DNA from: Thermodesulfobacteriota bacterium
GTDB lineage: Bacteria; Desulfobacterota; Desulfarculia; JACQYL01
NCBI GenBank assembly: GCA_963675595.2
Contig: CAXXLZ010000002.1
Span: 768,001 to 832,000, forward strand
DNA length: 64,000 nucleotides
Direction of reading: 5' to 3'
The notes below the pieces were generated by a model that did not search any database, was not told where the DNA came from, and worked only from the letters and a program-made list of their open reading frames with translations. Of this stretch, positions 1 through 64,000 are shown piece by piece; the stretch's first letter is position 1; each line of letters opens with the position of its first letter. Made by a program: the position numbers and the translations under genes.

Positions 1-3
1 ATC

Positions 4-1554
4 TTGGGTCGAGAATACCTGGGCATGCTGAAACAAATCGGCGCGGAGGCCGGCCTCCAGAAGCTCGGTGAAAGCATGGTAGGGAAGAACGTGGTCCTGC
101 GGGTGGCTTCCACACATCCGGAACTGCTGCTGGACAAAACGGCCGTCCTAAACGACCACACCTCGGCTCGGGCGGGACGTGCCACAAGTCTCGAAGGAGC
201 CCAATCGGGGGATATCGTAGAGGGCAGAATCAAGACTCTTGAGCCTCCTTTGCGGCCCACCGCGGAGGGGCCTTACCGAGCGGTGATCGAAACACGGGGT
301 GGGAATGTTCCGGTGATGCTCACTCATCGGGCCGAAGTGGGCCGGCCCGTCATGTTTCGAATGCTGGACTCCGGGCCTCCGCCGGTCCTGTACCCATTGC
401 CCTCCGATACCACGGGGAAGAACGAAGGAGCCCAAATATCCTTCACAAAGGATGGGCTTGTTTTCGCGAAAATCCTGAAGCTGAGTCCCCCCCCGCCGGG
501 CACCGAAGGAATCGCCCTTCGCCGGGTTCCGGCTTACGTCGAAGTCGCGGGCAAGGAAGTGCAGGTCTTCCTGGAGGGAAAATTCGTGGAGGGTGAGAGC
601 AGGATGCTCCGCGTTTTAGACCCCGCTTTCCCTCCTCTGCTCACAACGGCCGAAGGCATGGAAACCGGGGAGCCGGATGACGCGACGATTTTGAGGCATC
701 TTTTCTCTTCTCGACTCCTCGGCGCCAGATCCTTAGACACTCTGCTCAGAACCGCCGCAGAATTCACATCGAAAGCCCAAGATGCCCCGGAGCTTTCCGA
801 AACCTTGCGCAGGGGTGCGGACCTTATCAGAAATCTGGTTTATGACGAAACGCAACTGGGACGAAGTGATTTTTTTCGCCGCTTTCTCCAATTGTCCGGC
901 TTCCTGACGAAAAGCGGGTCTGCGGAAGGAGCCAAGCCCGAAGCCGGCGTAGAAACCGACCCGCAAAACGCCAGGGAACTTCTATCTCGGATCGAGCAAC
1001 AGGTTTCCCGGTATCTGGAACATGGTCGGAATTCTTCAGAGCACAGCGAGCTGCGATCTCTGGCAGGTCAACTGCAGGATTCGGCAAAAGGTCTCCTCCA
1101 GCATCTGCTGGCCGCTCAGACGCTCAACACAATGTCCTTTGCAGAAAACGGCACTATGTCTTTCGACATTCCTTTCGGTTGGGCGGGGCTCATTGAGCCG
1201 GGCCGCCTTTCCGTCCAATTCAGGGAGGACGGTGAGGAAGACGATTCTCAGGACAGAGGGCCCTCCGAAATATTGATCGTCTTTCTTCTGGACCTGCAGC
1301 GAATCGGACCGATCCGTATCGATGCTCTCCTCAAAAGGGAAGACCACGTTTCGGTCACCGTAATGGTGGAAGATTCCGAGGTGGCCGATTACGTGAAGAA
1401 AAGACTGCCCGAACTCGAGTCCGCTTTGGAGGCCTCCGGATTCTCGGTGGAACGGTTAAGCTGTCTCAAAACGTTACCGAACAGAATCAAGGAAGAGAGC
1501 AGGCCGGAGGGGTTGGAAGAAATGGACGCAAACCGTATGCACATTATCGCCTAA
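4..1554 (+). CDS. fliK: Flagellar hook-length control protein FliK-like; reading frame is open at the window edge, so possibly 5'-truncated
   Basis: C-terminal FliK/T3S4-type segment (IVFLLDLQRIGPIRIDALLK...VSVTVMVED...KRLPELESALEASGFSVERLSC); directly followed by an FlhB-C-like gene, a common pairing. Confidence 0.7.
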   Translation: MGREYLGMLKQIGAEAGLQKLGESMVGKNVVLRVASTHPELLLDKTAVLNDHTSARAGRATSLEGAQSGDIVEGRIKTLEPPLRPTAEGPYRAVIETRGGNVPVMLTHRAEVGRPVMFRMLDSGPPPVLYPLPSDTTGKNEGAQISFTKDGLVFAKILKLSPPPPGTEGIALRRVPAYVEVAGKEVQVFLEGKFVEGESRMLRVLDPAFPPLLTTAEGMETGEPDDATILRHLFSSRLLGARSLDTLLRTAAEFTSKAQDAPELSETLRRGADLIRNLVYDETQLGRSDFFRRFLQLSGFLTKSGSAEGAKPEAGVETDPQNARELLSRIEQQVSRYLEHGRNSSEHSELRSLAGQLQDSAKGLLQHLLAAQTLNTMSFAENGTMSFDIPFGWAGLIEPGRLSVQFREDGEEDDSQDRGPSEILIVFLLDLQRIGPIRIDALLKREDHVSVTVMVEDSEVADYVKKRLPELESALEASGFSVERLSCLKTLPNRIKEESRPEGLEEMDANRMHIIA

Positions 1555-1557
1555 TCC

Positions 1558-1860
1558 ATGGCCGATACACCTCGCAGGAAATACCAAGCCAAAGAAGCCG
1601 TGGCGTTGGGCTACAAACCCCAACAGGACGCCGCTCCCAAAATCCTGGGCAAAGGTAAAGGTTTTGTTGCGGAGAAGATCCTTGAAATTGCGCGGAAACA
1701 CGGCATCCCGATAAAGTACGAACCGGACTTGGTGCAGATACTTTCGAAACTCGACCTGAACGAGCAAATACCTCCTTCGCTCTATCGTGTGGTGGCCGAG
1801 ATATTTGCTTTTGTTTATCGAGTCAACAGAGATTATCCCCGGCGTTCCGGCGGGGATTAA
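1558..1860 (+). CDS. Stand-alone FlhB C-terminal-like export switch protein (EscU/YscU/HrcU family, FlhX/YlqH type)
   Basis: AVALGY...APKILGKGKGFVAEKILEIARKHGIPI...LSKLDLNEQIPPSLYRVVAEIFAFVY. Confidence 0.9.
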   Translation: MADTPRRKYQAKEAVALGYKPQQDAAPKILGKGKGFVAEKILEIARKHGIPIKYEPDLVQILSKLDLNEQIPPSLYRVVAEIFAFVYRVNRDYPRRSGGD

Positions 1861-1914
1861 CAATGCGGACCGCTCGGGCTTCCCGCACGGCCCCGAGTTC
1901 TTACATGCAGGCCG

Positions 1915-3213
1915 TCAGCTCTTGAGTTGTATGGCGGTCTGAAGCATCTCGTTACTGGTTGAAACCACGGTGGAATTGGCGTTGAACCCCGTCTGTGTCA
2001 CGATGAGGCGAACGAGTTCGTTTGCCAAATTAACATTGGACGCCTCAAGACTGAATTGAAGGATGGACCCTCGCCGACCGCTGTCCGCCGTACCCACGGT
2101 GGCCTCGCCCGCAGCCGGCGTAGAGCGAAACAGGGTGTCGCCCGCTTTTTCAAGCCCGTCGTTGCTCACAAACGTGGTTACCGCCACCCGACCTACGCTG
2201 GAAAGATTCGGGTTGTCGTTATCATAGAGCGTGTAAACGGTTCCGTCCTGTCCCACGGTGATTTCCTGAAGTTCTCCCGTCCCATAGCCGTCCTGATTCA
2301 GTTCCTCCAGCAATGGAGGCAAGGTCGACGAAATGATCTCATTGGTGGCGAAGCTCGTGGGATCGTTCGGATCCAATAAGGACCAAGTCAAATTGTATAC
2401 CTGATCGTCCACGGTGAGATCGAAGGTGACGTCCTCAACATTCCCCGCTTCCCCGACTCCGGTCAACGCCCCATCCGTGAAGAAGAAATCGAAAGCCGCC
2501 TCACCCTCGTCCAACGTGGCATCCGTTGAGGTTGGTACGTTGAGATTGGAGACGGCTCCTTCCCCGGGACTAAGTATGACACGCCAGGATGTATCCCCGT
2601 TGGCTGTTCCTTCATTGATCTGGAAATTGATGCCGAGACCGGTGATCCGGTCCACAATGTCGCCGTACACGTCCAAATCAACAGCGGGAGATTGACCGGT
2701 ATCGAAGTTCAGGCGAAGGCCGCTCACGGAAAATTCCGTGGTCTGCTTGCTCAATTGAGTAAACTCCACCTGCAGGTTGCTTAGTTCCTCCTCGAAATCT
2801 CCGGTATCGGGATTGAAGGCGAACCCCTGGACTTTCATATCGGACTGATTAATCAGGACACCTTCATCGTCCAGCAAAAACGATCCGTTTCGGGTGTAAA
2901 AGGTGCGATCCGAATCGTCTTTAACGGTGAAAAAGCCGTCACCGTTAATAGCGAGGTCCGTGCCGTTGTCCGTTTGCGAAAGGGGGCCCTCAAGAAATAC
3001 GGTCTGGAAGGATTGAACCATGCTGCCCGCACCGGTGACGGAAGCGGCTACATTCTGCTTGGTCCGTTGCGCACCGTCCAAGATGTCCGCGAAGTTGCTC
3101 CGCTCGTATTTGAACCCCGTGGTTCCCACATTCGCCACGTTATTGCCGATAACGTCAAGGTCTTTTCCGAACGTATCCAACCCGGTGAATCCCGTCCAGA
3201 TCGAAGAAATCAT
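1915..3213 (-). CDS. flgE: Flagellar hook/basal-body protein FlgE-type, inverted relative to its neighbours
   Basis: N-terminal GLDTFGKDLDVIGNNVANVGTTGFK, DLAINGDGFF, YTRNGSF, C-terminal LEASNVNLANELVRLIVTQTGFNANS; ATG at 3213 preceded by a GAGAGGAG RBS. Confidence 0.85.
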   Translation of the reverse strand: MISSIWTGFTGLDTFGKDLDVIGNNVANVGTTGFKYERSNFADILDGAQRTKQNVAASVTGAGSMVQSFQTVFLEGPLSQTDNGTDLAINGDGFFTVKDDSDRTFYTRNGSFLLDDEGVLINQSDMKVQGFAFNPDTGDFEEELSNLQVEFTQLSKQTTEFSVSGLRLNFDTGQSPAVDLDVYGDIVDRITGLGINFQINEGTANGDTSWRVILSPGEGAVSNLNVPTSTDATLDEGEAAFDFFFTDGALTGVGEAGNVEDVTFDLTVDDQVYNLTWSLLDPNDPTSFATNEIISSTLPPLLEELNQDGYGTGELQEITVGQDGTVYTLYDNDNPNLSSVGRVAVTTFVSNDGLEKAGDTLFRSTPAAGEATVGTADSGRRGSILQFSLEASNVNLANELVRLIVTQTGFNANSTVVSTSNEMLQTAIQLKS

Positions 3214-3339
3214 CCCGGACTCCTCTCTCGATTTCGCCAAGCACGAATGCCTGCGAACACACCAAACACCACTCCGCCGAAGGTGAGAAGAACCACGACG
3301 CTCATTCGTCCTTCGGCGAGTTTGCCGTTCTCCTTACTC

Positions 3340-3355
3340 AGCAACATCCATGCCG
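3340..3355 (-). promoter_or_regulatory. Putative sigma54 promoter for the flgE-type gene
   Basis: Minus strand CGGCATGGATGTTGCT, GG-N10-GC spacing of -24/-12. Confidence 0.6.
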
Positions 3356-3695
3356 GGATTTTGACGGTTTGTTAAGCCGTTGAAGTCAAACGGCCGCACT
3401 ACTCCAACGCCTCACCCACATCACGTTCTTTCCGACGGGGGAAGCCTTCCCCCTCAAGCCTGAACGGCCGGCGACAGAGCCTTCAAATCGGCCGTGGTCA
3501 TCCGCTTCCTCGTCGAGAAGGGTGTGGCGCAAACAGGACTTTTGACTCCCGCACCTGTTTGGTGCCCCCGATCACGGTAGGCAAATTGTGCTGAATGGGC
3601 AGGATGTACCTGCCGCATGGAGACCGGCAGGCCCTCCGGAAGCCTTCTTTTCAGCGGCCGAGCTCCGGGTCCCCTGCCCTTTGGGCCCTATCCAA

Positions 3696-3711
3696 TGGCA
3701 CGCTACTTGCT
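3696..3711 (+). promoter_or_regulatory. Sigma54 promoter for the flgF operon
   Basis: TGGCACGCTACTTGCT matches TGGCAC-N5-TTGCW, about 40 bp upstream of the flgF ATG. Confidence 0.85.
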
Positions 3712-3749
3712 TTTCTATGGGGCGCCACACCTCAACAAGGAGAAACGCT

Positions 3750-4541
3750 ATGGAGCGGTCGGTCGCCGCGATAACCGCCGGCCTGTTTTCTGAAATGAAG
3801 AAACTGGACGTCATCTCGAACAATCTGGCCAATGTGAATACGCCCGGTTTCAAGCGAGACGAAACGTTCAGCGACTGGATGAGCGTCTTTCTGCTCAATG
3901 CCGAAATCAGTCCGGAAACGGCGGCCAAAGATGCCCTGCGCCTTAAGGAACTGCTCGCAAACCAGGATCAGGACGGCACCCTGGTGGATGCCAGAACCAT
4001 CATGGAGGAAGGCGTTTTCGATCACACGGGTGCTCCCCTCGATGTAGCCCTACAGGGAGACGGCTTCTTCACTCTGCAACAGGGGGACCGTGAAATCTAC
4101 ACACGTAGGGGGCGATTCCAGCTGGACGAGCAGGGCACCCTGGTTTCCACCGACGGCTTTCCCGTAATCGGTGAAAATGATCTCCCCATCCGAATCGACC
4201 GGGAAAACCCCACGGCTCCCTACGAGATCCGGATCGATGAGGATGGAACCGTATACAACAACGACAACGCGGTCGGGAGACTTAAGCTGATCGCCCAGCC
4301 CGAAGGAGAGCGGTTCGCCAAGATCGCCCGCACTTCCTTCGTTCTGCGCCCGGGCGTCGAGCCTCCCACGGCCCTGGGACAAGTACTTGTCAAACAAGGC
4401 TACCTTGAGACGAGCAACGTCAGCGTCGTCAAGGAAATGACGGACATGATGAATGCGTACAGGACCTTTGAGAGCTATCAGAAAATAATGACTACCATGG
4501 ACGATCTCAAAGGCCGATTGATCAGTTCCGTCACCGCATAA
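3750..4541 (+). CDS. flgF: Flagellar basal-body rod protein FlgF
   Basis: [49 protein letters not shown]; upstream of flgG; AAGGAG RBS before ATG 3750. Confidence 0.9.
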   Translation: MERSVAAITAGLFSEMKKLDVISNNLANVNTPGFKRDETFSDWMSVFLLNAEISPETAAKDALRLKELLANQDQDGTLVDARTIMEEGVFDHTGAPLDVALQGDGFFTLQQGDREIYTRRGRFQLDEQGTLVSTDGFPVIGENDLPIRIDRENPTAPYEIRIDEDGTVYNNDNAVGRLKLIAQPEGERFAKIARTSFVLRPGVEPPTALGQVLVKQGYLETSNVSVVKEMTDMMNAYRTFESYQKIMTTMDDLKGRLISSVTA

Positions 4542-4566
4542 ATCTTAATTCCAGGGAGGCCTCCTC

Positions 4567-5355
4567 ATGATTCGAACCCTGTTTTCGGCAGCTACCGGAA
4601 TGCAGGCACAGCAGCTGAACATGGACGTCATTTCCAACAACCTGGCCAACGTCAACACCACCGGGTTCAAGAAATCACGCCCGGATTTTCAGGATCTGAT
4701 CTACCAGAACCTGCAGCTGGCCGGGATGCCCAGTTCCACCACCACCCAGGTGCCCGCCGGCATCCAGGTCGGTTTGGGTGTGCGTCCTGCGGCGATCCAG
4801 CGTCTTCATCTGCAGGGAGATTTCATCAAAACCGACAACTCGCTTGACCTTGCAATCTCCGGACAAGGTTTCTTTCAAATCCAACACCCCAACGGAGAAA
4901 CTTTGTATACCCGTTCCGGTGCCTTTAAGCTCAACGCGGACGGACAAGTGGTCAATTCCGACGGATGGATGCTGCTTCCCGAGATCACCATCCCCGAGGA
5001 CGCCGAAGAGATCAACGTGGCCTCCGACGGAACGGTGAGCGTGCGGCAGGGCGGGCAGACGACGGCGACGCAAGTCGGAAACATTGAACTGGTCACCTTC
5101 GCCAATCCCACAGGTCTCGAAAGTGTCGGACGAAATAATTTCCGCCCCACGGACGCTTCCGGAGATCCCATTGCGGGCATACCCGGTGAGAACGGTGTGG
5201 GAGAAATCGAACAAGGATACCTCGAGCTTTCCAACGTATCGGTGGTGGACGAGATGGTGGCCATGATCGTGGCGCAACGCGCCTACGAAGCCAACAGCAA
5301 GGCGGTCCAGACCGGCGACCAGCTTCTGAGCCTCGCCAACGGTCTGAAACGGTAA
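4567..5355 (+). CDS. flgG: Flagellar basal-body rod protein FlgG
   Basis: [47 protein letters not shown]...GIQVGLGV...[11 protein letters not shown]. Confidence 0.97.
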
Positions 5356-5370
5356 CCCGCAAATCCGGAG

Positions 5371-6372
5371 TTGATTGAGCTTATGAAGCCCCGCAATCGT
5401 CATTTACGGACCGTTCTGTGGAGCCTGACCTTGGCGGCCCTGACATTATGGAGCGTCCGGCTCCATGCCGGCTCCCCGCCGGACGCCGGAGTCGAGCTCA
5501 AGCAGGCCGCCGCGGTGACGCATCACCTGGTGCTTCTATCGGACGTTGCCGAGATAACCAGCCTCGATCCTTCTCTAAAGAAGGCGTTGGAAAACTTGGC
5601 CGTGGACGCGTCTCCCGGCCTCTGCAGGGAAGCCCGACTCGATGCCGAAAAAGTGCGGCAAAGGATCACCGACGATTTTCCCAGGCTCCATATTCAGGTT
5701 TCAGGAGCCTCTTCGGTCCAAGTGATCCGCTCATGCCGAACCGTTACGGAATCCGAACTCGAAGAGGCGGGCAAGAAGTACATTTTCTCTCATATGCCCT
5801 GGAAAGAGGAAACGGTCGAAGTGACCGACGTGAGGGTCCCGGAGTTGGTTTTCCCGGACCTGCCGGTCAGCGTGGAATTCTCTGAGTCGACCGGAGAGGA
5901 CTTTCTCGGAAACATCAGCCTGATGGCGCTGATCAAACACAATGGAGAGACGCTTAGGGCCGTGCGATGGACGGGAAGGATTTCCGTGTTCGAAAACGTA
6001 GTCGTGGCTGCGAGGACGCTGGACAGAGACCAGTTGATTACCGCCGATGACGTAACTTTGCGACAAACGGACCTGTCACAACTCCACACCGAGCCCCTCA
6101 GATCGCTGGACGGCCTCGCGGGCAAGCGGGTAATACGTCGAATTCCCGAAGGAAATCTGGTCCGTCACGAAGATTTGGACCGGCCTCTCCTGGTGCAAAG
6201 AGGCGATCGAGTGTTCCTGAAAGCCCAAACCGCCATGATCGAGGTCACGGCCACGGGCGTCGCTCTGGACGATGGAAGCCTCGGAGACGCGGTGAGGGTT
6301 CGGAACCTGTCGTCAAAGAGAGAAATCGTCGGACTCGTTGCCGGCCCCCATTGGGTCAAGGTGGTATTCTGA
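5371..6372 (+). CDS. flgA: Flagellar P-ring formation chaperone FlgA
   Basis: Signal peptide; SAF-type region and C-terminal LVQRGDRV...TATGVALDDGSLGDAVRVRNLSSKREI; position between flgG and flgH. Confidence 0.93.
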   Translation: MIELMKPRNRHLRTVLWSLTLAALTLWSVRLHAGSPPDAGVELKQAAAVTHHLVLLSDVAEITSLDPSLKKALENLAVDASPGLCREARLDAEKVRQRITDDFPRLHIQVSGASSVQVIRSCRTVTESELEEAGKKYIFSHMPWKEETVEVTDVRVPELVFPDLPVSVEFSESTGEDFLGNISLMALIKHNGETLRAVRWTGRISVFENVVVAARTLDRDQLITADDVTLRQTDLSQLHTEPLRSLDGLAGKRVIRRIPEGNLVRHEDLDRPLLVQRGDRVFLKAQTAMIEVTATGVALDDGSLGDAVRVRNLSSKREIVGLVAGPHWVKVVF

Positions 6373-7106
6373 TGAAAAAAAGCGTGTCGGCACAAGCAAC
6401 TTTCCGGAAATGGGGCTTTCTTATTTGCGTTTCTTTGATTCTGACCGCCTCCTGCTCCTCCGAAGATCGGAACCGACGTCGGGATTATTTCGGTCAGGTG
6501 CCGGAGCCCGTGGAAACATTTCCTCAAAAAGAATATCCCGGTTCTTTGTGGAAAGAACGCAACTCGGAGAGTATTCTCTTCATGGATCACAAGGCGGGTC
6601 AGATTAACGACATCGTTACCGTGCTCATTGTGGAAAACTCATCCGGTCAAGGAGTTTCGAACTCCAAGCTGGAGAAGACGTCGGACGTGCAGTTCGGTGT
6701 GGACGGCGCCTTGGGCTTGCCCAGTTCCCTCGGCATGAACAATTTCCTGGGATTGGGCTCTCCGTTCCAGCCTTCGGTGTCGGCGGAAACCACCAATGAT
6801 TTTGAAGGAAAAGCAAGAACTACCAGGACGGGAAGCCTCAGCGGCACCATCACCTGCCGCGTAGTCAAACTATTTCCCAACGGGAACCTCGAGATTCGCG
6901 GTTCCCGCGAAATCACCATCAATCGTGAACAGCAGTTCATCATGCTGAGCGGAGTCATCCGTCAGGAAGACATTGATTCGCTCAACGTGGTTCGATCGGA
7001 CCGTATCGCGGATGCGCGAATTGAATACTACGGTGAAGGGGTTCTCGCGGACAAGGAGACCCCGGGGTGGCTCGCCCGTGTACTGGATTGGGTGTGGCCG
7101 TTTTAG
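6372..7106 (+). CDS. flgH: Flagellar L-ring lipoprotein FlgH
   Basis: Lipobox LTASC; GSLW...DHKAGQINDIVTVLIVE; LFPNGNLEIRGSREITIN...SDRIADARIEYYGEG...PGWL...WPF; ATG overlaps the flgA stop. Confidence 0.96.
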   Translation: MKKSVSAQATFRKWGFLICVSLILTASCSSEDRNRRRDYFGQVPEPVETFPQKEYPGSLWKERNSESILFMDHKAGQINDIVTVLIVENSSGQGVSNSKLEKTSDVQFGVDGALGLPSSLGMNNFLGLGSPFQPSVSAETTNDFEGKARTTRTGSLSGTITCRVVKLFPNGNLEIRGSREITINREQQFIMLSGVIRQEDIDSLNVVRSDRIADARIEYYGEGVLADKETPGWLARVLDWVWPF

Positions 7107-7134
7107 GATTGAACTGAAGAGAGTGTGCCTATCC

Positions 7135-7566
7135 ATGAAAAAGATTTCGAGGAGTGAATTTGTAAGCCTATGGGCGGTCATGCTGAGCGCCGTCCTCCTG
7201 TTCGCACTTTCGGGATGCGGCGGCGGAGCCACGGGTTCCGAGGGGAACGACGGGCAAGACACTTTGAGGCTCACCGTGGTCCCGGACCGGATCAATATCA
7301 GTGATGGGGGCAGTTGCTCGGTGAACGTCACCCTGTGGGACGCGAACGCGGAACCAATCATCGGTACGGTGTACTTGGCTTCGACCTTCGGGACGCTGGG
7401 CGCGTCCTCCGTCACCACGGTGGCCGATCCCGGCGGGACCGCTGCAAGCGCCGCCACCACATTGACTCCCAGCGACACCACCACTGTGGGCAACGCCGTG
7501 GTCACCGCCACTTTCGGTTCCATCACGGTTTGGGTATCGGTTGAATTCTACAAGACCCTCGGCTGA
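7135..7566 (+). CDS. Small lipoprotein with a single Big_1/invasin-like Ig domain
   Basis: Lipobox LSGC followed by GGG; LTVVPDRI..DGGS.CSVNVTLWDANAEPI...AVVTATFGS pattern typical of bacterial Ig-like domains. Confidence 0.7.
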   Translation: MKKISRSEFVSLWAVMLSAVLLFALSGCGGGATGSEGNDGQDTLRLTVVPDRINISDGGSCSVNVTLWDANAEPIIGTVYLASTFGTLGASSVTTVADPGGTAASAATTLTPSDTTTVGNAVVTATFGSITVWVSVEFYKTLG

Positions 7567-7587
7567 GAACGGTTGGAGGAACCTTCC

Positions 7588-9012
7588 ATGAAGCGATGCA
7601 ACACCGAACACCTGTTCTTCCTGATTCTGATCTTGAGCATTTCCGCATTGGGCTGCAGTGGAGGCGGAGGCGGATCCACCTCCGTGGTGACTCCCCAGGG
7701 CCCCCAGATCAATCCTCCCGAGGTCACCCTGTACTTCGGAGACGAGATACTCCTCAGCGTTTCGGGCGGAGCAGCCCCTTACACCTGGTCGTCCACCAAT
7801 CTCACTGTAGGCAAAGTGGATCCGGACCGAATCTCCACCGACGGACGTTCCGCCTATTTCGTTGCCAATACCAAGTTGCCCGAAGAGACGACCGACAACA
7901 TGACGGCCACGGTTATCGCCATGGACGCCAACGGCAGATCGGCTCAGGCCACCATCACCATGATTCTGAACCTTCTTCTGGTGACCCCCGGTCAAGCCAC
8001 CATCGCCCTGGACTCTCTGACCACTCCGAGCATCCGCTTCTCCGTCACCGGAGGAGAGTCCCCTTATTATTGGACGGCGGATAAGCCCTACCTGGCTGAT
8101 CTTTATCCGAACGGCGACGGTTCCATCGTAACCGTGTTTCCCACGCAGGCCGGCATTCTGAGTCTGACCGTCACGGACTCGCGGAATACTCAGTCCCCGG
8201 ACGGCGTCACGTTGACGATCGTCGACGAAGCGCCCGGCATCACCCCCTCCATGATCACCCTATCGTCGGAAACGGACGCCGGGGCATACACATTCCTGTT
8301 TTCCGGGGGTACGCAACCCTATGTTCTCTACACGTCGGACCCGAATATTCTCGATGTTCCACAAATTGCTCAAGACGCCACATCCGCGGATGTGACCGCC
8401 CTACAGGTGGGAGAGGCCGATTTGATTCTGGAGGACGCCACGGGCCAGAAGGCGGTGGCCTCCGTGACCGTGACCGATTTGCAGGATACGATCACCATCA
8501 GTCCCTCCCTGGCCGTGATCAGTCCCGGGGATTACGTTACCTTCCAAGCGCTCCACGGGCTCAGTCCCTATTACTGGACCAATGAGAACCCTGAGCTGGG
8601 TCAGTTGTTTACCAGCGGCACGGGAGACAGGGTGGCTGATTTTTATGCCGGGAACGACGCCGGTGTGGCTTCCATCGTTCTGGAAGACAGCCGACAAGCC
8701 CAGTCGGTGGCTCGCATTACCATTGAAGACGCACTCCGGATTCTTCCCGGCTTGGTGACCACTCAGCAGGGCACGGCTCAAGCCCTGAGCTTCATCGTTC
8801 AGGGCGGAGTACCGCCTTATTCCGCCTTCCTCAGCGACTACAGGTTCGGCACCGTAACTCAGCCGACGCTTAATACGGATCGTAATCAGTACGAATTCAC
8901 CGTGACCACCTCGGCCTCGGCCGCTGCCATGACTTGGCAAGACATCGTGGAAGTGTACGACGTGGGAGGCTTGAAGGCCACCTTGGACGTCGAGGTGGTC
9001 GCCGCAAACTAA
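7588..9012 (+). CDS. Lipoprotein with 5 tandem Ig-like repeats
   Basis: Lipobox ALGC-SGGGGG; five repeats of about 85 aa with an xP..(S/T)GG..PY.W...D core; GGAGGA RBS. Confidence 0.75.
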   Translation: MKRCNTEHLFFLILILSISALGCSGGGGGSTSVVTPQGPQINPPEVTLYFGDEILLSVSGGAAPYTWSSTNLTVGKVDPDRISTDGRSAYFVANTKLPEETTDNMTATVIAMDANGRSAQATITMILNLLLVTPGQATIALDSLTTPSIRFSVTGGESPYYWTADKPYLADLYPNGDGSIVTVFPTQAGILSLTVTDSRNTQSPDGVTLTIVDEAPGITPSMITLSSETDAGAYTFLFSGGTQPYVLYTSDPNILDVPQIAQDATSADVTALQVGEADLILEDATGQKAVASVTVTDLQDTITISPSLAVISPGDYVTFQALHGLSPYYWTNENPELGQLFTSGTGDRVADFYAGNDAGVASIVLEDSRQAQSVARITIEDALRILPGLVTTQQGTAQALSFIVQGGVPPYSAFLSDYRFGTVTQPTLNTDRNQYEFTVTTSASAAAMTWQDIVEVYDVGGLKATLDVEVVAAN

Positions 9013-9080
9013 AACAGCGTTGCATTCATCTTCCGGGGAACCTGCTCCGGAGCACGTGAGACTACAAATCGGGGGAGAAA

Positions 9081-11246
9081 ATGAAAAGAAGGACCTTTGG
9101 TTTCGCCATCTTGTCGGTTATGTTCCTGCTCATCGCCGGATGCAGCGGAGGAGGTGGGTCGGACTCCGAGCCCACCCAGCCTCCAACGCAGAAACTCGTC
9201 ATTTATTCTCCCAACGGTCTGTCCCTCTTTTACGGTGAGGAACTCAAACTCAGCGTAAGCGGCGGCACTCCGCTCTACCAGTGGTCCCTGAGAAGCTCCG
9301 GTGATCAGACCTGGACCCAGATCGATGACAACCGGACCGCACCGGACGGATCGGTCATCTACGTTACCGCTTCGGACTATCTTTGGGGCATTGGTCCCAC
9401 GGTCGAGGTGGTGATCACCGTGACCGACAGCATCGGAAATTGGGGTACCATCACGGTGCAGGTCACGGACATGTTTCCAAGCGTGATTCCGGCCAAAGCG
9501 ACGGTGCCCCTGGACGTGGCTTCGGCCACGACGATGCGCTTTACGGCGTCCGGAGGGACGCCCCCCTACTACTGGGTCCTCGATAAACCCTACTTGGCGC
9601 AGGGCGTTCCCGACAGTGAGGGGGACACCTTGATCCTCCAGCCGGTGGCTTCGGGAAACCTGAAGATCACCCTGTTCGACGCCAAGAACCTGGCTTCCTC
9701 GGCCACTCTGCAAATCGTATCGGGCACGCCCAAAATCGTACCCAACAAAGTGACGCTCAGTCTCGGGGAATCCATCACGTTGAGGGCCAGCAACGGAACA
9801 CCTCCCTACTACGACTGGTATCTCACGGACCCCTCCGTGGGGACTCTGGACCCTCCGTCCGGCGGGTGGGGAGACCTTTCCGAAGCGGTCTTCACCGCCA
9901 GGAGAATCGGCAACACCGAAGTGTACCTCGACGACGATTTGGGTGAACGCGCGTACGCCACGGTGACCGTGATCCAGAACCAGACCATGCTCACACCCAG
10001 CGAAGCCAATATCGCTCCCGGAGAGGAGCTTATCCTGACGGCCAAGTACGGCCTCACCCCTTACTACTTCTTCAACGGCGACCAGAACGTGGGCGAGTTG
10101 ACCGAACTTTCCTACAACCAGGTTTTGTTTGAAGCCAAAGATGCGGGCATCACCGTCATCAGGGTGGAGGACAGCAGAGGCCAGGAAGACACTTGCACGA
10201 TTATGGTCAGCAACGCCTTTCAGATTTATCCCTTGAGCTTAAAGGGAAGCCCGGGTGAGGTGGTCAAATTCTTCCTGTATGGCGGTCAGACACCCTACGA
10301 CGTGCTCGTAAACGACGTGTCCGTTGGCTCGGCCGTGATCAAGAACGGCAACGAGGTGCATTTCACCATTGCGGCCTCACAGAATCCCGAGGACACCGCC
10401 TATCCGGACGTCGTCGAGGTTTACGACGCAGATGGGCTCAGGGCGACCGCCGAAGTGGTAGTGGCGGGCGTGGGATGCGAACTTCACGCGGAACCGTCCA
10501 CTGCGATCGGCAATCCCGGCGACGAGGTGGAATTCCTGGTGCTCTGCGGTACCGGAGATTCCTACAGCGTGACCACCATGGACGCCACTCTGGTGGAAAC
10601 CCCGATACAGCAGCCCACCGGCAACTTGGTGACCGTCACCATCAAGTCCAACGCCGTACCCGGTCTATATCCGGAGGTGATCCGTATCGCGGACGAAGAA
10701 AACAATGTGATCTACGCCGGTATCGAAGTCGTCGAAAAGCTGGCGGTAACCCCGTCCTCCGCATCGGGCGCTCCCAACGAAGAGCTGCAGTTCGTCGTGT
10801 CCGGAGGAAAAGCCCCCTACACCGCCCAGCTTTCGAGTAATACGTCGGCAACGGCGTCGGTAAGCGGAAGCGTGATCACTCTAAAGATTGCCAACAGCCC
10901 GACCTCCAACAGCCTCAGCATGATCGTACAGGACGCCGCCGGCCAGATCGTCTCCGTGCCCGTAACCATCACAAACCCGACCTGCACTTTTGAGCTGAGT
11001 CCCAGCTCGCAGACCGGAACTGCGGGTAACACCCTGGCGTACCAGGCGGTTTGCGGCACCTCCCCGTATCTGGCCACCATTCTGAATTTCACGGCCATCG
11101 ATTCGAGTGTGGACGCCATTTCAATCACGGGAAACCTGGTGACGGTCAAGATATCCGGCACCGCGGCACCCGGCACCTACTCCAACGCCTTTGTGATCAC
11201 CGATGCCAATGCTCAGTCGGCTTTCGGCAGCATCGTGGTCCAGTAG
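9081..11246 (+). CDS. Lipoprotein with 8 tandem Ig-like repeats, paralog of the upstream gene
   Basis: Lipobox IAGC-SGGGG; eight repeats (SGGTPLYQW, SGGTPPYYW, SNGTPPYY, YGLTPYY, YGGQTPY, LCGTGDSY, SGGKAPY, VCGTSPY); GGGGAG RBS. Confidence 0.75.
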   Translation: MKRRTFGFAILSVMFLLIAGCSGGGGSDSEPTQPPTQKLVIYSPNGLSLFYGEELKLSVSGGTPLYQWSLRSSGDQTWTQIDDNRTAPDGSVIYVTASDYLWGIGPTVEVVITVTDSIGNWGTITVQVTDMFPSVIPAKATVPLDVASATTMRFTASGGTPPYYWVLDKPYLAQGVPDSEGDTLILQPVASGNLKITLFDAKNLASSATLQIVSGTPKIVPNKVTLSLGESITLRASNGTPPYYDWYLTDPSVGTLDPPSGGWGDLSEAVFTARRIGNTEVYLDDDLGERAYATVTVIQNQTMLTPSEANIAPGEELILTAKYGLTPYYFFNGDQNVGELTELSYNQVLFEAKDAGITVIRVEDSRGQEDTCTIMVSNAFQIYPLSLKGSPGEVVKFFLYGGQTPYDVLVNDVSVGSAVIKNGNEVHFTIAASQNPEDTAYPDVVEVYDADGLRATAEVVVAGVGCELHAEPSTAIGNPGDEVEFLVLCGTGDSYSVTTMDATLVETPIQQPTGNLVTVTIKSNAVPGLYPEVIRIADEENNVIYAGIEVVEKLAVTPSSASGAPNEELQFVVSGGKAPYTAQLSSNTSATASVSGSVITLKIANSPTSNSLSMIVQDAAGQIVSVPVTITNPTCTFELSPSSQTGTAGNTLAYQAVCGTSPYLATILNFTAIDSSVDAISITGNLVTVKISGTAAPGTYSNAFVITDANAQSAFGSIVVQ

Positions 11247-11262
11247 AACCGAATGAATACAC

Positions 11263-11294
11263 GGGACGTCCGAATACCGGTTTTCGGACGTCCC
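11263..11294. repeat. Perfect 12-bp inverted repeat (intercistronic hairpin without a U-tract)
   Basis: GGGACGTCCGAA-N8-TTCGGACGTCCC. Confidence 0.7.
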
Positions 11295-11393
11295 ACACAC
11301 AAGGCATAGTCCGGACCGCGTCGCCATTTTCCTTAACGCCTTATGGGTAACGGCGACGGCTCGGATCCGGGCGTCATATCAAGGAAGCGCCTC

Positions 11394-12524
11394 ATGACGT
11401 TTAGAGCCGGCTCGAAATCGCAACGACTGGGATTTGCGGTCTACACCGTTCTCCTGCTGCTGTTTTTCTGCGGCTCGATATCCAATGCGGCGGAGGTCCG
11501 CCTGAAGGACATCGCCCACTTCGAAGGATTCCGTCCGAACCAGTTGATCGGCTACGGCGTAATCGTCGGACTCGACGGCACCGGAGACGGAACCCGGGGG
11601 GGATTTACGCGTCAAATCTTATCCAACATGATGTACAAGTTGGGCGTCACCATCCCCGCCAGCGCCATCCAAGTGAAAAATACGGCCACCGTCATGGTCA
11701 CCGCCGAGCTTCCCCCCTTTGCCAAGGCCGGGACCCGGATCGACGCCGTGGTCTCTTCTCTGGCGGATGCAAAAAGTCTACAGGGAGGCACGTTGTTGAT
11801 GACGCCCTTGCGGGCGGCGAGTCGCGAGATCTATGCCGTAGCCCAGGGGCCGGTTTCCATCGGCGGTTTCGGAGCGGCCGGCGGCGGAGCAACGGTTCAA
11901 CAGAACCATTTGACTGTCGGTGTTGCGGTCAACGGGGCTCTCATCGAAAGAGATTTGCCTTTGAACCTCCCGGGACGCGTGCTGAAGCTCCACTTGTATC
12001 ACCCGGACTTCACCACGGCGCACCGGACTGCGGAAAGCATCAACAAGCACTTTCAGACCGACATGTCCACCGCCGTCGATCCCAGCGAAATCCGCATCAG
12101 CGTTCCCGAGGAGTTCCATGAAAACATCGTGGAGTTCATTTACCAGGTTGAAAACGTCAAAGTGGAACCCGACACCCGTGCCGTGGTGGTTATGAACGAG
12201 AGAACCGGAACGGTGGTCATGGGAGAAAACGTCCGGGTTTCCACGGTGGCCGTGGCCCACGGGAACCTCAACATCGTGATTCGAGAGACCCCGGAAGTCT
12301 CGCAGCCCGAGCCTTTCAGCGAAGGCACCACGGTGGTGGTTCCTCGGACCGATATCTATGTCACCGAGGACAACAACAAGTTGCTCTTGGTGCCCGAAGG
12401 GGTCACCATCGGTGACGTTGTCCGAGCGCTGAACGCCATCGGAGTCACTCCACGGGATCTCATCTCCGTCATCGTAGCCCTCAAAGAGGCCGGAGCGCTC
12501 CAGGCGGACCTGAAATTCCTCTAA
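11394..12524 (+). CDS. flgI: Flagellar P-ring protein FlgI
   Basis: RLKDIA...NQLIGYGVIVGLDGTGD; AELPPFAKAG; DAKSLQGGTLLMTPL; NERTGTVVMG; ALKEAGALQADL (alternative start 11343). Confidence 0.97.
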   Translation: MTFRAGSKSQRLGFAVYTVLLLLFFCGSISNAAEVRLKDIAHFEGFRPNQLIGYGVIVGLDGTGDGTRGGFTRQILSNMMYKLGVTIPASAIQVKNTATVMVTAELPPFAKAGTRIDAVVSSLADAKSLQGGTLLMTPLRAASREIYAVAQGPVSIGGFGAAGGGATVQQNHLTVGVAVNGALIERDLPLNLPGRVLKLHLYHPDFTTAHRTAESINKHFQTDMSTAVDPSEIRISVPEEFHENIVEFIYQVENVKVEPDTRAVVVMNERTGTVVMGENVRVSTVAVAHGNLNIVIRETPEVSQPEPFSEGTTVVVPRTDIYVTEDNNKLLLVPEGVTIGDVVRALNAIGVTPRDLISVIVALKEAGALQADLKFL

Positions 12525-12553
12525 CCCGATGATGCGAAAGGCGGGTTTCCCGC

Positions 12554-12907
12554 ATGTCCTACGATTTCTTGTTGCATTTTAGCCCCGAAGCGGCAAAGAT
12601 GAGTGAAGGTGGAGAGTCGGCGGCTCTGAAAAAGGCCTGTCAGGAGTTCGAGTCCTTTTTTTGGGAAATACTCCTCAAAGAGATGCGCAAGACCGTACCG
12701 GAAGGCGGCCTCCTTGGGAATTCCCTGGAAAACGATCTTTACACTTCCATGTATCACCAGGAGCTTTCCGTGGAATTGAGCCGACGTGGCGGCCTCGGAC
12801 TAACGGAACTGCTCGAGGGAAGCCTGGAAGGCACCCTTGAAAAGCACGACGGGGGTGCGGACGAGTCCGAGGAAGAAGAAACCGTCGGGTCGGAAACAAT
12901 TAGATGA
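12554..12907 (+). CDS. flgJ: Rod-binding FlgJ, single domain with no muramidase part
   Basis: LKKACQEFESFFWEILLKEMRKTVPEGGLLG...YTSMYHQELS...GGLGL; follows flgI. Confidence 0.88.
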   Translation: MSYDFLLHFSPEAAKMSEGGESAALKKACQEFESFFWEILLKEMRKTVPEGGLLGNSLENDLYTSMYHQELSVELSRRGGLGLTELLEGSLEGTLEKHDGGADESEEEETVGSETIR

Positions 12908-13011
12908 CCCCCGACTGCTTCCAGTAGGACGGCCATCCTGAACGGGAGATTCTACGACTGGAGAAAAATATTCCGGCTTTGGCGGAATTGCTTTAATTTT
13001 TCGTGAGAGGC

Positions 13012-13038
13012 TAAAGTTCCACGTGCCGCTGCCGATTC
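13012..13038 (+). promoter_or_regulatory. Sigma28 (FliA) promoter for flgM
   Basis: TAAA-N15-GCCGATTC. Confidence 0.85.
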
Positions 13039-13074
13039 ACTGGATGAAAAGTCCGAAAGGAGGCGTTCCAAAGG

Positions 13075-13392
13075 ATGAAAATCGACGACACCATAATCCA
13101 GCAGACGGATGTGTTAAAACAACAGGTCCGGTCGTCGGAGACGGGAAAGAACCAGGAACAGCCGGGCGGCGAGCGTATCGCCCCGTCTCCTGACATCGAA
13201 GAAAACGTGGAAATCTCTAGCAGAGCTCAAGAGAGACGGTCGGCTCGCGATGCGTTGAGTTCCGTGCCGGAAGTCCGCGCCCAAAAAGTCGCGGAGGTCC
13301 GCAAGAAGATCGAGGAGGGTACCTACGAGGTGAACAGCGGCAAAATCGCAGAAAAACTCATCCGGGAGTCCCTGTTCCATAACATCGCCTGA
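13075..13392 (+). CDS. flgM: Anti-sigma28 factor FlgM
   Basis: VEISSRAQE...PEVRAQKVAEVRKKIEEGTYEVNSGKIAEKLI. Confidence 0.93.
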   Translation: MKIDDTIIQQTDVLKQQVRSSETGKNQEQPGGERIAPSPDIEENVEISSRAQERRSARDALSSVPEVRAQKVAEVRKKIEEGTYEVNSGKIAEKLIRESLFHNIA

Positions 13393-13599
13393 TCCAATAT
13401 CTCCTCCGTCTTCAGTCCGCCAAACAATTCCAATCGCCTGCAACCGCTCATGGATGAGCGGTTCTTCCTTCACAATCTCCTGTACCCACTACCCCACTTT
13501 TTCGGCATGTGTGCGAGCTAGAGCCTTCATGTCCGGTAAGACCCGAGGGATACCGGAAGGCGGAAGTGGTCGCTTCCCGAGGCATTTGTCGTTTCGGGA

Positions 13600-16500
13600 T
13601 CACTGAGGCTCGGAAACCCGGAAATTCTTCTCCAACCGTCCTTTCCGTGCCTTGACGGCTGTAATGACAGTGAGCATGAACTCGGCGATGTCGAAATCCG
13701 GCGGTACGACCGTGACCGTCGTCCAGTTAACGGTATTCCCGCATTGGTTCCTCAATTCAATGGTGTAATCCGTGGTTTCCGATGGATACACCGCGACCGA
13801 ACCACCCGTCGGTGACACCTGGCCGACTCCGGGACTTATGATCGCCTCATCCCCGCCCGTTCCGCTCCAGGACAGAACCGCACCGTTTCCCGCTACCACA
13901 TCCCCGCCGGGACCGGAAAAGAAGTCGATGACCGGCAGATCGCAGGTCAAGACTTCGATGGAGGCCTGTACGTCTCCGCATGAACTCTCAACCACCAATG
14001 TATAGGTTTCCGGCGCCGACGCCTCCAGTGATACGACCCCGACCCCCGGGTCCACCTGCCCCACTCCGGGTGATATTTCGGCGAGTTCTCCTCCTATGGC
14101 GACCCAGTCCAACTGGAAAACGGTTCCGGTGGGCACGGGGTCGGAGGGCCCTTGAAAAACCACGATTTCGGGCGGATCGCAGGCGTCCAATATCGGCGGG
14201 TCGTCCGGTTCCGACGTCGAGGGATTGGCCATGCCGGAAGCCTGGTACTCGACCAGTGCATCCACTACATGCTCACCTACCTCTCCTTCGGGCACATGCA
14301 CCACGAAAACCGCCTCCAGCGGGCTGGACAATACTTTGGACGTCCAGAATATCCCTTTGGACGGGTTCACTGTGTTGATTCCCGTGCCGGAAACGCTTTC
14401 GAGGGTCCACCCGTCGGGTAGAAGCGGTTTCCAAAGAATGGAAAGGAGCGGATCCTGAAAGGAGGCGCGAAAGGTGAAGGTCACCTCACGGCCCGGAGGA
14501 TACGTGTCGGGACCTTCGATGGAAATCGAAGGAGTGCTCTGCGGCGTTAAGGGAGGACCCGACAGGGCGACGTCGGGCTGTGGTATCAACGGAGCGAAAC
14601 CGTCCACCCCCGAAGCATCGGGCTGATACCCTCCCGCGCGCCAGTAGGCAAGCACTCGATTGATCTCCGTGCCGTCGATATCCCAGGCCGGCGCTTGAAA
14701 ATCCGCGGTATGAGTCCCGCAGGCCGTTGCTCCTACGGTTCCCGGCTGATATCCGTCGGGTCCGGCCCCGCAACGGTACGCTCCGGCATTCCAGTAAGAA
14801 ATCACACGGGTCACTTCCGCATTGTCGATGATGAAGTCGGGCCCGTTGTAATCCGCATCGTGGTAAATAGGTGTTTCCGCCAACACGAGGGGGTCCGGAA
14901 GAGCGACGTCCACGGAAGGCAAAGCCATTCCCACCAATTGAAAGTCGATGGTCGATCCGATGTTTTGAGCCCCGGTCTGTCCTCCGGGAACGGCGACTTG
15001 GTATTCGAACACCACTGGATTGTTCGCAACGGGAGGCGTAAAAGTAACCACTCCTCCCAAGACCACCGGATTTCCATTCCCGGCCGCCGCCGTCACCCCG
15101 GTGAGGGTCCATCCCGCGGGCAACACGGGCGTCCACTGTAGGGATTGAATCGTCAGTCCGGCTTGATAGCTGAATTCACACGCCACAACCGCCGTGCCTG
15201 GAGACGGGTAACCGGCCGAAGAGTGGACCGAAGCCGTCGCATAAGTAATTTCCGGAAGTTGCAGCGGGTGGGGATTCGCCCACGTAAGCGCGGGATTTAC
15301 CATGCCGTCGATTTGGTACTCCACCTCCGCGCTAAGGTAATGGGTGCCGGATTCACCGCCCGGGACGTTGACGATATACGTAAACTGCACCGGATTCCCG
15401 GAGAAGGCATCCAGAAAGACGATTTCCCCTCCGCTCACCTGAGGGTTTCCATCGCCCGAAGCCCCCACCGGATCCAAGGTCCAACCGGCGGGTAATTGCG
15501 GTCTCCAAAGAAGCGAAAGCAGGCTCCTCCCCTGGGGTACCTGAAACGTGCAGGTGATCACGGCGGTGCCGGGAGTTTCATATCCGGGCGAGGAATGTGC
15601 GGCCGCGATCCCTGGAGGATACCCGCAGGTCTTGAAAAGGAACACGTCGCTTTGACCGTTGGCGTCTCCCGAAACCAGGTTTCCGGCGGAAGAACCGAAC
15701 ACCATGTGAAGTCCGTCGCTCGCCATGGACGGATAAAGCGAAGCACCGTCAGGCTCTCCCAACGTTGAAGAGGCGCTCACTCGAGACGTTTCACCGGTTT
15801 GACGATCCCGAACGAACACATCCCATTTTTCGTTGGTATCACCGGGCAACAGATTGGTCGATCCCGACGAGAACACCACGTAGCGGCCGTCGGAGGACAT
15901 GGATCGCCTTCTGGAACCCCTGCTCTCCCCGTTCCCCTCGGAACCGTCGTAGGCCAAGCTCACTCGCTCGGTGATCCCGGTTTGAAGGTCTTTCAGAAAT
16001 ACGTCGGCTTTGCCGTTGGCATCTCCGACCGTCAGGTTGGAAGCATTGGAATAGAACACCACGTAGCGACCGTCCAGGGACAGGGAGGGGTATTCCGAGA
16101 ACCCTCCGGCCTGTCCTCCCGCGGAAGAGACGGAAACACGGACGGTTTGCGCGGTACTGCGGTCGTGCACGAAGACGTCCGCAGAGCCGTTGGTGTCCCC
16201 CGCCACCAAATTCGTGGCCTCGGAGACAAAAGCCACGTAGCGGCCGTCCGCGGATAGCGAGGGAAACCTGCATGCGCCGTTTCCCTGGACTCCGATCGAT
16301 GAAACGCTCACTCGCGTCGTCTGGGCGAGAAGCAGATCACGAACGAATACATCGGACTTGGTGTTTGTGTCGCCGGGAACCAGATTGGAAGCCGCGGACG
16401 TGAAAGCCACGTAACGGCCGTCCGAGGAGACCGACGGCTGAAAGGAAGCCTGGTTGCCCTGCCCGCCTGCGTCGGTCAGACTGACCCGAACAGTGACGGC

Positions 16501-17865
16501 GGTTTGCCGGTCATGCAGGAATACGTCACTGTGACCGTTATCGTCCACGGCCACCAGATTGGTCGCTTCCGAAGTGAACGCGACGTATCGGCCGTCCGGT
16601 GAAAGGTCGGGATCCGAGCTTTGATCGTTCCCCTGAACCCCGGCGGAAGATACGCTGACTCGGGTCACCGCGGCGGTTTCCATATCCCGCACGTAGACGT
16701 CCGTGCCGGCGGCTCCCGCAACCAAGTCTGCGGCATTGGAGGAAAATGCCACGTAACGCCCGTCCGCAGACACCACGGGAGAACCGCTTCCTCCGTCGGC
16801 GGCAGCACCGCTCGCGGCCACACTCACCGCCTGGATTTCCGAGGCGCACGCCGGTCCCAGACTTCTGAAGGCGCCGTCACCCTCCGTGCCTGCAAACACC
16901 TTCGAAGCATCCCAAGGGTCAACGGCCAGAGTCCGAACCGGTACCAGGGGCGTGGGAAGGCCGGCATTGTCTGCGGACCACAGGGCCCCACCGTTGGAAG
17001 TGACAAAAACGCCGCCGCCGTCGGTGCCCGCATACACCACGCCGGGTTGAATGGGGTCCGCCGCGAGAGAATGCACATTCACGTCGGTAAGTCCCGTATT
17101 CACCTGGTTCCAGGTGAGGCCGGCGTCTGTGGACTTATAAATACCCCAGGTGTCGGTCCCGGCGTAAACATTGTTCGAGTCGTGAGGGTCCACCGCCAGG
17201 CAGGTCACGGAGACGGCCGTGCTGATCGGCGTCCAGATCAAACCCGCGTTCGTACTTTTGTAGACTCCGTAGGTTTCGGATCCGGCGTACACGACATTGG
17301 AGTCCGCAGGGTCCACGGCCAAGGCGTAGATATCGGTTAAGGGCAGAGTCAGACCGGTGTTGACGGCATTCCACGACGTCCCGCCGTCCGTACTCTTGAA
17401 GATTCCTTCCCCTTCCGTCCCGGCATAGAGGACCTGATCGTCGCCGGGGTCCTCAGTCAGCGCGAAAACTTGAGGCAAGAAACCCGGAAGCCCCGTATTC
17501 ACGGCGTTCCAGTCCATCCCCCCGTTTACACTTTTGAAAACTCCTCCCGTTTGGGTGCCTGCATACAGAGTGTTGGGCAAGGTGGGAGACACAGCCAGCG
17601 TATGGATGTTGTTGTCCGCCAAGCCGTTGTTCACGGCCGTCCACCAAGTCCCGCCGCTCGAGGAACGAAACACGCCTCCACCCCAGGTGGCGGCGTACAT
17701 CACGGACGGAACATGCGGCTCGGGGATCAGGGACATCACTTCCAGGTCGGTCAAACCTTGGTTAATCGCGACCCAGTCCGCCCGACTCTCCGAGACGAAC
17801 AAGGCAAAACCGGCAAGGAAGCACAACAGTATTGAAAATGGGCGACGTACACGGCGGGTGTTCAT
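13600..17865 (-). CDS. Large secreted multidomain surface protein: BNR/YCF48-like propeller, TolB/PD40 propeller, three beta-sandwich repeats, duplicated dockerin/EF-hand-like module, two Ig-like C-terminal repeats
   Basis: Signal peptide (ESRA|DW); repeated YAGT.GGVFKSTDGG..W..VNTGL; repeated PSLSADGRYVAF.S.A.NLV.GDTN...DVFVRD; LxWxPxLPxGWTL three times; H(D/T)AD...ID..E..RV..YW.AG.Y twice. Confidence 0.8.
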   Translation of the reverse strand: MNTRRVRRPFSILLCFLAGFALFVSESRADWVAINQGLTDLEVMSLIPEPHVPSVMYAATWGGGVFRSSSGGTWWTAVNNGLADNNIHTLAVSPTLPNTLYAGTQTGGVFKSVNGGMDWNAVNTGLPGFLPQVFALTEDPGDDQVLYAGTEGEGIFKSTDGGTSWNAVNTGLTLPLTDIYALAVDPADSNVVYAGSETYGVYKSTNAGLIWTPISTAVSVTCLAVDPHDSNNVYAGTDTWGIYKSTDAGLTWNQVNTGLTDVNVHSLAADPIQPGVVYAGTDGGGVFVTSNGGALWSADNAGLPTPLVPVRTLAVDPWDASKVFAGTEGDGAFRSLGPACASEIQAVSVAASGAAADGGSGSPVVSADGRYVAFSSNAADLVAGAAGTDVYVRDMETAAVTRVSVSSAGVQGNDQSSDPDLSPDGRYVAFTSEATNLVAVDDNGHSDVFLHDRQTAVTVRVSLTDAGGQGNQASFQPSVSSDGRYVAFTSAASNLVPGDTNTKSDVFVRDLLLAQTTRVSVSSIGVQGNGACRFPSLSADGRYVAFVSEATNLVAGDTNGSADVFVHDRSTAQTVRVSVSSAGGQAGGFSEYPSLSLDGRYVVFYSNASNLTVGDANGKADVFLKDLQTGITERVSLAYDGSEGNGESRGSRRRSMSSDGRYVVFSSGSTNLLPGDTNEKWDVFVRDRQTGETSRVSASSTLGEPDGASLYPSMASDGLHMVFGSSAGNLVSGDANGQSDVFLFKTCGYPPGIAAAHSSPGYETPGTAVITCTFQVPQGRSLLSLLWRPQLPAGWTLDPVGASGDGNPQVSGGEIVFLDAFSGNPVQFTYIVNVPGGESGTHYLSAEVEYQIDGMVNPALTWANPHPLQLPEITYATASVHSSAGYPSPGTAVVACEFSYQAGLTIQSLQWTPVLPAGWTLTGVTAAAGNGNPVVLGGVVTFTPPVANNPVVFEYQVAVPGGQTGAQNIGSTIDFQLVGMALPSVDVALPDPLVLAETPIYHDADYNGPDFIIDNAEVTRVISYWNAGAYRCGAGPDGYQPGTVGATACGTHTADFQAPAWDIDGTEINRVLAYWRAGGYQPDASGVDGFAPLIPQPDVALSGPPLTPQSTPSISIEGPDTYPPGREVTFTFRASFQDPLLSILWKPLLPDGWTLESVSGTGINTVNPSKGIFWTSKVLSSPLEAVFVVHVPEGEVGEHVVDALVEYQASGMANPSTSEPDDPPILDACDPPEIVVFQGPSDPVPTGTVFQLDWVAIGGELAEISPGVGQVDPGVGVVSLEASAPETYTLVVESSCGDVQASIEVLTCDLPVIDFFSGPGGDVVAGNGAVLSWSGTGGDEAIISPGVGQVSPTGGSVAVYPSETTDYTIELRNQCGNTVNWTTVTVVPPDFDIAEFMLTVITAVKARKGRLEKNFRVSEPQ

Positions 17866-17988
17866 GGTCTTCTCCACACCATGAAGTATCGGTCGGATGC
17901 TTCGAGAGGTTGAGGAGAATCCTCGGCCGGATCGGAAGCAACGAACTTGCGGGCCGTACACACCGGCCCTCCATACGGCAACCCGGCA

Positions 17989-18417
17989 TCAACTCCGGGC
18001 GTCGGACTCCAATTCGTGCACCGTGAATCCCTGCCGCATCAAGAGGGCGGCGGTCACGCCCACCGGTCGATCCGGATGTGCAACACTACCGCAGGAGGGG
18101 CTTCGGGATTTGAGGCGGCACTCGGTCACGCCGAACTTGCGGGCCAATTCCAGAGTCTTGTGAGCGCCGAGGAGAAACTCGGAGGTGACGTCCCGGCCCG
18201 AAGCGTCTACGAGCCGTGCTTTTCCGTCCAACACGGAAAAACCGTCGCCCTCCTGAAGGCGAGCCGGATGTCTGGGAATGGGGAGCCCTCCCAGAACTTC
18301 GGGGCAAACCGGAAGCACCCGTTCTCCGGCAAGCCCCCGGATGAGGGAAACATTGGGGACGCTGCCGCCGTCATAGCGGCAGGCAACGCCCAAAAGGCAT
18401 GAACTGACCAGAATCAT
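17989..18417 (-). CDS. DUF523 family protein (2-thiouracil desulfurase-like, Fe-S)
   Basis: ILVSSCLLGVACRYDG, PVCPEVLGGLPIPR, LKSRSPSCG. Confidence 0.9.
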   Translation of the reverse strand: MILVSSCLLGVACRYDGGSVPNVSLIRGLAGERVLPVCPEVLGGLPIPRHPARLQEGDGFSVLDGKARLVDASGRDVTSEFLLGAHKTLELARKFGVTECRLKSRSPSCGSVAHPDRPVGVTAALLMRQGFTVHELESDARS

Positions 18418-19461
18418 TCAGGACACGAGCCGGACGGCCTCGGCCCCTTCTTCACGTTTGGCAATGCTCCCGATAATAAACGCCTGCTCGTCCATGGCCT
18501 TGGCCCGGGCTACGACGTCTTCCACCTCTTCGTCGTGCACCACCAAAATCAACCCAAGTCCGTTGTTGAACGTGCTGAACATCTCGCTTTCCGAGACGCT
18601 CCCGCGTTCCTGAAGAAAAGGAAAGATCGGCGGAATGCTCCAGCTTTCCTGTTCGATGACGGCTTGGCAGCCTTTGGGCAGGATTCGCGGCAGGTTGCCG
18701 GTAATTCCTCCACCCGTGATATGGCTGATGCCGAGCAGCTTGAAATCTCGAGCAAGGTTCTGGACGAGTTCCGAATAGATCTTGGTGGGGCGAAGCAGTT
18801 CCTCGCCGATGGTCGTCTTGAGCTGTTCCACATAGGTATCGGGTCCCATGGCGAGTTCCTCGAAAATGATCTTTCGCACCAAGGAATACCCGTTACTGTG
18901 AAGGCCGCTGCTCCGAATACCGACCAGCTTGTTCCCCACGCCGATCTCGGAACCGTCGATGATCTTATCGTTGTCCACGATGCCCACCACAAACCCGGCG
19001 AGGTCGTATTCTCCGTCCGGGTAGAATCCCGGCATTTCCGCGGTTTCACCGCCGATCAGAGCGCAACCCGCCTGCTTGCATCCCTCCGTGATTCCCTCAA
19101 TGATCTCCGTGGCCAGGAGAGAATCCAGTTTCCCCATAGCCAGATAATCCAGGAAAAACAGAGGCTTGGCACCATGTACCAGGATGTCGTTCACGCACAT
19201 GGCCACCAGGTCCAGCCCCACGGTATTGTGCCTGCCCACCATGCGGGCGATCTTGAGCTTAGTGCCCACGCCGTCCGTGGAGGCGACGGCCACCGGTTTT
19301 TCCATGCCCTCGACGGGCAGACTGAACAAGCCCGAAAATCCGCCGATATCCGTGATGACTCCAGGATGGTGAGTCTGTCGCACCAGAGGTTTGATCATTT
19401 CGATGAAGCGCTCACCCTCGGCGATATTCACGCCTGATTCCTTGTATCGTTCCGAACTCAT
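18418..19461 (-). CDS. purM: Phosphoribosylformylglycinamidine cyclo-ligase
   Basis: GGFSGLF, STDGVGTKL, DLVAMCVNDI, GGETAEMPG, SSGLHSNGYSLVR, HITGGG. Confidence 0.98.
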   Translation of the reverse strand: MSSERYKESGVNIAEGERFIEMIKPLVRQTHHPGVITDIGGFSGLFSLPVEGMEKPVAVASTDGVGTKLKIARMVGRHNTVGLDLVAMCVNDILVHGAKPLFFLDYLAMGKLDSLLATEIIEGITEGCKQAGCALIGGETAEMPGFYPDGEYDLAGFVVGIVDNDKIIDGSEIGVGNKLVGIRSSGLHSNGYSLVRKIIFEELAMGPDTYVEQLKTTIGEELLRPTKIYSELVQNLARDFKLLGISHITGGGITGNLPRILPKGCQAVIEQESWSIPPIFPFLQERGSVSESEMFSTFNNGLGLILVVHDEEVEDVVARAKAMDEQAFIIGSIAKREEGAEAVRLVS

Positions 19462-19490
19462 TGCAGCCCCCGAAAGAGAGTTGAGGCAGG

Positions 19491-19519
19491 ATTATGACGG
19501 GAACTCTTTTGTATGTCAA
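19491..19519 (-). promoter_or_regulatory. Sigma70 promoter for purM
   Basis: Minus strand TTGACA-N17-CATAAT. Confidence 0.7.
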
Positions 19520-19853
19520 TAAAGGACTCCGGCTTGTGCGAACGCACCCTGCAATAAAGGGTCAGGGCGGAGAGCGAACCCGGGAAACAAGCCTCGTGAA
19601 GCTCATGGGCGGGGCCGGATATTCACCATAATGTCCATAAAAAAATTGGTTGGACCGTCGATTGCACCATGGTATATATATCTTAACAGTGTTCGAATCG
19701 GTCGGTTTCCAAGCCCGGATTCGAGCCGTTGGATATTTCCAAATTCGGAGGTCCTGCAACCGAAGGATCGGATTGGCCCACGCAGGGAATTGAAGCGAGC
19801 GGGTCTCCCATACCGGCAAGATAGTACCGGACGACTCGAAGCGGGGCGTAGCC

Positions 19854-20462
19854 ATGCAGATCCATGATTTTCTACGAGGCCTGTTTTCCTCTTTTACTCA
19901 TTCCTCCGCCGGTCGAGGAGCCAAACGTCGCTCCCAGCCCGTAGACGGCGAGGAAGCGAGCGTCTCAGCGCACAAACTCTCCCTGGACTTCGCCTTTAGA
20001 GACTTGCGGCTGTCCCTTTCGAGGGCCGGTCTAAAGGCTTTCCTCAAGAGATCCGGAGACTCGGTCTCTGCGTCGGGGAAAAACGATTCCTTGCCCGCGC
20101 TTGAGATAAGTCCCGGGGCGACACCCGAGAATACCCTCCCTGCGGAGGACGCCCAATCCGCGTTCGATCGCCTGGCATCACGCTTCAACCGTCTCTATGG
20201 AGAAATACGGGACGTGCTCGGACGCCTCCAGCAGTTGGAGGAACGTCTGACCTCCTTGGCCCCTCGCGCCGCGTCCTCCGAAACCAAAGTTTTTCCGCGC
20301 CTTCAATCAGATCCCGCCGTTCTGATGGAAAGCACGCTGACCCCATCCACGTTCAGCTTCTTCGCAAACAGGACGAACGAGTCCGACTGGGCTCTTCCAC
20401 GATACGCCCCGCTCGAGGAGGAAGAGAGATACTCGGCGCCCCGGTTTCACCGAGTGGCCTGA
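19854..20462 (+). CDS. Hypothetical protein with a short coiled coil
   Basis: 202-aa ORF divergent from purM; heptad-like segment AFDRLASRFNRLYGEIRDVLGRLQQLEERL; no family recognised. Confidence 0.5.
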   Translation: MQIHDFLRGLFSSFTHSSAGRGAKRRSQPVDGEEASVSAHKLSLDFAFRDLRLSLSRAGLKAFLKRSGDSVSASGKNDSLPALEISPGATPENTLPAEDAQSAFDRLASRFNRLYGEIRDVLGRLQQLEERLTSLAPRAASSETKVFPRLQSDPAVLMESTLTPSTFSFFANRTNESDWALPRYAPLEEEERYSAPRFHRVA

Positions 20463-20623
20463 GCCTCTTACCATCTCCGGCAAGCCGCCGGAGAATTGCG
20501 CCCCACTTTCTCTCCCGACCAGCCTTGCCGGCGGCGGGTGCTCCTCTCCATTCGGAACGAATCGTCTCTTCCCAAGCGTTCAATGAAAGCCTTCAGCTCG
20601 GCGTCCAACGTCCGGACGAGGCT

Positions 20624-21721
20624 TCAGAAATAAAGATGCACGCCTAAACCGGCGAATTCGATGCCGCTTTCATAGAACTGGCCGTTGGGGGATTTCCCTT
20701 TGTAGTACTTGAGCAGGAGCATAAGCTTTCGACTCAGAAAGTCGGGGTTCTCGAACTGAATCCCGGCCGACGCCGAAAGGTCCGTGTTCCAGTCGCTTTC
20801 CTGGTGGTTTTGCAGGTCCAGCGCCCCCACCGGACGCAACGCTCCTCCAAGCCATGTCTTCGGGCTGCGGTACTCCAGCCCGATCTGCGTCGACCAAGGT
20901 TCCAGATCCGAGGGGAATCTCCGGAACAGGTAGCCCGCCCCGCCGTAAAGCCGCAAGCCTCCGGGCAGATCGTAAGACAGCAGGTTGTCCAGGCTTTCAT
21001 AGCTCAGGTTGATGCGTTCGGTGCTATCGCCTCGCAGAAGAAATTCGTCTCCCAAATGGGAACTTTGATGGAAGATTCGGAGCATATTGGTGAAATCGCC
21101 CTTCTGAACGGTTATGGGAATGCCCACGAGATAGTCGGCATTGATCAAATCAAAGGATTCAGCATCCAAGTCGAAGATGGCGAATACGCCCGCCTGAATT
21201 CCAATCTCCATGATGGTTTCCCACGGTCCCTGGAACCGATAGATACTGAAGGATTCACCAAAACTCGTGTCCGCAACGTTCCGCAAGAGATCATCGTCCA
21301 CGTAGCGTTGATAGGAAATGGAAAAATGGGGCCAACGCGGGTCGGCGAGAAGCGGGTGAAACAGCGGCAATGTCGGCAGGAACATGGGAAGCTCTTCCAC
21401 GACTCTCGCAACGGTCGGCACGGCTTGCTCGAAAATCACGTCAACCTTTCCCGCGCCCACCACATCGAAAAGCATTTTGCGAATATCCGATTTTTCCGTT
21501 TCCGTTAAACGGGCTCCCTCGATATAAACGGTTCCGTCTTGAACCCGGATGTTTCCGACGGCCGAGGGAAAATGCTCCGCAATGACGGCCGTGGCATAAC
21601 CACGGATGAATTCATCATTCGATTGAGCCGCTTCCCCCGCCTGCAGCGAGACCAGGCACGCCATGGCAATAAAAAGCCGCAGAACTCTTTCGCTTTGTCC
21701 GTGCATGAAAGCTCCGTTCAT
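20624..21721 (-). CDS. DUF1207 family secreted / outer-membrane protein
   Basis: Signal peptide; PLLADPRWPHFS, FDLINADY, FHQSSHLGDEF, GKSPNGQF; terminal aromatic residue (HLYF). Confidence 0.8.
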   Translation of the reverse strand: MNGAFMHGQSERVLRLFIAMACLVSLQAGEAAQSNDEFIRGYATAVIAEHFPSAVGNIRVQDGTVYIEGARLTETEKSDIRKMLFDVVGAGKVDVIFEQAVPTVARVVEELPMFLPTLPLFHPLLADPRWPHFSISYQRYVDDDLLRNVADTSFGESFSIYRFQGPWETIMEIGIQAGVFAIFDLDAESFDLINADYLVGIPITVQKGDFTNMLRIFHQSSHLGDEFLLRGDSTERINLSYESLDNLLSYDLPGGLRLYGGAGYLFRRFPSDLEPWSTQIGLEYRSPKTWLGGALRPVGALDLQNHQESDWNTDLSASAGIQFENPDFLSRKLMLLLKYYKGKSPNGQFYESGIEFAGLGVHLYF

Positions 21722-22294
21722 TCCATCGCATCACATTTGAAACGACCGACCCGATGATCCAAATATCGAAAAGATGTTCGATCCATCCGGTCCGTCAGGC
21801 GCTCCCGCCGTTCTTCGACTTTGCCGCACACCACCGATCTTCGGCTTCCCTATCGCGATTTGGTGTCGTAAGTATGTCGAACACCGCCTTTTCCGCCTGA
21901 GGCACGTCGAACATTCACTCGAATCGAAGAGGATATTATCGCGGCCTCTCGCAAGAGAGAATGGGTTGGAGCCTCTATTTCACTTAAACGGCAGCGGCAC
22001 GGCCGACTGAATTCCAGCCCTGGAATTTTGGCGCGGCGCCTCCCCCCGCCCGCCCTATTCCCTGTGAAAGCCGGATGACCCCTGCAACTCTTCCCAACAG
22101 GTCTGTTGCGCAATAGGAGACTTTGCGCGGAAGTCCGGAGGAGAGGGAATCTGCGAAATGCAGAGGGAGGAGGCTTTGAGGCGTTGCTTTCGGGAAGGTC
22201 TCTGTGCAAGCGTTGGAAGCGCCTTGCGGAAGAGAGTCGGCGTTAGAAATCGGTGAGTGGGTGCGGTGGCATTCCGCCGATCAAATGTATGGAA

Positions 22295-22645
22295 TCACGC
22301 CACGATGTCCAGGAGAGTCCCCAGACGGTCGTCTTCGCTTCGAATAACGGTCACCGCGGCCTGAGTCATCTTCTCGGATACCAACATCCCGGTCATCTCT
22401 TCGACCAGGTTCACGTTGGATCCCTCGCCCAACGTTCCCGTGCCTTGTGTGGGGGGCAGAGGCACACCGGGCGTTTCCACACGGCTCACGGAAGGCCGAA
22501 CGCCGCCTCCGGGAGCTTCCTGAAAATCCACCCGGGATTTCTTGAAGCCTTCCGTTTGAAGGTTGGCCGTGTTATGCGCGGAAACGTTCCGCCTGACTTG
22601 TACGGCCTGTAGAAGAGAAAGCGAAGAAGAAATGCTCGATAACAT
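22295..22645 (-). CDS. Small flagellar basal-body rod-like protein (flg_bb_rod N-terminal plus Flg_bbr_C domains)
   Basis: VSAHNTANLQTEGFKKSRV and SNVNLVEEMTGML...LGTLLDIVA. Confidence 0.8.
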   Translation of the reverse strand: MLSSISSSLSLLQAVQVRRNVSAHNTANLQTEGFKKSRVDFQEAPGGGVRPSVSRVETPGVPLPPTQGTGTLGEGSNVNLVEEMTGMLVSEKMTQAAVTVIRSEDDRLGTLLDIVA

Positions 22646-22735
22646 GAGGCACTCCTCGTATCGTTACGTGTTACCACCACGAAGGAAGGTCGACTTTCGA
22701 AAACGGTGACCCCGGGAGCTTTGCATCCCGCTCCA

Positions 22736-23059
22736 TCAAGTGATGACGTCTACGCCGGAAGGCCCTTTCATTGACGGTGTTTCCATGGATGGAGCCGAAG
22801 GGCGAGGAGATTCCCCAGCGGGACTCGCGGGCTCGGCTTCGCTTCGGGTTTCCCGAGAATGAACCACTCCGGGCGTCCCTTCCTTGCGGATGTGGACCTT
22901 GACTCCGGAAGAAAGGGTACCCTCAAAGCTGGCTTTGGAATCTTGTTGGGTGCCTGGAGATGCGGCGGGTGACGCGCTCGCGGTGATTTCCACATCGCCC
23001 CCGAACGTCCAGAGATATCCCCAGAGAGCGACCAGGGCACCGGAGAGACTCGAAACCAT
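22736..23059 (-). CDS. Hypothetical protein, apparent divergent paralog of the downstream mini rod-like protein
   Basis: AGGAGGT RBS before ATG 23059; MVSSLSGALVAL / SKASF...SGVKVHIRKEGTPGV / VDVIT resemble MLSSISSSLSLL / SRVDF...GGVRPSVSRVETPGV / LDIVA. Confidence 0.55.
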   Translation of the reverse strand: MVSSLSGALVALWGYLWTFGGDVEITASASPAASPGTQQDSKASFEGTLSSGVKVHIRKEGTPGVVHSRETRSEAEPASPAGESPRPSAPSMETPSMKGPSGVDVIT

Positions 23060-23115
23060 GGCTACCTCCTTATACTGCATACATATTCAATGTATGACAT
23101 CATCCTCGCCTACAT

Positions 23116-23142
23116 ACATCGGTTTTGTCAACAAGAACTTGA
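23116..23142 (-). promoter_or_regulatory. Putative sigma28 promoter driving the two small genes
   Basis: Minus strand TCAA-N15-ACCGATGT. Confidence 0.65.
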
Positions 23143-23275
23143 GCCGCTCCTCCGAATCTCTTATGTTGCTTCAACCATGAGAACGGGTCCCAAGCCGCGC
23201 CCTGCGCCGGCCGACCCGCTCCCCAACTTTAACCGACGGACAAACCGGACACGACCGCATCCAGTGAGGAAGCCC

Positions 23276-24289
23276 TTGACCGATATTCATCTCCAACTCG
23301 AAGAAACCACGCGGCGAATCCTCGCCGGTGAACACTTGTCGCCGGACGATGCCGTGCGCCTGACGAACCTCCGGGAACCGACGGAAATCTTCCACCTCAT
23401 GGCCTGCGCCAACCGGGTACGCGGGGCCTTTCTGGGAGATCGAATCGAGTTCTGCGCCATCGTCAACGCCAAATCCGGCAGGTGCTCGGAAGACTGCTCC
23501 TTCTGCGCCCAGTCGTCCCACTACAACACATCGGCTCCCACGTACCCCCTGATGGACGTGGACGCTATGGTAGAGGCCGCCGTAAAAGCACGCGCAGCCG
23601 GAGCCCTTCGCTTCAGCATCGTCACCAGCGGAAAAGGCGTCATCCGTTCCCGAGACTTCGACACCATTCTCGAAGCCTTGTCCCGAATTCGCCAGGAAGG
23701 CCTTCTTTGCTGTGCCTCCTTGGGACTTCTGGACCGGGAGGCTGCTCGGGCTCTGAAGCAAGTGGGTGTATGCCGGTACCACCACAACTTGGAGACATCC
23801 GGAAGCTTCTTTCCCAACATCTGCACCACACACGATTACGAACAGCGAGTGAAGGTGCTGGACCTGTGTCGTGAGGAAGGCATCGAGGTCTGCAGCGGAG
23901 GCATCATCGGATTGGGAGAGAGTCCCGCGCAACGAGTCGAGCTCGCCGTCACACTTCTGGAACACGAGGTCGACTCCTTTCCGGTGAACATCCTTAATGC
24001 CATTGCCGGCACGCCCCTTGAGCATCAGGCTTCAATGCCTCCGCTGGAGATATTGAAGACGCTTTCCGTGTTCAGACTCCTCATGCCTCACACCGAAATC
24101 CGCACCTGCGGCGGCAGAGAAACCAACCTGAGGGGCCTTCAGCCACTCATGTTCACCGCGGGATGTAACGGCACCATGATCGGCAACTACCTCACCACTC
24201 AGGGACGGTCCCCCCAACATGATGTTCAGGATGTTCTCGACTTGGGACTGACGTTCAGGAACAAAGGTCGAGAGAGGGAAGGCTCCTGA
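23276..24289 (+). CDS. bioB: Biotin synthase (radical SAM); start estimated
   Basis: NAKSGRCSEDCSFCAQS (CxxxCxxC), YHHNLETS, CSGGIIGLGE, GNYLTT; TTG at 23276 after GAGGA. Confidence 0.95.
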   Translation: MTDIHLQLEETTRRILAGEHLSPDDAVRLTNLREPTEIFHLMACANRVRGAFLGDRIEFCAIVNAKSGRCSEDCSFCAQSSHYNTSAPTYPLMDVDAMVEAAVKARAAGALRFSIVTSGKGVIRSRDFDTILEALSRIRQEGLLCCASLGLLDREAARALKQVGVCRYHHNLETSGSFFPNICTTHDYEQRVKVLDLCREEGIEVCSGGIIGLGESPAQRVELAVTLLEHEVDSFPVNILNAIAGTPLEHQASMPPLEILKTLSVFRLLMPHTEIRTCGGRETNLRGLQPLMFTAGCNGTMIGNYLTTQGRSPQHDVQDVLDLGLTFRNKGREREGS

Positions 24290-24344
24290 GATTCGACTCA
24301 ATGCGAAGTACCTGCCGGCCGAGGAGAACATTTGCGAGCATTCA

Positions 24345-24376
24345 CGGGGGAAGACTTTCGAGAAAGTCTTCCCCCG
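24345..24376. repeat. Perfect 15-bp palindrome, REP-like
   Basis: CGGGGGAAGACTTTC-GA-GAAAGTCTTCCCCCG. Confidence 0.75.
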
Positions 24377-24745
24377 AACCCCCTGTCAAAGCTTCTCAAG
24401 CATACCTCACCGCCTCCGGCGGAGAGGCTGAGGGAAAAATGGATTTTCCGTCCGACTTCCAACGTTTCTTTACCTTTCCTGAATCGGATAGGGAGCTTCC
24501 GGCATCCAAGAAGCAGCGCTTTTCTTGAAAGGTCCGATGATTACGGACCCGTGATCGCGTACAAACATTTGATGACCGAGTCGGCGGCACTACCGCTGAT
24601 ACTTGGAAGCCGAGCCGATGGATTCCGGGTGCGAAAAGGCCTAAATCGAAGAGATTCGGCACGGGCTCGGCAACCGCAATGGACAAAGCCCTTGCAGCTT
24701 GGGGCCGCTACACGCCCAAAACGAAACATACGCATAGGAGATCCC

Positions 24746-24937
24746 ATGACGTTCCCTCTGCCGGAAGGAGATCTGGTTCGCAAGGCGTTCCTTTGGATCC
24801 ACGAGAAAAGGCAGGAAACACCTCGGCCTGCGCTGGTGGACCTGGTGGAAAGCGCCGGCAAGAAGTTCAATCTCTCGCCTAAAGAATGCGAGTACCTGTT
24901 CGACTTCTATTCCAAACCCGTGGAAGATGACTGCTGA
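24746..24937 (+). CDS. Small hypothetical protein (63 aa) of a type recalled from deltaproteobacteria
   Basis: AGGAG RBS; LPEGDLVRKAFLWIHE...LVESAGKKFNLSPKECEYL. Confidence 0.75.
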   Translation: MTFPLPEGDLVRKAFLWIHEKRQETPRPALVDLVESAGKKFNLSPKECEYLFDFYSKPVEDDC

Positions 24938-25037
24938 TTCCGGAGTGCAAGCCGTCCGCACCTATTCACGGGGTGTGCCGCAGAGGGACGCCGGCACGGG
25001 GGGCACAGGGGAGATGGTGGGCCTTCGGCCGACTATT

Positions 25038-25063
25038 GGGCAGGCACTATGGCCTGCCCCTAC
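25038..25063 (-). repeat. GTAG-type REP palindrome
   Basis: Minus strand GTAG-GGGCAGGC-CATAGT-GCCTGCCC. Confidence 0.65.
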
Positions 25064-25406
25064 AATAGACGAGTCCCCCCCGTGAATGATTACAGCCGTC
25101 CCTCACCGAAGGCGCCTTTCCAAAGGCACGCATTCGCGCGGAATCCGGGAAAACCTCTTGAGTAAGGTTTTCCCGAACCCTTCCCCTCCTTGTTGAGCGG
25201 GTTGCTCGCTCCGCGTCGCAATCGGGATTGAGAGCCCTCTCTGAACAGCCGACCGCATCCCCGAAAACCCGGAATTCCAGGCGAGGGGGGCGTTGCACCT
25301 CGAATGCCCTGAGGGCGATAAGCTCTGCCTGAAGGGTTTTCAGGTAGCCCTCGTGGTTCGAAGTGTCAAGCCCCCAGTTTTTGGTCCAGGAGTTATGAGA
25401 GTTTTA

Positions 25407-26315
25407 TCATGACTCGCGGTTTTCCATCCCCGGCCCTTGGGGCCTCGGCGAAGCCGAGCTGAGCGAGGCGGAGTCGAGGCCCCAAGGGCTCGCCGCGAAC
25501 TGGGCCGGGGTCATGTAATTCAATGCACTGTGCGGTCTTTCCTCGTTATAGGCTTTCCGCCATTTGGCGGCCAGAGTCTGCGCTTCCTTGATGTTGTTGA
25601 AAATTTCCATGTTCAAGAATTCATCCCGAAAACGGCTGTTGAAACTTTCCACGTACCCGTTCTGCCAAGGGGCTCCCGGCTCGACGAAAAGGGTTCCCAC
25701 TCCCAGGTCTTTCAGCCAGTTTCTCACCTTTTGGGCTATAAATTCGGGACCGTTATCCGATCGAATGCCCGTTGGAACTCCCCGCTCGCCCATCAATCGG
25801 CTCAGCTCGTTCAAAACGTCTTCACCCGTAATGGAGCGGTTGATCCTCAGGGCCAGGTTTTCCCGAGTAAACTCGTCGACAATGGCCAAGCACTTGAACT
25901 GACGGCCGTCGACCAAGCGGTCATGAATGAAATCCAACGTCCAGACATCATTTGCAAAAGCCGCCTTACGCTTGTTGCACGCATTGGCATCAACTCCCAG
26001 GAAGCGTTTCTTCTTGGCTTTTCGAGGTACCTTGAATCCTTCCTCTTTCCAAAGTCTATGAATTCGCTTGTAGTTTACCGCCCACCCCGCATCACGCAGC
26101 AGCCGAGTGATCCTACGGCATCCAAAACGGGGATGTTCTCCAACCAACCGGTGAAGAGCCTTGATCAGTTCCACCTCATCGTCCCGTTCCTTCGGCTCAT
26201 AACGTTGGGTGGATCGGTGTTGACCGGCTACGCGGCAGGCCCGACGCTCTGAAGCGGCATGTTCACTTCGAACATAATCAACCGCTTTCCTACGACGCGC
26301 CGGGCTTAGAAGTTT
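25407..26315 (-). CDS. IS3 transposase OrfB (DDE), expressed by -1 frameshift
   Basis: -1 frame reads KLLSPARRRKAV...; WTLDF, IVDEFTRE, RSDNGPEF, QNGYVESFN, YNEERPHSAL. Confidence 0.92.
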   Translation of the reverse strand, partial: KLLSPARRRKAVDYVRSEHAASERRACRVAGQHRSTQRYEPKERDDEVELIKALHRLVGEHPRFGCRRITRLLRDAGWAVNYKRIHRLWKEEGFKVPRKAKKKRFLGVDANACNKRKAAFANDVWTLDFIHDRLVDGRQFKCLAIVDEFTRENLALRINRSITGEDVLNELSRLMGERGVPTGIRSDNGPEFIAQKVRNWLKDLGVGTLFVEPGAPWQNGYVESFNSRFRDEFLNMEIFNNIKEAQTLAAKWRKAYNEERPHSALNYMTPAQFAASPWGLDSASLSSASPRPQGPGMENRES

Positions 26316-26587
26316 CCCTCCGCAAGATCCTTCAGCATTGCCTTGTCCAACATCAGATCGGCGACCAGCTTTTTTAAGCGTGCATTTTCCTTTTCCAGTT
26401 CTTTTAGCCGTTTGGCCTCCTCAGCCTTCATCCCCCCATACTGGTTTCGCCACCGGTGGTACGTCGCCTCGCTCACCTCCAGCGATTGGCAAACCTGCGC
26501 TATCGTCTGCCCTGCCGTCAGACGACGGTCCGCGTCTTCAAGTTTCCGGATGATTTGCTCCGCGCTGTGTCTCTTTCTCTTGGCCAT
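26306..26587 (-). CDS. IS3 transposase OrfA (HTH)
   Basis: KRHSAEQIIRKL...VSEATYHRWRNQYGGM...LKELEKENARLKKLVAD. Confidence 0.92.
   Translation of the reverse strand: MAKRKRHSAEQIIRKLEDADRRLTAGQTIAQVCQSLEVSEATYHRWRNQYGGMKAEEAKRLKELEKENARLKKLVADLMLDKAMLKDLAEGNF
26312..26318 (-). other. Programmed -1 ribosomal frameshift site
   Basis: G-GGA-AAC slippery heptamer at the orfA 3' end; orfB is in the -1 frame. Confidence 0.8.
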
Positions 26588-26661
26588 GCAAAAAGTCTCC
26601 TTCCGTTCTTTGGGCATTCAGACTCTCATTATACATGGACCAATTATCGGGGGGCATTCCA

Positions 26662-26846
26662 ATACCGTTCATCCCAGGCATGGCATAATCCGTCAGAATC
26701 AAGTTAACTTTTTTTGTATCGGATTGAATAATCTTTAGACCGTCCTCGGCGGAAAAAGACTCAAGCACATTATAACCAAGACTCCTCAGTCCTCTTTTCA
26801 GCGACTTGACCTGTACAACCTCATCATCAATAACTAGTATGTTCAT
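26662..26846 (-). pseudogene. Response-regulator receiver domain truncated by IS3
   Basis: MNILVIDDE...LILTDYAMPGMNGI, then runs into the IS end; lower GC than the flanks. Confidence 0.85.
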
Positions 26847-26922
26847 ATTCGGCGGTCTCCCTCTAAAAATTCAGTTGGAACTTCCCTGAAGTGTTTAGAG
26901 CCTGGGTAGCTGCTTCGATAGA

Positions 26923-26938
26923 AGCAAGGAGCTTGCCG
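26923..26938 (-). promoter_or_regulatory. Putative sigma54 promoter of the truncated regulator
   Basis: Minus strand CGGCAAGCTCCTTGCT (GG-N10-GC). Confidence 0.5.
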
Positions 26939-27630
26939 ACCGGCGTTTTTCTCGCAAGAAAGAGCCGATAGCTCGTAATTTGGAATAGTTACATTAGGCC
27001 AAAATCCTGTGCAGAAGAATTATCGGGAGTTATTGGGGATTATTGGACGATACCCAAGGGGGGGTCATTTATTGCATCTTTCGGTGAAATATAGTGAATA
27101 TTCAAAGGGATATGGCGGGGGTGCAGTTTTTGACCGGGTAATGAAGCCGACCCCTGAAACCGGTCCGCAAACCCGTCCGCTACGGCACGAGTTTGAACGA
27201 GTCGGCGGAAATAAGAAAACGTATCCATTCAGGGGGTATCCGGGACGACCTTATGAAGAAGGTGTTCCCGGCCCCTTGCCCAAACACTTTGAGCGGGTCG
27301 CTCGCTTGCGCGTCGCAACCGAGATTGGGCGTTCTCACTGAATAGGGTACCGGGTCCGTGATAAAAGGAGCCTCTCCACAGACGGCGGCGAGGCCTGCTT
27401 GAAATGTCCAAAGAGGGGTCACTGGGAGAACTTTTTCATAAGCTTCCCCAGTGAATGCCTACAAGAAAACAAGTGGTAACGAACGCGGAGTGTTTTCACA
27501 GGGCCGCCGACAACGCGCCTCGTACGCTCATCGGCGTCGATTCAGCCGGCCGCGGGTTTCCGGTTGGACTGCGGTTGGAAGTATTGCTCCAGAGAATCAC
27601 CGGGGAACACATGCTCCCCCGAGCCCTCTT

Positions 27631-27786
27631 ACCAGCCCGTCGAAAAAAGCCGGTTGCCACAGGTGGGTGAAAAACGATGACATGCAAGGGGCACAAATCC
27701 ATGGGAATGAGGCATACATATAAGTACGTCGCAGTGACGAGGGATGAAGCGCAACGCCGCGGGTCGCGTCTTTCAACGACCTGTCT
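27631..27786. repeat. MITE-like intergenic repeat; related copy at 39494-39584
   Basis: Imperfect terminal IR (CAGCCCGTCGAAAA ... TTTCAACGACCTG); internal GAAGCGCAACGCC shared with the second copy. Confidence 0.6.
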
Positions 27787-27793
27787 ATGCGGG

Positions 27794-28378
27794 TTATTGT
27801 TTTCGTCCGATCAATTTCTCGGACTGCCTGCCCGAGGCCACGTAATATCCACGCGCCACTCCGCCGCCGGCGTAGGCGATGCCGCCCACGGCCAGTCCGC
27901 CGAAAGCGTAATACCCCCCGGCAGCTCCCCCGAATGCGGCCGCCACGCCCAACGCCGTCCCCCCCAGAGCAAACAGACCTGCTGCGAGTCCCCCCAAGGA
28001 AACGAGGCCGATGGAAAGTCCTCCTACGGCAAACACGCCCACGGCGAGCCCTCCAACGGAAACGAATCCCGTGGGCGCGCCCCCCACGGCGATCCATGCG
28101 AGCGGAGCTCTGCCTTGGGCATAAAGAGGAATGCCTAAAAAGGAGGCTTCTGAGCGGTAGGGCATACCTGAAAAATCGCCCCCGCTCTGAGGCGGAAGAA
28201 TGAAGAAAAGAAGCTGCATCAAGAACACAAGCAGCATCAGAGCGACGAAGTATTTTCGAAACGCGGAGTTCCGCTTTTCCGGATTCTCCGGATGATCGGG
28301 ATTCACCAAACTATCGATCCTCTGGAACCACCCATGAATCGCCGGAATCGGATCAAAAACGGGCTCTCTGGTAACCAT
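27794..28378 (-). CDS. Glycine-rich membrane protein with GGxAxG repeats
   Basis: TM segment plus repeated (A/S)(V/L)GGL(A/S)(V/I/A)G motifs. Confidence 0.65.
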   Translation of the reverse strand: MVTREPVFDPIPAIHGWFQRIDSLVNPDHPENPEKRNSAFRKYFVALMLLVFLMQLLFFILPPQSGGDFSGMPYRSEASFLGIPLYAQGRAPLAWIAVGGAPTGFVSVGGLAVGVFAVGGLSIGLVSLGGLAAGLFALGGTALGVAAAFGGAAGGYYAFGGLAVGGIAYAGGGVARGYYVASGRQSEKLIGRKQ

Positions 28379-28517
28379 TTCGATCTCTCAAAAAGCCGCA
28401 TCGCCGGCAAAGTGAGTCCCTCGCAACCCATCCGGTCCGGAGGCCGGTAACCCTCGCTTCATAGTTCCTGCAAGGGCTTTGGGGAGCCTCTACCCAAAAG
28501 ATCCCGGAAGACAAAAT

Positions 28518-29966
28518 CTACTCGACTTCCCGAATGCCGCACAGTTGTTTGGCCAACTGTTTCTTTTCATTCATATCCACGAGGCGTGAAATCATGATGC
28601 GTTGCGCCTGAGGCGATCCCGCGCCGTGCATGGATTCGGTGAGATAGCCCACGGCCGCAGTTCCCAAGGTGAGGTTTTCGATGAGGCGTAGGATGCGGAA
28701 CCGGCTATCGGTGGGTACGTCTTCTCGTCCTTTATAGTACTTCTGCAGCCACTTGCCCACTTCCGGCGAGTTCAAATCGGATACCGAAGGCAGGGTGACC
28801 ATCAAACCGCCGGCGATGTCCTGCGCCAATCTCGCGATCTCGTAGGGGAAGCGCGTAACGTTTTGTTTGGACACATTGGCCAGCAGGGTGTCCACACAAT
28901 AAGTGCCGCTGGGTTCCCGCCGACCTTCCGCCGCACAGGAAAGAGAACCGCAGAACAGGGTCTCGTTGAGGTGGTTCATTTCGATGAGCTTGTCCTTGAT
29001 GTGGGATGCCTTGTCCGCCCCGTTATACTCGGCCACGGTTTGGGCGGCTCCGATGAGCACGTCGCCCACTCCGACTTTGCAGGCGTAGCTTTGGCGGTGG
29101 TATGAGGCGAATTTCTCCACCAGAGCGCCGGCGAATTCGTATTCTTTGTACATGAATACGCGTTCCCAAGGCACGAACACGTCGTCGAATACCACAAGGG
29201 CTTCATGTCCGCCGAACTGAGGGTTTCCCGTGTCCGTAAGGTCCGCTTCGACCTTCCGGGTATCGCAGGACTGGCGGCCCAGGATGTAGGTAATGCCTTG
29301 CGCGTCGCTCGGCAGAGCGAAGGACACCGCATAGTCCTTGTCCGCCTCCCGCATGGCCATGGTGGGCATGACGATGATCTCGTGGGAATTCACGGCGCCG
29401 GTTTGGTGGGCCTTGGCCCCTCGCACCACGATGCCGTCCTCACGTTCCTGCACCACATGGAGGTACATGTCCGGGTCCGGTTGCTTGTGAGGCGCCAGGG
29501 ACCGATCCCCCTTGGGATCGGTCATGGCCCCGTCGCAGGTCAGGTCGTTCTCCTGGACGTGGACCAGGTATTTTCGAAACCGTTCGTGGTAATCGGTTCC
29601 CTTCGCCGCATCGATGTCATAGGTAATGATGGACAGGGCGTTCAAAGCGTCCACGCCCACACATCGCTGAAAGCAGCACGCGGTGTGCGCTCCCATGAGC
29701 CGTCCCATTTTCGTCTTTTTGATAAGATCGTCCACGCTTTGATGGATGTGCGTGAACCGACTGACGGTCTTGCCGCTGATGTGGGACACGGCCGTCATAA
29801 TGTCTGCGTACTCGGGCCTGAACGCCATCTCATAGGTTTTGGCCACCGCGTTCATGGAAGGACGAATCATGGGATGATCCACCGGATCCTGGATGCGTTC
29901 GCCGAACAGGTAGACGGACAATCTCAACTTTCGCAGGCTCTCTTCGTACTGTTCCGGGGTCATCAT
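28518..29966 (-). CDS. abfD: 4-hydroxybutyryl-CoA dehydratase / vinylacetyl-CoA isomerase
   Basis: CFQRCVG and HRQSYACK [4Fe-4S] ligand motifs, GAMTDPKGDRS, RGAKAHQTG, ESMHGAGSPQAQR. Confidence 0.88.
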   Translation of the reverse strand: MMTPEQYEESLRKLRLSVYLFGERIQDPVDHPMIRPSMNAVAKTYEMAFRPEYADIMTAVSHISGKTVSRFTHIHQSVDDLIKKTKMGRLMGAHTACCFQRCVGVDALNALSIITYDIDAAKGTDYHERFRKYLVHVQENDLTCDGAMTDPKGDRSLAPHKQPDPDMYLHVVQEREDGIVVRGAKAHQTGAVNSHEIIVMPTMAMREADKDYAVSFALPSDAQGITYILGRQSCDTRKVEADLTDTGNPQFGGHEALVVFDDVFVPWERVFMYKEYEFAGALVEKFASYHRQSYACKVGVGDVLIGAAQTVAEYNGADKASHIKDKLIEMNHLNETLFCGSLSCAAEGRREPSGTYCVDTLLANVSKQNVTRFPYEIARLAQDIAGGLMVTLPSVSDLNSPEVGKWLQKYYKGREDVPTDSRFRILRLIENLTLGTAAVGYLTESMHGAGSPQAQRIMISRLVDMNEKKQLAKQLCGIREVE

Positions 29967-30556
29967 GGCGCGGACTCCTTTTCGGGGGAGGGGGTTCGGC
30001 GGTGCCGGCCGTTTTGGAGAATCCGGTCGGAATTCACACTCGGCTGAAAAAACAGAGAATCAAGTTATTGTACCGATTGAAGGCGGCTAAGTCCAGCCGC
30101 CTTCATCCGCGTGGGCCGCTCTGTGAGACGGCTCAACGATGTGCTGCACGGGCCGACGGAGGAGAGATTTTATGACCTCGGATCGTCCGGGCAACCTGCG
30201 TTTCGGCCCTCTCCCCGAGAGCCCGGACATGCCCGCTTTCGGCTGCCCCATTATGCCGGAACCTTCGCCCCCAACTTCACGAATCGGAGCATTATGCTTT
30301 CCTGAGCCCAAAAAGGGGGATTCCCAAAAACTCTCGAAACGGGTACAGTGGAATAAGGGGCAATATGGACGTAACGTTCTTCGGGGAGCATCCACAATCG
30401 AAATCAGGGGCGGCAGCCGAAGAAGGGCGTCGGCCGGAGCCGCGGGCCGCTCCGGCGCGGTGTCGCGCCTTCACGCCTAAACACCGCGCAAACCGACTCC
30501 CGTCGTCTCACCATCGGCGCACCATGCCCCGATAGGAATGCGCCCTCAGAAGTAGA

Positions 30557-33500
30557 TTGGAAAGGGGTAACTCAACACACAAACCAACCGACCACCGGAA
30601 GGGAATCCCCTTGTCCATCTATGTTGATCTCATATTCAATTTGACTCTGCTTATCGCTCTCAGCATCGTATCCGCGTTCATCGAAAGCCGACGTCCGCCT
30701 CATTCCCGTTCCGGCATGGTGCTTCAAGGTCTTCTGTTCGGCTCGGCGGCCGTGCTGGGCATGTTGAACCCCCTGGAGGTCGCCCCCGGAATCATACTTG
30801 ACGGTCGTTCCATCATGGTGTCCCTGTGCGCGCTGTTTTTCGGTCCGTGGGCCGCGGCGGTCTCCGGGATAACGGCTCTGACTTTTCGCTTGTGGCTCGG
30901 CGGCGTCGGAGCGACCACCGGCGCGATCATCGTTTTTTCCTCGGCGGGAATCGGTCTCCTCGCCCATTATCGTCTTAGGCCCCGAACTCGACCACCCTCT
31001 GCATGGACTCTTTGTTTGTTCGGTGTGGTCGTCCACCTGGCCATGCTCGCCCTCCTGTTCACTCTGCCCGGGAACGCCGGCAAGACCGTCGTGTTGCGCA
31101 TCGGTCCGGCCTTGATGCTGCTGTTTCCCTTGGCCACCGTTCTTGCGGGCAAAATCTTGTCGGACCGAGTATCCGCCGCACGCACTCTGGCGGACCTGCA
31201 ACATACCCGGGAAAACCTGGCCATTACTTTGGAGTCCATCGGCGACGCCGTGATCTCCACTGATCTGAAGGCTCGGATCGTATTCATGAATCCCATCGCC
31301 GAGGAGCTTACAGGCTGGTCTCTTAAAGACGCCCGAGGCAAGCCCTTCAACCGCGTCTTTCGCATCATCCACGAAGAGACTCGCGAAGAGATGGAAGATC
31401 CGGTCGGCAAGGTCTTGCGGGTGGGCGGAATCATGGGTCTGTCCAACCATGTCCTTCTCGTGGCCAAGGATGGAACGGAGCGGCCCATTGCCGACTCGGC
31501 GTCACCCATTCGAGACGTATCGGGGGAAATCGCAGGCGTGGTGTTGGTCTTCCGGGACCGGAGTGAACAACGGCGGGCGCGTCGCCTCATGCAGGCGCGT
31601 CCGGTCTTATTGGATTACGCAACCAGGCACACTCCGGACGAATTGCTCACCAGAGCATTGGATGAAATCTGCGTTCTTGCGGACAGTCCCATCGGATTCT
31701 GCCGCCTGCTGAAACCCCATTGGGCAAGCCTCGCTCCCCTGCATTGGTCTCCCCGCACTCTCGATGAATTCTGCGAAGTCCGTGGACAAAACGCTCACAA
31801 CTCCGAAAAGCCCGGGAGCTGGGCGGATTGCATCCTCCGCAAATCACCCGTGGTACACAACGACTTCGCATCCTCGCCACAGGAAAAGGGGCTGCCCGAG
31901 GGACATCCCGACTTGGCCCGTTTCCTGACGGTCCCCATTCTTCGGGAAGGAGAGGTTGTCGCCGTGGTCGGGGTGGGCAACAAACGCACGGAATATACCG
32001 AAAAGGACGTGGACGCCGTGGCGAACCTGTCCGACATAATCTGGCAAATCCTCGAAAAGAGACGTACCGAGGAAGAACTCGAGCAAAGCGAGGCGCTTTT
32101 CAGAAACCTTTTCCAAGGCCATGCCGCCGTCAAATTGATCATTGATCCGGAAACAGGTGAAATCATCGACGCCAACCAAGCGGCCGAGAAATACTACGGG
32201 TGGCCGAGAGAAACACTTCGGCAAATGAGAGTTCATGACCTGAACACCCTCTCCGCGCAAGAGGTGGAGCTAGAAATAGAGAAAGCGAGAAACCTGCAAA
32301 GGGTCTATTTCGAGTTTCGCCATCGCCGCGCCGACGGTTCGATTCGCGACGTGGAAGTCTTCAGCAGCAAAATCCGGGTCAGAGACAGAGACCTGCTCCA
32401 CTCCGTAGTCCATGACGTCACGGAACGGAGGCGATTCGAAAAGACATTGAAAGAGAGCGAGAGAAAATACCGGGACCTTTTTGAAAACGCTCCCATCGGT
32501 ATCTTCACTACCGATTCGAAAGGACGTGCTCTTTCCTGCAACAAAGCCATGGCCCGCATCTTGGGCTTTGGATCGCCTCAAGAGGCCGTTGAACGCTTCA
32601 CCGATCTGCAGTCCCAACTATACGTTACTCCAAGCCGCAGAGACCGGTTTCTTGAACTCCTGCGCGAAAAAGGCCAGGTGGAGAACTTCGAGTATCAGGC
32701 ACGCACGGCCGACGGTAGGACCGCATGGCTGACTATGAACGCCCGAATCGCCTCGCGTCCCGAGGATGGTTCCTTTGTAATTGAAGGCTTCACCACGGAC
32801 ATCTCCGAGCAACGCGATCTCGAAGAACAGATTCAGCAATCCCATAAGATGGAATCCGTCGGGAGACTGGCCGGGGGCGTGGCCCATGACTACAATAACA
32901 TGCTGAGCGTCATCCTGGGTTACACCGAATTGGCCATGGCCGGCGTAGATCCGGACGAGCCGCTGTATGGAGACCTCCGAGAGATATACAACGCCGCACG
33001 GCGCTCCACGCAAATCACCAGACAGTTACTCGCCTTCGCACGCAAACAGACCATCAATCCCAAAGTGCTCAGTCTGAACGATACGGTGGAAGGTATGCTC
33101 AAAATGCTTCGGAGGCTCATCGGAGAAGACATTGATCTGGCCTGGTTGCCCAAAGCGGGAGCGTGGCGGGTGAGGATGGACCCGGCCCAGGTCGATCAAA
33201 TTCTGGCGAACCTTTGCGTCAATGCCCGGGACGCCATCGGAGGGGTGGGAAAACTCACCATCGAAACGGACAATGTAACGTTCGACAAGGCCTATTGCAG
33301 AGATCACGCGGGATTCGCTCCGGGTGATTTCGTGATGCTGGCCGTAAGCGACGACGGTTGCGGCATGGCCCAGGAAACACTCTCAACCATATTTGAACCG
33401 TTCTTCACGACAAAGGACGCTAGCCGAGGCACCGGCCTGGGTCTGGCCACGGTCTACGGCATCGTCAAACAGAACGACGGTTTTATCAACGTCTACAGCG

Positions 33501-33970
33501 AACTCGGAAAAGGCACGACTTTCAAAATCTACCTGCCGCGTCATATAGGTACGGGGGAAGAAACCCGAACCGCATCGCCGACGGAAACGCCCCTCGGGCG
33601 AGGTGAAACCTTGCTGCTGGTGGAGGACGAACCGGCCATCATGAAAATGGGTCAAACCATGCTGGAAAAGATGGGATACCGGATACTGACCGCCGGCACC
33701 CCGAGCGATGCCATGCGCTTGGCAAGGGAATTCAAGGAAGGCATTCATCTCCTCATCACGGACGTGGTAATGCCTGAGATGAACGGACGGGATTTGGCCG
33801 ACGGGCTTATCACCATCTATCCCGGCCTTAAGGTATTGTTCATGTCCGGTTACACCGCCAACGTAATCGCCCACCACGGCGTGCTGGAAGAGGGAGTGAA
33901 CTTCATCCAGAAGCCTTTCTGCGCCAAAGAGTTGGCGTTCAAGGTCCGGGGAGCGTTGGACGGCAACTGA
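30557..33970 (+). CDS. Hybrid sensor histidine kinase (5TM LytS/YhcK receptor-PAS-GAF-PAS-PAS-HisKA-HATPase-REC)
   Basis: GIILDGRSI..ALFFGP 5TM; PAS repeats; LAGGVAHDYNNML H-box; NARDA, DDGCGM, GTGLGL; receiver LITDVVMP. Confidence 0.93.
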   Translation: MERGNSTHKPTDHRKGIPLSIYVDLIFNLTLLIALSIVSAFIESRRPPHSRSGMVLQGLLFGSAAVLGMLNPLEVAPGIILDGRSIMVSLCALFFGPWAAAVSGITALTFRLWLGGVGATTGAIIVFSSAGIGLLAHYRLRPRTRPPSAWTLCLFGVVVHLAMLALLFTLPGNAGKTVVLRIGPALMLLFPLATVLAGKILSDRVSAARTLADLQHTRENLAITLESIGDAVISTDLKARIVFMNPIAEELTGWSLKDARGKPFNRVFRIIHEETREEMEDPVGKVLRVGGIMGLSNHVLLVAKDGTERPIADSASPIRDVSGEIAGVVLVFRDRSEQRRARRLMQARPVLLDYATRHTPDELLTRALDEICVLADSPIGFCRLLKPHWASLAPLHWSPRTLDEFCEVRGQNAHNSEKPGSWADCILRKSPVVHNDFASSPQEKGLPEGHPDLARFLTVPILREGEVVAVVGVGNKRTEYTEKDVDAVANLSDIIWQILEKRRTEEELEQSEALFRNLFQGHAAVKLIIDPETGEIIDANQAAEKYYGWPRETLRQMRVHDLNTLSAQEVELEIEKARNLQRVYFEFRHRRADGSIRDVEVFSSKIRVRDRDLLHSVVHDVTERRRFEKTLKESERKYRDLFENAPIGIFTTDSKGRALSCNKAMARILGFGSPQEAVERFTDLQSQLYVTPSRRDRFLELLREKGQVENFEYQARTADGRTAWLTMNARIASRPEDGSFVIEGFTTDISEQRDLEEQIQQSHKMESVGRLAGGVAHDYNNMLSVILGYTELAMAGVDPDEPLYGDLREIYNAARRSTQITRQLLAFARKQTINPKVLSLNDTVEGMLKMLRRLIGEDIDLAWLPKAGAWRVRMDPAQVDQILANLCVNARDAIGGVGKLTIETDNVTFDKAYCRDHAGFAPGDFVMLAVSDDGCGMAQETLSTIFEPFFTTKDASRGTGLGLATVYGIVKQNDGFINVYSELGKGTTFKIYLPRHIGTGEETRTASPTETPLGRGETLLLVEDEPAIMKMGQTMLEKMGYRILTAGTPSDAMRLAREFKEGIHLLITDVVMPEMNGRDLADGLITIYPGLKVLFMSGYTANVIAHHGVLEEGVNFIQKPFCAKELAFKVRGALDGN

Positions 33971-34003
33971 ACCGGCCCGAAACAACGCTCCGGACAGCCG
34001 ACT

Positions 34004-34042
34004 GCGAAAAGGAACCCCGCCGACGGCGGGGTTCCTTTTCGC
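34004..34042. terminator. Probable bidirectional terminator between convergent genes
   Basis: GCGAAAAGGAACCCCGCC-GAC-GGCGGGGTTCCTTTTCGC. Confidence 0.85.
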
Positions 34043-34051
34043 GCGAATCAA

Positions 34052-36067
34052 TCATGAAGAGTAGAGCCTGCGATCCTCTTTCCGCTCCGGGGGAATCACC
34101 CGGTCGGGTCCGGCTTCTTGAGGTTCGAAGGAGCCCATCCGTTTCGCATCGCCGTTGCCTCTCCCGCTCCACGCCATGGTCTTTCCATCACGCGCTGGGA
34201 GTCGGTCCGGTCTTTCCCTGGTTTGAAGAGCCGACCGGCCGTTTGTGCGCTGAGAGCCTTGGACCAGGGCCCCCAATTCCGACACGTAACTCTTCATACT
34301 CTCCGCTTGGGAGTTCATCTGTTCCGACGCGGAAGCCGTCTCTTCCGCATTTCCGGCGTTCCGCTGTACTACCTTGTCCATCTCGGCTACGGCTTTGTTC
34401 ACCTGATCGATCCCCAAGGCTTGTTCTTTGGACGCCTCTGCGATTTCGCCCACCAGGTGGGCGGCCTTTGACGCTCCGGCCGCCACTTGGTCGAAGGCTT
34501 CATCCGTTCTAGCCACGAGATCCACCCCATCCTTGACCTTGTTTCCCGTATCGTCGATGAGGTCCGTGGTGTCTTGGGCCGCCTGTGCCGCCCGCAGTGC
34601 GAGGCTGCGCACTTCTTCCGCCACCACCGCGAACCCGGCGCCGGCTTCCCCGGCCCGAGCCGCTTCAACCGCGGCATTCAACGCCAGCAAATTGGTCTGA
34701 AAAGCGATCTCGTCGATGGTTTTGATGATCTTCGACGTTTCTTCACTAGCTTTGGCGATCTTGTCCATGGAATCGGTAAGCTCGGACATGGATTGGTTGG
34801 CGCTACTCACGATCCTCCCCACGTCTTCCATGAGCCGTTCGGCCTGTGCGGCGTTGTCCGCGTTCTGCTTGGTCATGGAAGACATCTCCTCAAGGGATGA
34901 AGAACTCTCCTCCACGGCCGCCGCCTGCTCCGAGGCTCCTTCGGCCAATTGACGGCCGGCGGCGGAGACCTGCCCGGAGGCGGACGCCACCTGATCGGCT
35001 CCGTCGTTCAGCCCCGACATCAAACGATTCAGCGGTTTGGTGATGGAAAGACTGAGAAAAACTCCCAGGAGCAATGCTGCGACGAATCCCACCATCATGC
35101 CCGACAGGCTGATGAGCTGAGCGTAGGTCCCGGCTTCCTCGGCGTCCCGGGTGGCCTCCGCCACGAGGCCTCGGTTGATCTCCACAATACGGCCGAGCAC
35201 GTTGGTCACCGCCATTTGCTTGTCCCGCAACGTCTCCATAGCCTGATGGTTGCCGGCCAGGTACAGGTTCTCCGCCACGGCGGCCTGTTCCAAAAGCGTA
35301 TCAAAACCCTCGAAAACCTTTTCGGCCGCAGGGCCCATTCTTTCCCGCAATTCACGCACCGCCGCGTCGGTATCTCCCTCCTTCATGAGCTGCCTGATTT
35401 TGGGCACGGCATGGTGGAAATCATCGTGATGCGCGGCCATCCGCCGAATGGCGGATTGAATGGCCGGATTCGTCGTCTTGAGGGAGTCGATCCACTTGCC
35501 GAATGCGCACTGGTGAGGGTCTTCCCCTCCTTCGAAAGTAACACCGGTAAGCATTAGATTGTTCACATCACCCATGAGTTTGTAGTGGTCCCCCCTGAAT
35601 CTTTCCAAATCACGCCGAAGCGCCGTGGGATTCAGTATGCCGATCTTCTCAAGTTCCTTGGCCCGACCCAGAAACAGATCGTTTTCCTTGAGCCAATCGT
35701 CCACGGCCTTAAGAAGCTCTTTCCCGGCCTCCACTTCCTCTGCGCCGCTTGCCGGCAGCGCTTCGTAGGCCCCCAGAGCCCGGGTAAGACCGTCTCTCGC
35801 TCGATCCATATTCTTATACTGGCGTCCCCGCGCTTCAGGCTTCAAAACGGGATTCAACAACGTTCTCTGAGCCACTCGCAGCTTCTCCATCTCCAGCTCG
35901 GATTCGACGAGATTGCATATTACGGGCAACCTCACCTTGGAGATGTCGTCCATATGGTGAGTAAGGGTCCTTGCGCCGTTCCACCCTATGAAACCCACCA
36001 CCAGGCAGATGCCGGCTACAATCAGGAAACCGCCGACCAGTTTGACGCTCAGCTTCATGTTCCTCAT
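34052..36067 (-). CDS. Methyl-accepting chemotaxis protein with a four-helix sensor and an inserted CZB domain
   Basis: Two TM helices; signalling hairpin [34 protein letters not shown]; CZB motifs [18 protein letters not shown]. Confidence 0.93.
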
Positions 36068-38374
36068 GGTGCTTACCCTCCATTTGTCTATATATGACCC
36101 AAGGGCCGTGAGATTCTCCCTCGGGAGTTTCAGGTGCGCGTCAGCCCCCTTTCCTTCGCGTTGTGGGCGAATCTTGGTTCGCCAAGGTCGGGGAGCCGCA
36201 CGCTTCGTCCGCGCTCAGCGGCACGGACCGGTTCCGGGTGGGAAAGCCGAGAGTGGAAGACCACCCACCTGCGAGATCGAAGTTCCGGCCTTTCGTTTCC
36301 TCAGTTTCGGTGAAGCACGGAGACCGAGGAAGCAGCCTCCGGGGGTACCCGTTCGAACCAATCTCCATGGTTTCGGTTCGGCACTCGATTCCCTCCATCC
36401 GGGTGAAAACCGGACGATTCAGGGGGGAAGTCTCATGTTCGTGACCCGAACCCATCCGACGACGGCCCGCCCCGACTACAAAAGCATAGTCCGGCAAGGA
36501 GGTTGAACATGATTCAATGTTCTCTTTAATCCCTTTAAGTAAATATCGTTAATCCATCCAATTCCCGCCATCACCAATAACCTATGGCAGGCAAAATACA
36601 TCAAGTCCACAAGCACAGCCGGCATTTTAAATGATAAACATATTCAATTACCGATATATAACTTCTTAGGATGCCTTACATACCATTTAGTTAACCATAA
36701 TCACACTCCTATCAAATGATTAACTGCATACAACAGCTACATTTAATAGTACGCAACAGACTACTTTGTCATATTTAATCAACACAAATATATGGATATG
36801 ATTAACATATAATGCTTCATATCTCCATTACATTTTTGTTAATAATTATACATATATTTCAATTATTATGTATCATAAATCCAATACCAATCACCGTTCG
36901 TTGTGATAATATCCAATAGCCTGTGACCTATCTCTTGTTCACTATCCGTTTACCCGACTCCCGATGAGATCACTTCCTTTCATTTTTCCTTAGAGATGTG
37001 CGCCGGCGTTACGATTGATGCGGCGGCGAAGCACGAAAGCGGACACACCGCGGCCGCAGCCGGTCCATCAAAAATCGAGATGGAATCCCACAGGGTCCAT
37101 AATTTAGACTGATTCGACCTTGTTCCGCAATTCACAAATTCATGGCGATTCCTCATGAAATTCATGAGTTCGGGCTGTGGATTTCATGAGTTATGTGAAA
37201 ACGTGTTTACGGAAAGATACCGAGAGATCAGCCTCCCCGGAAACGCCTTGGACCTCTTGGAAGGCCTCCGACACCCTTCGGCACCAAAGACGGGTGTGCG
37301 CCTGAACTCCAATCGGGACCACGGCGAGTCAACGGGACATACGGCTCTGCAACCGAACCCGAATCCCGCGGAATGATCCGCCTCCCCAGGGTCGTCGAAT
37401 CCTGGAAAATTCCGATCTCACCGGGGTGCGGGCGAACGCTTCTCCGGAAGCCTATCCGCGTTGAATGATTCGGGGGCTGCTCTTGGTGTTCACTCCATCG
37501 GCACGGATTGGGGCGCGTGGGCTCTTCTTCCCGGATGCCGACGTGCTTTCTCCGGTGGGTGAACATTGCGACCTTGCTTCAACGGCCCCTTGAGAAGCGG
37601 GGCCGGACTGCTTAAGATCGGGGGCTGCTCAAAGCCCATGGAGGGCGGAGAGATGCAGGCAGTCTCCGGCGCATCAAAGACGATTTGATGCTCCCGATGG
37701 GTGATTATCTTAAGCCGAACGGCTCACGGACCGCAAGCGGTGAAATCGTCAATTCTGCATGACACCGGGGAACTGTTTGTCAAGAGCCGCTTGAAGCGGG
37801 AAAAGATCAACTTTCTCGGAGTGTACGGCCGCCCGCCTTTTCCAGGTACACGCACGGTGGAAGCAACGCCTGAACGACGGAGAATCGTTCCGGCTCCCAT
37901 GCCGCCGGAACTCATGTTCATCTCGTCTCGTCCTACGAAGTCCTCTCCTGACCCATTCGATAGACGCTCCATCCAACGATCTAATGATTTGACGTTTTGC
38001 CGGGCTTCGGCCGGTCTGTGTGCTCTTTGAGGATTCCAAAGGTTTACAGTCATGCTTGGAGAGGTTAGTTTCTTTGTAACATTCTTTTGTTTAGATACCT
38101 ATAGGAGAAGGAGGCATTTTCAACGCGGCAAACCTCGCAGGGCGCGGGGGGGGCGGGTGTAAAGAGCCGGGCATGACCACGGCAGACGGAACGGCTTCCC
38201 TCCGCGCCTCACGTTTAAAACGACTCTGAGGCCGATCAATACGTCGGAGCATTCCGATCAAGACTCGAATGGAGGGTTTTGGTCCTGTTCCTTAGGGGAT
38301 AAGAAAAGGCGAAAACGATTCGCGAGGAAGCTCCGGGAAAAAGCACGTGTTGTTCAAGTGGCGATACGGAGGGA

Positions 38375-39379
38375 ATGAAAATGAGACGGATCATCACGAG
38401 AATTGTAGTCTTTCTGTGGGTGCTTTCTTTCGCCGCCCTTGCCGCCGCTGAATTGCCCGAAGGGCGAATCGCGCACTACACCTTTGACGACACCAACAAG
38501 GACATCCTCGGCATCAGTGACGATATGATCCTGGAAAATACGGCTTACGTGAACAACACGCTCTATCTGAACGGGCTCTATTTTTCCGAGGATGACTATG
38601 AAGCCCAGGCCACGATCCAGGATTTCTACTACAATGAATTCACCGTGCACGTGGATTTCCTGCCCTTGGAAGGTGATGAGACCCAGACCGGCTTCCTGAC
38701 GGGAGGCCGCAATTACCGATGGATCGGGTTCTATTTCACCGATACCGACTTGATTCTCTATTTGAACAACAAAGCATTCACCCATACCTTCTTGGGGGTC
38801 GTTGTTGAACGAAACCAATGGCACAAGATTATCTGTGCATTCGACCTGGGTGAAAAGACCGTCGTCACCATGTTGGACGGCGTACTTCTGGAGACGGTGA
38901 ATTTACCCGACGACTTCACTTTGAACGTAATCGGTTCGCCGGGAGACGTCACCGACCGACGCTTTCTCTTCACCAACTACGGCAACGGAGGGACCTTCTT
39001 GGGTTACGTGGACAATCTCATCGTTTTCGACCGCGCTCTCTCGCAAGATGAGATCGCCGACGTCAACGACGCGTACGCGGGGAATAACATTCCCAACAAC
39101 GGCATCTGGAAGTCCGCGGATAACCTGCTCAGCGTGTATCTGCAGAAATACTTGGAGGGATCGGCCGTCGTCATTGCGACCCTGGGTGACGGTAATCACA
39201 CCGTGTTTCTGGATCCGGACTACACCGACGGGATTCAGGTCGACAACGACCTGTACGGCGGCGGATATACCTTGAACATGAACTTCAGCTCCCCGGTGGA
39301 GGGAGACATTATGGTGGATCTGCCCGGCGAAAATGGGCTTTTCAAGAACCTCGACTTGGTTTTCGGCGACTTGCCGTGA
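38375..39379 (+). CDS. Secreted LamG/concanavalin-like domain protein
   Basis: Signal peptide; IAHYTFD, NQWHKI, FLGYVDNLIVFDRALSQDEI. Confidence 0.75.
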   Translation: MKMRRIITRIVVFLWVLSFAALAAAELPEGRIAHYTFDDTNKDILGISDDMILENTAYVNNTLYLNGLYFSEDDYEAQATIQDFYYNEFTVHVDFLPLEGDETQTGFLTGGRNYRWIGFYFTDTDLILYLNNKAFTHTFLGVVVERNQWHKIICAFDLGEKTVVTMLDGVLLETVNLPDDFTLNVIGSPGDVTDRRFLFTNYGNGGTFLGYVDNLIVFDRALSQDEIADVNDAYAGNNIPNNGIWKSADNLLSVYLQKYLEGSAVVIATLGDGNHTVFLDPDYTDGIQVDNDLYGGGYTLNMNFSSPVEGDIMVDLPGENGLFKNLDLVFGDLP

Positions 39380-39405
39380 CCTCGACCGTCAAAGTACACA
39401 CTCTT

Positions 39406-39433
39406 CGGGAGCCCCGAGCCTTCGGGGTTCCCG
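39406..39433 (+). terminator. GC-rich hairpin after the LamG gene
   Basis: CGGGAGCCCCGA-GCCT-TCGGGGTTCCCG, weak U-tract. Confidence 0.5.
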
Positions 39434-39493
39434 GAGTTTCGAATGCCCCTTGAGCACGATCCCCCCACCGATTCACCGTCGATTCCCATGTCC

Positions 39494-39584
39494 GACAGGC
39501 CGTTGAAAAAGCATGGGGCGAAAGAGGCGCGAACCACGAGAAACGAAGCGCAACGCCAAAGATCGTCTTTTTCAATCGTCGGTC
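39494..39584. repeat. Shorter MITE-like repeat related to 27631-27786
   Basis: GACAGGCCGTTGAAAAAG ... GAAGCGCAACGCC ... CTTTTTCAATCGTCGGTC. Confidence 0.55.
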
Positions 39585-40252
39585 AGGCGTCGTCGAACCG
39601 CCGGACCGGTGAGCTCCTCCAGAGCGGATACTGCAATCCAACGTGCGCTCGTCGTCCCGGCCATGTGAAGTTCCCGTGCAACCTCGATCGCCTCCCCGTT
39701 AAGGGCCGCGTTCCGTTTGCCGATCTGCCGAAGTGCCCAACAGACCGCTTTCTTGACGAAATTCCGCGAGTCGGACGCCTCTCGAGTGATCACCGGCAGG
39801 AAAGCCTTGAATGTTTCGTCGGAAGCCGTCTTGTCGTGAACCGCCAGACAGGCGATCAAAACGAAACCAGCTCTTTTGACGAACTCTTCAGGGCGCAAGG
39901 CCCACTCCACGGCCAATTCGCGAGCCCAGGGAAGTTTTCGAAACAAATTATTGCAGCACTGGTCGCAAACGTCCCAGGAGTCAAAGGTCCGCACCCATCG
40001 CTCCGCCTGCTCCTTTGTGACGCAATGGGGTCGCTCGACCAGGGACGCCAGTATCCGGGCTTCGTGAACGCCCGAGTCCCAAAGCCCCAACGCGGTATCG
40101 TGATTCGGACCGATCTTTTTGGCCGCGTCCCTCAACTTCGGTATGGAAACTCCGAGGGTACCCCGGGGGTTGATCCCGTACCTCGCCATTCCGGAGACGG
40201 CCTTGGGATCGGCCGACGCCCTGAGTCCTTCAAGAATGCGCTCAACGTTCAT
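39572..40252 (-). CDS. DNA alkylation repair protein (AlkD-like HEAT repeat)
   Basis: LGVSIPKLR, LWDSGVHEARILA, FDSWDVCD, RNFVKKAVCWALRQIGKRN. Confidence 0.88.
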   Translation of the reverse strand: MNVERILEGLRASADPKAVSGMARYGINPRGTLGVSIPKLRDAAKKIGPNHDTALGLWDSGVHEARILASLVERPHCVTKEQAERWVRTFDSWDVCDQCCNNLFRKLPWARELAVEWALRPEEFVKRAGFVLIACLAVHDKTASDETFKAFLPVITREASDSRNFVKKAVCWALRQIGKRNAALNGEAIEVARELHMAGTTSARWIAVSALEELTGPAVRRRLTDD

Positions 40253-40631
40253 CGGTCATCTCCATGAAAGAACCTTTCCCGAAGCTTCCCGGTCTCCCCT
40301 CCAATTTCCCTTCCGGTACGCGCCCCCTTTCTCGGTTCCGCAGCGGAGCGTCATCAATACCGGACATCAAAAGAATGAACCCGACGATACCTCTCCTCGA
40401 TCGGCAACACGGGAAGAAGCGCAAGAAATCGCCGCAAAATACAGCTTCCGCCTGATTTCGTTTTCTTTCATAACTTGAGATCCTTGTCGGAAACGGGGCA
40501 TGGACTTTGGAAATCCACTCGTCCGTTTGCCTCGTGCGCGAGCGAGGCGGGTCGACTTGCACCGATCGGAGCCCCCGGCCGGAGGTTGGTGCGGGACATG
40601 AGGCAACTCTTGCACAAAAAGGAGCAATACC

Positions 40632-41444
40632 ATGAGACGATTATGGATATTTTTCATCGTTGTTTCATTCGCTTTGGGAATCGTGCGTGCGGATGCGGCC
40701 GCCCCCGATATCAAAGGAAAGGACGTTTCCTACGAGGCCGGTGGTGTGAAGATGACGGGGTACTTGGCTTATGACGAGAGTGTCCTGGGAGAGCGGCCCG
40801 GAGTGCTCGTGGTGCACGAATGGTGGGGGCTGAACGATTATGCCCGCAGGCGGGCGCGCATGTTGGCGGAACTGGGATACGCCGCTCTGGCGGTGGACAT
40901 GTACGGCGGAGGTCGGACGGCGAGGCATCCCGACGATGCCCGAAAGTTTTCCTCGGAGGTGATGAAGAATTTCGACACGGCAAAGGCTCGCTTTATCGCC
41001 GCTCTGGATTTCCTGAAAAAACAACCCATGGTGGACCCATCCAGGATCGCCGCCGTCGGCTATTGCTTTGGGGGAGGAGTGGTTCTGAACATGGCCCGGC
41101 AGGGAGTGGACCTGAAAGGGGTGGCGAGCTTTCACGGTACTCTGACTCCCGTGGAACCCGCCAAGCCGGGTTCCATCAAGGCCAAGATATTGGTGCTCAA
41201 CGGTGCGGATGATAAATTCGTTCCGCGGGAGCAGGTTCAAGCTTTCAAGCAAGAGATGAGGGCCGCCGGAGCGGATTTCAAGTTCGTCGATTATCCCGGC
41301 GCCCTCCACAGTTTCACCAATCCCGGCGCGGACGAATACGGAAGGAAATTCGGATTACCCCTGGCTTATGACGCGGAGGCCGATAAACAATCCTGGAACG
41401 AATTGAAGCTGTTTCTCAGAAAAGTCTTTGCCGGCTCGAAGTAG
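40632..41444 (+). CDS. Dienelactone hydrolase family protein with a signal peptide
   Basis: VLVVHEWWGLN, GYCFGG nucleophile motif, GADDKFV, ALHSFTNP. Confidence 0.92.
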   Translation: MRRLWIFFIVVSFALGIVRADAAAPDIKGKDVSYEAGGVKMTGYLAYDESVLGERPGVLVVHEWWGLNDYARRRARMLAELGYAALAVDMYGGGRTARHPDDARKFSSEVMKNFDTAKARFIAALDFLKKQPMVDPSRIAAVGYCFGGGVVLNMARQGVDLKGVASFHGTLTPVEPAKPGSIKAKILVLNGADDKFVPREQVQAFKQEMRAAGADFKFVDYPGALHSFTNPGADEYGRKFGLPLAYDAEADKQSWNELKLFLRKVFAGSK

Positions 41445-41590
41445 AGGCACGGGACCATAAGAAAGCCGCCACGTTCCCGTCGGTCCGGGTCCGACGTGCC
41501 CGGCTCCCGTGTCCCCTAATCGAGCCCCCTCTTCTCATTGCCCGGGGTCGTCTCGCGCACGTCATAGTGCCGCTCGGCGAGCCCGTCATC

Positions 41591-42022
41591 TCACGCGTTA
41601 GGTTTGCCGGCGAGTTTGGCCTCCGCTTTGGTGCTGAATTTGGGTTCGTAAATCACGAACCGCTCATGGATGCCTTCGGATATTTTGTCCACTCCGTCGT
41701 CCGCAACGATGGAAAAGACAAGTTTACGCCCCTCCACCTTTTCCAATGTAGCCCGAACGGCCACGGTCAACCCGGGAGGTGTGGGCGCCAGATGGCTGAC
41801 ATTGATACCGATGCCCACCGTCTGTTCGTTGGGCCAATCCAGGTGGGGATTCAACGCCTGGATGCAGGTCCATTCCATCAATCCAACCATGAAACCCGTG
41901 GCAAAGACGTTGGGCATCTGCTGGAATTCAGGTGATTCCCGATATAAAAATCGGACGGTCTTGTCGTCGGGAACTTGGTACTGAAACTCGTGAGTCAGAC
42001 CCGGCCGCAGAGAATCCTTCAT
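41591..42022 (-). CDS. Hot-dog thioesterase (fluoroacetyl-CoA thioesterase FlK-like)
   Basis: VFATGFMVGLMEW, TVGIGINVSHLAPTPPG, GIHERF. Confidence 0.88.
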   Translation of the reverse strand: MKDSLRPGLTHEFQYQVPDDKTVRFLYRESPEFQQMPNVFATGFMVGLMEWTCIQALNPHLDWPNEQTVGIGINVSHLAPTPPGLTVAVRATLEKVEGRKLVFSIVADDGVDKISEGIHERFVIYEPKFSTKAEAKLAGKPNA

Positions 42023-42326
42023 CTTCCACTCCTTTCGCGGTTTGCCCGATGCTGTAAGGTGATGAACGATCATCCGAGCGACTATTCGTCGGTCGAAAAA
42101 AAGCTGAACAAAAAACCGACTTGACTCTTCCGCTGAAGGCGGCTCCATTGATCGGATATGGCCTCGCCTCTCCGCTGAGCCCCAATCAGTCCAACGATGA
42201 GCTCGGACTTGCATGGTAGGATTTGAGGCGCTCCATTATTCCGGAGAGCGGACCCGCAGTATCGTTTTAGAGCCCACAGGGAGAGGTTCGTAAAATATTC
42301 CCCTTTTTGCCGTCTCGTCCGGTAGT

Positions 42327-43009
42327 GTGGCCGGTCTTTGTTTGCTTTTCGCCTGCTGCCCTTCAATCAATGCCGCAACCTTTATTGTGAACAATAGTAC
42401 GAACGTCGTCAATGCCTCAGGCGCTGAAAAAAGTGACGGCGCCTGCGTGGACCGGTCGGGACGATGCACGTTGCGAGACGCCATCGAACAGGCCGACACA
42501 ACATCCGGTGCGGACACCATCACCTTCCCCTCCATGATGAACATCTGCCTAACGAGAGTGCCTCCCGACAATTCCGATATTCCCGCCATTGACGCGAGAT
42601 GCGTTTGGGATTCGATCGGCAACCTGATTCGGGCCACCACCTCGGAAGATAACGGACTAAAAGGAATCGAGCTTTCCAACGGCGGAAATGCGGAATTATC
42701 GGCCCCGATGATCACGGATGTCTCCGGCACGCCGGTATCGGGTACGGCCGAAGGGGGCGTTCACACGGTGTGGTTTTTTTCGTCGGGAAAAACGGAGTCC
42801 GGACCTATCACGGCATGTATTCGGTGGACTCGGGAAGGGGGCGACGGGTTTACTCGAGGACCGTCACCGGACCTCTTGTTACGGCCCTCGCAACGGATTC
42901 CTGCGACAACATATCCAAGTCCGCCGCGCCCGCGAGCGCGGACGACGACAGGGTCCCGCTCTCCATTCCGGCCCTTACCACTGCGGCAAAGAAAGAACCG
43001 AATCCTTAG
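42327..43009 (+). pseudogene. Decayed CSLREA-domain surface protein
   Basis: ATFIVNN...DGACVDRSGRCTLRDAIEQAD...GADTITF; the parallel beta-helix middle seems largely missing; C-terminal LVTALATDSCDNISKS lies in another frame. Confidence 0.6.
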
Positions 43010-43066
43010 CCCTTACGGACGGTACTTGGGACGATCCTTATCCGGCTGCCGATTCTCCGGCGCCCG

Positions 43067-44041
43067 TTATTCCGCGTCCTCCGGAGAATAGATTTCGGCA
43101 AAAGACTTCTCCGAAATCTCGTAAACGTGCCCGCCCGGAGTCGTAACCCTGGCGCCCCTCCCCTTTTCGGGAGGGGTCAATAAGTATTGCAGGACCTCAC
43201 CATTATCCAGAGTAATCCGGATACCATGAGTGGGTCCCCCATCTCCGTTACCGTCCGTCTGCGAAGGTTCAAGAATGCGCAGAGCACGTAGCCTCTCCAA
43301 ATTCATGACCACTGTTTCCACATCGGCCTCCGCCGCCGGCTCGGTTCCTCCGGACTTCCAAACCCAGGACGAAGGTCGCGATCCTCCTTTTTCGTCGGAC
43401 GCAGTCTTCTCCAGGACCATGGATTCCTTAGGTTGCACAAGTTCCACCCGAGCCCAGGAATCCCGATCAGGATGGACCAAGTCAAGATCCACCCACGATG
43501 TGGGTTCCGGGGTCTTAATTGCCCCGCCGTAAAAACCAAACGGAACCAGCAGATTCTGATCCGCAAGGAATACTTGGGTATGGCCTTTGAATCGAACGAA
43601 ACACCCCACGCCCTCGGGCGCCTTCTTCCCAACCAGCAGGGTATCGACTTTTTGGCTCCGCTCTCCCCTCCGGACCTCCACCACCAGCGCCTTGCCTTCT
43701 TCGAGCCGGAACGTGGGAAACAGGTCTCTCTGCTCGGCTCTCAGGTCTCCTTTCATTTCCGCGAGTGAGTTTAAGAAGAACCGTACTTTGGCGCCGTCCG
43801 CCGGAGCCCCGAAGTAGGAGGCGATGTTCCACGAGTCCCCTTCTTTCCGCAGAACCAGCTTTCCCGCCTCGGACCCCAAATAGGCGCGGATTTCCCGGAC
43901 CTGATCAGGCTCCAGTTCCCGCCATAAGGTCTGTCTCGCAGCCACCGGCTCCAATGAATGGTAGGCGTCCTGCCGAAACCAGTAGAAGGCCACCAGGAAC
44001 AACAGCAACAGCGCCGACAGGATCAGGTGCCGGTTCGACAT
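43067..44041 (-). CDS. DUF4340 domain protein
   Basis: N-terminal anchor; LRKEGDSW...PADGAKVRFFLNSL; LLVGKKAP..GCFVR; typical partner of GldFG. Confidence 0.8.
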   Translation of the reverse strand: MSNRHLILSALLLLFLVAFYWFRQDAYHSLEPVAARQTLWRELEPDQVREIRAYLGSEAGKLVLRKEGDSWNIASYFGAPADGAKVRFFLNSLAEMKGDLRAEQRDLFPTFRLEEGKALVVEVRRGERSQKVDTLLVGKKAPEGVGCFVRFKGHTQVFLADQNLLVPFGFYGGAIKTPEPTSWVDLDLVHPDRDSWARVELVQPKESMVLEKTASDEKGGSRPSSWVWKSGGTEPAAEADVETVVMNLERLRALRILEPSQTDGNGDGGPTHGIRITLDNGEVLQYLLTPPEKGRGARVTTPGGHVYEISEKSFAEIYSPEDAE

Positions 44042-44249
44042 TTACTACTCCTTGTGCTGAGGTGCTTGTCGGCCGCATCGGCGCCGATCCATTTCGACCT
44101 GGACACGGGAAGCATGGTCTCGGATTCGTTCCCAACTCCGGAAGCCGGTAGAGAGAACCCGTACCGCTCTCCGCCCTTCCGGCACCGCTCCACGGACTCA
44201 TGCCTGAAAGGGTCCCGCCGGCGCCCGTTCCTCCTCATGGCCGGAACCA

Positions 44250-46724
44250 TCAGGTAGCCGAAGAAAACCGCCGCTCGTAGATTTCGCGACGCCTTCGCCG
44301 AATCCCGTAACGGAACACCCCGATCGCCGCCAGGACGAGGGGAACCAAGGCCATAACCAAGAACCTGTAGAAAAGCTTCTCCCCTGTACTCGTCGGACTG
44401 AGGAACCTGATGGTCCGGGTCTTGGTCCGGATTCCCACCAGATTGACATCCAAGCTCAGTGCATCCACCATATTCTGGAAGAAAAGCGCGTTGTCCAACG
44501 CGCCCAATGCATTATCCGCAAACATCTGGGAGCAGCCCACCACAATGAGACGTCCGGGGCTTTGCTTCGCGGGAGGCGCTTTTTCGTTCCGAGGCTCGCC
44601 CTCCGGTCGCTCTGCCGAGTCTTGGGATTCTTCGGGCCAAAACGGTATGTCACGCCCGGTGAACGTGTCGGGGAAGGAGCCCTCGATGAGCAGCGCAACG
44701 CTCCGCGGGCTTCTCTCGCTCTCCGGAGGGGGCTGGAGAGCATTGCGCGTCAGTGGTTCCTCCGAAAACGGAACGGTCCAGGAGGACGGGCTGGACCGAG
44801 CCAGGACGGTCGTCTTCAGTTCGTTCTTCTCCAACGCCTGTGCGTCCGTTATCAACGGACTCCCCCACAGATACAGCAACCCGCCGATGCGATTGGTAAT
44901 GCTTACCTCGGAGTTCAAATTCCGATCCGGCACCCGAATTTGGATGGGAAGCTTCACCGGCGTCGACACCATGGCGTTGAACAACCCGCCGATGCGCTGG
45001 GGGAACTGTACGTTTAGTATTTCCATTTCGGTATCCATCAGGATATCGCCGTCGACGCGAATCCCATAGGGTTCGATCAGCCGATCCACCGAGCCGGGCA
45101 AGCGAAGGGGTGCCACCTGCAAGCCGCCGGCGCGTGAAGGCATATAATTGAAGGCATTGGCCTGAGCGATTACGAGAACGTTCCCTCCTTCCGAAAGAAA
45201 TCTCTGAATCTCGTAAATCTGTCTTTCATTCAACGCTTCGGGCTGCATGATCAGAAGAGTCACCGTGCCTTCGGGCAACGGTTCCTCACGTGACAGAGCA
45301 ATCCTTGCGACCCGATATCCCTCTCGTTGCAGAAGCTGCATACATCCCCTGAAGTGGTCTTGGGGGGTAGGAGGTGTTTGACCCATTTTGAGCAGCATTT
45401 CACGGAAGGCGGGATCGGAGTACCGAGGATCGGCCCCCTCGATGGGCGCCACCATGGCGATCACCGGGGGCGACTCCGATGTCATCCTATGAATTCCGGA
45501 AATCAGCTCATACTCGAGATTCCCCAGAGTTTGAGGGACGACCTGGGGAATCACTTCCGTTTTCTTGTCCAGGTAGGTGATCGCTATGGATGAATAAACC
45601 CGCTTGATGTCCAGTGAATCCTGCTCGATGCTTTGAGCCTGGAAGGGGACGATTCCCTTCTTTCCCAGCTCTTCAAGCTTCTCCGGGTCGGCGAGAGGAT
45701 TGTACACGTGATACTTGAAATTGGGCGACAATCGGGCATAGTCCGACAGCTTGTCCTCCACTTCCCTCCTTATGTCCTTCAGAATACTGGGCAACTTGTC
45801 CCGTTCGGACACATAGTAGTCCACCGTCACCGGCGCCCGGAGCCGAGATAGGACTTCCCGAGCCGCCGGCGAGATCATGTGCACCCGGTCCTCCGTCAGG
45901 TCCAGTCGTCCGAGCCGTTCATCACTGGCCCACAGATTCAACACAAAGCCCAGACACACGAGAATCACGGTGGCCACATAGAATCTTCCGGGGGATCGAA
46001 GTTTGATTCGAGTGTCCAAGGTAAAGCTGTTCAGGAGGAGAAAAACGACCGTGAACCCTACGAAGAAAATCACGTCCGAGATATTGATCAGCCCTCTCTC
46101 GAAGCCTGCGAAGTGGTACAGAGCGCCGAATCCTTTCCGAAGCGCCTGCCCCAGTCCACCGACCCACCCGTCGAGAAAAGCCGCCACGAAATCCGTTCCC
46201 AGCAACGATGAAGTGAAACAAACCAATATCCCCAAAATGAAGGCCAGAATTTGGTCCTTGAACAATGCGGAGACGAACATACCGATGGATAAGAAGAAAC
46301 ATCCCGTGAGAGCGGCTCCCACATATCCCGTGATGATCGGCCCCCAGTCGGGTTCTCCAAGAAGGCCGAGCGTCAGCGGAATCATGCCGGTACTGGCCAG
46401 CACGATAAGATAAAAGGCCAAAACCGCCAGGAATTTTCCCAGCACAAGTGTGTGACTCTTCATCGGAAAGCTGAGCAACAGACTGATTGTCCCCAGCTTG
46501 CGCTCTTCGGCCCACAGCCGCATGGTCAGGGCGGGCACGAAAACCGCCAGAAACACCGGCAATAGGTCGAAGTAATTCCTCATCGTGGCCCGGCCCAAAA
46601 GAAAAAAGGTGGACATGTAAAGGCCCGATGTGATGAGGAGAAAGACAATGATGAAAACGTACGCGACGGGCGAGTTGAAGTAGGCTGCAAATTCTCGTCT
46701 GAAGATCGTTCCCGGGGATTTCAT
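44250..46724 (-). CDS. Fused GldF-like ABC permease / GldG-like auxiliary protein
   Basis: FRREFAAYFNSPVAY, PALTMRLWAEERKLGT, RLDLTEDRVHMISP, LEYELISGI. Confidence 0.88.
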   Translation of the reverse strand: MKSPGTIFRREFAAYFNSPVAYVFIIVFLLITSGLYMSTFFLLGRATMRNYFDLLPVFLAVFVPALTMRLWAEERKLGTISLLLSFPMKSHTLVLGKFLAVLAFYLIVLASTGMIPLTLGLLGEPDWGPIITGYVGAALTGCFFLSIGMFVSALFKDQILAFILGILVCFTSSLLGTDFVAAFLDGWVGGLGQALRKGFGALYHFAGFERGLINISDVIFFVGFTVVFLLLNSFTLDTRIKLRSPGRFYVATVILVCLGFVLNLWASDERLGRLDLTEDRVHMISPAAREVLSRLRAPVTVDYYVSERDKLPSILKDIRREVEDKLSDYARLSPNFKYHVYNPLADPEKLEELGKKGIVPFQAQSIEQDSLDIKRVYSSIAITYLDKKTEVIPQVVPQTLGNLEYELISGIHRMTSESPPVIAMVAPIEGADPRYSDPAFREMLLKMGQTPPTPQDHFRGCMQLLQREGYRVARIALSREEPLPEGTVTLLIMQPEALNERQIYEIQRFLSEGGNVLVIAQANAFNYMPSRAGGLQVAPLRLPGSVDRLIEPYGIRVDGDILMDTEMEILNVQFPQRIGGLFNAMVSTPVKLPIQIRVPDRNLNSEVSITNRIGGLLYLWGSPLITDAQALEKNELKTTVLARSSPSSWTVPFSEEPLTRNALQPPPESERSPRSVALLIEGSFPDTFTGRDIPFWPEESQDSAERPEGEPRNEKAPPAKQSPGRLIVVGCSQMFADNALGALDNALFFQNMVDALSLDVNLVGIRTKTRTIRFLSPTSTGEKLFYRFLVMALVPLVLAAIGVFRYGIRRRRREIYERRFSSAT

Positions 46725-46776
46725 GAAAATCCGCTCCCTTGATTCGGAAACCGGCTTATAGAAACGATATCTTAGG

Positions 46777-47742
46777 TCAAACGGTAGTGCTCGACTCGGA
46801 TTCGAGTCTCGACGCACGAGTCAGCTGAATGAATGCTTCTTCGAGGCTCGGTCTTTCTTCTCTGAGCTCTTTGACCAGCCAACCGTTGGCTCGAATCGTC
46901 TCGGCCAGTTCCCGCCAAGGGTCCGTCCCGAGCCTGGATACCACCCGAAAGGCAGCCGATTCGCCCTCCCGCTCATCCACCAAATCAACCGACAGGACAC
47001 CGGAAACACTCTCCAGGGTTTCACGAACACGCGGAGATGCATCCGAGAGAATCAGCAAACGGCCGACTTCGTCGCGGACGGATTCTTTGAGGGATTCCTG
47101 CGTACCGTCGGCGATGATTCCGCCGTCGTTGATGATGATGACTCGGTCGCTCACGGCCTCGATCTCCTGCAGAATGTGAGTACTGACGACGATGGTCTTT
47201 TCCGAAGCCAAGTCGCGAATGAGTTCGCGGATGCCGATAATCTGCAGGGGGTCCAGTCCCGAGGTGGGTTCGTCCAAGACCAGGACCGCCGGGTCATGGA
47301 TCAGGGCCTGAGCCAAGCCGACCCGCTGACGAAATCCTTTGGATAGTTGAGAGATCACTTTCCTCAGCACGGTGCGGATACCGCACGTGTCAACGACCCA
47401 GTCCAGTCGTTTGCAGAGCTTCGACCCGATCAACTCCCTTCCTTTGGCGACGAAATCAAGATATTCCTCGACTTCCATATCGGCATACAAGGGTACGTTT
47501 TCGGGCAGATATCCCGTTACTCGACGAACCTCCATGGGCTGTTCCAGGATATCGTATCCCGCGACCGCAACACTCCCCGAAGTCGGTACGATCTGGGTGG
47601 TCAGAATCTTCATGATTGTGGACTTACCGGCCCCGTTGGGACCCAGGAGACCAAGGACCTCTCCCTTATCCACTCGAAAGCTCACGTTCTCAACGGCTCG
47701 CGTGGAACCGTAGTACATTGTCAGCTCTTTGACTTCAATCAT
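46777..47742 (-). CDS. GldA-like ABC transporter ATP-binding protein
   Basis: GPNGAGKST, LSKGFRQRVGLAQA, LDEPTSGLDP. Confidence 0.92.
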   Translation of the reverse strand: MIEVKELTMYYGSTRAVENVSFRVDKGEVLGLLGPNGAGKSTIMKILTTQIVPTSGSVAVAGYDILEQPMEVRRVTGYLPENVPLYADMEVEEYLDFVAKGRELIGSKLCKRLDWVVDTCGIRTVLRKVISQLSKGFRQRVGLAQALIHDPAVLVLDEPTSGLDPLQIIGIRELIRDLASEKTIVVSTHILQEIEAVSDRVIIINDGGIIADGTQESLKESVRDEVGRLLILSDASPRVRETLESVSGVLSVDLVDEREGESAAFRVVSRLGTDPWRELAETIRANGWLVKELREERPSLEEAFIQLTRASRLESESSTTV

Positions 47743-48100
47743 CTCATCTCCTCCCTGCGTGGGAAGCAGGGTTCCCATAGTATGAAAGGAGAAATCGACA
47801 TCGATGCAGGTGGTATGGACCTAAAGGAAAGCAAAAGATAGAGAAGGAAAGACGAGGGTGTCAAGGAGTTCATGGTGCGGCAACGGATACCGTAACACCG
47901 CCGATGCACCCATGAATTTGGCGATGCCGGAACAGCACCCCGTTAAGTCGTCCCGTCGCGAATTCTTGACTGGCTGCTTCAACTGTACTATTCCCGATGA
48001 AAGATGTACACCCAAACACGTTATCGCGGATTCATGCCGAAAACCTCGCAGCGTTATTCCGCGACGCCCAAATTCGACACCCTCAGCGTGGAAACCCTGC

Positions 48101-51154
<3,054 letters not shown>

Positions 51155-51268
51155 CCGGTTCACGGAATGCTTACAGCCTCAACCCCCGTCGGTCGCCCTT
51201 TTGTGACGTTTCCTTCGGTAAGGAGAACGACGGCGTCGCCTTCCCTACCGAAAGGATCCAAGCATCAT

Positions 51269-52336
51269 CTATTTTAGGGATATCCCACGTTCCTGAGCCA
51301 AACGCATGTAAGTTTCCGACCCCCGGGCGGGCGGTACCCTCAAGTCGTCGTCGGACTTCCGCACCAACGTTAGGGCTTCGGTCGGACAAGTGGTTACGCA
51401 AAGACCGCATCCAATGCATCGATCAGGATTCACTTCGGCCGAATCCTCCGTCATGGTAATCGCGTCCATCTGACAGCGTTCGACACACGTCTCGCAGGCA
51501 ACACACTTCTCTGCGTCCACCTGAGCGGAATAATTGCACACCGTAACCTCAACCGGCCTCGGATGGAGTTTCAAGGCCCGAAGAATGGCGCAGCAATCCC
51601 CGCAACAATTGCACATGCCTCCTGGATTCTGGGCGTTGAACGGCTGGGTCACCAATCCCGCCTTGTCGCATTCGTCCAGAATGGAAAAGGCTTCATCGTG
51701 AGTCACGTACCGGCCCATCCCCCTTTCAACATAGTATTGGGCATGGGATCCGAACATGAAACAGACTTCCAGGGGCTTTTCGCAGTTATTGCCCACTTTG
51801 TGCTGCTGGACGCGGCAGATGCACGGTGCCACGGCCACAGGGTCTTTGCTCCGGATGATATCCCGTGCATCGTCATAGGAAGCGACGCGCCAAGCAACAT
51901 CGATTGAGCGGTTCACGGGTATGGGTCTCATCAGAGCGGTAAGTCCCGCAGTGCGCGGATTGAGCGCTTCGTTGAAATACTGTTCGCAGAGGTCGGCCAG
52001 TTCCTTGTCCATGTCTTTCACCTGAAACTCATAGACCCCCACCACGAAAGGCACTGCGGCATACAGGGCTTGTTCGTTCTTGCGCATCCTGAACAGCAGT
52101 CCGCGATCCGCCATTTGATCCAACAAGCGAGCGGTTTCATCGGGGTTGCGGCCCGTTCTGGCGGCCACGGATTCCGGGGCTTCCACCGTCTGCGACATGT
52201 CGAGGAACATCTCCGCCTCTTCTTCGGTGAAGAGTCGCTTCAATATCTCGATTTCAACTCCTGATTTCGTTTCGGGAAATCCCACCGAAAACTGGTCGAG
52301 ACGTTCCCTCAGCTTGCCGTAAACACTTTCACTCAT
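51269..52336 (-). CDS. Uncharacterised 4Fe-4S binding protein
   Basis: CICR, CFMF, CNCCGDCC and two CxxCxxCxxxC motifs. Confidence 0.85.
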   Translation of the reverse strand: MSESVYGKLRERLDQFSVGFPETKSGVEIEILKRLFTEEEAEMFLDMSQTVEAPESVAARTGRNPDETARLLDQMADRGLLFRMRKNEQALYAAVPFVVGVYEFQVKDMDKELADLCEQYFNEALNPRTAGLTALMRPIPVNRSIDVAWRVASYDDARDIIRSKDPVAVAPCICRVQQHKVGNNCEKPLEVCFMFGSHAQYYVERGMGRYVTHDEAFSILDECDKAGLVTQPFNAQNPGGMCNCCGDCCAILRALKLHPRPVEVTVCNYSAQVDAEKCVACETCVERCQMDAITMTEDSAEVNPDRCIGCGLCVTTCPTEALTLVRKSDDDLRVPPARGSETYMRLAQERGISLK

Positions 52337-52563
52337 TCTTCACCCCTCGTAGTTTGGTCCTCCAGCCACCGATTCCGGATGCTTCCCCCGGACACTCCTT
52401 CCACTTTCCGTTCTTGTCTCGGAAATCTTGTGGAGCCCATTCGTGTAGGGACCTCCACAAGCCCGCCATGTTCTTCCGAACGGGGCCATCGGCCTCCGGC
52501 CGATGACCCGTGAAAAGACCCCGCAAAACCCGCCGGGCCCGGTCGCAGGATTTCCGTCTCCGT

Positions 52564-53772
52564 TTATTGTTTAAGACGCTTGATCACTTCGTTCACGTCA
52601 ATATCCGAAGTCATCCAATCGGAAAGCTTTTCCGCGGTTCCGTCTTCCTTTACCCGTGCAACGAACACCGAACGCGTCCCTTGTCGAACGCCTGGAGCGA
52701 AACTGATGGTCCCACCGATTCCTTGAAAGTCTTTCAGGCTCTCCATGGAATCGATGAAGGAATCCACCGTCAGGTCACGCCCCGCTCGCTTGAGCGCCTC
52801 CACCATGGGCTCTGCGAAGAGAAATCCCGCATAGAAGAACACGCCCCACGTTTCGTTGGGCGCGTACTTTTCTTGTGCCGCATGGTATTTCTGCATCAAC
52901 GGCTGGTCCGAGTCGGGCAGGAGCACAAAGTTGGTGAACACCACTCCGGACCACAACCCTTTGGTAATCTTGTTCATCAGAGGGTAGTCGCTCAGCGTGC
53001 TGGAAGTCATCCACAACGGATCGAACCCCAGCTTCACGGCCGTTCCCTTCATGATGGCTCCGTGCTTGGGAAGCACCCACATGATCACACAGTCCGCTCC
53101 GGACTCCTTGAGTTTCAGGCAGTGGGTAGTCAAATCCGTATCCATGACTTCGGCGGATACTTTGGCCGCCAATTCCATACCCAGTTTCTCGAGAGCCACT
53201 TCGGCGCCGTAGAGACCCACCTTGCCGTAGTCATCGTTCTGATAGAAAAAGGCGATCTTCTTCTTGCCTAATTCCTTGACGGCGAAATTCACCAAAACAG
53301 CCGCTTCATCACAGTAGAGGGGGTACAATCCGAATACGTACTTATTGGGCGGATATGCCCAGTGAGTGGACCCGGCGGTCGGACCGACCCACGGAACACC
53401 GTTCTCGATCAAGTAGTCCTTCACCGCCATTCCCGGCGCCGTGCCCACCCCGCCGACGAATCCGAATACATTTTCGTTCTCTACCAGCTCTTTGGCCACA
53501 GCCTTGGTCTTGGCGGGCTGATACCCGTCATCGCGCAAAAAGTACTTGATCCGTCTCCCGTTGATTCCGCCTTCGTCGTTCAGCATTTTGAAATAGCAGT
53601 CCGTCCCTCGTGCCACGGCGCCCCAAAGGGCGGCCGGACCCGTTTGGGGACCCCATTGTCCGATGATGATCTCGGTGTCCGTCACCCCCCGCTCGGCGGC
53701 GGCCGGAAACGCCGAAAGGAAGAACAATCCCAGGACAGTAACCACCACAAGCGCCTTCCATCCCCTGATCAT
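52564..53772 (-). CDS. Liv-type ABC substrate-binding protein
   Basis: Signal peptide; GVTDTEIIIG, NDEGGINGRRI, DDGYQP, YQNDDYG. Confidence 0.9.
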   Translation of the reverse strand: MIRGWKALVVVTVLGLFFLSAFPAAAERGVTDTEIIIGQWGPQTGPAALWGAVARGTDCYFKMLNDEGGINGRRIKYFLRDDGYQPAKTKAVAKELVENENVFGFVGGVGTAPGMAVKDYLIENGVPWVGPTAGSTHWAYPPNKYVFGLYPLYCDEAAVLVNFAVKELGKKKIAFFYQNDDYGKVGLYGAEVALEKLGMELAAKVSAEVMDTDLTTHCLKLKESGADCVIMWVLPKHGAIMKGTAVKLGFDPLWMTSSTLSDYPLMNKITKGLWSGVVFTNFVLLPDSDQPLMQKYHAAQEKYAPNETWGVFFYAGFLFAEPMVEALKRAGRDLTVDSFIDSMESLKDFQGIGGTISFAPGVRQGTRSVFVARVKEDGTAEKLSDWMTSDIDVNEVIKRLKQ

Positions 53773-53868
53773 ACCTACCTCCTCGTTTCAATGGTTCCTT
53801 ATCGCTGTTCCGCCTGCGCGTCGAGGCGGATCGCCGGCATCGGAGGAGCAACTCGATTCTACGGATAC

Positions 53869-55692
53869 TCATCCGTACATCGAATCGATCAAATCTTTGA
53901 AGGCATCATTGATGTACTTCCTTTTGACCTTCATGGTCGGAGTCACCTCACCGTCCTCTTCGTACAGCTTCTTGGGCAGAATAACAAACTTCTTCACCTG
54001 TTCCACTCGGGAAAGATTTCGATTTACTCCGTCGATTTCCTCCTGGATCAACGCCCGAATTTGTCCGTCGGCGGCCAAGTCCTTATAAGTGGAGAAGGGT
54101 ATTTTTCGATCTTGAGCGTATTTGACCACGTTTTCCTCGTCAATGACGATGATGGCGGAGATGAACTTCCGCTTGTCTCCGATCACCACGGCGTCGTTGA
54201 CATACGGAGAAAACTTGAGCTGGTTTTCGATATACTGAGGGGCGATGTTTTTCCCGCCGGCCGTAACGATGAGGTCTTTCTTCCGGTCCGTGATGTAAAG
54301 GAAGCCGTCTTCATCCAGTCGTCCCACATCGCCCGAGTGGAGCCAGCCATCCCGCAAGACCTCTTCCGATGCTTCGGGATTCTTGAAATAGCCTTTGAAC
54401 ACGGCCGGGGATTTCACCAGAATTTCGCCGTCGCCCGCAATACGCACCTCAAATCCCGGAACCGGAGGTCCCACGGATCCGATGCGCACCCCGCCCGGCC
54501 GGCTCATACAGGTCACCCCCGTGCCTTCCGTCTGTCCGTAACCTTCTACGAGATTCAGACCCATCGCTTGAAAAAACAGCAGCACGTTGGGCGAAATCGG
54601 AGCGGCTCCGGAGTAGGCCACCCGAACGCGCTCGAAGCCCAGCCGTTCTTTCAGCTTGTTGAATACGACCCACCGGCACAACACGTACAAGCCGGAGATC
54701 CACCAAGGGACGGGTTGAAGATCCATGACAAGTTCGGCCCGCTTCCTTCCGATCTTCAAAGCGGTGAAAAACACGAGTCTCTTGAAAAACGTGGCATCCG
54801 ACATACGGATCATGACGGCGGAATAGTATTTTTCCCATATTCTGGGGACGGCATATGCCACGGTGGGGGACACCTCTTTCATGTTGTCGGTCACCGTGTC
54901 CACGTTCTCGATGAAATTTACCGTGTACCCCACCCTGAGATGAATGAAAACGGAGAACAACCGCTCGAAGATGTGACACAAAGGCAGAAAACTCAGGACC
55001 TCGTCCGTCTCGTAAATCGGGTTGTCCGCAATAATGGCCGAAGATTCCCAAGTGACGTTTCCATGGCTCAGCATGGCCCCTTTGGGAGGTCCCGTGGTAC
55101 CCGAGGTGTAGATCAACACGGAGAGGTCGTCCGGAGTCACCGAATCCATACGTTCCAGAAACCGGTCGTTCCATTGCGGTTCCCGCTCGCGCCCCATCTC
55201 CAGGAGTTCCTCCAGGGACAGAACCATGGGGTCCCGGAAATGCCGCAATCCCTCCAAATCCCAGACGATGACCTTGATCAGACTTGGTGCCCTGTCGCGA
55301 AACTCGAGCCACTTGTCCAACTGCTCTTCGTTTTCCACGAAATAGAACTTGGAATCGGAATTGTTGATCACATATTCTGACTGCGCCGGAGCGCTGGTGG
55401 CGTAGATACCCACGGCCACGCCCCCGGCGCACTGGATCCCCAGGTCCACAAAAACCCACTCCGGGCAGTTGTCCCCTGCGATGGAAACACGATCGCCATG
55501 ATTCAGCCCGAGGCTCAGGAGAGCCACGGCCACCAGTCGTGCCCGCTCATAATACTCCTCCCAGGAGATATCGTGCCACAGGCCGTACTTCTTGTACCGC
55601 ACGGCGACCCGGTTTCCTAAGCGATCCACCGCCGCACGGAACAAGCCGGGCACGGTTTCGACCATCGGGAGTTTCCTATCATGCATGACCAA
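53869..55692 (-). CDS. Long-chain acyl-CoA synthetase (AMP-binding)
   Basis: YTSGTTGPPKG, EGYGQTE, GWLHSGDVG, ITDRKKDLIVTAGGKNIAP, TPTMKVKR. Confidence 0.92.
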   Translation of the reverse strand: MVMHDRKLPMVETVPGLFRAAVDRLGNRVAVRYKKYGLWHDISWEEYYERARLVAVALLSLGLNHGDRVSIAGDNCPEWVFVDLGIQCAGGVAVGIYATSAPAQSEYVINNSDSKFYFVENEEQLDKWLEFRDRAPSLIKVIVWDLEGLRHFRDPMVLSLEELLEMGREREPQWNDRFLERMDSVTPDDLSVLIYTSGTTGPPKGAMLSHGNVTWESSAIIADNPIYETDEVLSFLPLCHIFERLFSVFIHLRVGYTVNFIENVDTVTDNMKEVSPTVAYAVPRIWEKYYSAVMIRMSDATFFKRLVFFTALKIGRKRAELVMDLQPVPWWISGLYVLCRWVVFNKLKERLGFERVRVAYSGAAPISPNVLLFFQAMGLNLVEGYGQTEGTGVTCMSRPGGVRIGSVGPPVPGFEVRIAGDGEILVKSPAVFKGYFKNPEASEEVLRDGWLHSGDVGRLDEDGFLYITDRKKDLIVTAGGKNIAPQYIENQLKFSPYVNDAVVIGDKRKFISAIIVIDEENVVKYAQDRKIPFSTYKDLAADGQIRALIQEEIDGVNRNLSRVEQVKKFVILPKKLYEEDGEVTPTMKVKRKYINDAFKDLIDSMYG

Positions 55693-55704
55693 GCCCGGTT
55701 CTCG

Positions 55705-56481
55705 TCATCGCCACCGTTTCTTCCGTTTCCATCGCCGATATCCCTTCACCGAGTCATCACCCCGCTCCCCCAAATAGAATTCCCTCACGTCTTCATCCGC
55801 GAGCAGGCTGGAGGAAGGTCCCGACAAAACGAAGCGTCCGTTTTCCATAACATAACCGCAATGGGCGATCTTGAGCGCCATATTGGCGTTCTGTTCGACC
55901 AGCACCAGTGTAACGCACTCGAGATTGATTTCCCGGATGATGCGAAAGATATCCTTCACCAGCAACGGGGACAGCCCCAGACTCGGTTCATCCAACAACA
56001 TGAGCCTGGGCGCGTTCATCAAAGCACGACCCATGGCCAGCATCTGTTGCTCCCCTCCGGAAAGGGTTCCCGCCCACTGGTCCGCCCGTTGTTTCAAAAT
56101 GGGGAAGTACCGAAAAATGCGTTCATAATCCTTCTTTACCATGCCCCGATCTCGGCGGATATAGGCCCCCATCCGAAGGTTTTCCATGACCGAAAGTTCC
56201 TCGAACACCTCCCGACCTTCGGGAACGTAGGAAATCCCCATACGCACGATCACTTCGGGATCCTTACGCTGTATTCGCCTCCCGTCGAATTCGATTTCGC
56301 CTTTGTCCGGCTGGTCGTCCAGAAGTCCCATAATCGTCTTCAGAAGCGTGGACTTTCCCGCCCCGTTGGCCCCGAGGATCGAAGTGATCCGACCCTCCTC
56401 CACGTCCATGGAGACGCCCCTGAGAGCGTAAATCAGGCCGTAGTAAGTCTCGATGTTCTTAACGCTCAGCAGGACGCCCAA
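55705..56481 (-). CDS. LivF-like ABC ATP-binding protein
   Basis: GANGAGKST, VPEGREVF, LSGGEQQMLA, DEPSLGLSP. Confidence 0.92.
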   Translation of the reverse strand: MGVLLSVKNIETYYGLIYALRGVSMDVEEGRITSILGANGAGKSTLLKTIMGLLDDQPDKGEIEFDGRRIQRKDPEVIVRMGISYVPEGREVFEELSVMENLRMGAYIRRDRGMVKKDYERIFRYFPILKQRADQWAGTLSGGEQQMLAMGRALMNAPRLMLLDEPSLGLSPLLVKDIFRIIREINLECVTLVLVEQNANMALKIAHCGYVMENGRFVLSGPSSSLLADEDVREFYLGERGDDSVKGYRRWKRKKRWR

Positions 56482-56483
56482 CG

Positions 56484-57266
56484 TCAGTCCTCCGCTCCCA
56501 GGTAGGCGCGCAACACCTCGGGATGGCGCTGAACTTCCAGAGGAGAGCCCTCGGCGACGGCGCGCCCGAAATTGACGCACAGAACCCGGTCCGACACATC
56601 CATCACCATGCGCATATCATGTTCGATCAGTAGAATGGTCACGTCGAATTCGTCTTGTATGTCCCGAATCCAGAAGATCAGGTCCTGTTTTTCCTCGGAG
56701 TTCATGCCCGCCGAAGGTTCGTCCAGCAGCAGCAGCTTGGGTTCGAGCGCCAGAGCCCGCCCGAGTTCGATCAGCTTCCTTACTCCGTAGGGAAGCCCGC
56801 CTACGGGTTGATCACGCGCCGACTGCAGGTCCAGCAGGTCCATGATCTCTTCCACTCTTCGGCGGTGCTCGACCTCTTCCCGCGCGGCAAAGGACTTCCG
56901 CCGGAAAAAGCCGGCTCCACGCCAAACCCCCGTTTTCATATGCACGTGGCGGCCGAGCATCAAATTGTCCACGGTGGACATGCGTGCGAACAATTCGAGA
57001 TTTTGAAAAGTCCTAGCGATGCCCAAACGGGCCCGGCGATGAGGCTTCAGATGGGTGATGTCCGTGCCCGAAAGATGGATTCTTCCCTCCGTGGGCTTGT
57101 ACAATCCACTGATACAGTTGAAGATCGTGGTCTTGCCGGCTCCGTTGGGACCGATGACGGCGTAAACGACCCCCTTTTCCACGTCGAAGGAGATGTCGTC
57201 CACCGCCGTAACCCCACCGAAGCGCATCCGAAGATGCTCAACGGAAAGAAACGAGCTGCTCCCCAT
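56484..57266 (-). CDS. LivG-like ABC ATP-binding protein
   Basis: GPNGAGKTT, ARTFQNLELF, LPYG, DEPSAGMN, VLRAYLG. Confidence 0.92.
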   Translation of the reverse strand: MGSSSFLSVEHLRMRFGGVTAVDDISFDVEKGVVYAVIGPNGAGKTTIFNCISGLYKPTEGRIHLSGTDITHLKPHRRARLGIARTFQNLELFARMSTVDNLMLGRHVHMKTGVWRGAGFFRRKSFAAREEVEHRRRVEEIMDLLDLQSARDQPVGGLPYGVRKLIELGRALALEPKLLLLDEPSAGMNSEEKQDLIFWIRDIQDEFDVTILLIEHDMRMVMDVSDRVLCVNFGRAVAEGSPLEVQRHPEVLRAYLGAED

Positions 57267-57389
57267 CTTCAGATTCCTCGACAGGCGACCAAGAGTGGAA
57301 AATCGTATAAGGAGGCTTCAGGATACCAAACGGAAGAGCGGTCCGATCCCGGAGCCCCCTCCAAAATCCCTCAGCGGTTCTCCCCTTCA

Positions 57390-58262
57390 TCAAACCTTTC
57401 GCACATAATGCCTGGAAAACAGGCCGCTGGGCCGGAAACACAAGACGAGAACGATTACGAAAAACGCCACCACTGATTTGAATTCGAGAGACACATAGGC
57501 CCCAAAAAGATTTTCGATGATCCCCAAGAGGTATCCTCCCACAGCCGCTCCCGGGAGCGATGTCATCCCGCCCAAGACCGCCGACGCGAACCCTTTCAGC
57601 AAAGGATCCAGCATGAGGTTCGGGTCCAGGGTGGCAACCGGGGCCAGAAGCATTCCGGCCACGGCCCCGATGACGGAGCTCAAGGCCCAGGTGATGGAAA
57701 GAATCCGATTGGTCCGGATGCCGTTGATCCTCGCGGCCATACGGTTCTGCTGCATGGCTTTCATGGCCACGCCGGTTTTTGAATAACGAAAGAACAAGGT
57801 CAACAGGAGCATGACTCCCACCGCAGTCAGGAAAGTGACGATGTTCAGCTTGCTCACCACCACGTCACCGAGGCGCACGATGTCGAAATCCGACACGGGA
57901 AAGGCGAAATCCTTCTGATCCGCACCCCACCTCCAACTCGCCACCCCATAGAGGATCATCTCGAAGCCCAAGGTAATGATGATCAGGCCGAGAACATTGG
58001 GTTCCTTTGCTCGGCGCAGGAAGGCGAACTCCAGGAACGCCCCCAGCACCGCGGCAAAAGCAAGCGCCCCCACCACGGCGTAAAGGAAAGACCACCCGGC
58101 TGCGCCCAGAAGGGAATAAGCCACGAATGTCGACACCATGGCCATTTCCCCCTGACCGAAATTCGGCACTTCCGAGGTCTTGTAGATGATCACCATGGCC
58201 AGGGCGATAAGCGCATAAACGCTCCCCATGGCCATCCCACTGACCACCAATTGCATCAACAC
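57390..58262 (-). CDS. LivH-like ABC permease
   Basis: GSVYALIAL...NFGQGE; KGFASAVLGG; RPSGLF. Confidence 0.9.
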   Translation of the reverse strand: MLMQLVVSGMAMGSVYALIALAMVIIYKTSEVPNFGQGEMAMVSTFVAYSLLGAAGWSFLYAVVGALAFAAVLGAFLEFAFLRRAKEPNVLGLIIITLGFEMILYGVASWRWGADQKDFAFPVSDFDIVRLGDVVVSKLNIVTFLTAVGVMLLLTLFFRYSKTGVAMKAMQQNRMAARINGIRTNRILSITWALSSVIGAVAGMLLAPVATLDPNLMLDPLLKGFASAVLGGMTSLPGAAVGGYLLGIIENLFGAYVSLEFKSVVAFFVIVLVLCFRPSGLFSRHYVRKV

Positions 58263-58322
58263 ACGCCCGTTCCTCCCAAGACGACAAAGGTGAACCCGGC
58301 CGAGCGGGCCATAGAACCATGC

Positions 58323-59372
58323 TTAAAAGGGCCAGGTTTTCCAGTACTTTTTTGTGCGAATCCAGAATCCGTAAAGGCCCATGGGCTCGAACACCATGAT
58401 CGCGATGAGAATCAGTCCGAAAATAATGCCGGACACGTTGGGCAGGCCGCTCACACTCATCCAGCGCTCACTGATGGTGAGCAGCACCCCGCCCACCAGA
58501 GGCAGTTCCTGTACCGCGTCCAATTTAAGCATCAGGATGGTGAACAGAATGCCTCCGAGCACGGAGCCCAGGATCGAACCCACTCCTCCCACCACGACCA
58601 TTCCAAGAAACAGAATGGACAAAATGAAAGTGAAGGAATGAGGGTTGATAAAGCCCAGAACGAACGCCATGAGTCCGCCCGCTATCCCAGTGTAGAAGGC
58701 GCTTATCGCAAAGGCGAGGGTCTTGTACACGGTAAGATCGACCCCCATGGTTTCAGCCGCGATATCGCTTTCCCTTATGGCGATGAACGCGCGTCCGACG
58801 CGGGTTTTCAGCAGGTTGCGCGCCGCCAGGCCCAGTATCACCGTAATGGGAATAATAATCGCGTAAAGGGCCCGGTCGCCGGAACAGTCGTGGCCCAACA
58901 AGGTGATGTGGGGCGCCTGGAGGCCCATACGTCCCCCGAATGCCCCCCATCTGCCGATGACCTGCGTAACGGCCATGCCGAATCCCAAGGTGGCGATAGC
59001 CAAATAGGGTCCTTCCAGGCGAAGTGCGGGGATTCCCAGCAGGAACCCGAAAAACGCGGAGATGAACCCTCCCGCGGCCAGCGCGGGAAACAACGGCACT
59101 CCGGCTTTCGTCATGAGGAGCACGGTCGAGTAGGACCCGATGGCGAAAAAACCCGCATGCCCCAGAGATATCTGCCCGGTGTACCCCACCAGAATATTCA
59201 AGCCGATGGCTACGATCACGTTGATGGCCATGTAGTTGGCCATGTAAAGATAGTAATTGGGCGCGAAGAAGGGAAAGACCGCCAACGAGGCGAGAAGAAG
59301 GAGGAGACGGACCGCCGCCGCCCTGGAATTCAACAGCTGGACATCTTCATAGTAGTCGCGTTTCATGTCCAT
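58323..59372 (-). CDS. LivM-like ABC permease
   Basis: GLNILVGYTGQISLGHAGF, LRLEGPYLAIATLGF, GRAFIAIRE. Confidence 0.9.
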   Translation of the reverse strand: MDMKRDYYEDVQLLNSRAAAVRLLLLLASLAVFPFFAPNYYLYMANYMAINVIVAIGLNILVGYTGQISLGHAGFFAIGSYSTVLLMTKAGVPLFPALAAGGFISAFFGFLLGIPALRLEGPYLAIATLGFGMAVTQVIGRWGAFGGRMGLQAPHITLLGHDCSGDRALYAIIIPITVILGLAARNLLKTRVGRAFIAIRESDIAAETMGVDLTVYKTLAFAISAFYTGIAGGLMAFVLGFINPHSFTFILSILFLGMVVVGGVGSILGSVLGGILFTILMLKLDAVQELPLVGGVLLTISERWMSVSGLPNVSGIIFGLILIAIMVFEPMGLYGFWIRTKKYWKTWPF

Positions 59373-59800
59373 GGGAACACCCCGAAGAAGCCCCCGTTAA
59401 CAGGGCTCGCAGAAGCGAAGGAGGTTGAAGCCACGACGTATGCGCGTTCCATTGGGCTGTTTTAAAGTGACCTAATTCGAATCAGCTATCCTCCGACTTT
59501 GTAGAATAAATTCTGGATAACGCATCGCGAAGAGAATTGCAAGACCGGTCCGTGCCGGAGAGCACTTTCCCAACAGCGAGAGAATGCTGAAAAGGATCCG
59601 GGCAATCCGGGCGTGACCGCTTGACCGCATGCTGTCTTGACGATTTGACGAAGCGATCCTCCCTCCGATTCCTCCGATTCTTCCGACGGTCGAGGGCCTC
59701 GGAATTCCGTCACAGCGCCGTCGCCCCAACTTAAGTCCGCTCCGACACTGGGATGAGGCAAATATGGGTACCTGATTCACAGGGCGCATCAAGGTTTTAC

Positions 59801-59828
59801 TTGACAGTCCTCAGGAAGGAGTTATGAT
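59801..59828 (+). promoter_or_regulatory. Putative sigma70 promoter upstream of riboswitch 1
   Basis: TTGACA-N16-TATGAT. Confidence 0.6.
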
Positions 59829-59850
59829 AAATTAAACAAGTGGTTATTTG

Positions 59851-59936
59851 TGCGTTTCGTAAAAAGCCAAACCCGTCGTGAGGCGGGGACGGAAAGCCAC
59901 GGGTCTTAGGAAAGATCGCCGGGTTGCACTCACGCA
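59851..59936 (+). ncRNA. GEMM-I (c-di-GMP-I family) riboswitch
   Basis: GCCAAACCCGTC-GTGA-GGCGGGGACGGAAAGCCACGGGTCTT...AAGATCGCCGGGTTGC: P2 with GYRA loop, GACGGAAAGC junction, P3. Confidence 0.88.
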
Positions 59937-59950
59937 GCCCGGCGTTTTTT
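59917..59950 (+). terminator. Riboswitch-controlled intrinsic terminator
   Basis: CGCCGGGTTGC-ACTCAC-GCAGCCCGGCG-TTTTTT overlapping the aptamer 3' strand. Confidence 0.8.
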
Positions 59951-59973
59951 ATTGGGGGGGAAGGAGGACCGAG

Positions 59974-60678
59974 ATGGAAAAGAACAAAACAGGACCGAAC
60001 AGGTTCCGTCTGACAATCATCGTGCTGGTGTTGCTGATGTCCTCCGTAACTCCCGGAAAAAGCGATGCTTCCATCATCGCCGTGGGTGACATAGTGAACG
60101 GTCTCGAGCTGTCGTTTGTCTACGGAGCGTTGGGAGAACCCATCACCCGCATGGTGGGAGAGTTTCCCGTACTCGTGGACGGCTTCTCCACCGTGGCTTT
60201 CTGCGTGGATATCTATCAGAGCGCCAATCTGTTCGCACCCTATGAACCGGACTTGGGAATGGGCTCTTTGGAGGAGAACCAGGACCAAGTCGCTTGGTTG
60301 ATGAACGAGTTCGCTCCCGGACTCGGAGGGCAGGCTTCGGGATACAGAGGGACTTACAGCGCAAGTATCGCCGGTGCGGCTCTCCAGGTAGCCATCTGGG
60401 AGCTTCTATACGACGACCTGTTCACGCTGGAGAGTTCCGGTGCGGTGAAGCCGTTGGCGGACTGGTATCTCGATCAACTGGCCCTTCAAACCGATTTCAC
60501 GGGCGACCTCGACTTCCAGTTCGCCGTTGCCAAGGACTCCAAGTATCAGGATATGATGGTGGCCCTCCCCGACGCTTCGGAACAGCCGGTCCCGCTTCCC
60601 GGCGCCGCGTGGCTGTTCATGAGCGGCCTGACCGGCCTACTCGCCATGCGAAAGAGTCTGAAAAGAGGACGGAATTAA
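59974..60678 (+). CDS. VPLPA-CTERM (PEP-CTERM family) surface protein
   Basis: Signal peptide; AFCVDI...AALQVAIWELLYD; C-terminal VPLPGAAWLFMSGLTGLLAMRKSLKR. Confidence 0.9.
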   Translation: MEKNKTGPNRFRLTIIVLVLLMSSVTPGKSDASIIAVGDIVNGLELSFVYGALGEPITRMVGEFPVLVDGFSTVAFCVDIYQSANLFAPYEPDLGMGSLEENQDQVAWLMNEFAPGLGGQASGYRGTYSASIAGAALQVAIWELLYDDLFTLESSGAVKPLADWYLDQLALQTDFTGDLDFQFAVAKDSKYQDMMVALPDASEQPVPLPGAAWLFMSGLTGLLAMRKSLKRGRN

Positions 60679-60703
60679 TCAGGAAGCGTCGAGAAATTTG
60701 CAT

Positions 60704-60735
60704 GAGGGCGAACCCGGAGTTCGCCCTCTTTTTTT
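60704..60735 (+). terminator. Intrinsic terminator
   Basis: GAGGGCGAAC-CCGGA-GTTCGCCCTC-T7. Confidence 0.85.
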
Positions 60736-60949
60736 GGAAACCCACGGAATCGAGGGAATCACCCGCTTGATTTCGCGACTCCTCCGAGGTTAGGATTCCG
60801 CTGATCATTACCTCAACGGCGTTTTTAAGAACTCGACGATGGACGACCCTGCCCGCCCCCCGAGGTCACGGCTCCGGGACATACCGTGACGGGAAAGCAT
60901 TCCGGTCCCCGTGGGGTTTCATTCGGGACACGGTCGCCGACGGTTTTCA

Positions 60950-61459
60950 ATGAGACATTTTCCCTATCCTTTGCGTCATCCGCGTGCCGTGTTGCCACTG
61001 GTAATCGTCTTCTTTTTATTGCTTCCCACCGTTGCCGCCGCATTCCCCAACGAACCTACACAGGGCTACGAAGACTTGCCGTGGGGCCGGCGTATCAACC
61101 TTTGCTACGATATGGAATTCTTCAACGTGATGGGTCAAACCCGGCTTTATACGCGGCTTCATAATAGGAGATTCCCGGCGAGAGCCGAAGTGACGCGAGC
61201 CCTGTATGGTTTTAATGAGGGTCGCTTTTTCTTCGTTGCTTTGAGCTTTGAAAGCGAGGAGGACTATCGTCTGGTTTCCGATTATCTAAGGAAGCAACAC
61301 GGACCTTCCGATTCGGCCGGAAAGGGAGACGAAACCCAAGTATGGGAAGGAAGTAAAGTCCTGATCACCCTCAAGCACGAGCCCAAAACCCTAAAAACAA
61401 CGCTTACTTATCACTATATTCCCATCGCTTTGGAATCGGCCGGTGAGGCGGGGAGATAG
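60950..61459 (+). CDS. Hypothetical secreted protein
   Basis: Signal peptide (AAA|FPNEP); GYEDLPWG...YGFNEGRFF...LRKQHG. Confidence 0.7.
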   Translation: MRHFPYPLRHPRAVLPLVIVFFLLLPTVAAAFPNEPTQGYEDLPWGRRINLCYDMEFFNVMGQTRLYTRLHNRRFPARAEVTRALYGFNEGRFFFVALSFESEEDYRLVSDYLRKQHGPSDSAGKGDETQVWEGSKVLITLKHEPKTLKTTLTYHYIPIALESAGEAGR

Positions 61460-61605
61460 CGCCCGGATCGCAAGACGTTGCGGGATTCTTCGCCCGCTGA
61501 TTCCAGGCTCAAACGAACCATGAGTCCGGGCGGCCTTTGGGAGGCCGTCCGGAAAAAATACGAAAAAAAGAACCTTGGACACGCCGTCCATCAGGAGACC
61601 GTATC

Positions 61606-61995
61606 ATGAAAAAGCTCGCCCTCCTCTGTATGCTGGTCCTATCCACTTGTATTCTCACGCAAACATCGAGCTCCGCAGGGGACAGGGTAATCTTCTTCGC
61701 CCAAGGCTTTCTCACGGGGGCTGATTTCCTCAATATGTCCGAAGACCAAAGACAATTGCACACCATCGGGTTCTACAACGGAGTCACCATGTCTCCGTTC
61801 TTCGTGAAGGAGGGCGGGGACTACGTGGACTGGTTCAAGCGATTGCCCGCTACCGGACTCCGGGTCTCCGATATGCGGAAAATGATTACCGAATACATTC
61901 AGGCCGACCCCGCACGGGCCAAACAAGCCTTGAACACCTTGTGCTGGGAGGCGCTCAAAAAGGGGCTTGAAAAGACTGAAAGCGGTTCAAAATAG
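61606..61995 (+). CDS. Hypothetical secreted protein
   Basis: AGGAG RBS; signal peptide MKKLALLCMLVL; helical small domain. Confidence 0.7.
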   Translation: MKKLALLCMLVLSTCILTQTSSSAGDRVIFFAQGFLTGADFLNMSEDQRQLHTIGFYNGVTMSPFFVKEGGDYVDWFKRLPATGLRVSDMRKMITEYIQADPARAKQALNTLCWEALKKGLEKTESGSK

Positions 61996-62191
61996 CGCTC
62001 CCCCGCTTTGTGTGATGCGGCCGGAAGACGCCTTCCACTCATGATCGAGGAAAAAGGCGAACCTTTTTTCCGGCAGGTGGGTAACCGTTGAACATGCCCG
62101 GAGCGCACAGTCCCGGCAAACGGCAGCAAAAAGGCGGTCTCCGGAGGATTCCGGCGCCGCCTTTTCAGTGGATGCCTGCGCGGGAAGTTCG

Positions 62192-62797
62192 CTATCTTCT
62201 GAATCTTCGCGCGGCTCCCATGAGGAACACCAGGCCTGAACCCAACAGCCACGCTGCGCCGGGCAGCGGGACCGGCTCCGCGATTAGAGTTACCGTGGCG
62301 TCAACACAGTCCGTCCCTGCGGGACTCAGCAAGCCCCGATACGAGGCGTTGCTGAGCGAAATGCTGAACTTGCCTCCGTCACCGAAACTCACTTCGACCG
62401 GGCCTTCCCACGTCACGTCCCATCCCTGCACTGTGCCAAAAAACAGGCTGACCCCCAAAGACGTTCCCACGACGCCTTCCTCCAAATCGGGATTGTCGAA
62501 ATCCAGAGTGGCGATGAGTTTGCCGGGATTCGTGTCGTCTTCGCCCGGGTTGACCCAACTCTCAGTGGTGCCGATAGTGGCGAAGTGGAATGTGTAGGAC
62601 TCACCCACTCCCAAAGTGAAGGATTCCGCGTCCAGACCGGGATTCAATTCCAAAACGTCCATTTCGAGGACCGTATCCGTGTCTCCCACAAACACCAGGG
62701 AGGACAGGGAACCCAGCTCAAAAGTATAGGCTCCGGCGACTCCGCAGAGCCCAAAAGTCAGAACCAGCACGGAAAAAACCGTCGCCGCCTTTTTCAT
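62192..62797 (-). CDS. VPLPA-CTERM (PEP-CTERM family) surface protein
   Basis: Signal peptide (AGA|YT); C-terminal VPLPGAAWLLGSGLVFLMGAARRFRR. Confidence 0.9.
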   Translation of the reverse strand: MKKAATVFSVLVLTFGLCGVAGAYTFELGSLSSLVFVGDTDTVLEMDVLELNPGLDAESFTLGVGESYTFHFATIGTTESWVNPGEDDTNPGKLIATLDFDNPDLEEGVVGTSLGVSLFFGTVQGWDVTWEGPVEVSFGDGGKFSISLSNASYRGLLSPAGTDCVDATVTLIAEPVPLPGAAWLLGSGLVFLMGAARRFRR

Positions 62798-62941
62798 TTT
62801 ATCTCTCCCTTTCATGATTCTTCAGAGGATTCCGTCCGGACTCTCAAAGCGGACCGGACCCCCGACACGGACTTTTCCCATGGAATGATCCCGAGAGGCC
62901 TCGCGCTGCAATTCTTTCTGTGGGACAACGGGAAACGCAAT

Positions 62942-62985
62942 AAGAAAACGGCCGGGTTACCTTTCCGCTTAGGCAACCCGGCCGT
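62942..62985 (-). terminator. Riboswitch-controlled terminator
   Basis: Minus strand ACGGCCGGGTTGCC-N10-GGTAACCCGGCCGT-TTTCTT. Confidence 0.75.
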
Positions 62986-63045
62986 CTCGTAAAGACCCGT
63001 GGGCTTTCCGTCCCCAACTCGCGATGGGTTTGGCTTTTTCTAGCA
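62966..63045 (-). ncRNA. GEMM-I (c-di-GMP-I family) riboswitch
   Basis: Minus strand AAAAAGCCAAACCCATC-GCGA-GTTGGGGACGGAAAGCCCACGGGTCTTTACGAGACGGCCGGGTTGCC. Confidence 0.9.
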
Positions 63046-63056
63046 AATTTATTGTA

Positions 63057-63072
63057 TACAAATAGCGTGCCA
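63057..63072 (-). promoter_or_regulatory. Sigma54 promoter upstream of riboswitch 2
   Basis: Minus strand TGGCACGCTATTTGTA (variant -12 TTGT); predicted start site coincides with the aptamer 5' end. Confidence 0.7.
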
Positions 63073-63439
63073 TAGCACAACAATATCTATGGCTGTTATT
63101 TCAATTAGTTAGATTGCCACAGCTCTATCAAAAAGGATAAAAAACCGGAAATCGGGTCCCGGATACGGAATTTGTCGGGAACCAATTCCATACACGCCCC
63201 AAAATCCGGAGGCCCCGGTTTCGCCTGCGCGCGCCTTCCGTCGCCGACTCCGAAAGGTTGAAGAGATTGATTTAAGCTCGGTATCGGGCTAAGAACAGCC
63301 GAGTCGATCTGCAGTCAAGGATATTCGCTATTAGACGGGGCGTGGGCCGAATCTCACATCGGATGGAAGAGCGTGGCGGTTCCGTTCCGCCGATGGCATC
63401 CCCCGGGTGCGTGCACGGCCCTCGATGGAGGGGACGACG

Positions 63440-63871
63440 ATGGTTTACGACGACGTAAAGAACAGGATCATCCGAATCGCCAATGAGTATCGGAAGATCA
63501 AAGATGCTTTCGGAATGTTTATGAACCACGTCCACGAAATCATCCATGAGGAAGAGATCGGGTTGTCCATCGTGGGGGAGACCGACAACTCCCTTCAACT
63601 CAAATATCTGGACGTGGACGTCTCTTTCGAGCTGTCCATGATCTTGGTCGACAAGGAGATTCCCTACGGACTCGTAGGCATGCTTCGAGCGCCGGAGAAC
63701 CCGTCCGCCGCACCCGCGATCGTAAAACAATTTTACATCGGACCCTCGGGCAATATGAAATGGGAGGTCGGTGATGCGGTCCCGTTCACCAATATTACCC
63801 ATAAGGAAGGGGGATATCGTTTGCTGCTATTCCTCCTGAATCGCTTTCTCGACTCGGGCGAATTCCACTGA
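63440..63871 (+). CDS. Hypothetical protein
   Basis: GGAGG RBS before ATG 63440; 143 aa with protein-like composition; no family recognised. Confidence 0.6.
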   Translation: MVYDDVKNRIIRIANEYRKIKDAFGMFMNHVHEIIHEEEIGLSIVGETDNSLQLKYLDVDVSFELSMILVDKEIPYGLVGMLRAPENPSAAPAIVKQFYIGPSGNMKWEVGDAVPFTNITHKEGGYRLLLFLLNRFLDSGEFH

Positions 63872-64000
63872 GGATCCTTCCGTTTCCGACCGGCTTTTCG
63901 AGACCGGTTCGAAGCGATGGACGGAATCGGCATCTTCATCCGACAGGGCGCGATAGGTAAACACGATACGTCGGATGATGGTCACGGTTTGAAAGAGGCA

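Follow-up and report, generated by a model that had tools for sequence, protein, structure and literature searches.

Gene order between flgH and flgI

The 64 kb stretch of DNA analysed here (the window) carries a flagellar operon in the order flgF-flgG-flgA-flgH-LP1-LP2-LP3-flgI-flgJ-flgM, in which LP1, LP2 and LP3 are three lipoprotein-like genes (Table 1). Pfam and NCBIfam calls of the neighbouring genes confirmed the original prediction that the three lie between flgH and flgI in the same orientation, and the gaps of 28, 21 and 68 bp given for the ORFs following flgH were recovered exactly. Two gene starts were revised. The GTG at 3588 is probably too early for flgF, since alignments with orthologs begin at residue 55 of the long ORF, and the ATG is preferred. 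For flgI a start at 11343 is disfavoured; the probable start is an ATG with an AGGAAG ribosome site.

Table 1 Features of the flagellar operon and the LP genes in the window.
Feature	Position	Strand	Basis or remark
Sigma-54 type -24/-12 motif TGGCACGCTACTTGC	3696..3710	+	40 nt before flgF ATG 3750
flgF (proximal rod)	3750..4541	+	Pfam Flg_bbr_C, LlgE_F_G_D1, Flg_bb_rod
flgG (distal rod)	4567..5355	+	TIGR02488, 375 bits, above cut-off
flgA (P-ring chaperone)	5371..6372	+	ChapFlgA, 113 bits; TIGR03170
flgH (L-ring lipoprotein, lipobox LTASC)	6372..7106	+	PF02107, 189.5 bits; N-terminus read
LP1, 143 aa	7135..7566	+	Translation, family alignments, AlphaFold2 model, Foldseek and PDB profile matches
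LP2, 474 aa	7588..9012	+	Translation, alignment A2, AlphaFold2 model, repeat HMM
LP3, 721 aa	9081..11246	+	Translation, paralogy to LP2, repeat HMM, BiPBP_C match
Perfect hairpin, 12-bp stem, without T tract	11263..11294	+	Between LP3 and flgI
flgI (P ring)	11394..12524	+	PF02119, 454 bits; start and signal peptide seen
flgJ, rod-binding domain only	12554..12907	+	PF10135, 52 bits
flgM (anti-sigma-28 factor)	13075..13392	+	PF04316, 68 bits; TIGR03824

The motif TGGCACGCTACTTGC upstream of flgF is the sole exact match to TGGCAC-N5-TTGC within the window, and an exact sigma-54 motif was also found just 5' of flgF at the loci L011/L016 and L037. Sigma-54 promoters are common and show no specificity for flagella. 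The borders of the LP genes had been described as free of promoters, terminators, insertion sequence scars and composition shifts. This description largely holds: GC content stays at 0.57-0.62, promoter-like sites are in no excess (2, compared with 3.1 in shuffled sequence), and neither IS scars nor flanking repeats were found when looked for at the LP genes. The absence of terminators is true of canonical ones only, since a T-less hairpin lies between LP3 and flgI; terminator-like sites otherwise numbered 12, with 11.5 in shuffles. The hairpin (repeat pair I6; -30 kcal/mol, z -2.6) was found at one place only in the window's own genome (G000). The LP genes share with operon members a common strand, short gaps, no excess of internal signals and an order kept in relatives. 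They are putatively co-transcribed with flgH and flgI.

Lipoprotein N-termini and Ig-like domains

Each LP protein begins with a basic n-region and a hydrophobic core that lead into a lipobox cysteine. The lipoboxes LSGC (LP1), ALGC (LP2) and IAGC (LP3), the Gly-rich linkers that follow them (GGG/SGGGGG) and the +2 residues G, S and S were all found in the translations as previously reported. The lipobox Cys is invariant in alignments A1 (C28, 11 rows), A2 (C23, 11 rows) and A4 (12 rows). By these sequence features LP1-3 are predicted signal peptidase II lipoproteins. FlgA, FlgH and FlgI are Sec-exported envelope proteins, and the LP signal peptides appear from sequence to be of the same general kind. 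The membrane of residence of LP1-3 can be assigned only provisionally: the Asp+2 membrane-sorting rule comes from E. coli and may not hold for Desulfobacterota. The +2 residue of FlgH is S.

The count of one Ig domain in LP1 was confirmed, and its type differs from the repeat of LP2 and LP3. The AlphaFold2 model of LP1 is a single β-sandwich (pLDDT 83.5), and a VEFYKTL motif is conserved at the C-terminus (alignments A1 and A4). When the model was searched with Foldseek, intimin, InvD and InvE came out on top (probability 1.00, best E-value 2.7e-4), and the A1 profile matched intimin in the PDB at 3.2e-5. LP1 itself matched no Pfam family even at E ≤ 10, and so did not reach the gathering score of Big_1 (PF02369; 34.9 bits), which is exceeded by its relatives P0006 (44.5 bits) and the homolog in genome G115 (52.3 bits). 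The model and these matches indicate that LP1 has a Big_1-type (intimin/invasin) Ig fold.

The counts of five Ig-like domains in LP2 and eight in LP3 were upheld by a repeat HMM. LP2 is modelled as five β-sandwiches (pLDDT 80.7, pTM 0.34) with a disordered Gly/Ser linker, and a GGxxPYxW motif is present in each of the five domains; its best fold matches are cadherins, titin, S-layer proteins and NUP210. LP3 is a paralog of LP2 (34% identity), with one Cys pair in each of domains 6 and 8. The repeats of both proteins score with BiPBP_C, Ig_NUP210_9th and Big_2, LP3 lying above the BiPBP_C cut-off of 26.8 bits (35 bits) and LP2 below it (22.7 bits). A search of the window's own genome with LP3 returned LP2 and LP3 only. 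Outside this genome the repeat is widespread: it yields 472 cluster representatives (E ≤ 1e-3), proteins of 1000-7000 aa hold many of these, and lipoproteins built like LP2 and LP3 exist in a Burkholderiaceae MAG. In the related genome G001 the LP2 gene is broken or misassembled.

Conservation and inheritance with the ring genes

At 7/7 loci outside the window that have a close LP1 homolog (L010, L011, L013, L016, L017, L018 and L019), some of them near-duplicates, the homolog lies directly 3' of flgH. On contigs that extend further, an LP2-type gene is next and then flgI; the last LP gene of the f2-type loci stops 10-14 bp 5' of flgI. LP1 shares 62-64% identity with its counterparts in genomes G001 and G002, and LP2 and LP3 share 54-57%. 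The same comparison gives 55-57% for FlgF, 52-56% for FlgM and 41-42% for FlgA, and by this measure the LP proteins are under constraint similar to that on the flagellar proteins. Only one genome of the order (G004, 71% complete) has neither LP1 nor LP3, and FlgH, FlgI and FlhA are also missing from it. Among the genomes searched, the close LP1 family was never found in one without flgH or flgI.

The expectation that flgH and flgI are normally adjacent was borne out. Same-contig pairs in the class lie at most 978 bp apart in 72 of 75 cases (median 114 bp), and all 3 wide-spaced pairs are LP-bearing. In the phylum sample 92/93 pairs lie within 322 bp; the exception is the LP-bearing G115. Recurrence of the LP genes between flgH and flgI, proposed as a check on the original prediction, was seen in every flagellar-gene-bearing relative of the order and again in family f29, a second lineage of the phylum that falls outside the class. 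Both f29 genomes (2/2) carry a small Big_1 lipoprotein gene and then a Big_2/BiPBP_C repeat lipoprotein gene between flgH and flgI, related to LP1 and LP2 with hhalign probabilities of 96.6-97% and 99.7%, respectively, at approximately 25% identity.

The LP2/3 type also occurs in genus g43, where a lipoprotein gene of this kind (687-720 aa) lies immediately 5' of flgI in both of 2 genomes; flgH is on its other side in G143, and the G212 contig begins inside the LP gene. All 4/4 g43 genomes have in addition an LP1-like and LP2-like pair approximately 135-145 nt downstream of an exact TGGCAC-N5-TTGC motif, which matches that of flgF in promoter type. This pair lies away from flagellar genes, beside genes for a peptidase S9, a DUF4389 protein, a cupin and Era, and the only flagellar-like ORF nearby is a sub-threshold FliT/FlgN-like one. 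More distant small LP1-like lipoproteins apart from flgH were found in family f38 and in genome G006.

On a FlgH+FlgI tree (48 rows) the LP label requires 2 changes, compared with a mean of 7.6 in shuffles, and 0/500 shuffles gave a value as low. The LP genes are co-inherited with flgH and flgI. The order of the window is sister to g43 (SH-aLRT 94) and not to its own class. Given this kinship through the flagellar genes, the three LP-bearing lineages do not represent three independent events.

Possible roles and comparison with known systems

A function linked to the flagellum is supported by the recurrence of the LP genes between flgH and flgI, by the otherwise near-constant contiguity of these two genes and by the absence of a match to FlgP, FlgT or FlgO. 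The original interpretation, which pictured a possible outer-membrane-anchored spoke, disk or collar around the LP ring, is supported in part. The g43 pair detached from flagellar genes and the widespread LP2/LP3-type repeat both count against a strictly flagellar reading. LP1-3 probably belong to the flagellar motor, or accompany it, as proteins not described before. Whether they serve the LP ring as a periplasmic or outer-membrane accessory specific to their lineage we consider to be evenly balanced.

Such an accessory could arise as follows. LP1-3 would be made together with FlgH, FlgI and FlgA from the sigma-54 flgF operon, exported by the Sec route and held in the periplasm by a lipid anchor. 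The acylated N-terminal Cys and flexible Gly-rich linker would tether each protein to a membrane, from which LP1 would extend one rigid Ig domain into the periplasm, and LP2 and LP3 beaded chains of five and eight domains, respectively. The proteins may then contact the LP ring and assemble at or around it, on the inner side of the outer membrane, in the form of a ring, disk, cage or spokes, and may affect the motor. Such an assembly would be comparable in role, though not by descent, with the FlgP basal disk, the Vibrio H-ring and the Helicobacter FapH ring. A fuller version of this proposal, which we put forward tentatively and would not yet favour, is that LP1-3 represent a kind of accessory not seen before: a ring, cage or spoke array of lipid-tethered Ig chains (1, 5 and 8 beads) around the LP ring, sharing neither fold nor ancestry with the FlgP, FlgT, FlgO and PflA/B accessories, and inherited, possibly transferred, along with one lineage of the flagellar ring genes of Desulfobacterota.

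A role alongside flagella but outside the motor is rather unlikely in our estimate. LP1-3 would then be co-regulated outer-membrane or surface lipoproteins (adhesins, or proteins of surface sensing, the flagellar sheath or envelope protection), produced whenever flagella are but without joining the LP ring. Adhesins and surface layers are typically built as lipid-anchored Ig chains, LP1 has its best fold matches in intimin and invasin and LP2 in cadherins, titin, S-layer proteins and NUP210, the LP2/LP3 repeat is common to many giant repeat proteins, and the g43 pair has retained its sigma-54 motif off the flagellar cluster. The site of the genes argues otherwise, being precise, anciently kept and between two ring genes instead of at the operon end, as do their few copies in the window's own genome and the restriction of the close LP1 family, among searched genomes, to those with flgH and flgI.

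The position beside flgA and between two ring subunits, together with the Sec export that is textbook for FlgA, FlgH and FlgI and predicted for all three LP proteins, would also suit transient factors for LP-ring assembly or outer-membrane penetration, that is, periplasmic scaffolds or chaperones for FlgH/FlgI polymerisation or ring positioning that are gone from the finished motor. We think this improbable: most flagellated relatives make LP rings without LP proteins, as the uninterrupted flgH-flgI pairs of the class and phylum sample attest, and a lipid anchor with chains of 5-8 domains would be more in keeping with a static structure than with a chaperone. Equally little credence is given to the LP genes being passengers, an Ig-lipoprotein cassette inserted once into the ancestral flgH-flgI spacer and kept by linkage with no functional tie. 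The clustering of LP-bearing lineages on the FlgH+FlgI tree is compatible with such a single origin, and the repeat type is promiscuous; yet the module has been kept down to approximately 25% identity with lipoboxes and domain motifs intact, intergenic spacing remains tight, the relocated g43 pair still has its sigma-54 motif, and sequence conservation is on a par with FlgF and FlgM.

What sets the flagellar motors of different lineages apart is mainly their accessories in the periplasm and at the outer membrane, and to our knowledge those characterised come nearly all from a small number of groups, among them Campylobacterota, Vibrio and spirochaetes. Full-text literature searches found no motor accessory for Desulfobacterota. 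The present analysis names a set of genes that have clear orthologs and defines a diagnostic locus, flgH-LP-flgI; with the lineages that have and lack it listed, the form of the motor in relatives of sulfate reducers becomes testable. Should LP1-3 build a ring from Ig chains, this would represent a structurally new way to brace or shield the LP ring and also an example of accessory genes travelling with ring genes.

The lack of resemblance to FlgP, FlgT and FlgO noted by eye was sustained, as LP1-3 match none of these families. The FlgP/FlgQ basal disk of Campylobacter and its relatives is a periplasmic accessory that surrounds the LP ring under the outer membrane; it is lineage-specific and lipoprotein-based. 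Like LP1-3 its lipoproteins are encoded with flagellar genes, but LP1-3 have no LPP20 domain (PF02169, the FlgP family; no match at E ≤ 10), their predicted fold is that of Ig β-sandwich chains, and their genes lie between flgH and flgI. Weak LPP20 matches in the same genome lie at 3.79 Mb and 3.25 Mb of contig C2. YecR is a small lipoprotein observed bound to the Salmonella L ring, where it decorates FlgH; LP1-3 are likewise predicted lipoproteins. The PDB-wide search with LP1 and LP2 profiles returned only intimin, invasin and NUP210 and no flagellar chain. With intimin and invasin LP1 shares the Big_1 fold. NUP210 forms a luminal ring of Ig chains around a membrane-embedded machine, and the analogy that this offers is one of architecture only. 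None of intimin/invasin (adhesins), BiPBP_C (the PBP1C tail) or NUP210 (a eukaryotic nucleoporin) is a flagellar-operon lipoprotein.

The Vibrio H-ring (FlgT, FlgO, FlgP) is reported to consist of outer-membrane-associated rings around the LP ring that are partly lipidated (PMC13521929). LP1-3 differ from it in matching neither FlgT_N nor FlgO (PF16548, PF17680), weak matches to which occur in the same genome at 2.03 Mb and 2.015 Mb of C2, more than 1 Mb from the LP genes. FapH (HP0838) of Helicobacter pylori is described as a lipoprotein that shares an operon with a motor accessory gene and forms an outer-membrane-proximal ring of 18-fold symmetry, dispensable for swimming but guarding the outer membrane's role as a barrier during rotation (PMC11756786). 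FapH belongs to another phylum and another operon, and is likened to LP1-3 by description, not by sequence; by analogy, its ring offers a plausible model for a possible role of LP1-3.

The flagellar operon and the borders of the LP genes

Three lipoprotein-type genes (LP1, LP2 and LP3) lie within a flagellar ring-gene operon. All flagellar genes of this operon gave Pfam and NCBIfam matches well over the cut-off. Translations and coordinates agree with the original prediction of three co-oriented genes encoding lipoboxes and Gly linkers, with gaps at the LP genes of 28, 21 and 68 bp, in order. The exact motif TGGCAC-N5-TTGC has its sole occurrence in the 64 kb window 40 nt upstream of the flgF ATG. 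A long flgF ORF from GTG 3588 runs over this sigma-54 motif (3696-3710, within window 3588-3750); as flgF orthologs align only from residue 55 of the long ORF, the true start is probably ATG 3750. At the other end, flgM faces a convergent 1453-aa ORF on the - strand (window 13600-17961), which contains PD40 and sortilin-type beta-propeller repeats. The operon therefore stops at flgM, with none of flgN, flgK and flgL downstream.

Features of the flagellar operon and the LP genes in the window
Feature	Position	Strand	Description
Flagellar rod + ring operon		+	flgF, flgG, flgA, flgH, LP1-LP3, flgI, flgJ, flgM
flgF	3750-4541	+	Pfam/NCBIfam
flgH	6372-7106	+	Pfam/NCBIfam
LP1	7135-7566	+	143 aa
LP2	7588-9012	+	474 aa
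LP3	9081-11246	+	721 aa
Hairpin	11263-11294		between LP3 stop and flgI; perfect 12-bp stem GGGACGTCCGAA / TTCGGACGTCCC, 8-nt loop
flgI	probably 11394-12524	+	Pfam/NCBIfam
flgJ		+	rod-binding domain only

The LP gene borders had been described as free of promoters, terminators, IS scars and composition shifts. This holds in that promoter-like and terminator-like sites in the LP region showed no excess over shuffled sequence, no flanking repeats suggesting an insertion scar were found at the LP genes, and the GC content is level across their borders. However, the hairpin between LP3 and flgI had been overlooked. It is without a T tract, and may act in RNA processing or stability, or else as an attenuator setting the flgI:LP ratio. 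A dispersed repeat was rejected, the hairpin being single copy in the 6.8 Mb genome, and Rfam gave zero matches at E <= 1 over window 3000-14000.

Domains and predicted folds of LP1-LP3

The N-termini of LP1, LP2 and LP3 open with a basic n-region and continue through a hydrophobic core to a lipobox (LSGC, ALGC and IAGC, respectively), followed by a Gly-rich linker. LP1 itself has zero Pfam matches, while relatives of LP1 pass the Pfam cut-offs for Big_1 and Invasin_D3. Intimin/invasin Ig domains were the best fold matches of the LP1 AlphaFold2 model (pLDDT 83.5), and were again best when the LP1 family profile was compared with PDB sequences. In the family alignment the lipobox Cys is invariant, and two motifs are seen: PD(R/Q/K)(I/L)N, and VEFY-TL at the C-terminus. 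The AlphaFold2 model of LP2 (pLDDT 80.7) has a disordered linker at residues 21-36, then five beta-sandwich domains; the pTM of 0.34 is as expected from such a beads-on-a-string architecture. In fold, LP2 resembles generic Ig chains, its matches being to NUP210, cadherins, titin and S-layer proteins.

A repeat HMM matched five times in LP2 and eight times in LP3, the numbers of Ig-like domains originally counted, and not at all in LP1. LP3 also reaches the BiPBP_C cut-off (35 bits), and LP2 and LP3 are each other's sole paralogs in the genome (34% identity). Orthologs with 7 domains (in two other genomes of the order, G001 and G002, and the related protein P0034) align only to LP3 residues 1-631, indicating that domain 8 was added in the window's lineage. 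Domains 6 and 8 of LP3 (residues 466-552 and 636-721) have one Cys pair each, GCELH...LVLCG and TCTFE...AVCG.

None of the FlgP/LPP20, FlgT or FlgO domains was found in LP1-3, bearing out the earlier impression that these proteins are unlike FlgP, FlgT and FlgO. Weak matches, just over cut-off, occur on contig C2 of the window's genome, all far from the window: a FlgO-like domain (about 2,015,157-2,015,486), an LPP20 domain (about 3,791,088-3,791,279) and a FlgT_N-like domain (about 2,027,774-2,028,031) 12 kb from the FlgO-like match.

Spacing of flgH and flgI and distribution of the LP genes

The class set comprised 95 genomes, 78 with both flgH and flgI, and the 75 pairs on the same contig have a median FlgH-FlgI domain-to-domain gap of 114 bp. 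Gaps above 1 kb were seen only in the window's genome, G001 and G003; in G002 the two genes are on separate contigs. In a phylum sample, the best 150 matches per search gave 101 genomes with coordinates for both genes. Among the matches listed, both genes share a contig in 93 cases, and the gap is <= 322 bp in 92 of these, the sole exception being the LP-bearing G115. Adjacency of flgH and flgI is thus the norm, as had been proposed. Among the same matches the two genes lie on different contigs in 8 genomes, 7 of them from a single genus, g100 (G236, G295, G324, G351, G378, G449 and G472); as this applies to 7/7 g100 genomes, the ring genes are seemingly separated in that genus. Domain gaps of 250-980 bp are common in family f3 (L038-L041, L043; G056, G057, G049, G028, G060), filled in some loci by a flgI ORF with a long N-terminal extension, while in one a 79-aa ORF is located there. 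A hidden small LP1-like gene was rejected here, with no LP-like ORF in the five fetched loci.

The window's order consists of five species genomes, of which 4 contain LP1. The fifth, G004 (71% complete), is without LP1 and LP3, and also without FlgH, FlgI and FlhA. The gene order flgH-LP1-LP2-LP3-flgI was found in G001 and, across a contig break bridged by the metagenome contig L016, in G002. G003 and contig L019 have flgH-LP1-LP2like-flgI, ending just 10-14 bp ahead of flgI, and the short contigs L017 and L018 contain flgH-LP1 and flgH-LP1-LP2like, respectively. A close LP1 homolog is therefore directly 3' of flgH in 7/7 loci, with L011 and L016 near-duplicates. The families are very small: a word-indexed search of 5.8 billion proteins gave 8 LP1 relatives, and when 185,579 species genomes were scanned with the LP1 profile, the sole records were two already known, G002 and G003. 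The LP2 ortholog of G001 (L010 9726-11038) is split by a frame change within domain 1, with the signal peptide and the first half of that domain in one frame and the rest in another; about 40 residues are missing. Either the gene is a pseudogene or the MAG was misassembled in a repeat; the closely related protein P0013 is intact.

Beyond the order, an LP2 search of 401 phylum genomes gave distant matches limited to genus g43 (family f16, 4/4 genomes) and G115, of family f29. Recurrence between flgH and flgI in other Desulfobacterota had been raised as a possibility, and indeed the module occupies this position in the window's order and in f29, which lies outside the class (2/2 genomes examined). 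G155 has flgA-flgH-135 aa lipoprotein-666 aa lipoprotein-flgI, and G115 has flgH, a 195 aa Big_1 protein, 137 aa and 210 aa Big_2/BiPBP_C pieces, then flgI; judging from a TAA stop inside the LP2 match, the two pieces may be one broken gene. In profile comparisons the small f29 protein matched LP1 (probability 96.6-97%, C-terminal FY motif included) and the repeat protein matched LP2 (probability 99.7%), each at about 25% identity.

In g43, an LP2/3-type lipoprotein (687-720 aa, LLACGGGG, probability 99.9%) is encoded directly upstream of flgI in G143 and G212. The G143 flgH lies on the far side of this gene; the G212 contig begins within the LP gene, and its flgH side is therefore off the contig. 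An LP1-LP2 fusion was ruled out, the LP1 domain being absent (probability 4.9%). At a separate locus, all four g43 genomes have an LP1-like gene (45% identity) paired with an LP2-like gene (L033 4755-5348, L034 10830-11418, also in G102 and G179). The neighbours of this pair include none that is clearly flagellar, and in 4/4 genomes an exact TGGCAC-N5-TTGC(T) on the right strand precedes it by about 135-145 nt. A sub-threshold FliT/FlgN-like ORF lies about 1.3 kb away. g43 has three LP genes like the window, spread over two loci.

With a wider LP1 profile, E < 1e-43 was reached in the phylum sample only by the window's genome, g43 (4/4) and f29 (2/2). Below these comes a tier at E 1e-8 to 1e-11, made up of small lipoproteins in family f38 and G006 (L084-L087; 129-168-aa Big_1 lipoproteins with Ser/Gly-rich linkers). 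Membership of the same module was rejected, the four fetched loci being away from flgH, with non-flagellar neighbours and no sigma-54 motif found; at three f38 loci the gene adjoins a 539-643-aa non-LP protein of unknown family. We treat this tier as a different, distant subfamily. Lipoproteins of LP2/LP3 build (459-709 aa; xxAC/GC lipobox, GGGG linker, GGxxPY Ig repeats) also include P0145, P0146, P0174, P0181, P0124, P0094, P0098 and P0183. A Cys-rich C-terminus is present in several of these and absent from P0146 and P0098; P0183 comes from a Burkholderiaceae MAG, and P0145, P0146 and others from other metagenomes.

A 'quick' IQ-TREE tree of concatenated FlgH+FlgI was made from 48 hand-chosen rows (8 LP-bearing, 542 columns). 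It places the window's order as sister to g43 (SH-aLRT 94), the order and f29 within one poorly resolved group, and other families of its own class in the opposite half. The order's ring genes thus group with f16 and f29 of other classes, and not with own-class f3-f8 (loci L010-L083). On this tree the LP label requires 2 changes (1 possible) vs 7.6 when shuffled, with 0/500 shuffles as low, showing that the module tracks the ring genes rather than taxonomy; LP-bearing lineages are therefore not independent replicates. The grouping of the order's ring genes with other classes suggests either a transfer of the flagellar cluster, LP module included, or a conflict between gene tree and taxonomy.

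Possible roles of the LP proteins

The LP module is kept at the flgH-flgI locus, or regulated like it, over deep divergence. The LP proteins would be exported, acylated and held by a flexible linker, acting together with the LP ring. Our preferred reading, to which we give an even chance, is that they form a static accessory under the outer membrane, surrounding the LP ring. A complex prediction for mature FlgH (alignment A3, 28-244) and mature LP1 (A1, 28-143) scored 0.00 in two runs with controls absent, and is neutral on binding. The LP1 and LP2 profiles have no sequence match among flagellar proteins of known structure. The LP proteins could possibly be surface or envelope proteins co-regulated with the flagellum and located outside the motor, which we regard as rather unlikely. 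A transient contribution to ring assembly appears improbable. The LP proteins show a level of sequence constraint resembling that of FlgF and FlgM, and we would be surprised to find that the genes are linked passengers with no functional tie to the flagellum.

Among the papers listed by full-text literature searches, none dealt with lipoproteins of Ig domains whose genes lie between flgH and flgI, nor with Desulfobacterota motor accessories. LP1-3 are a candidate lineage-specific flagellar accessory made from unrelated parts, and the module provides a well-defined target for genetics and cryo-ET. As an accessory around the LP ring, LP1-3 would have a role like that of the FlgP disk, the Vibrio H-ring or the FapH ring of H. 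pylori. The FapH ring is described as made of lipoprotein, dispensable for swimming but shielding the outer membrane during rotation (PMC11756786).
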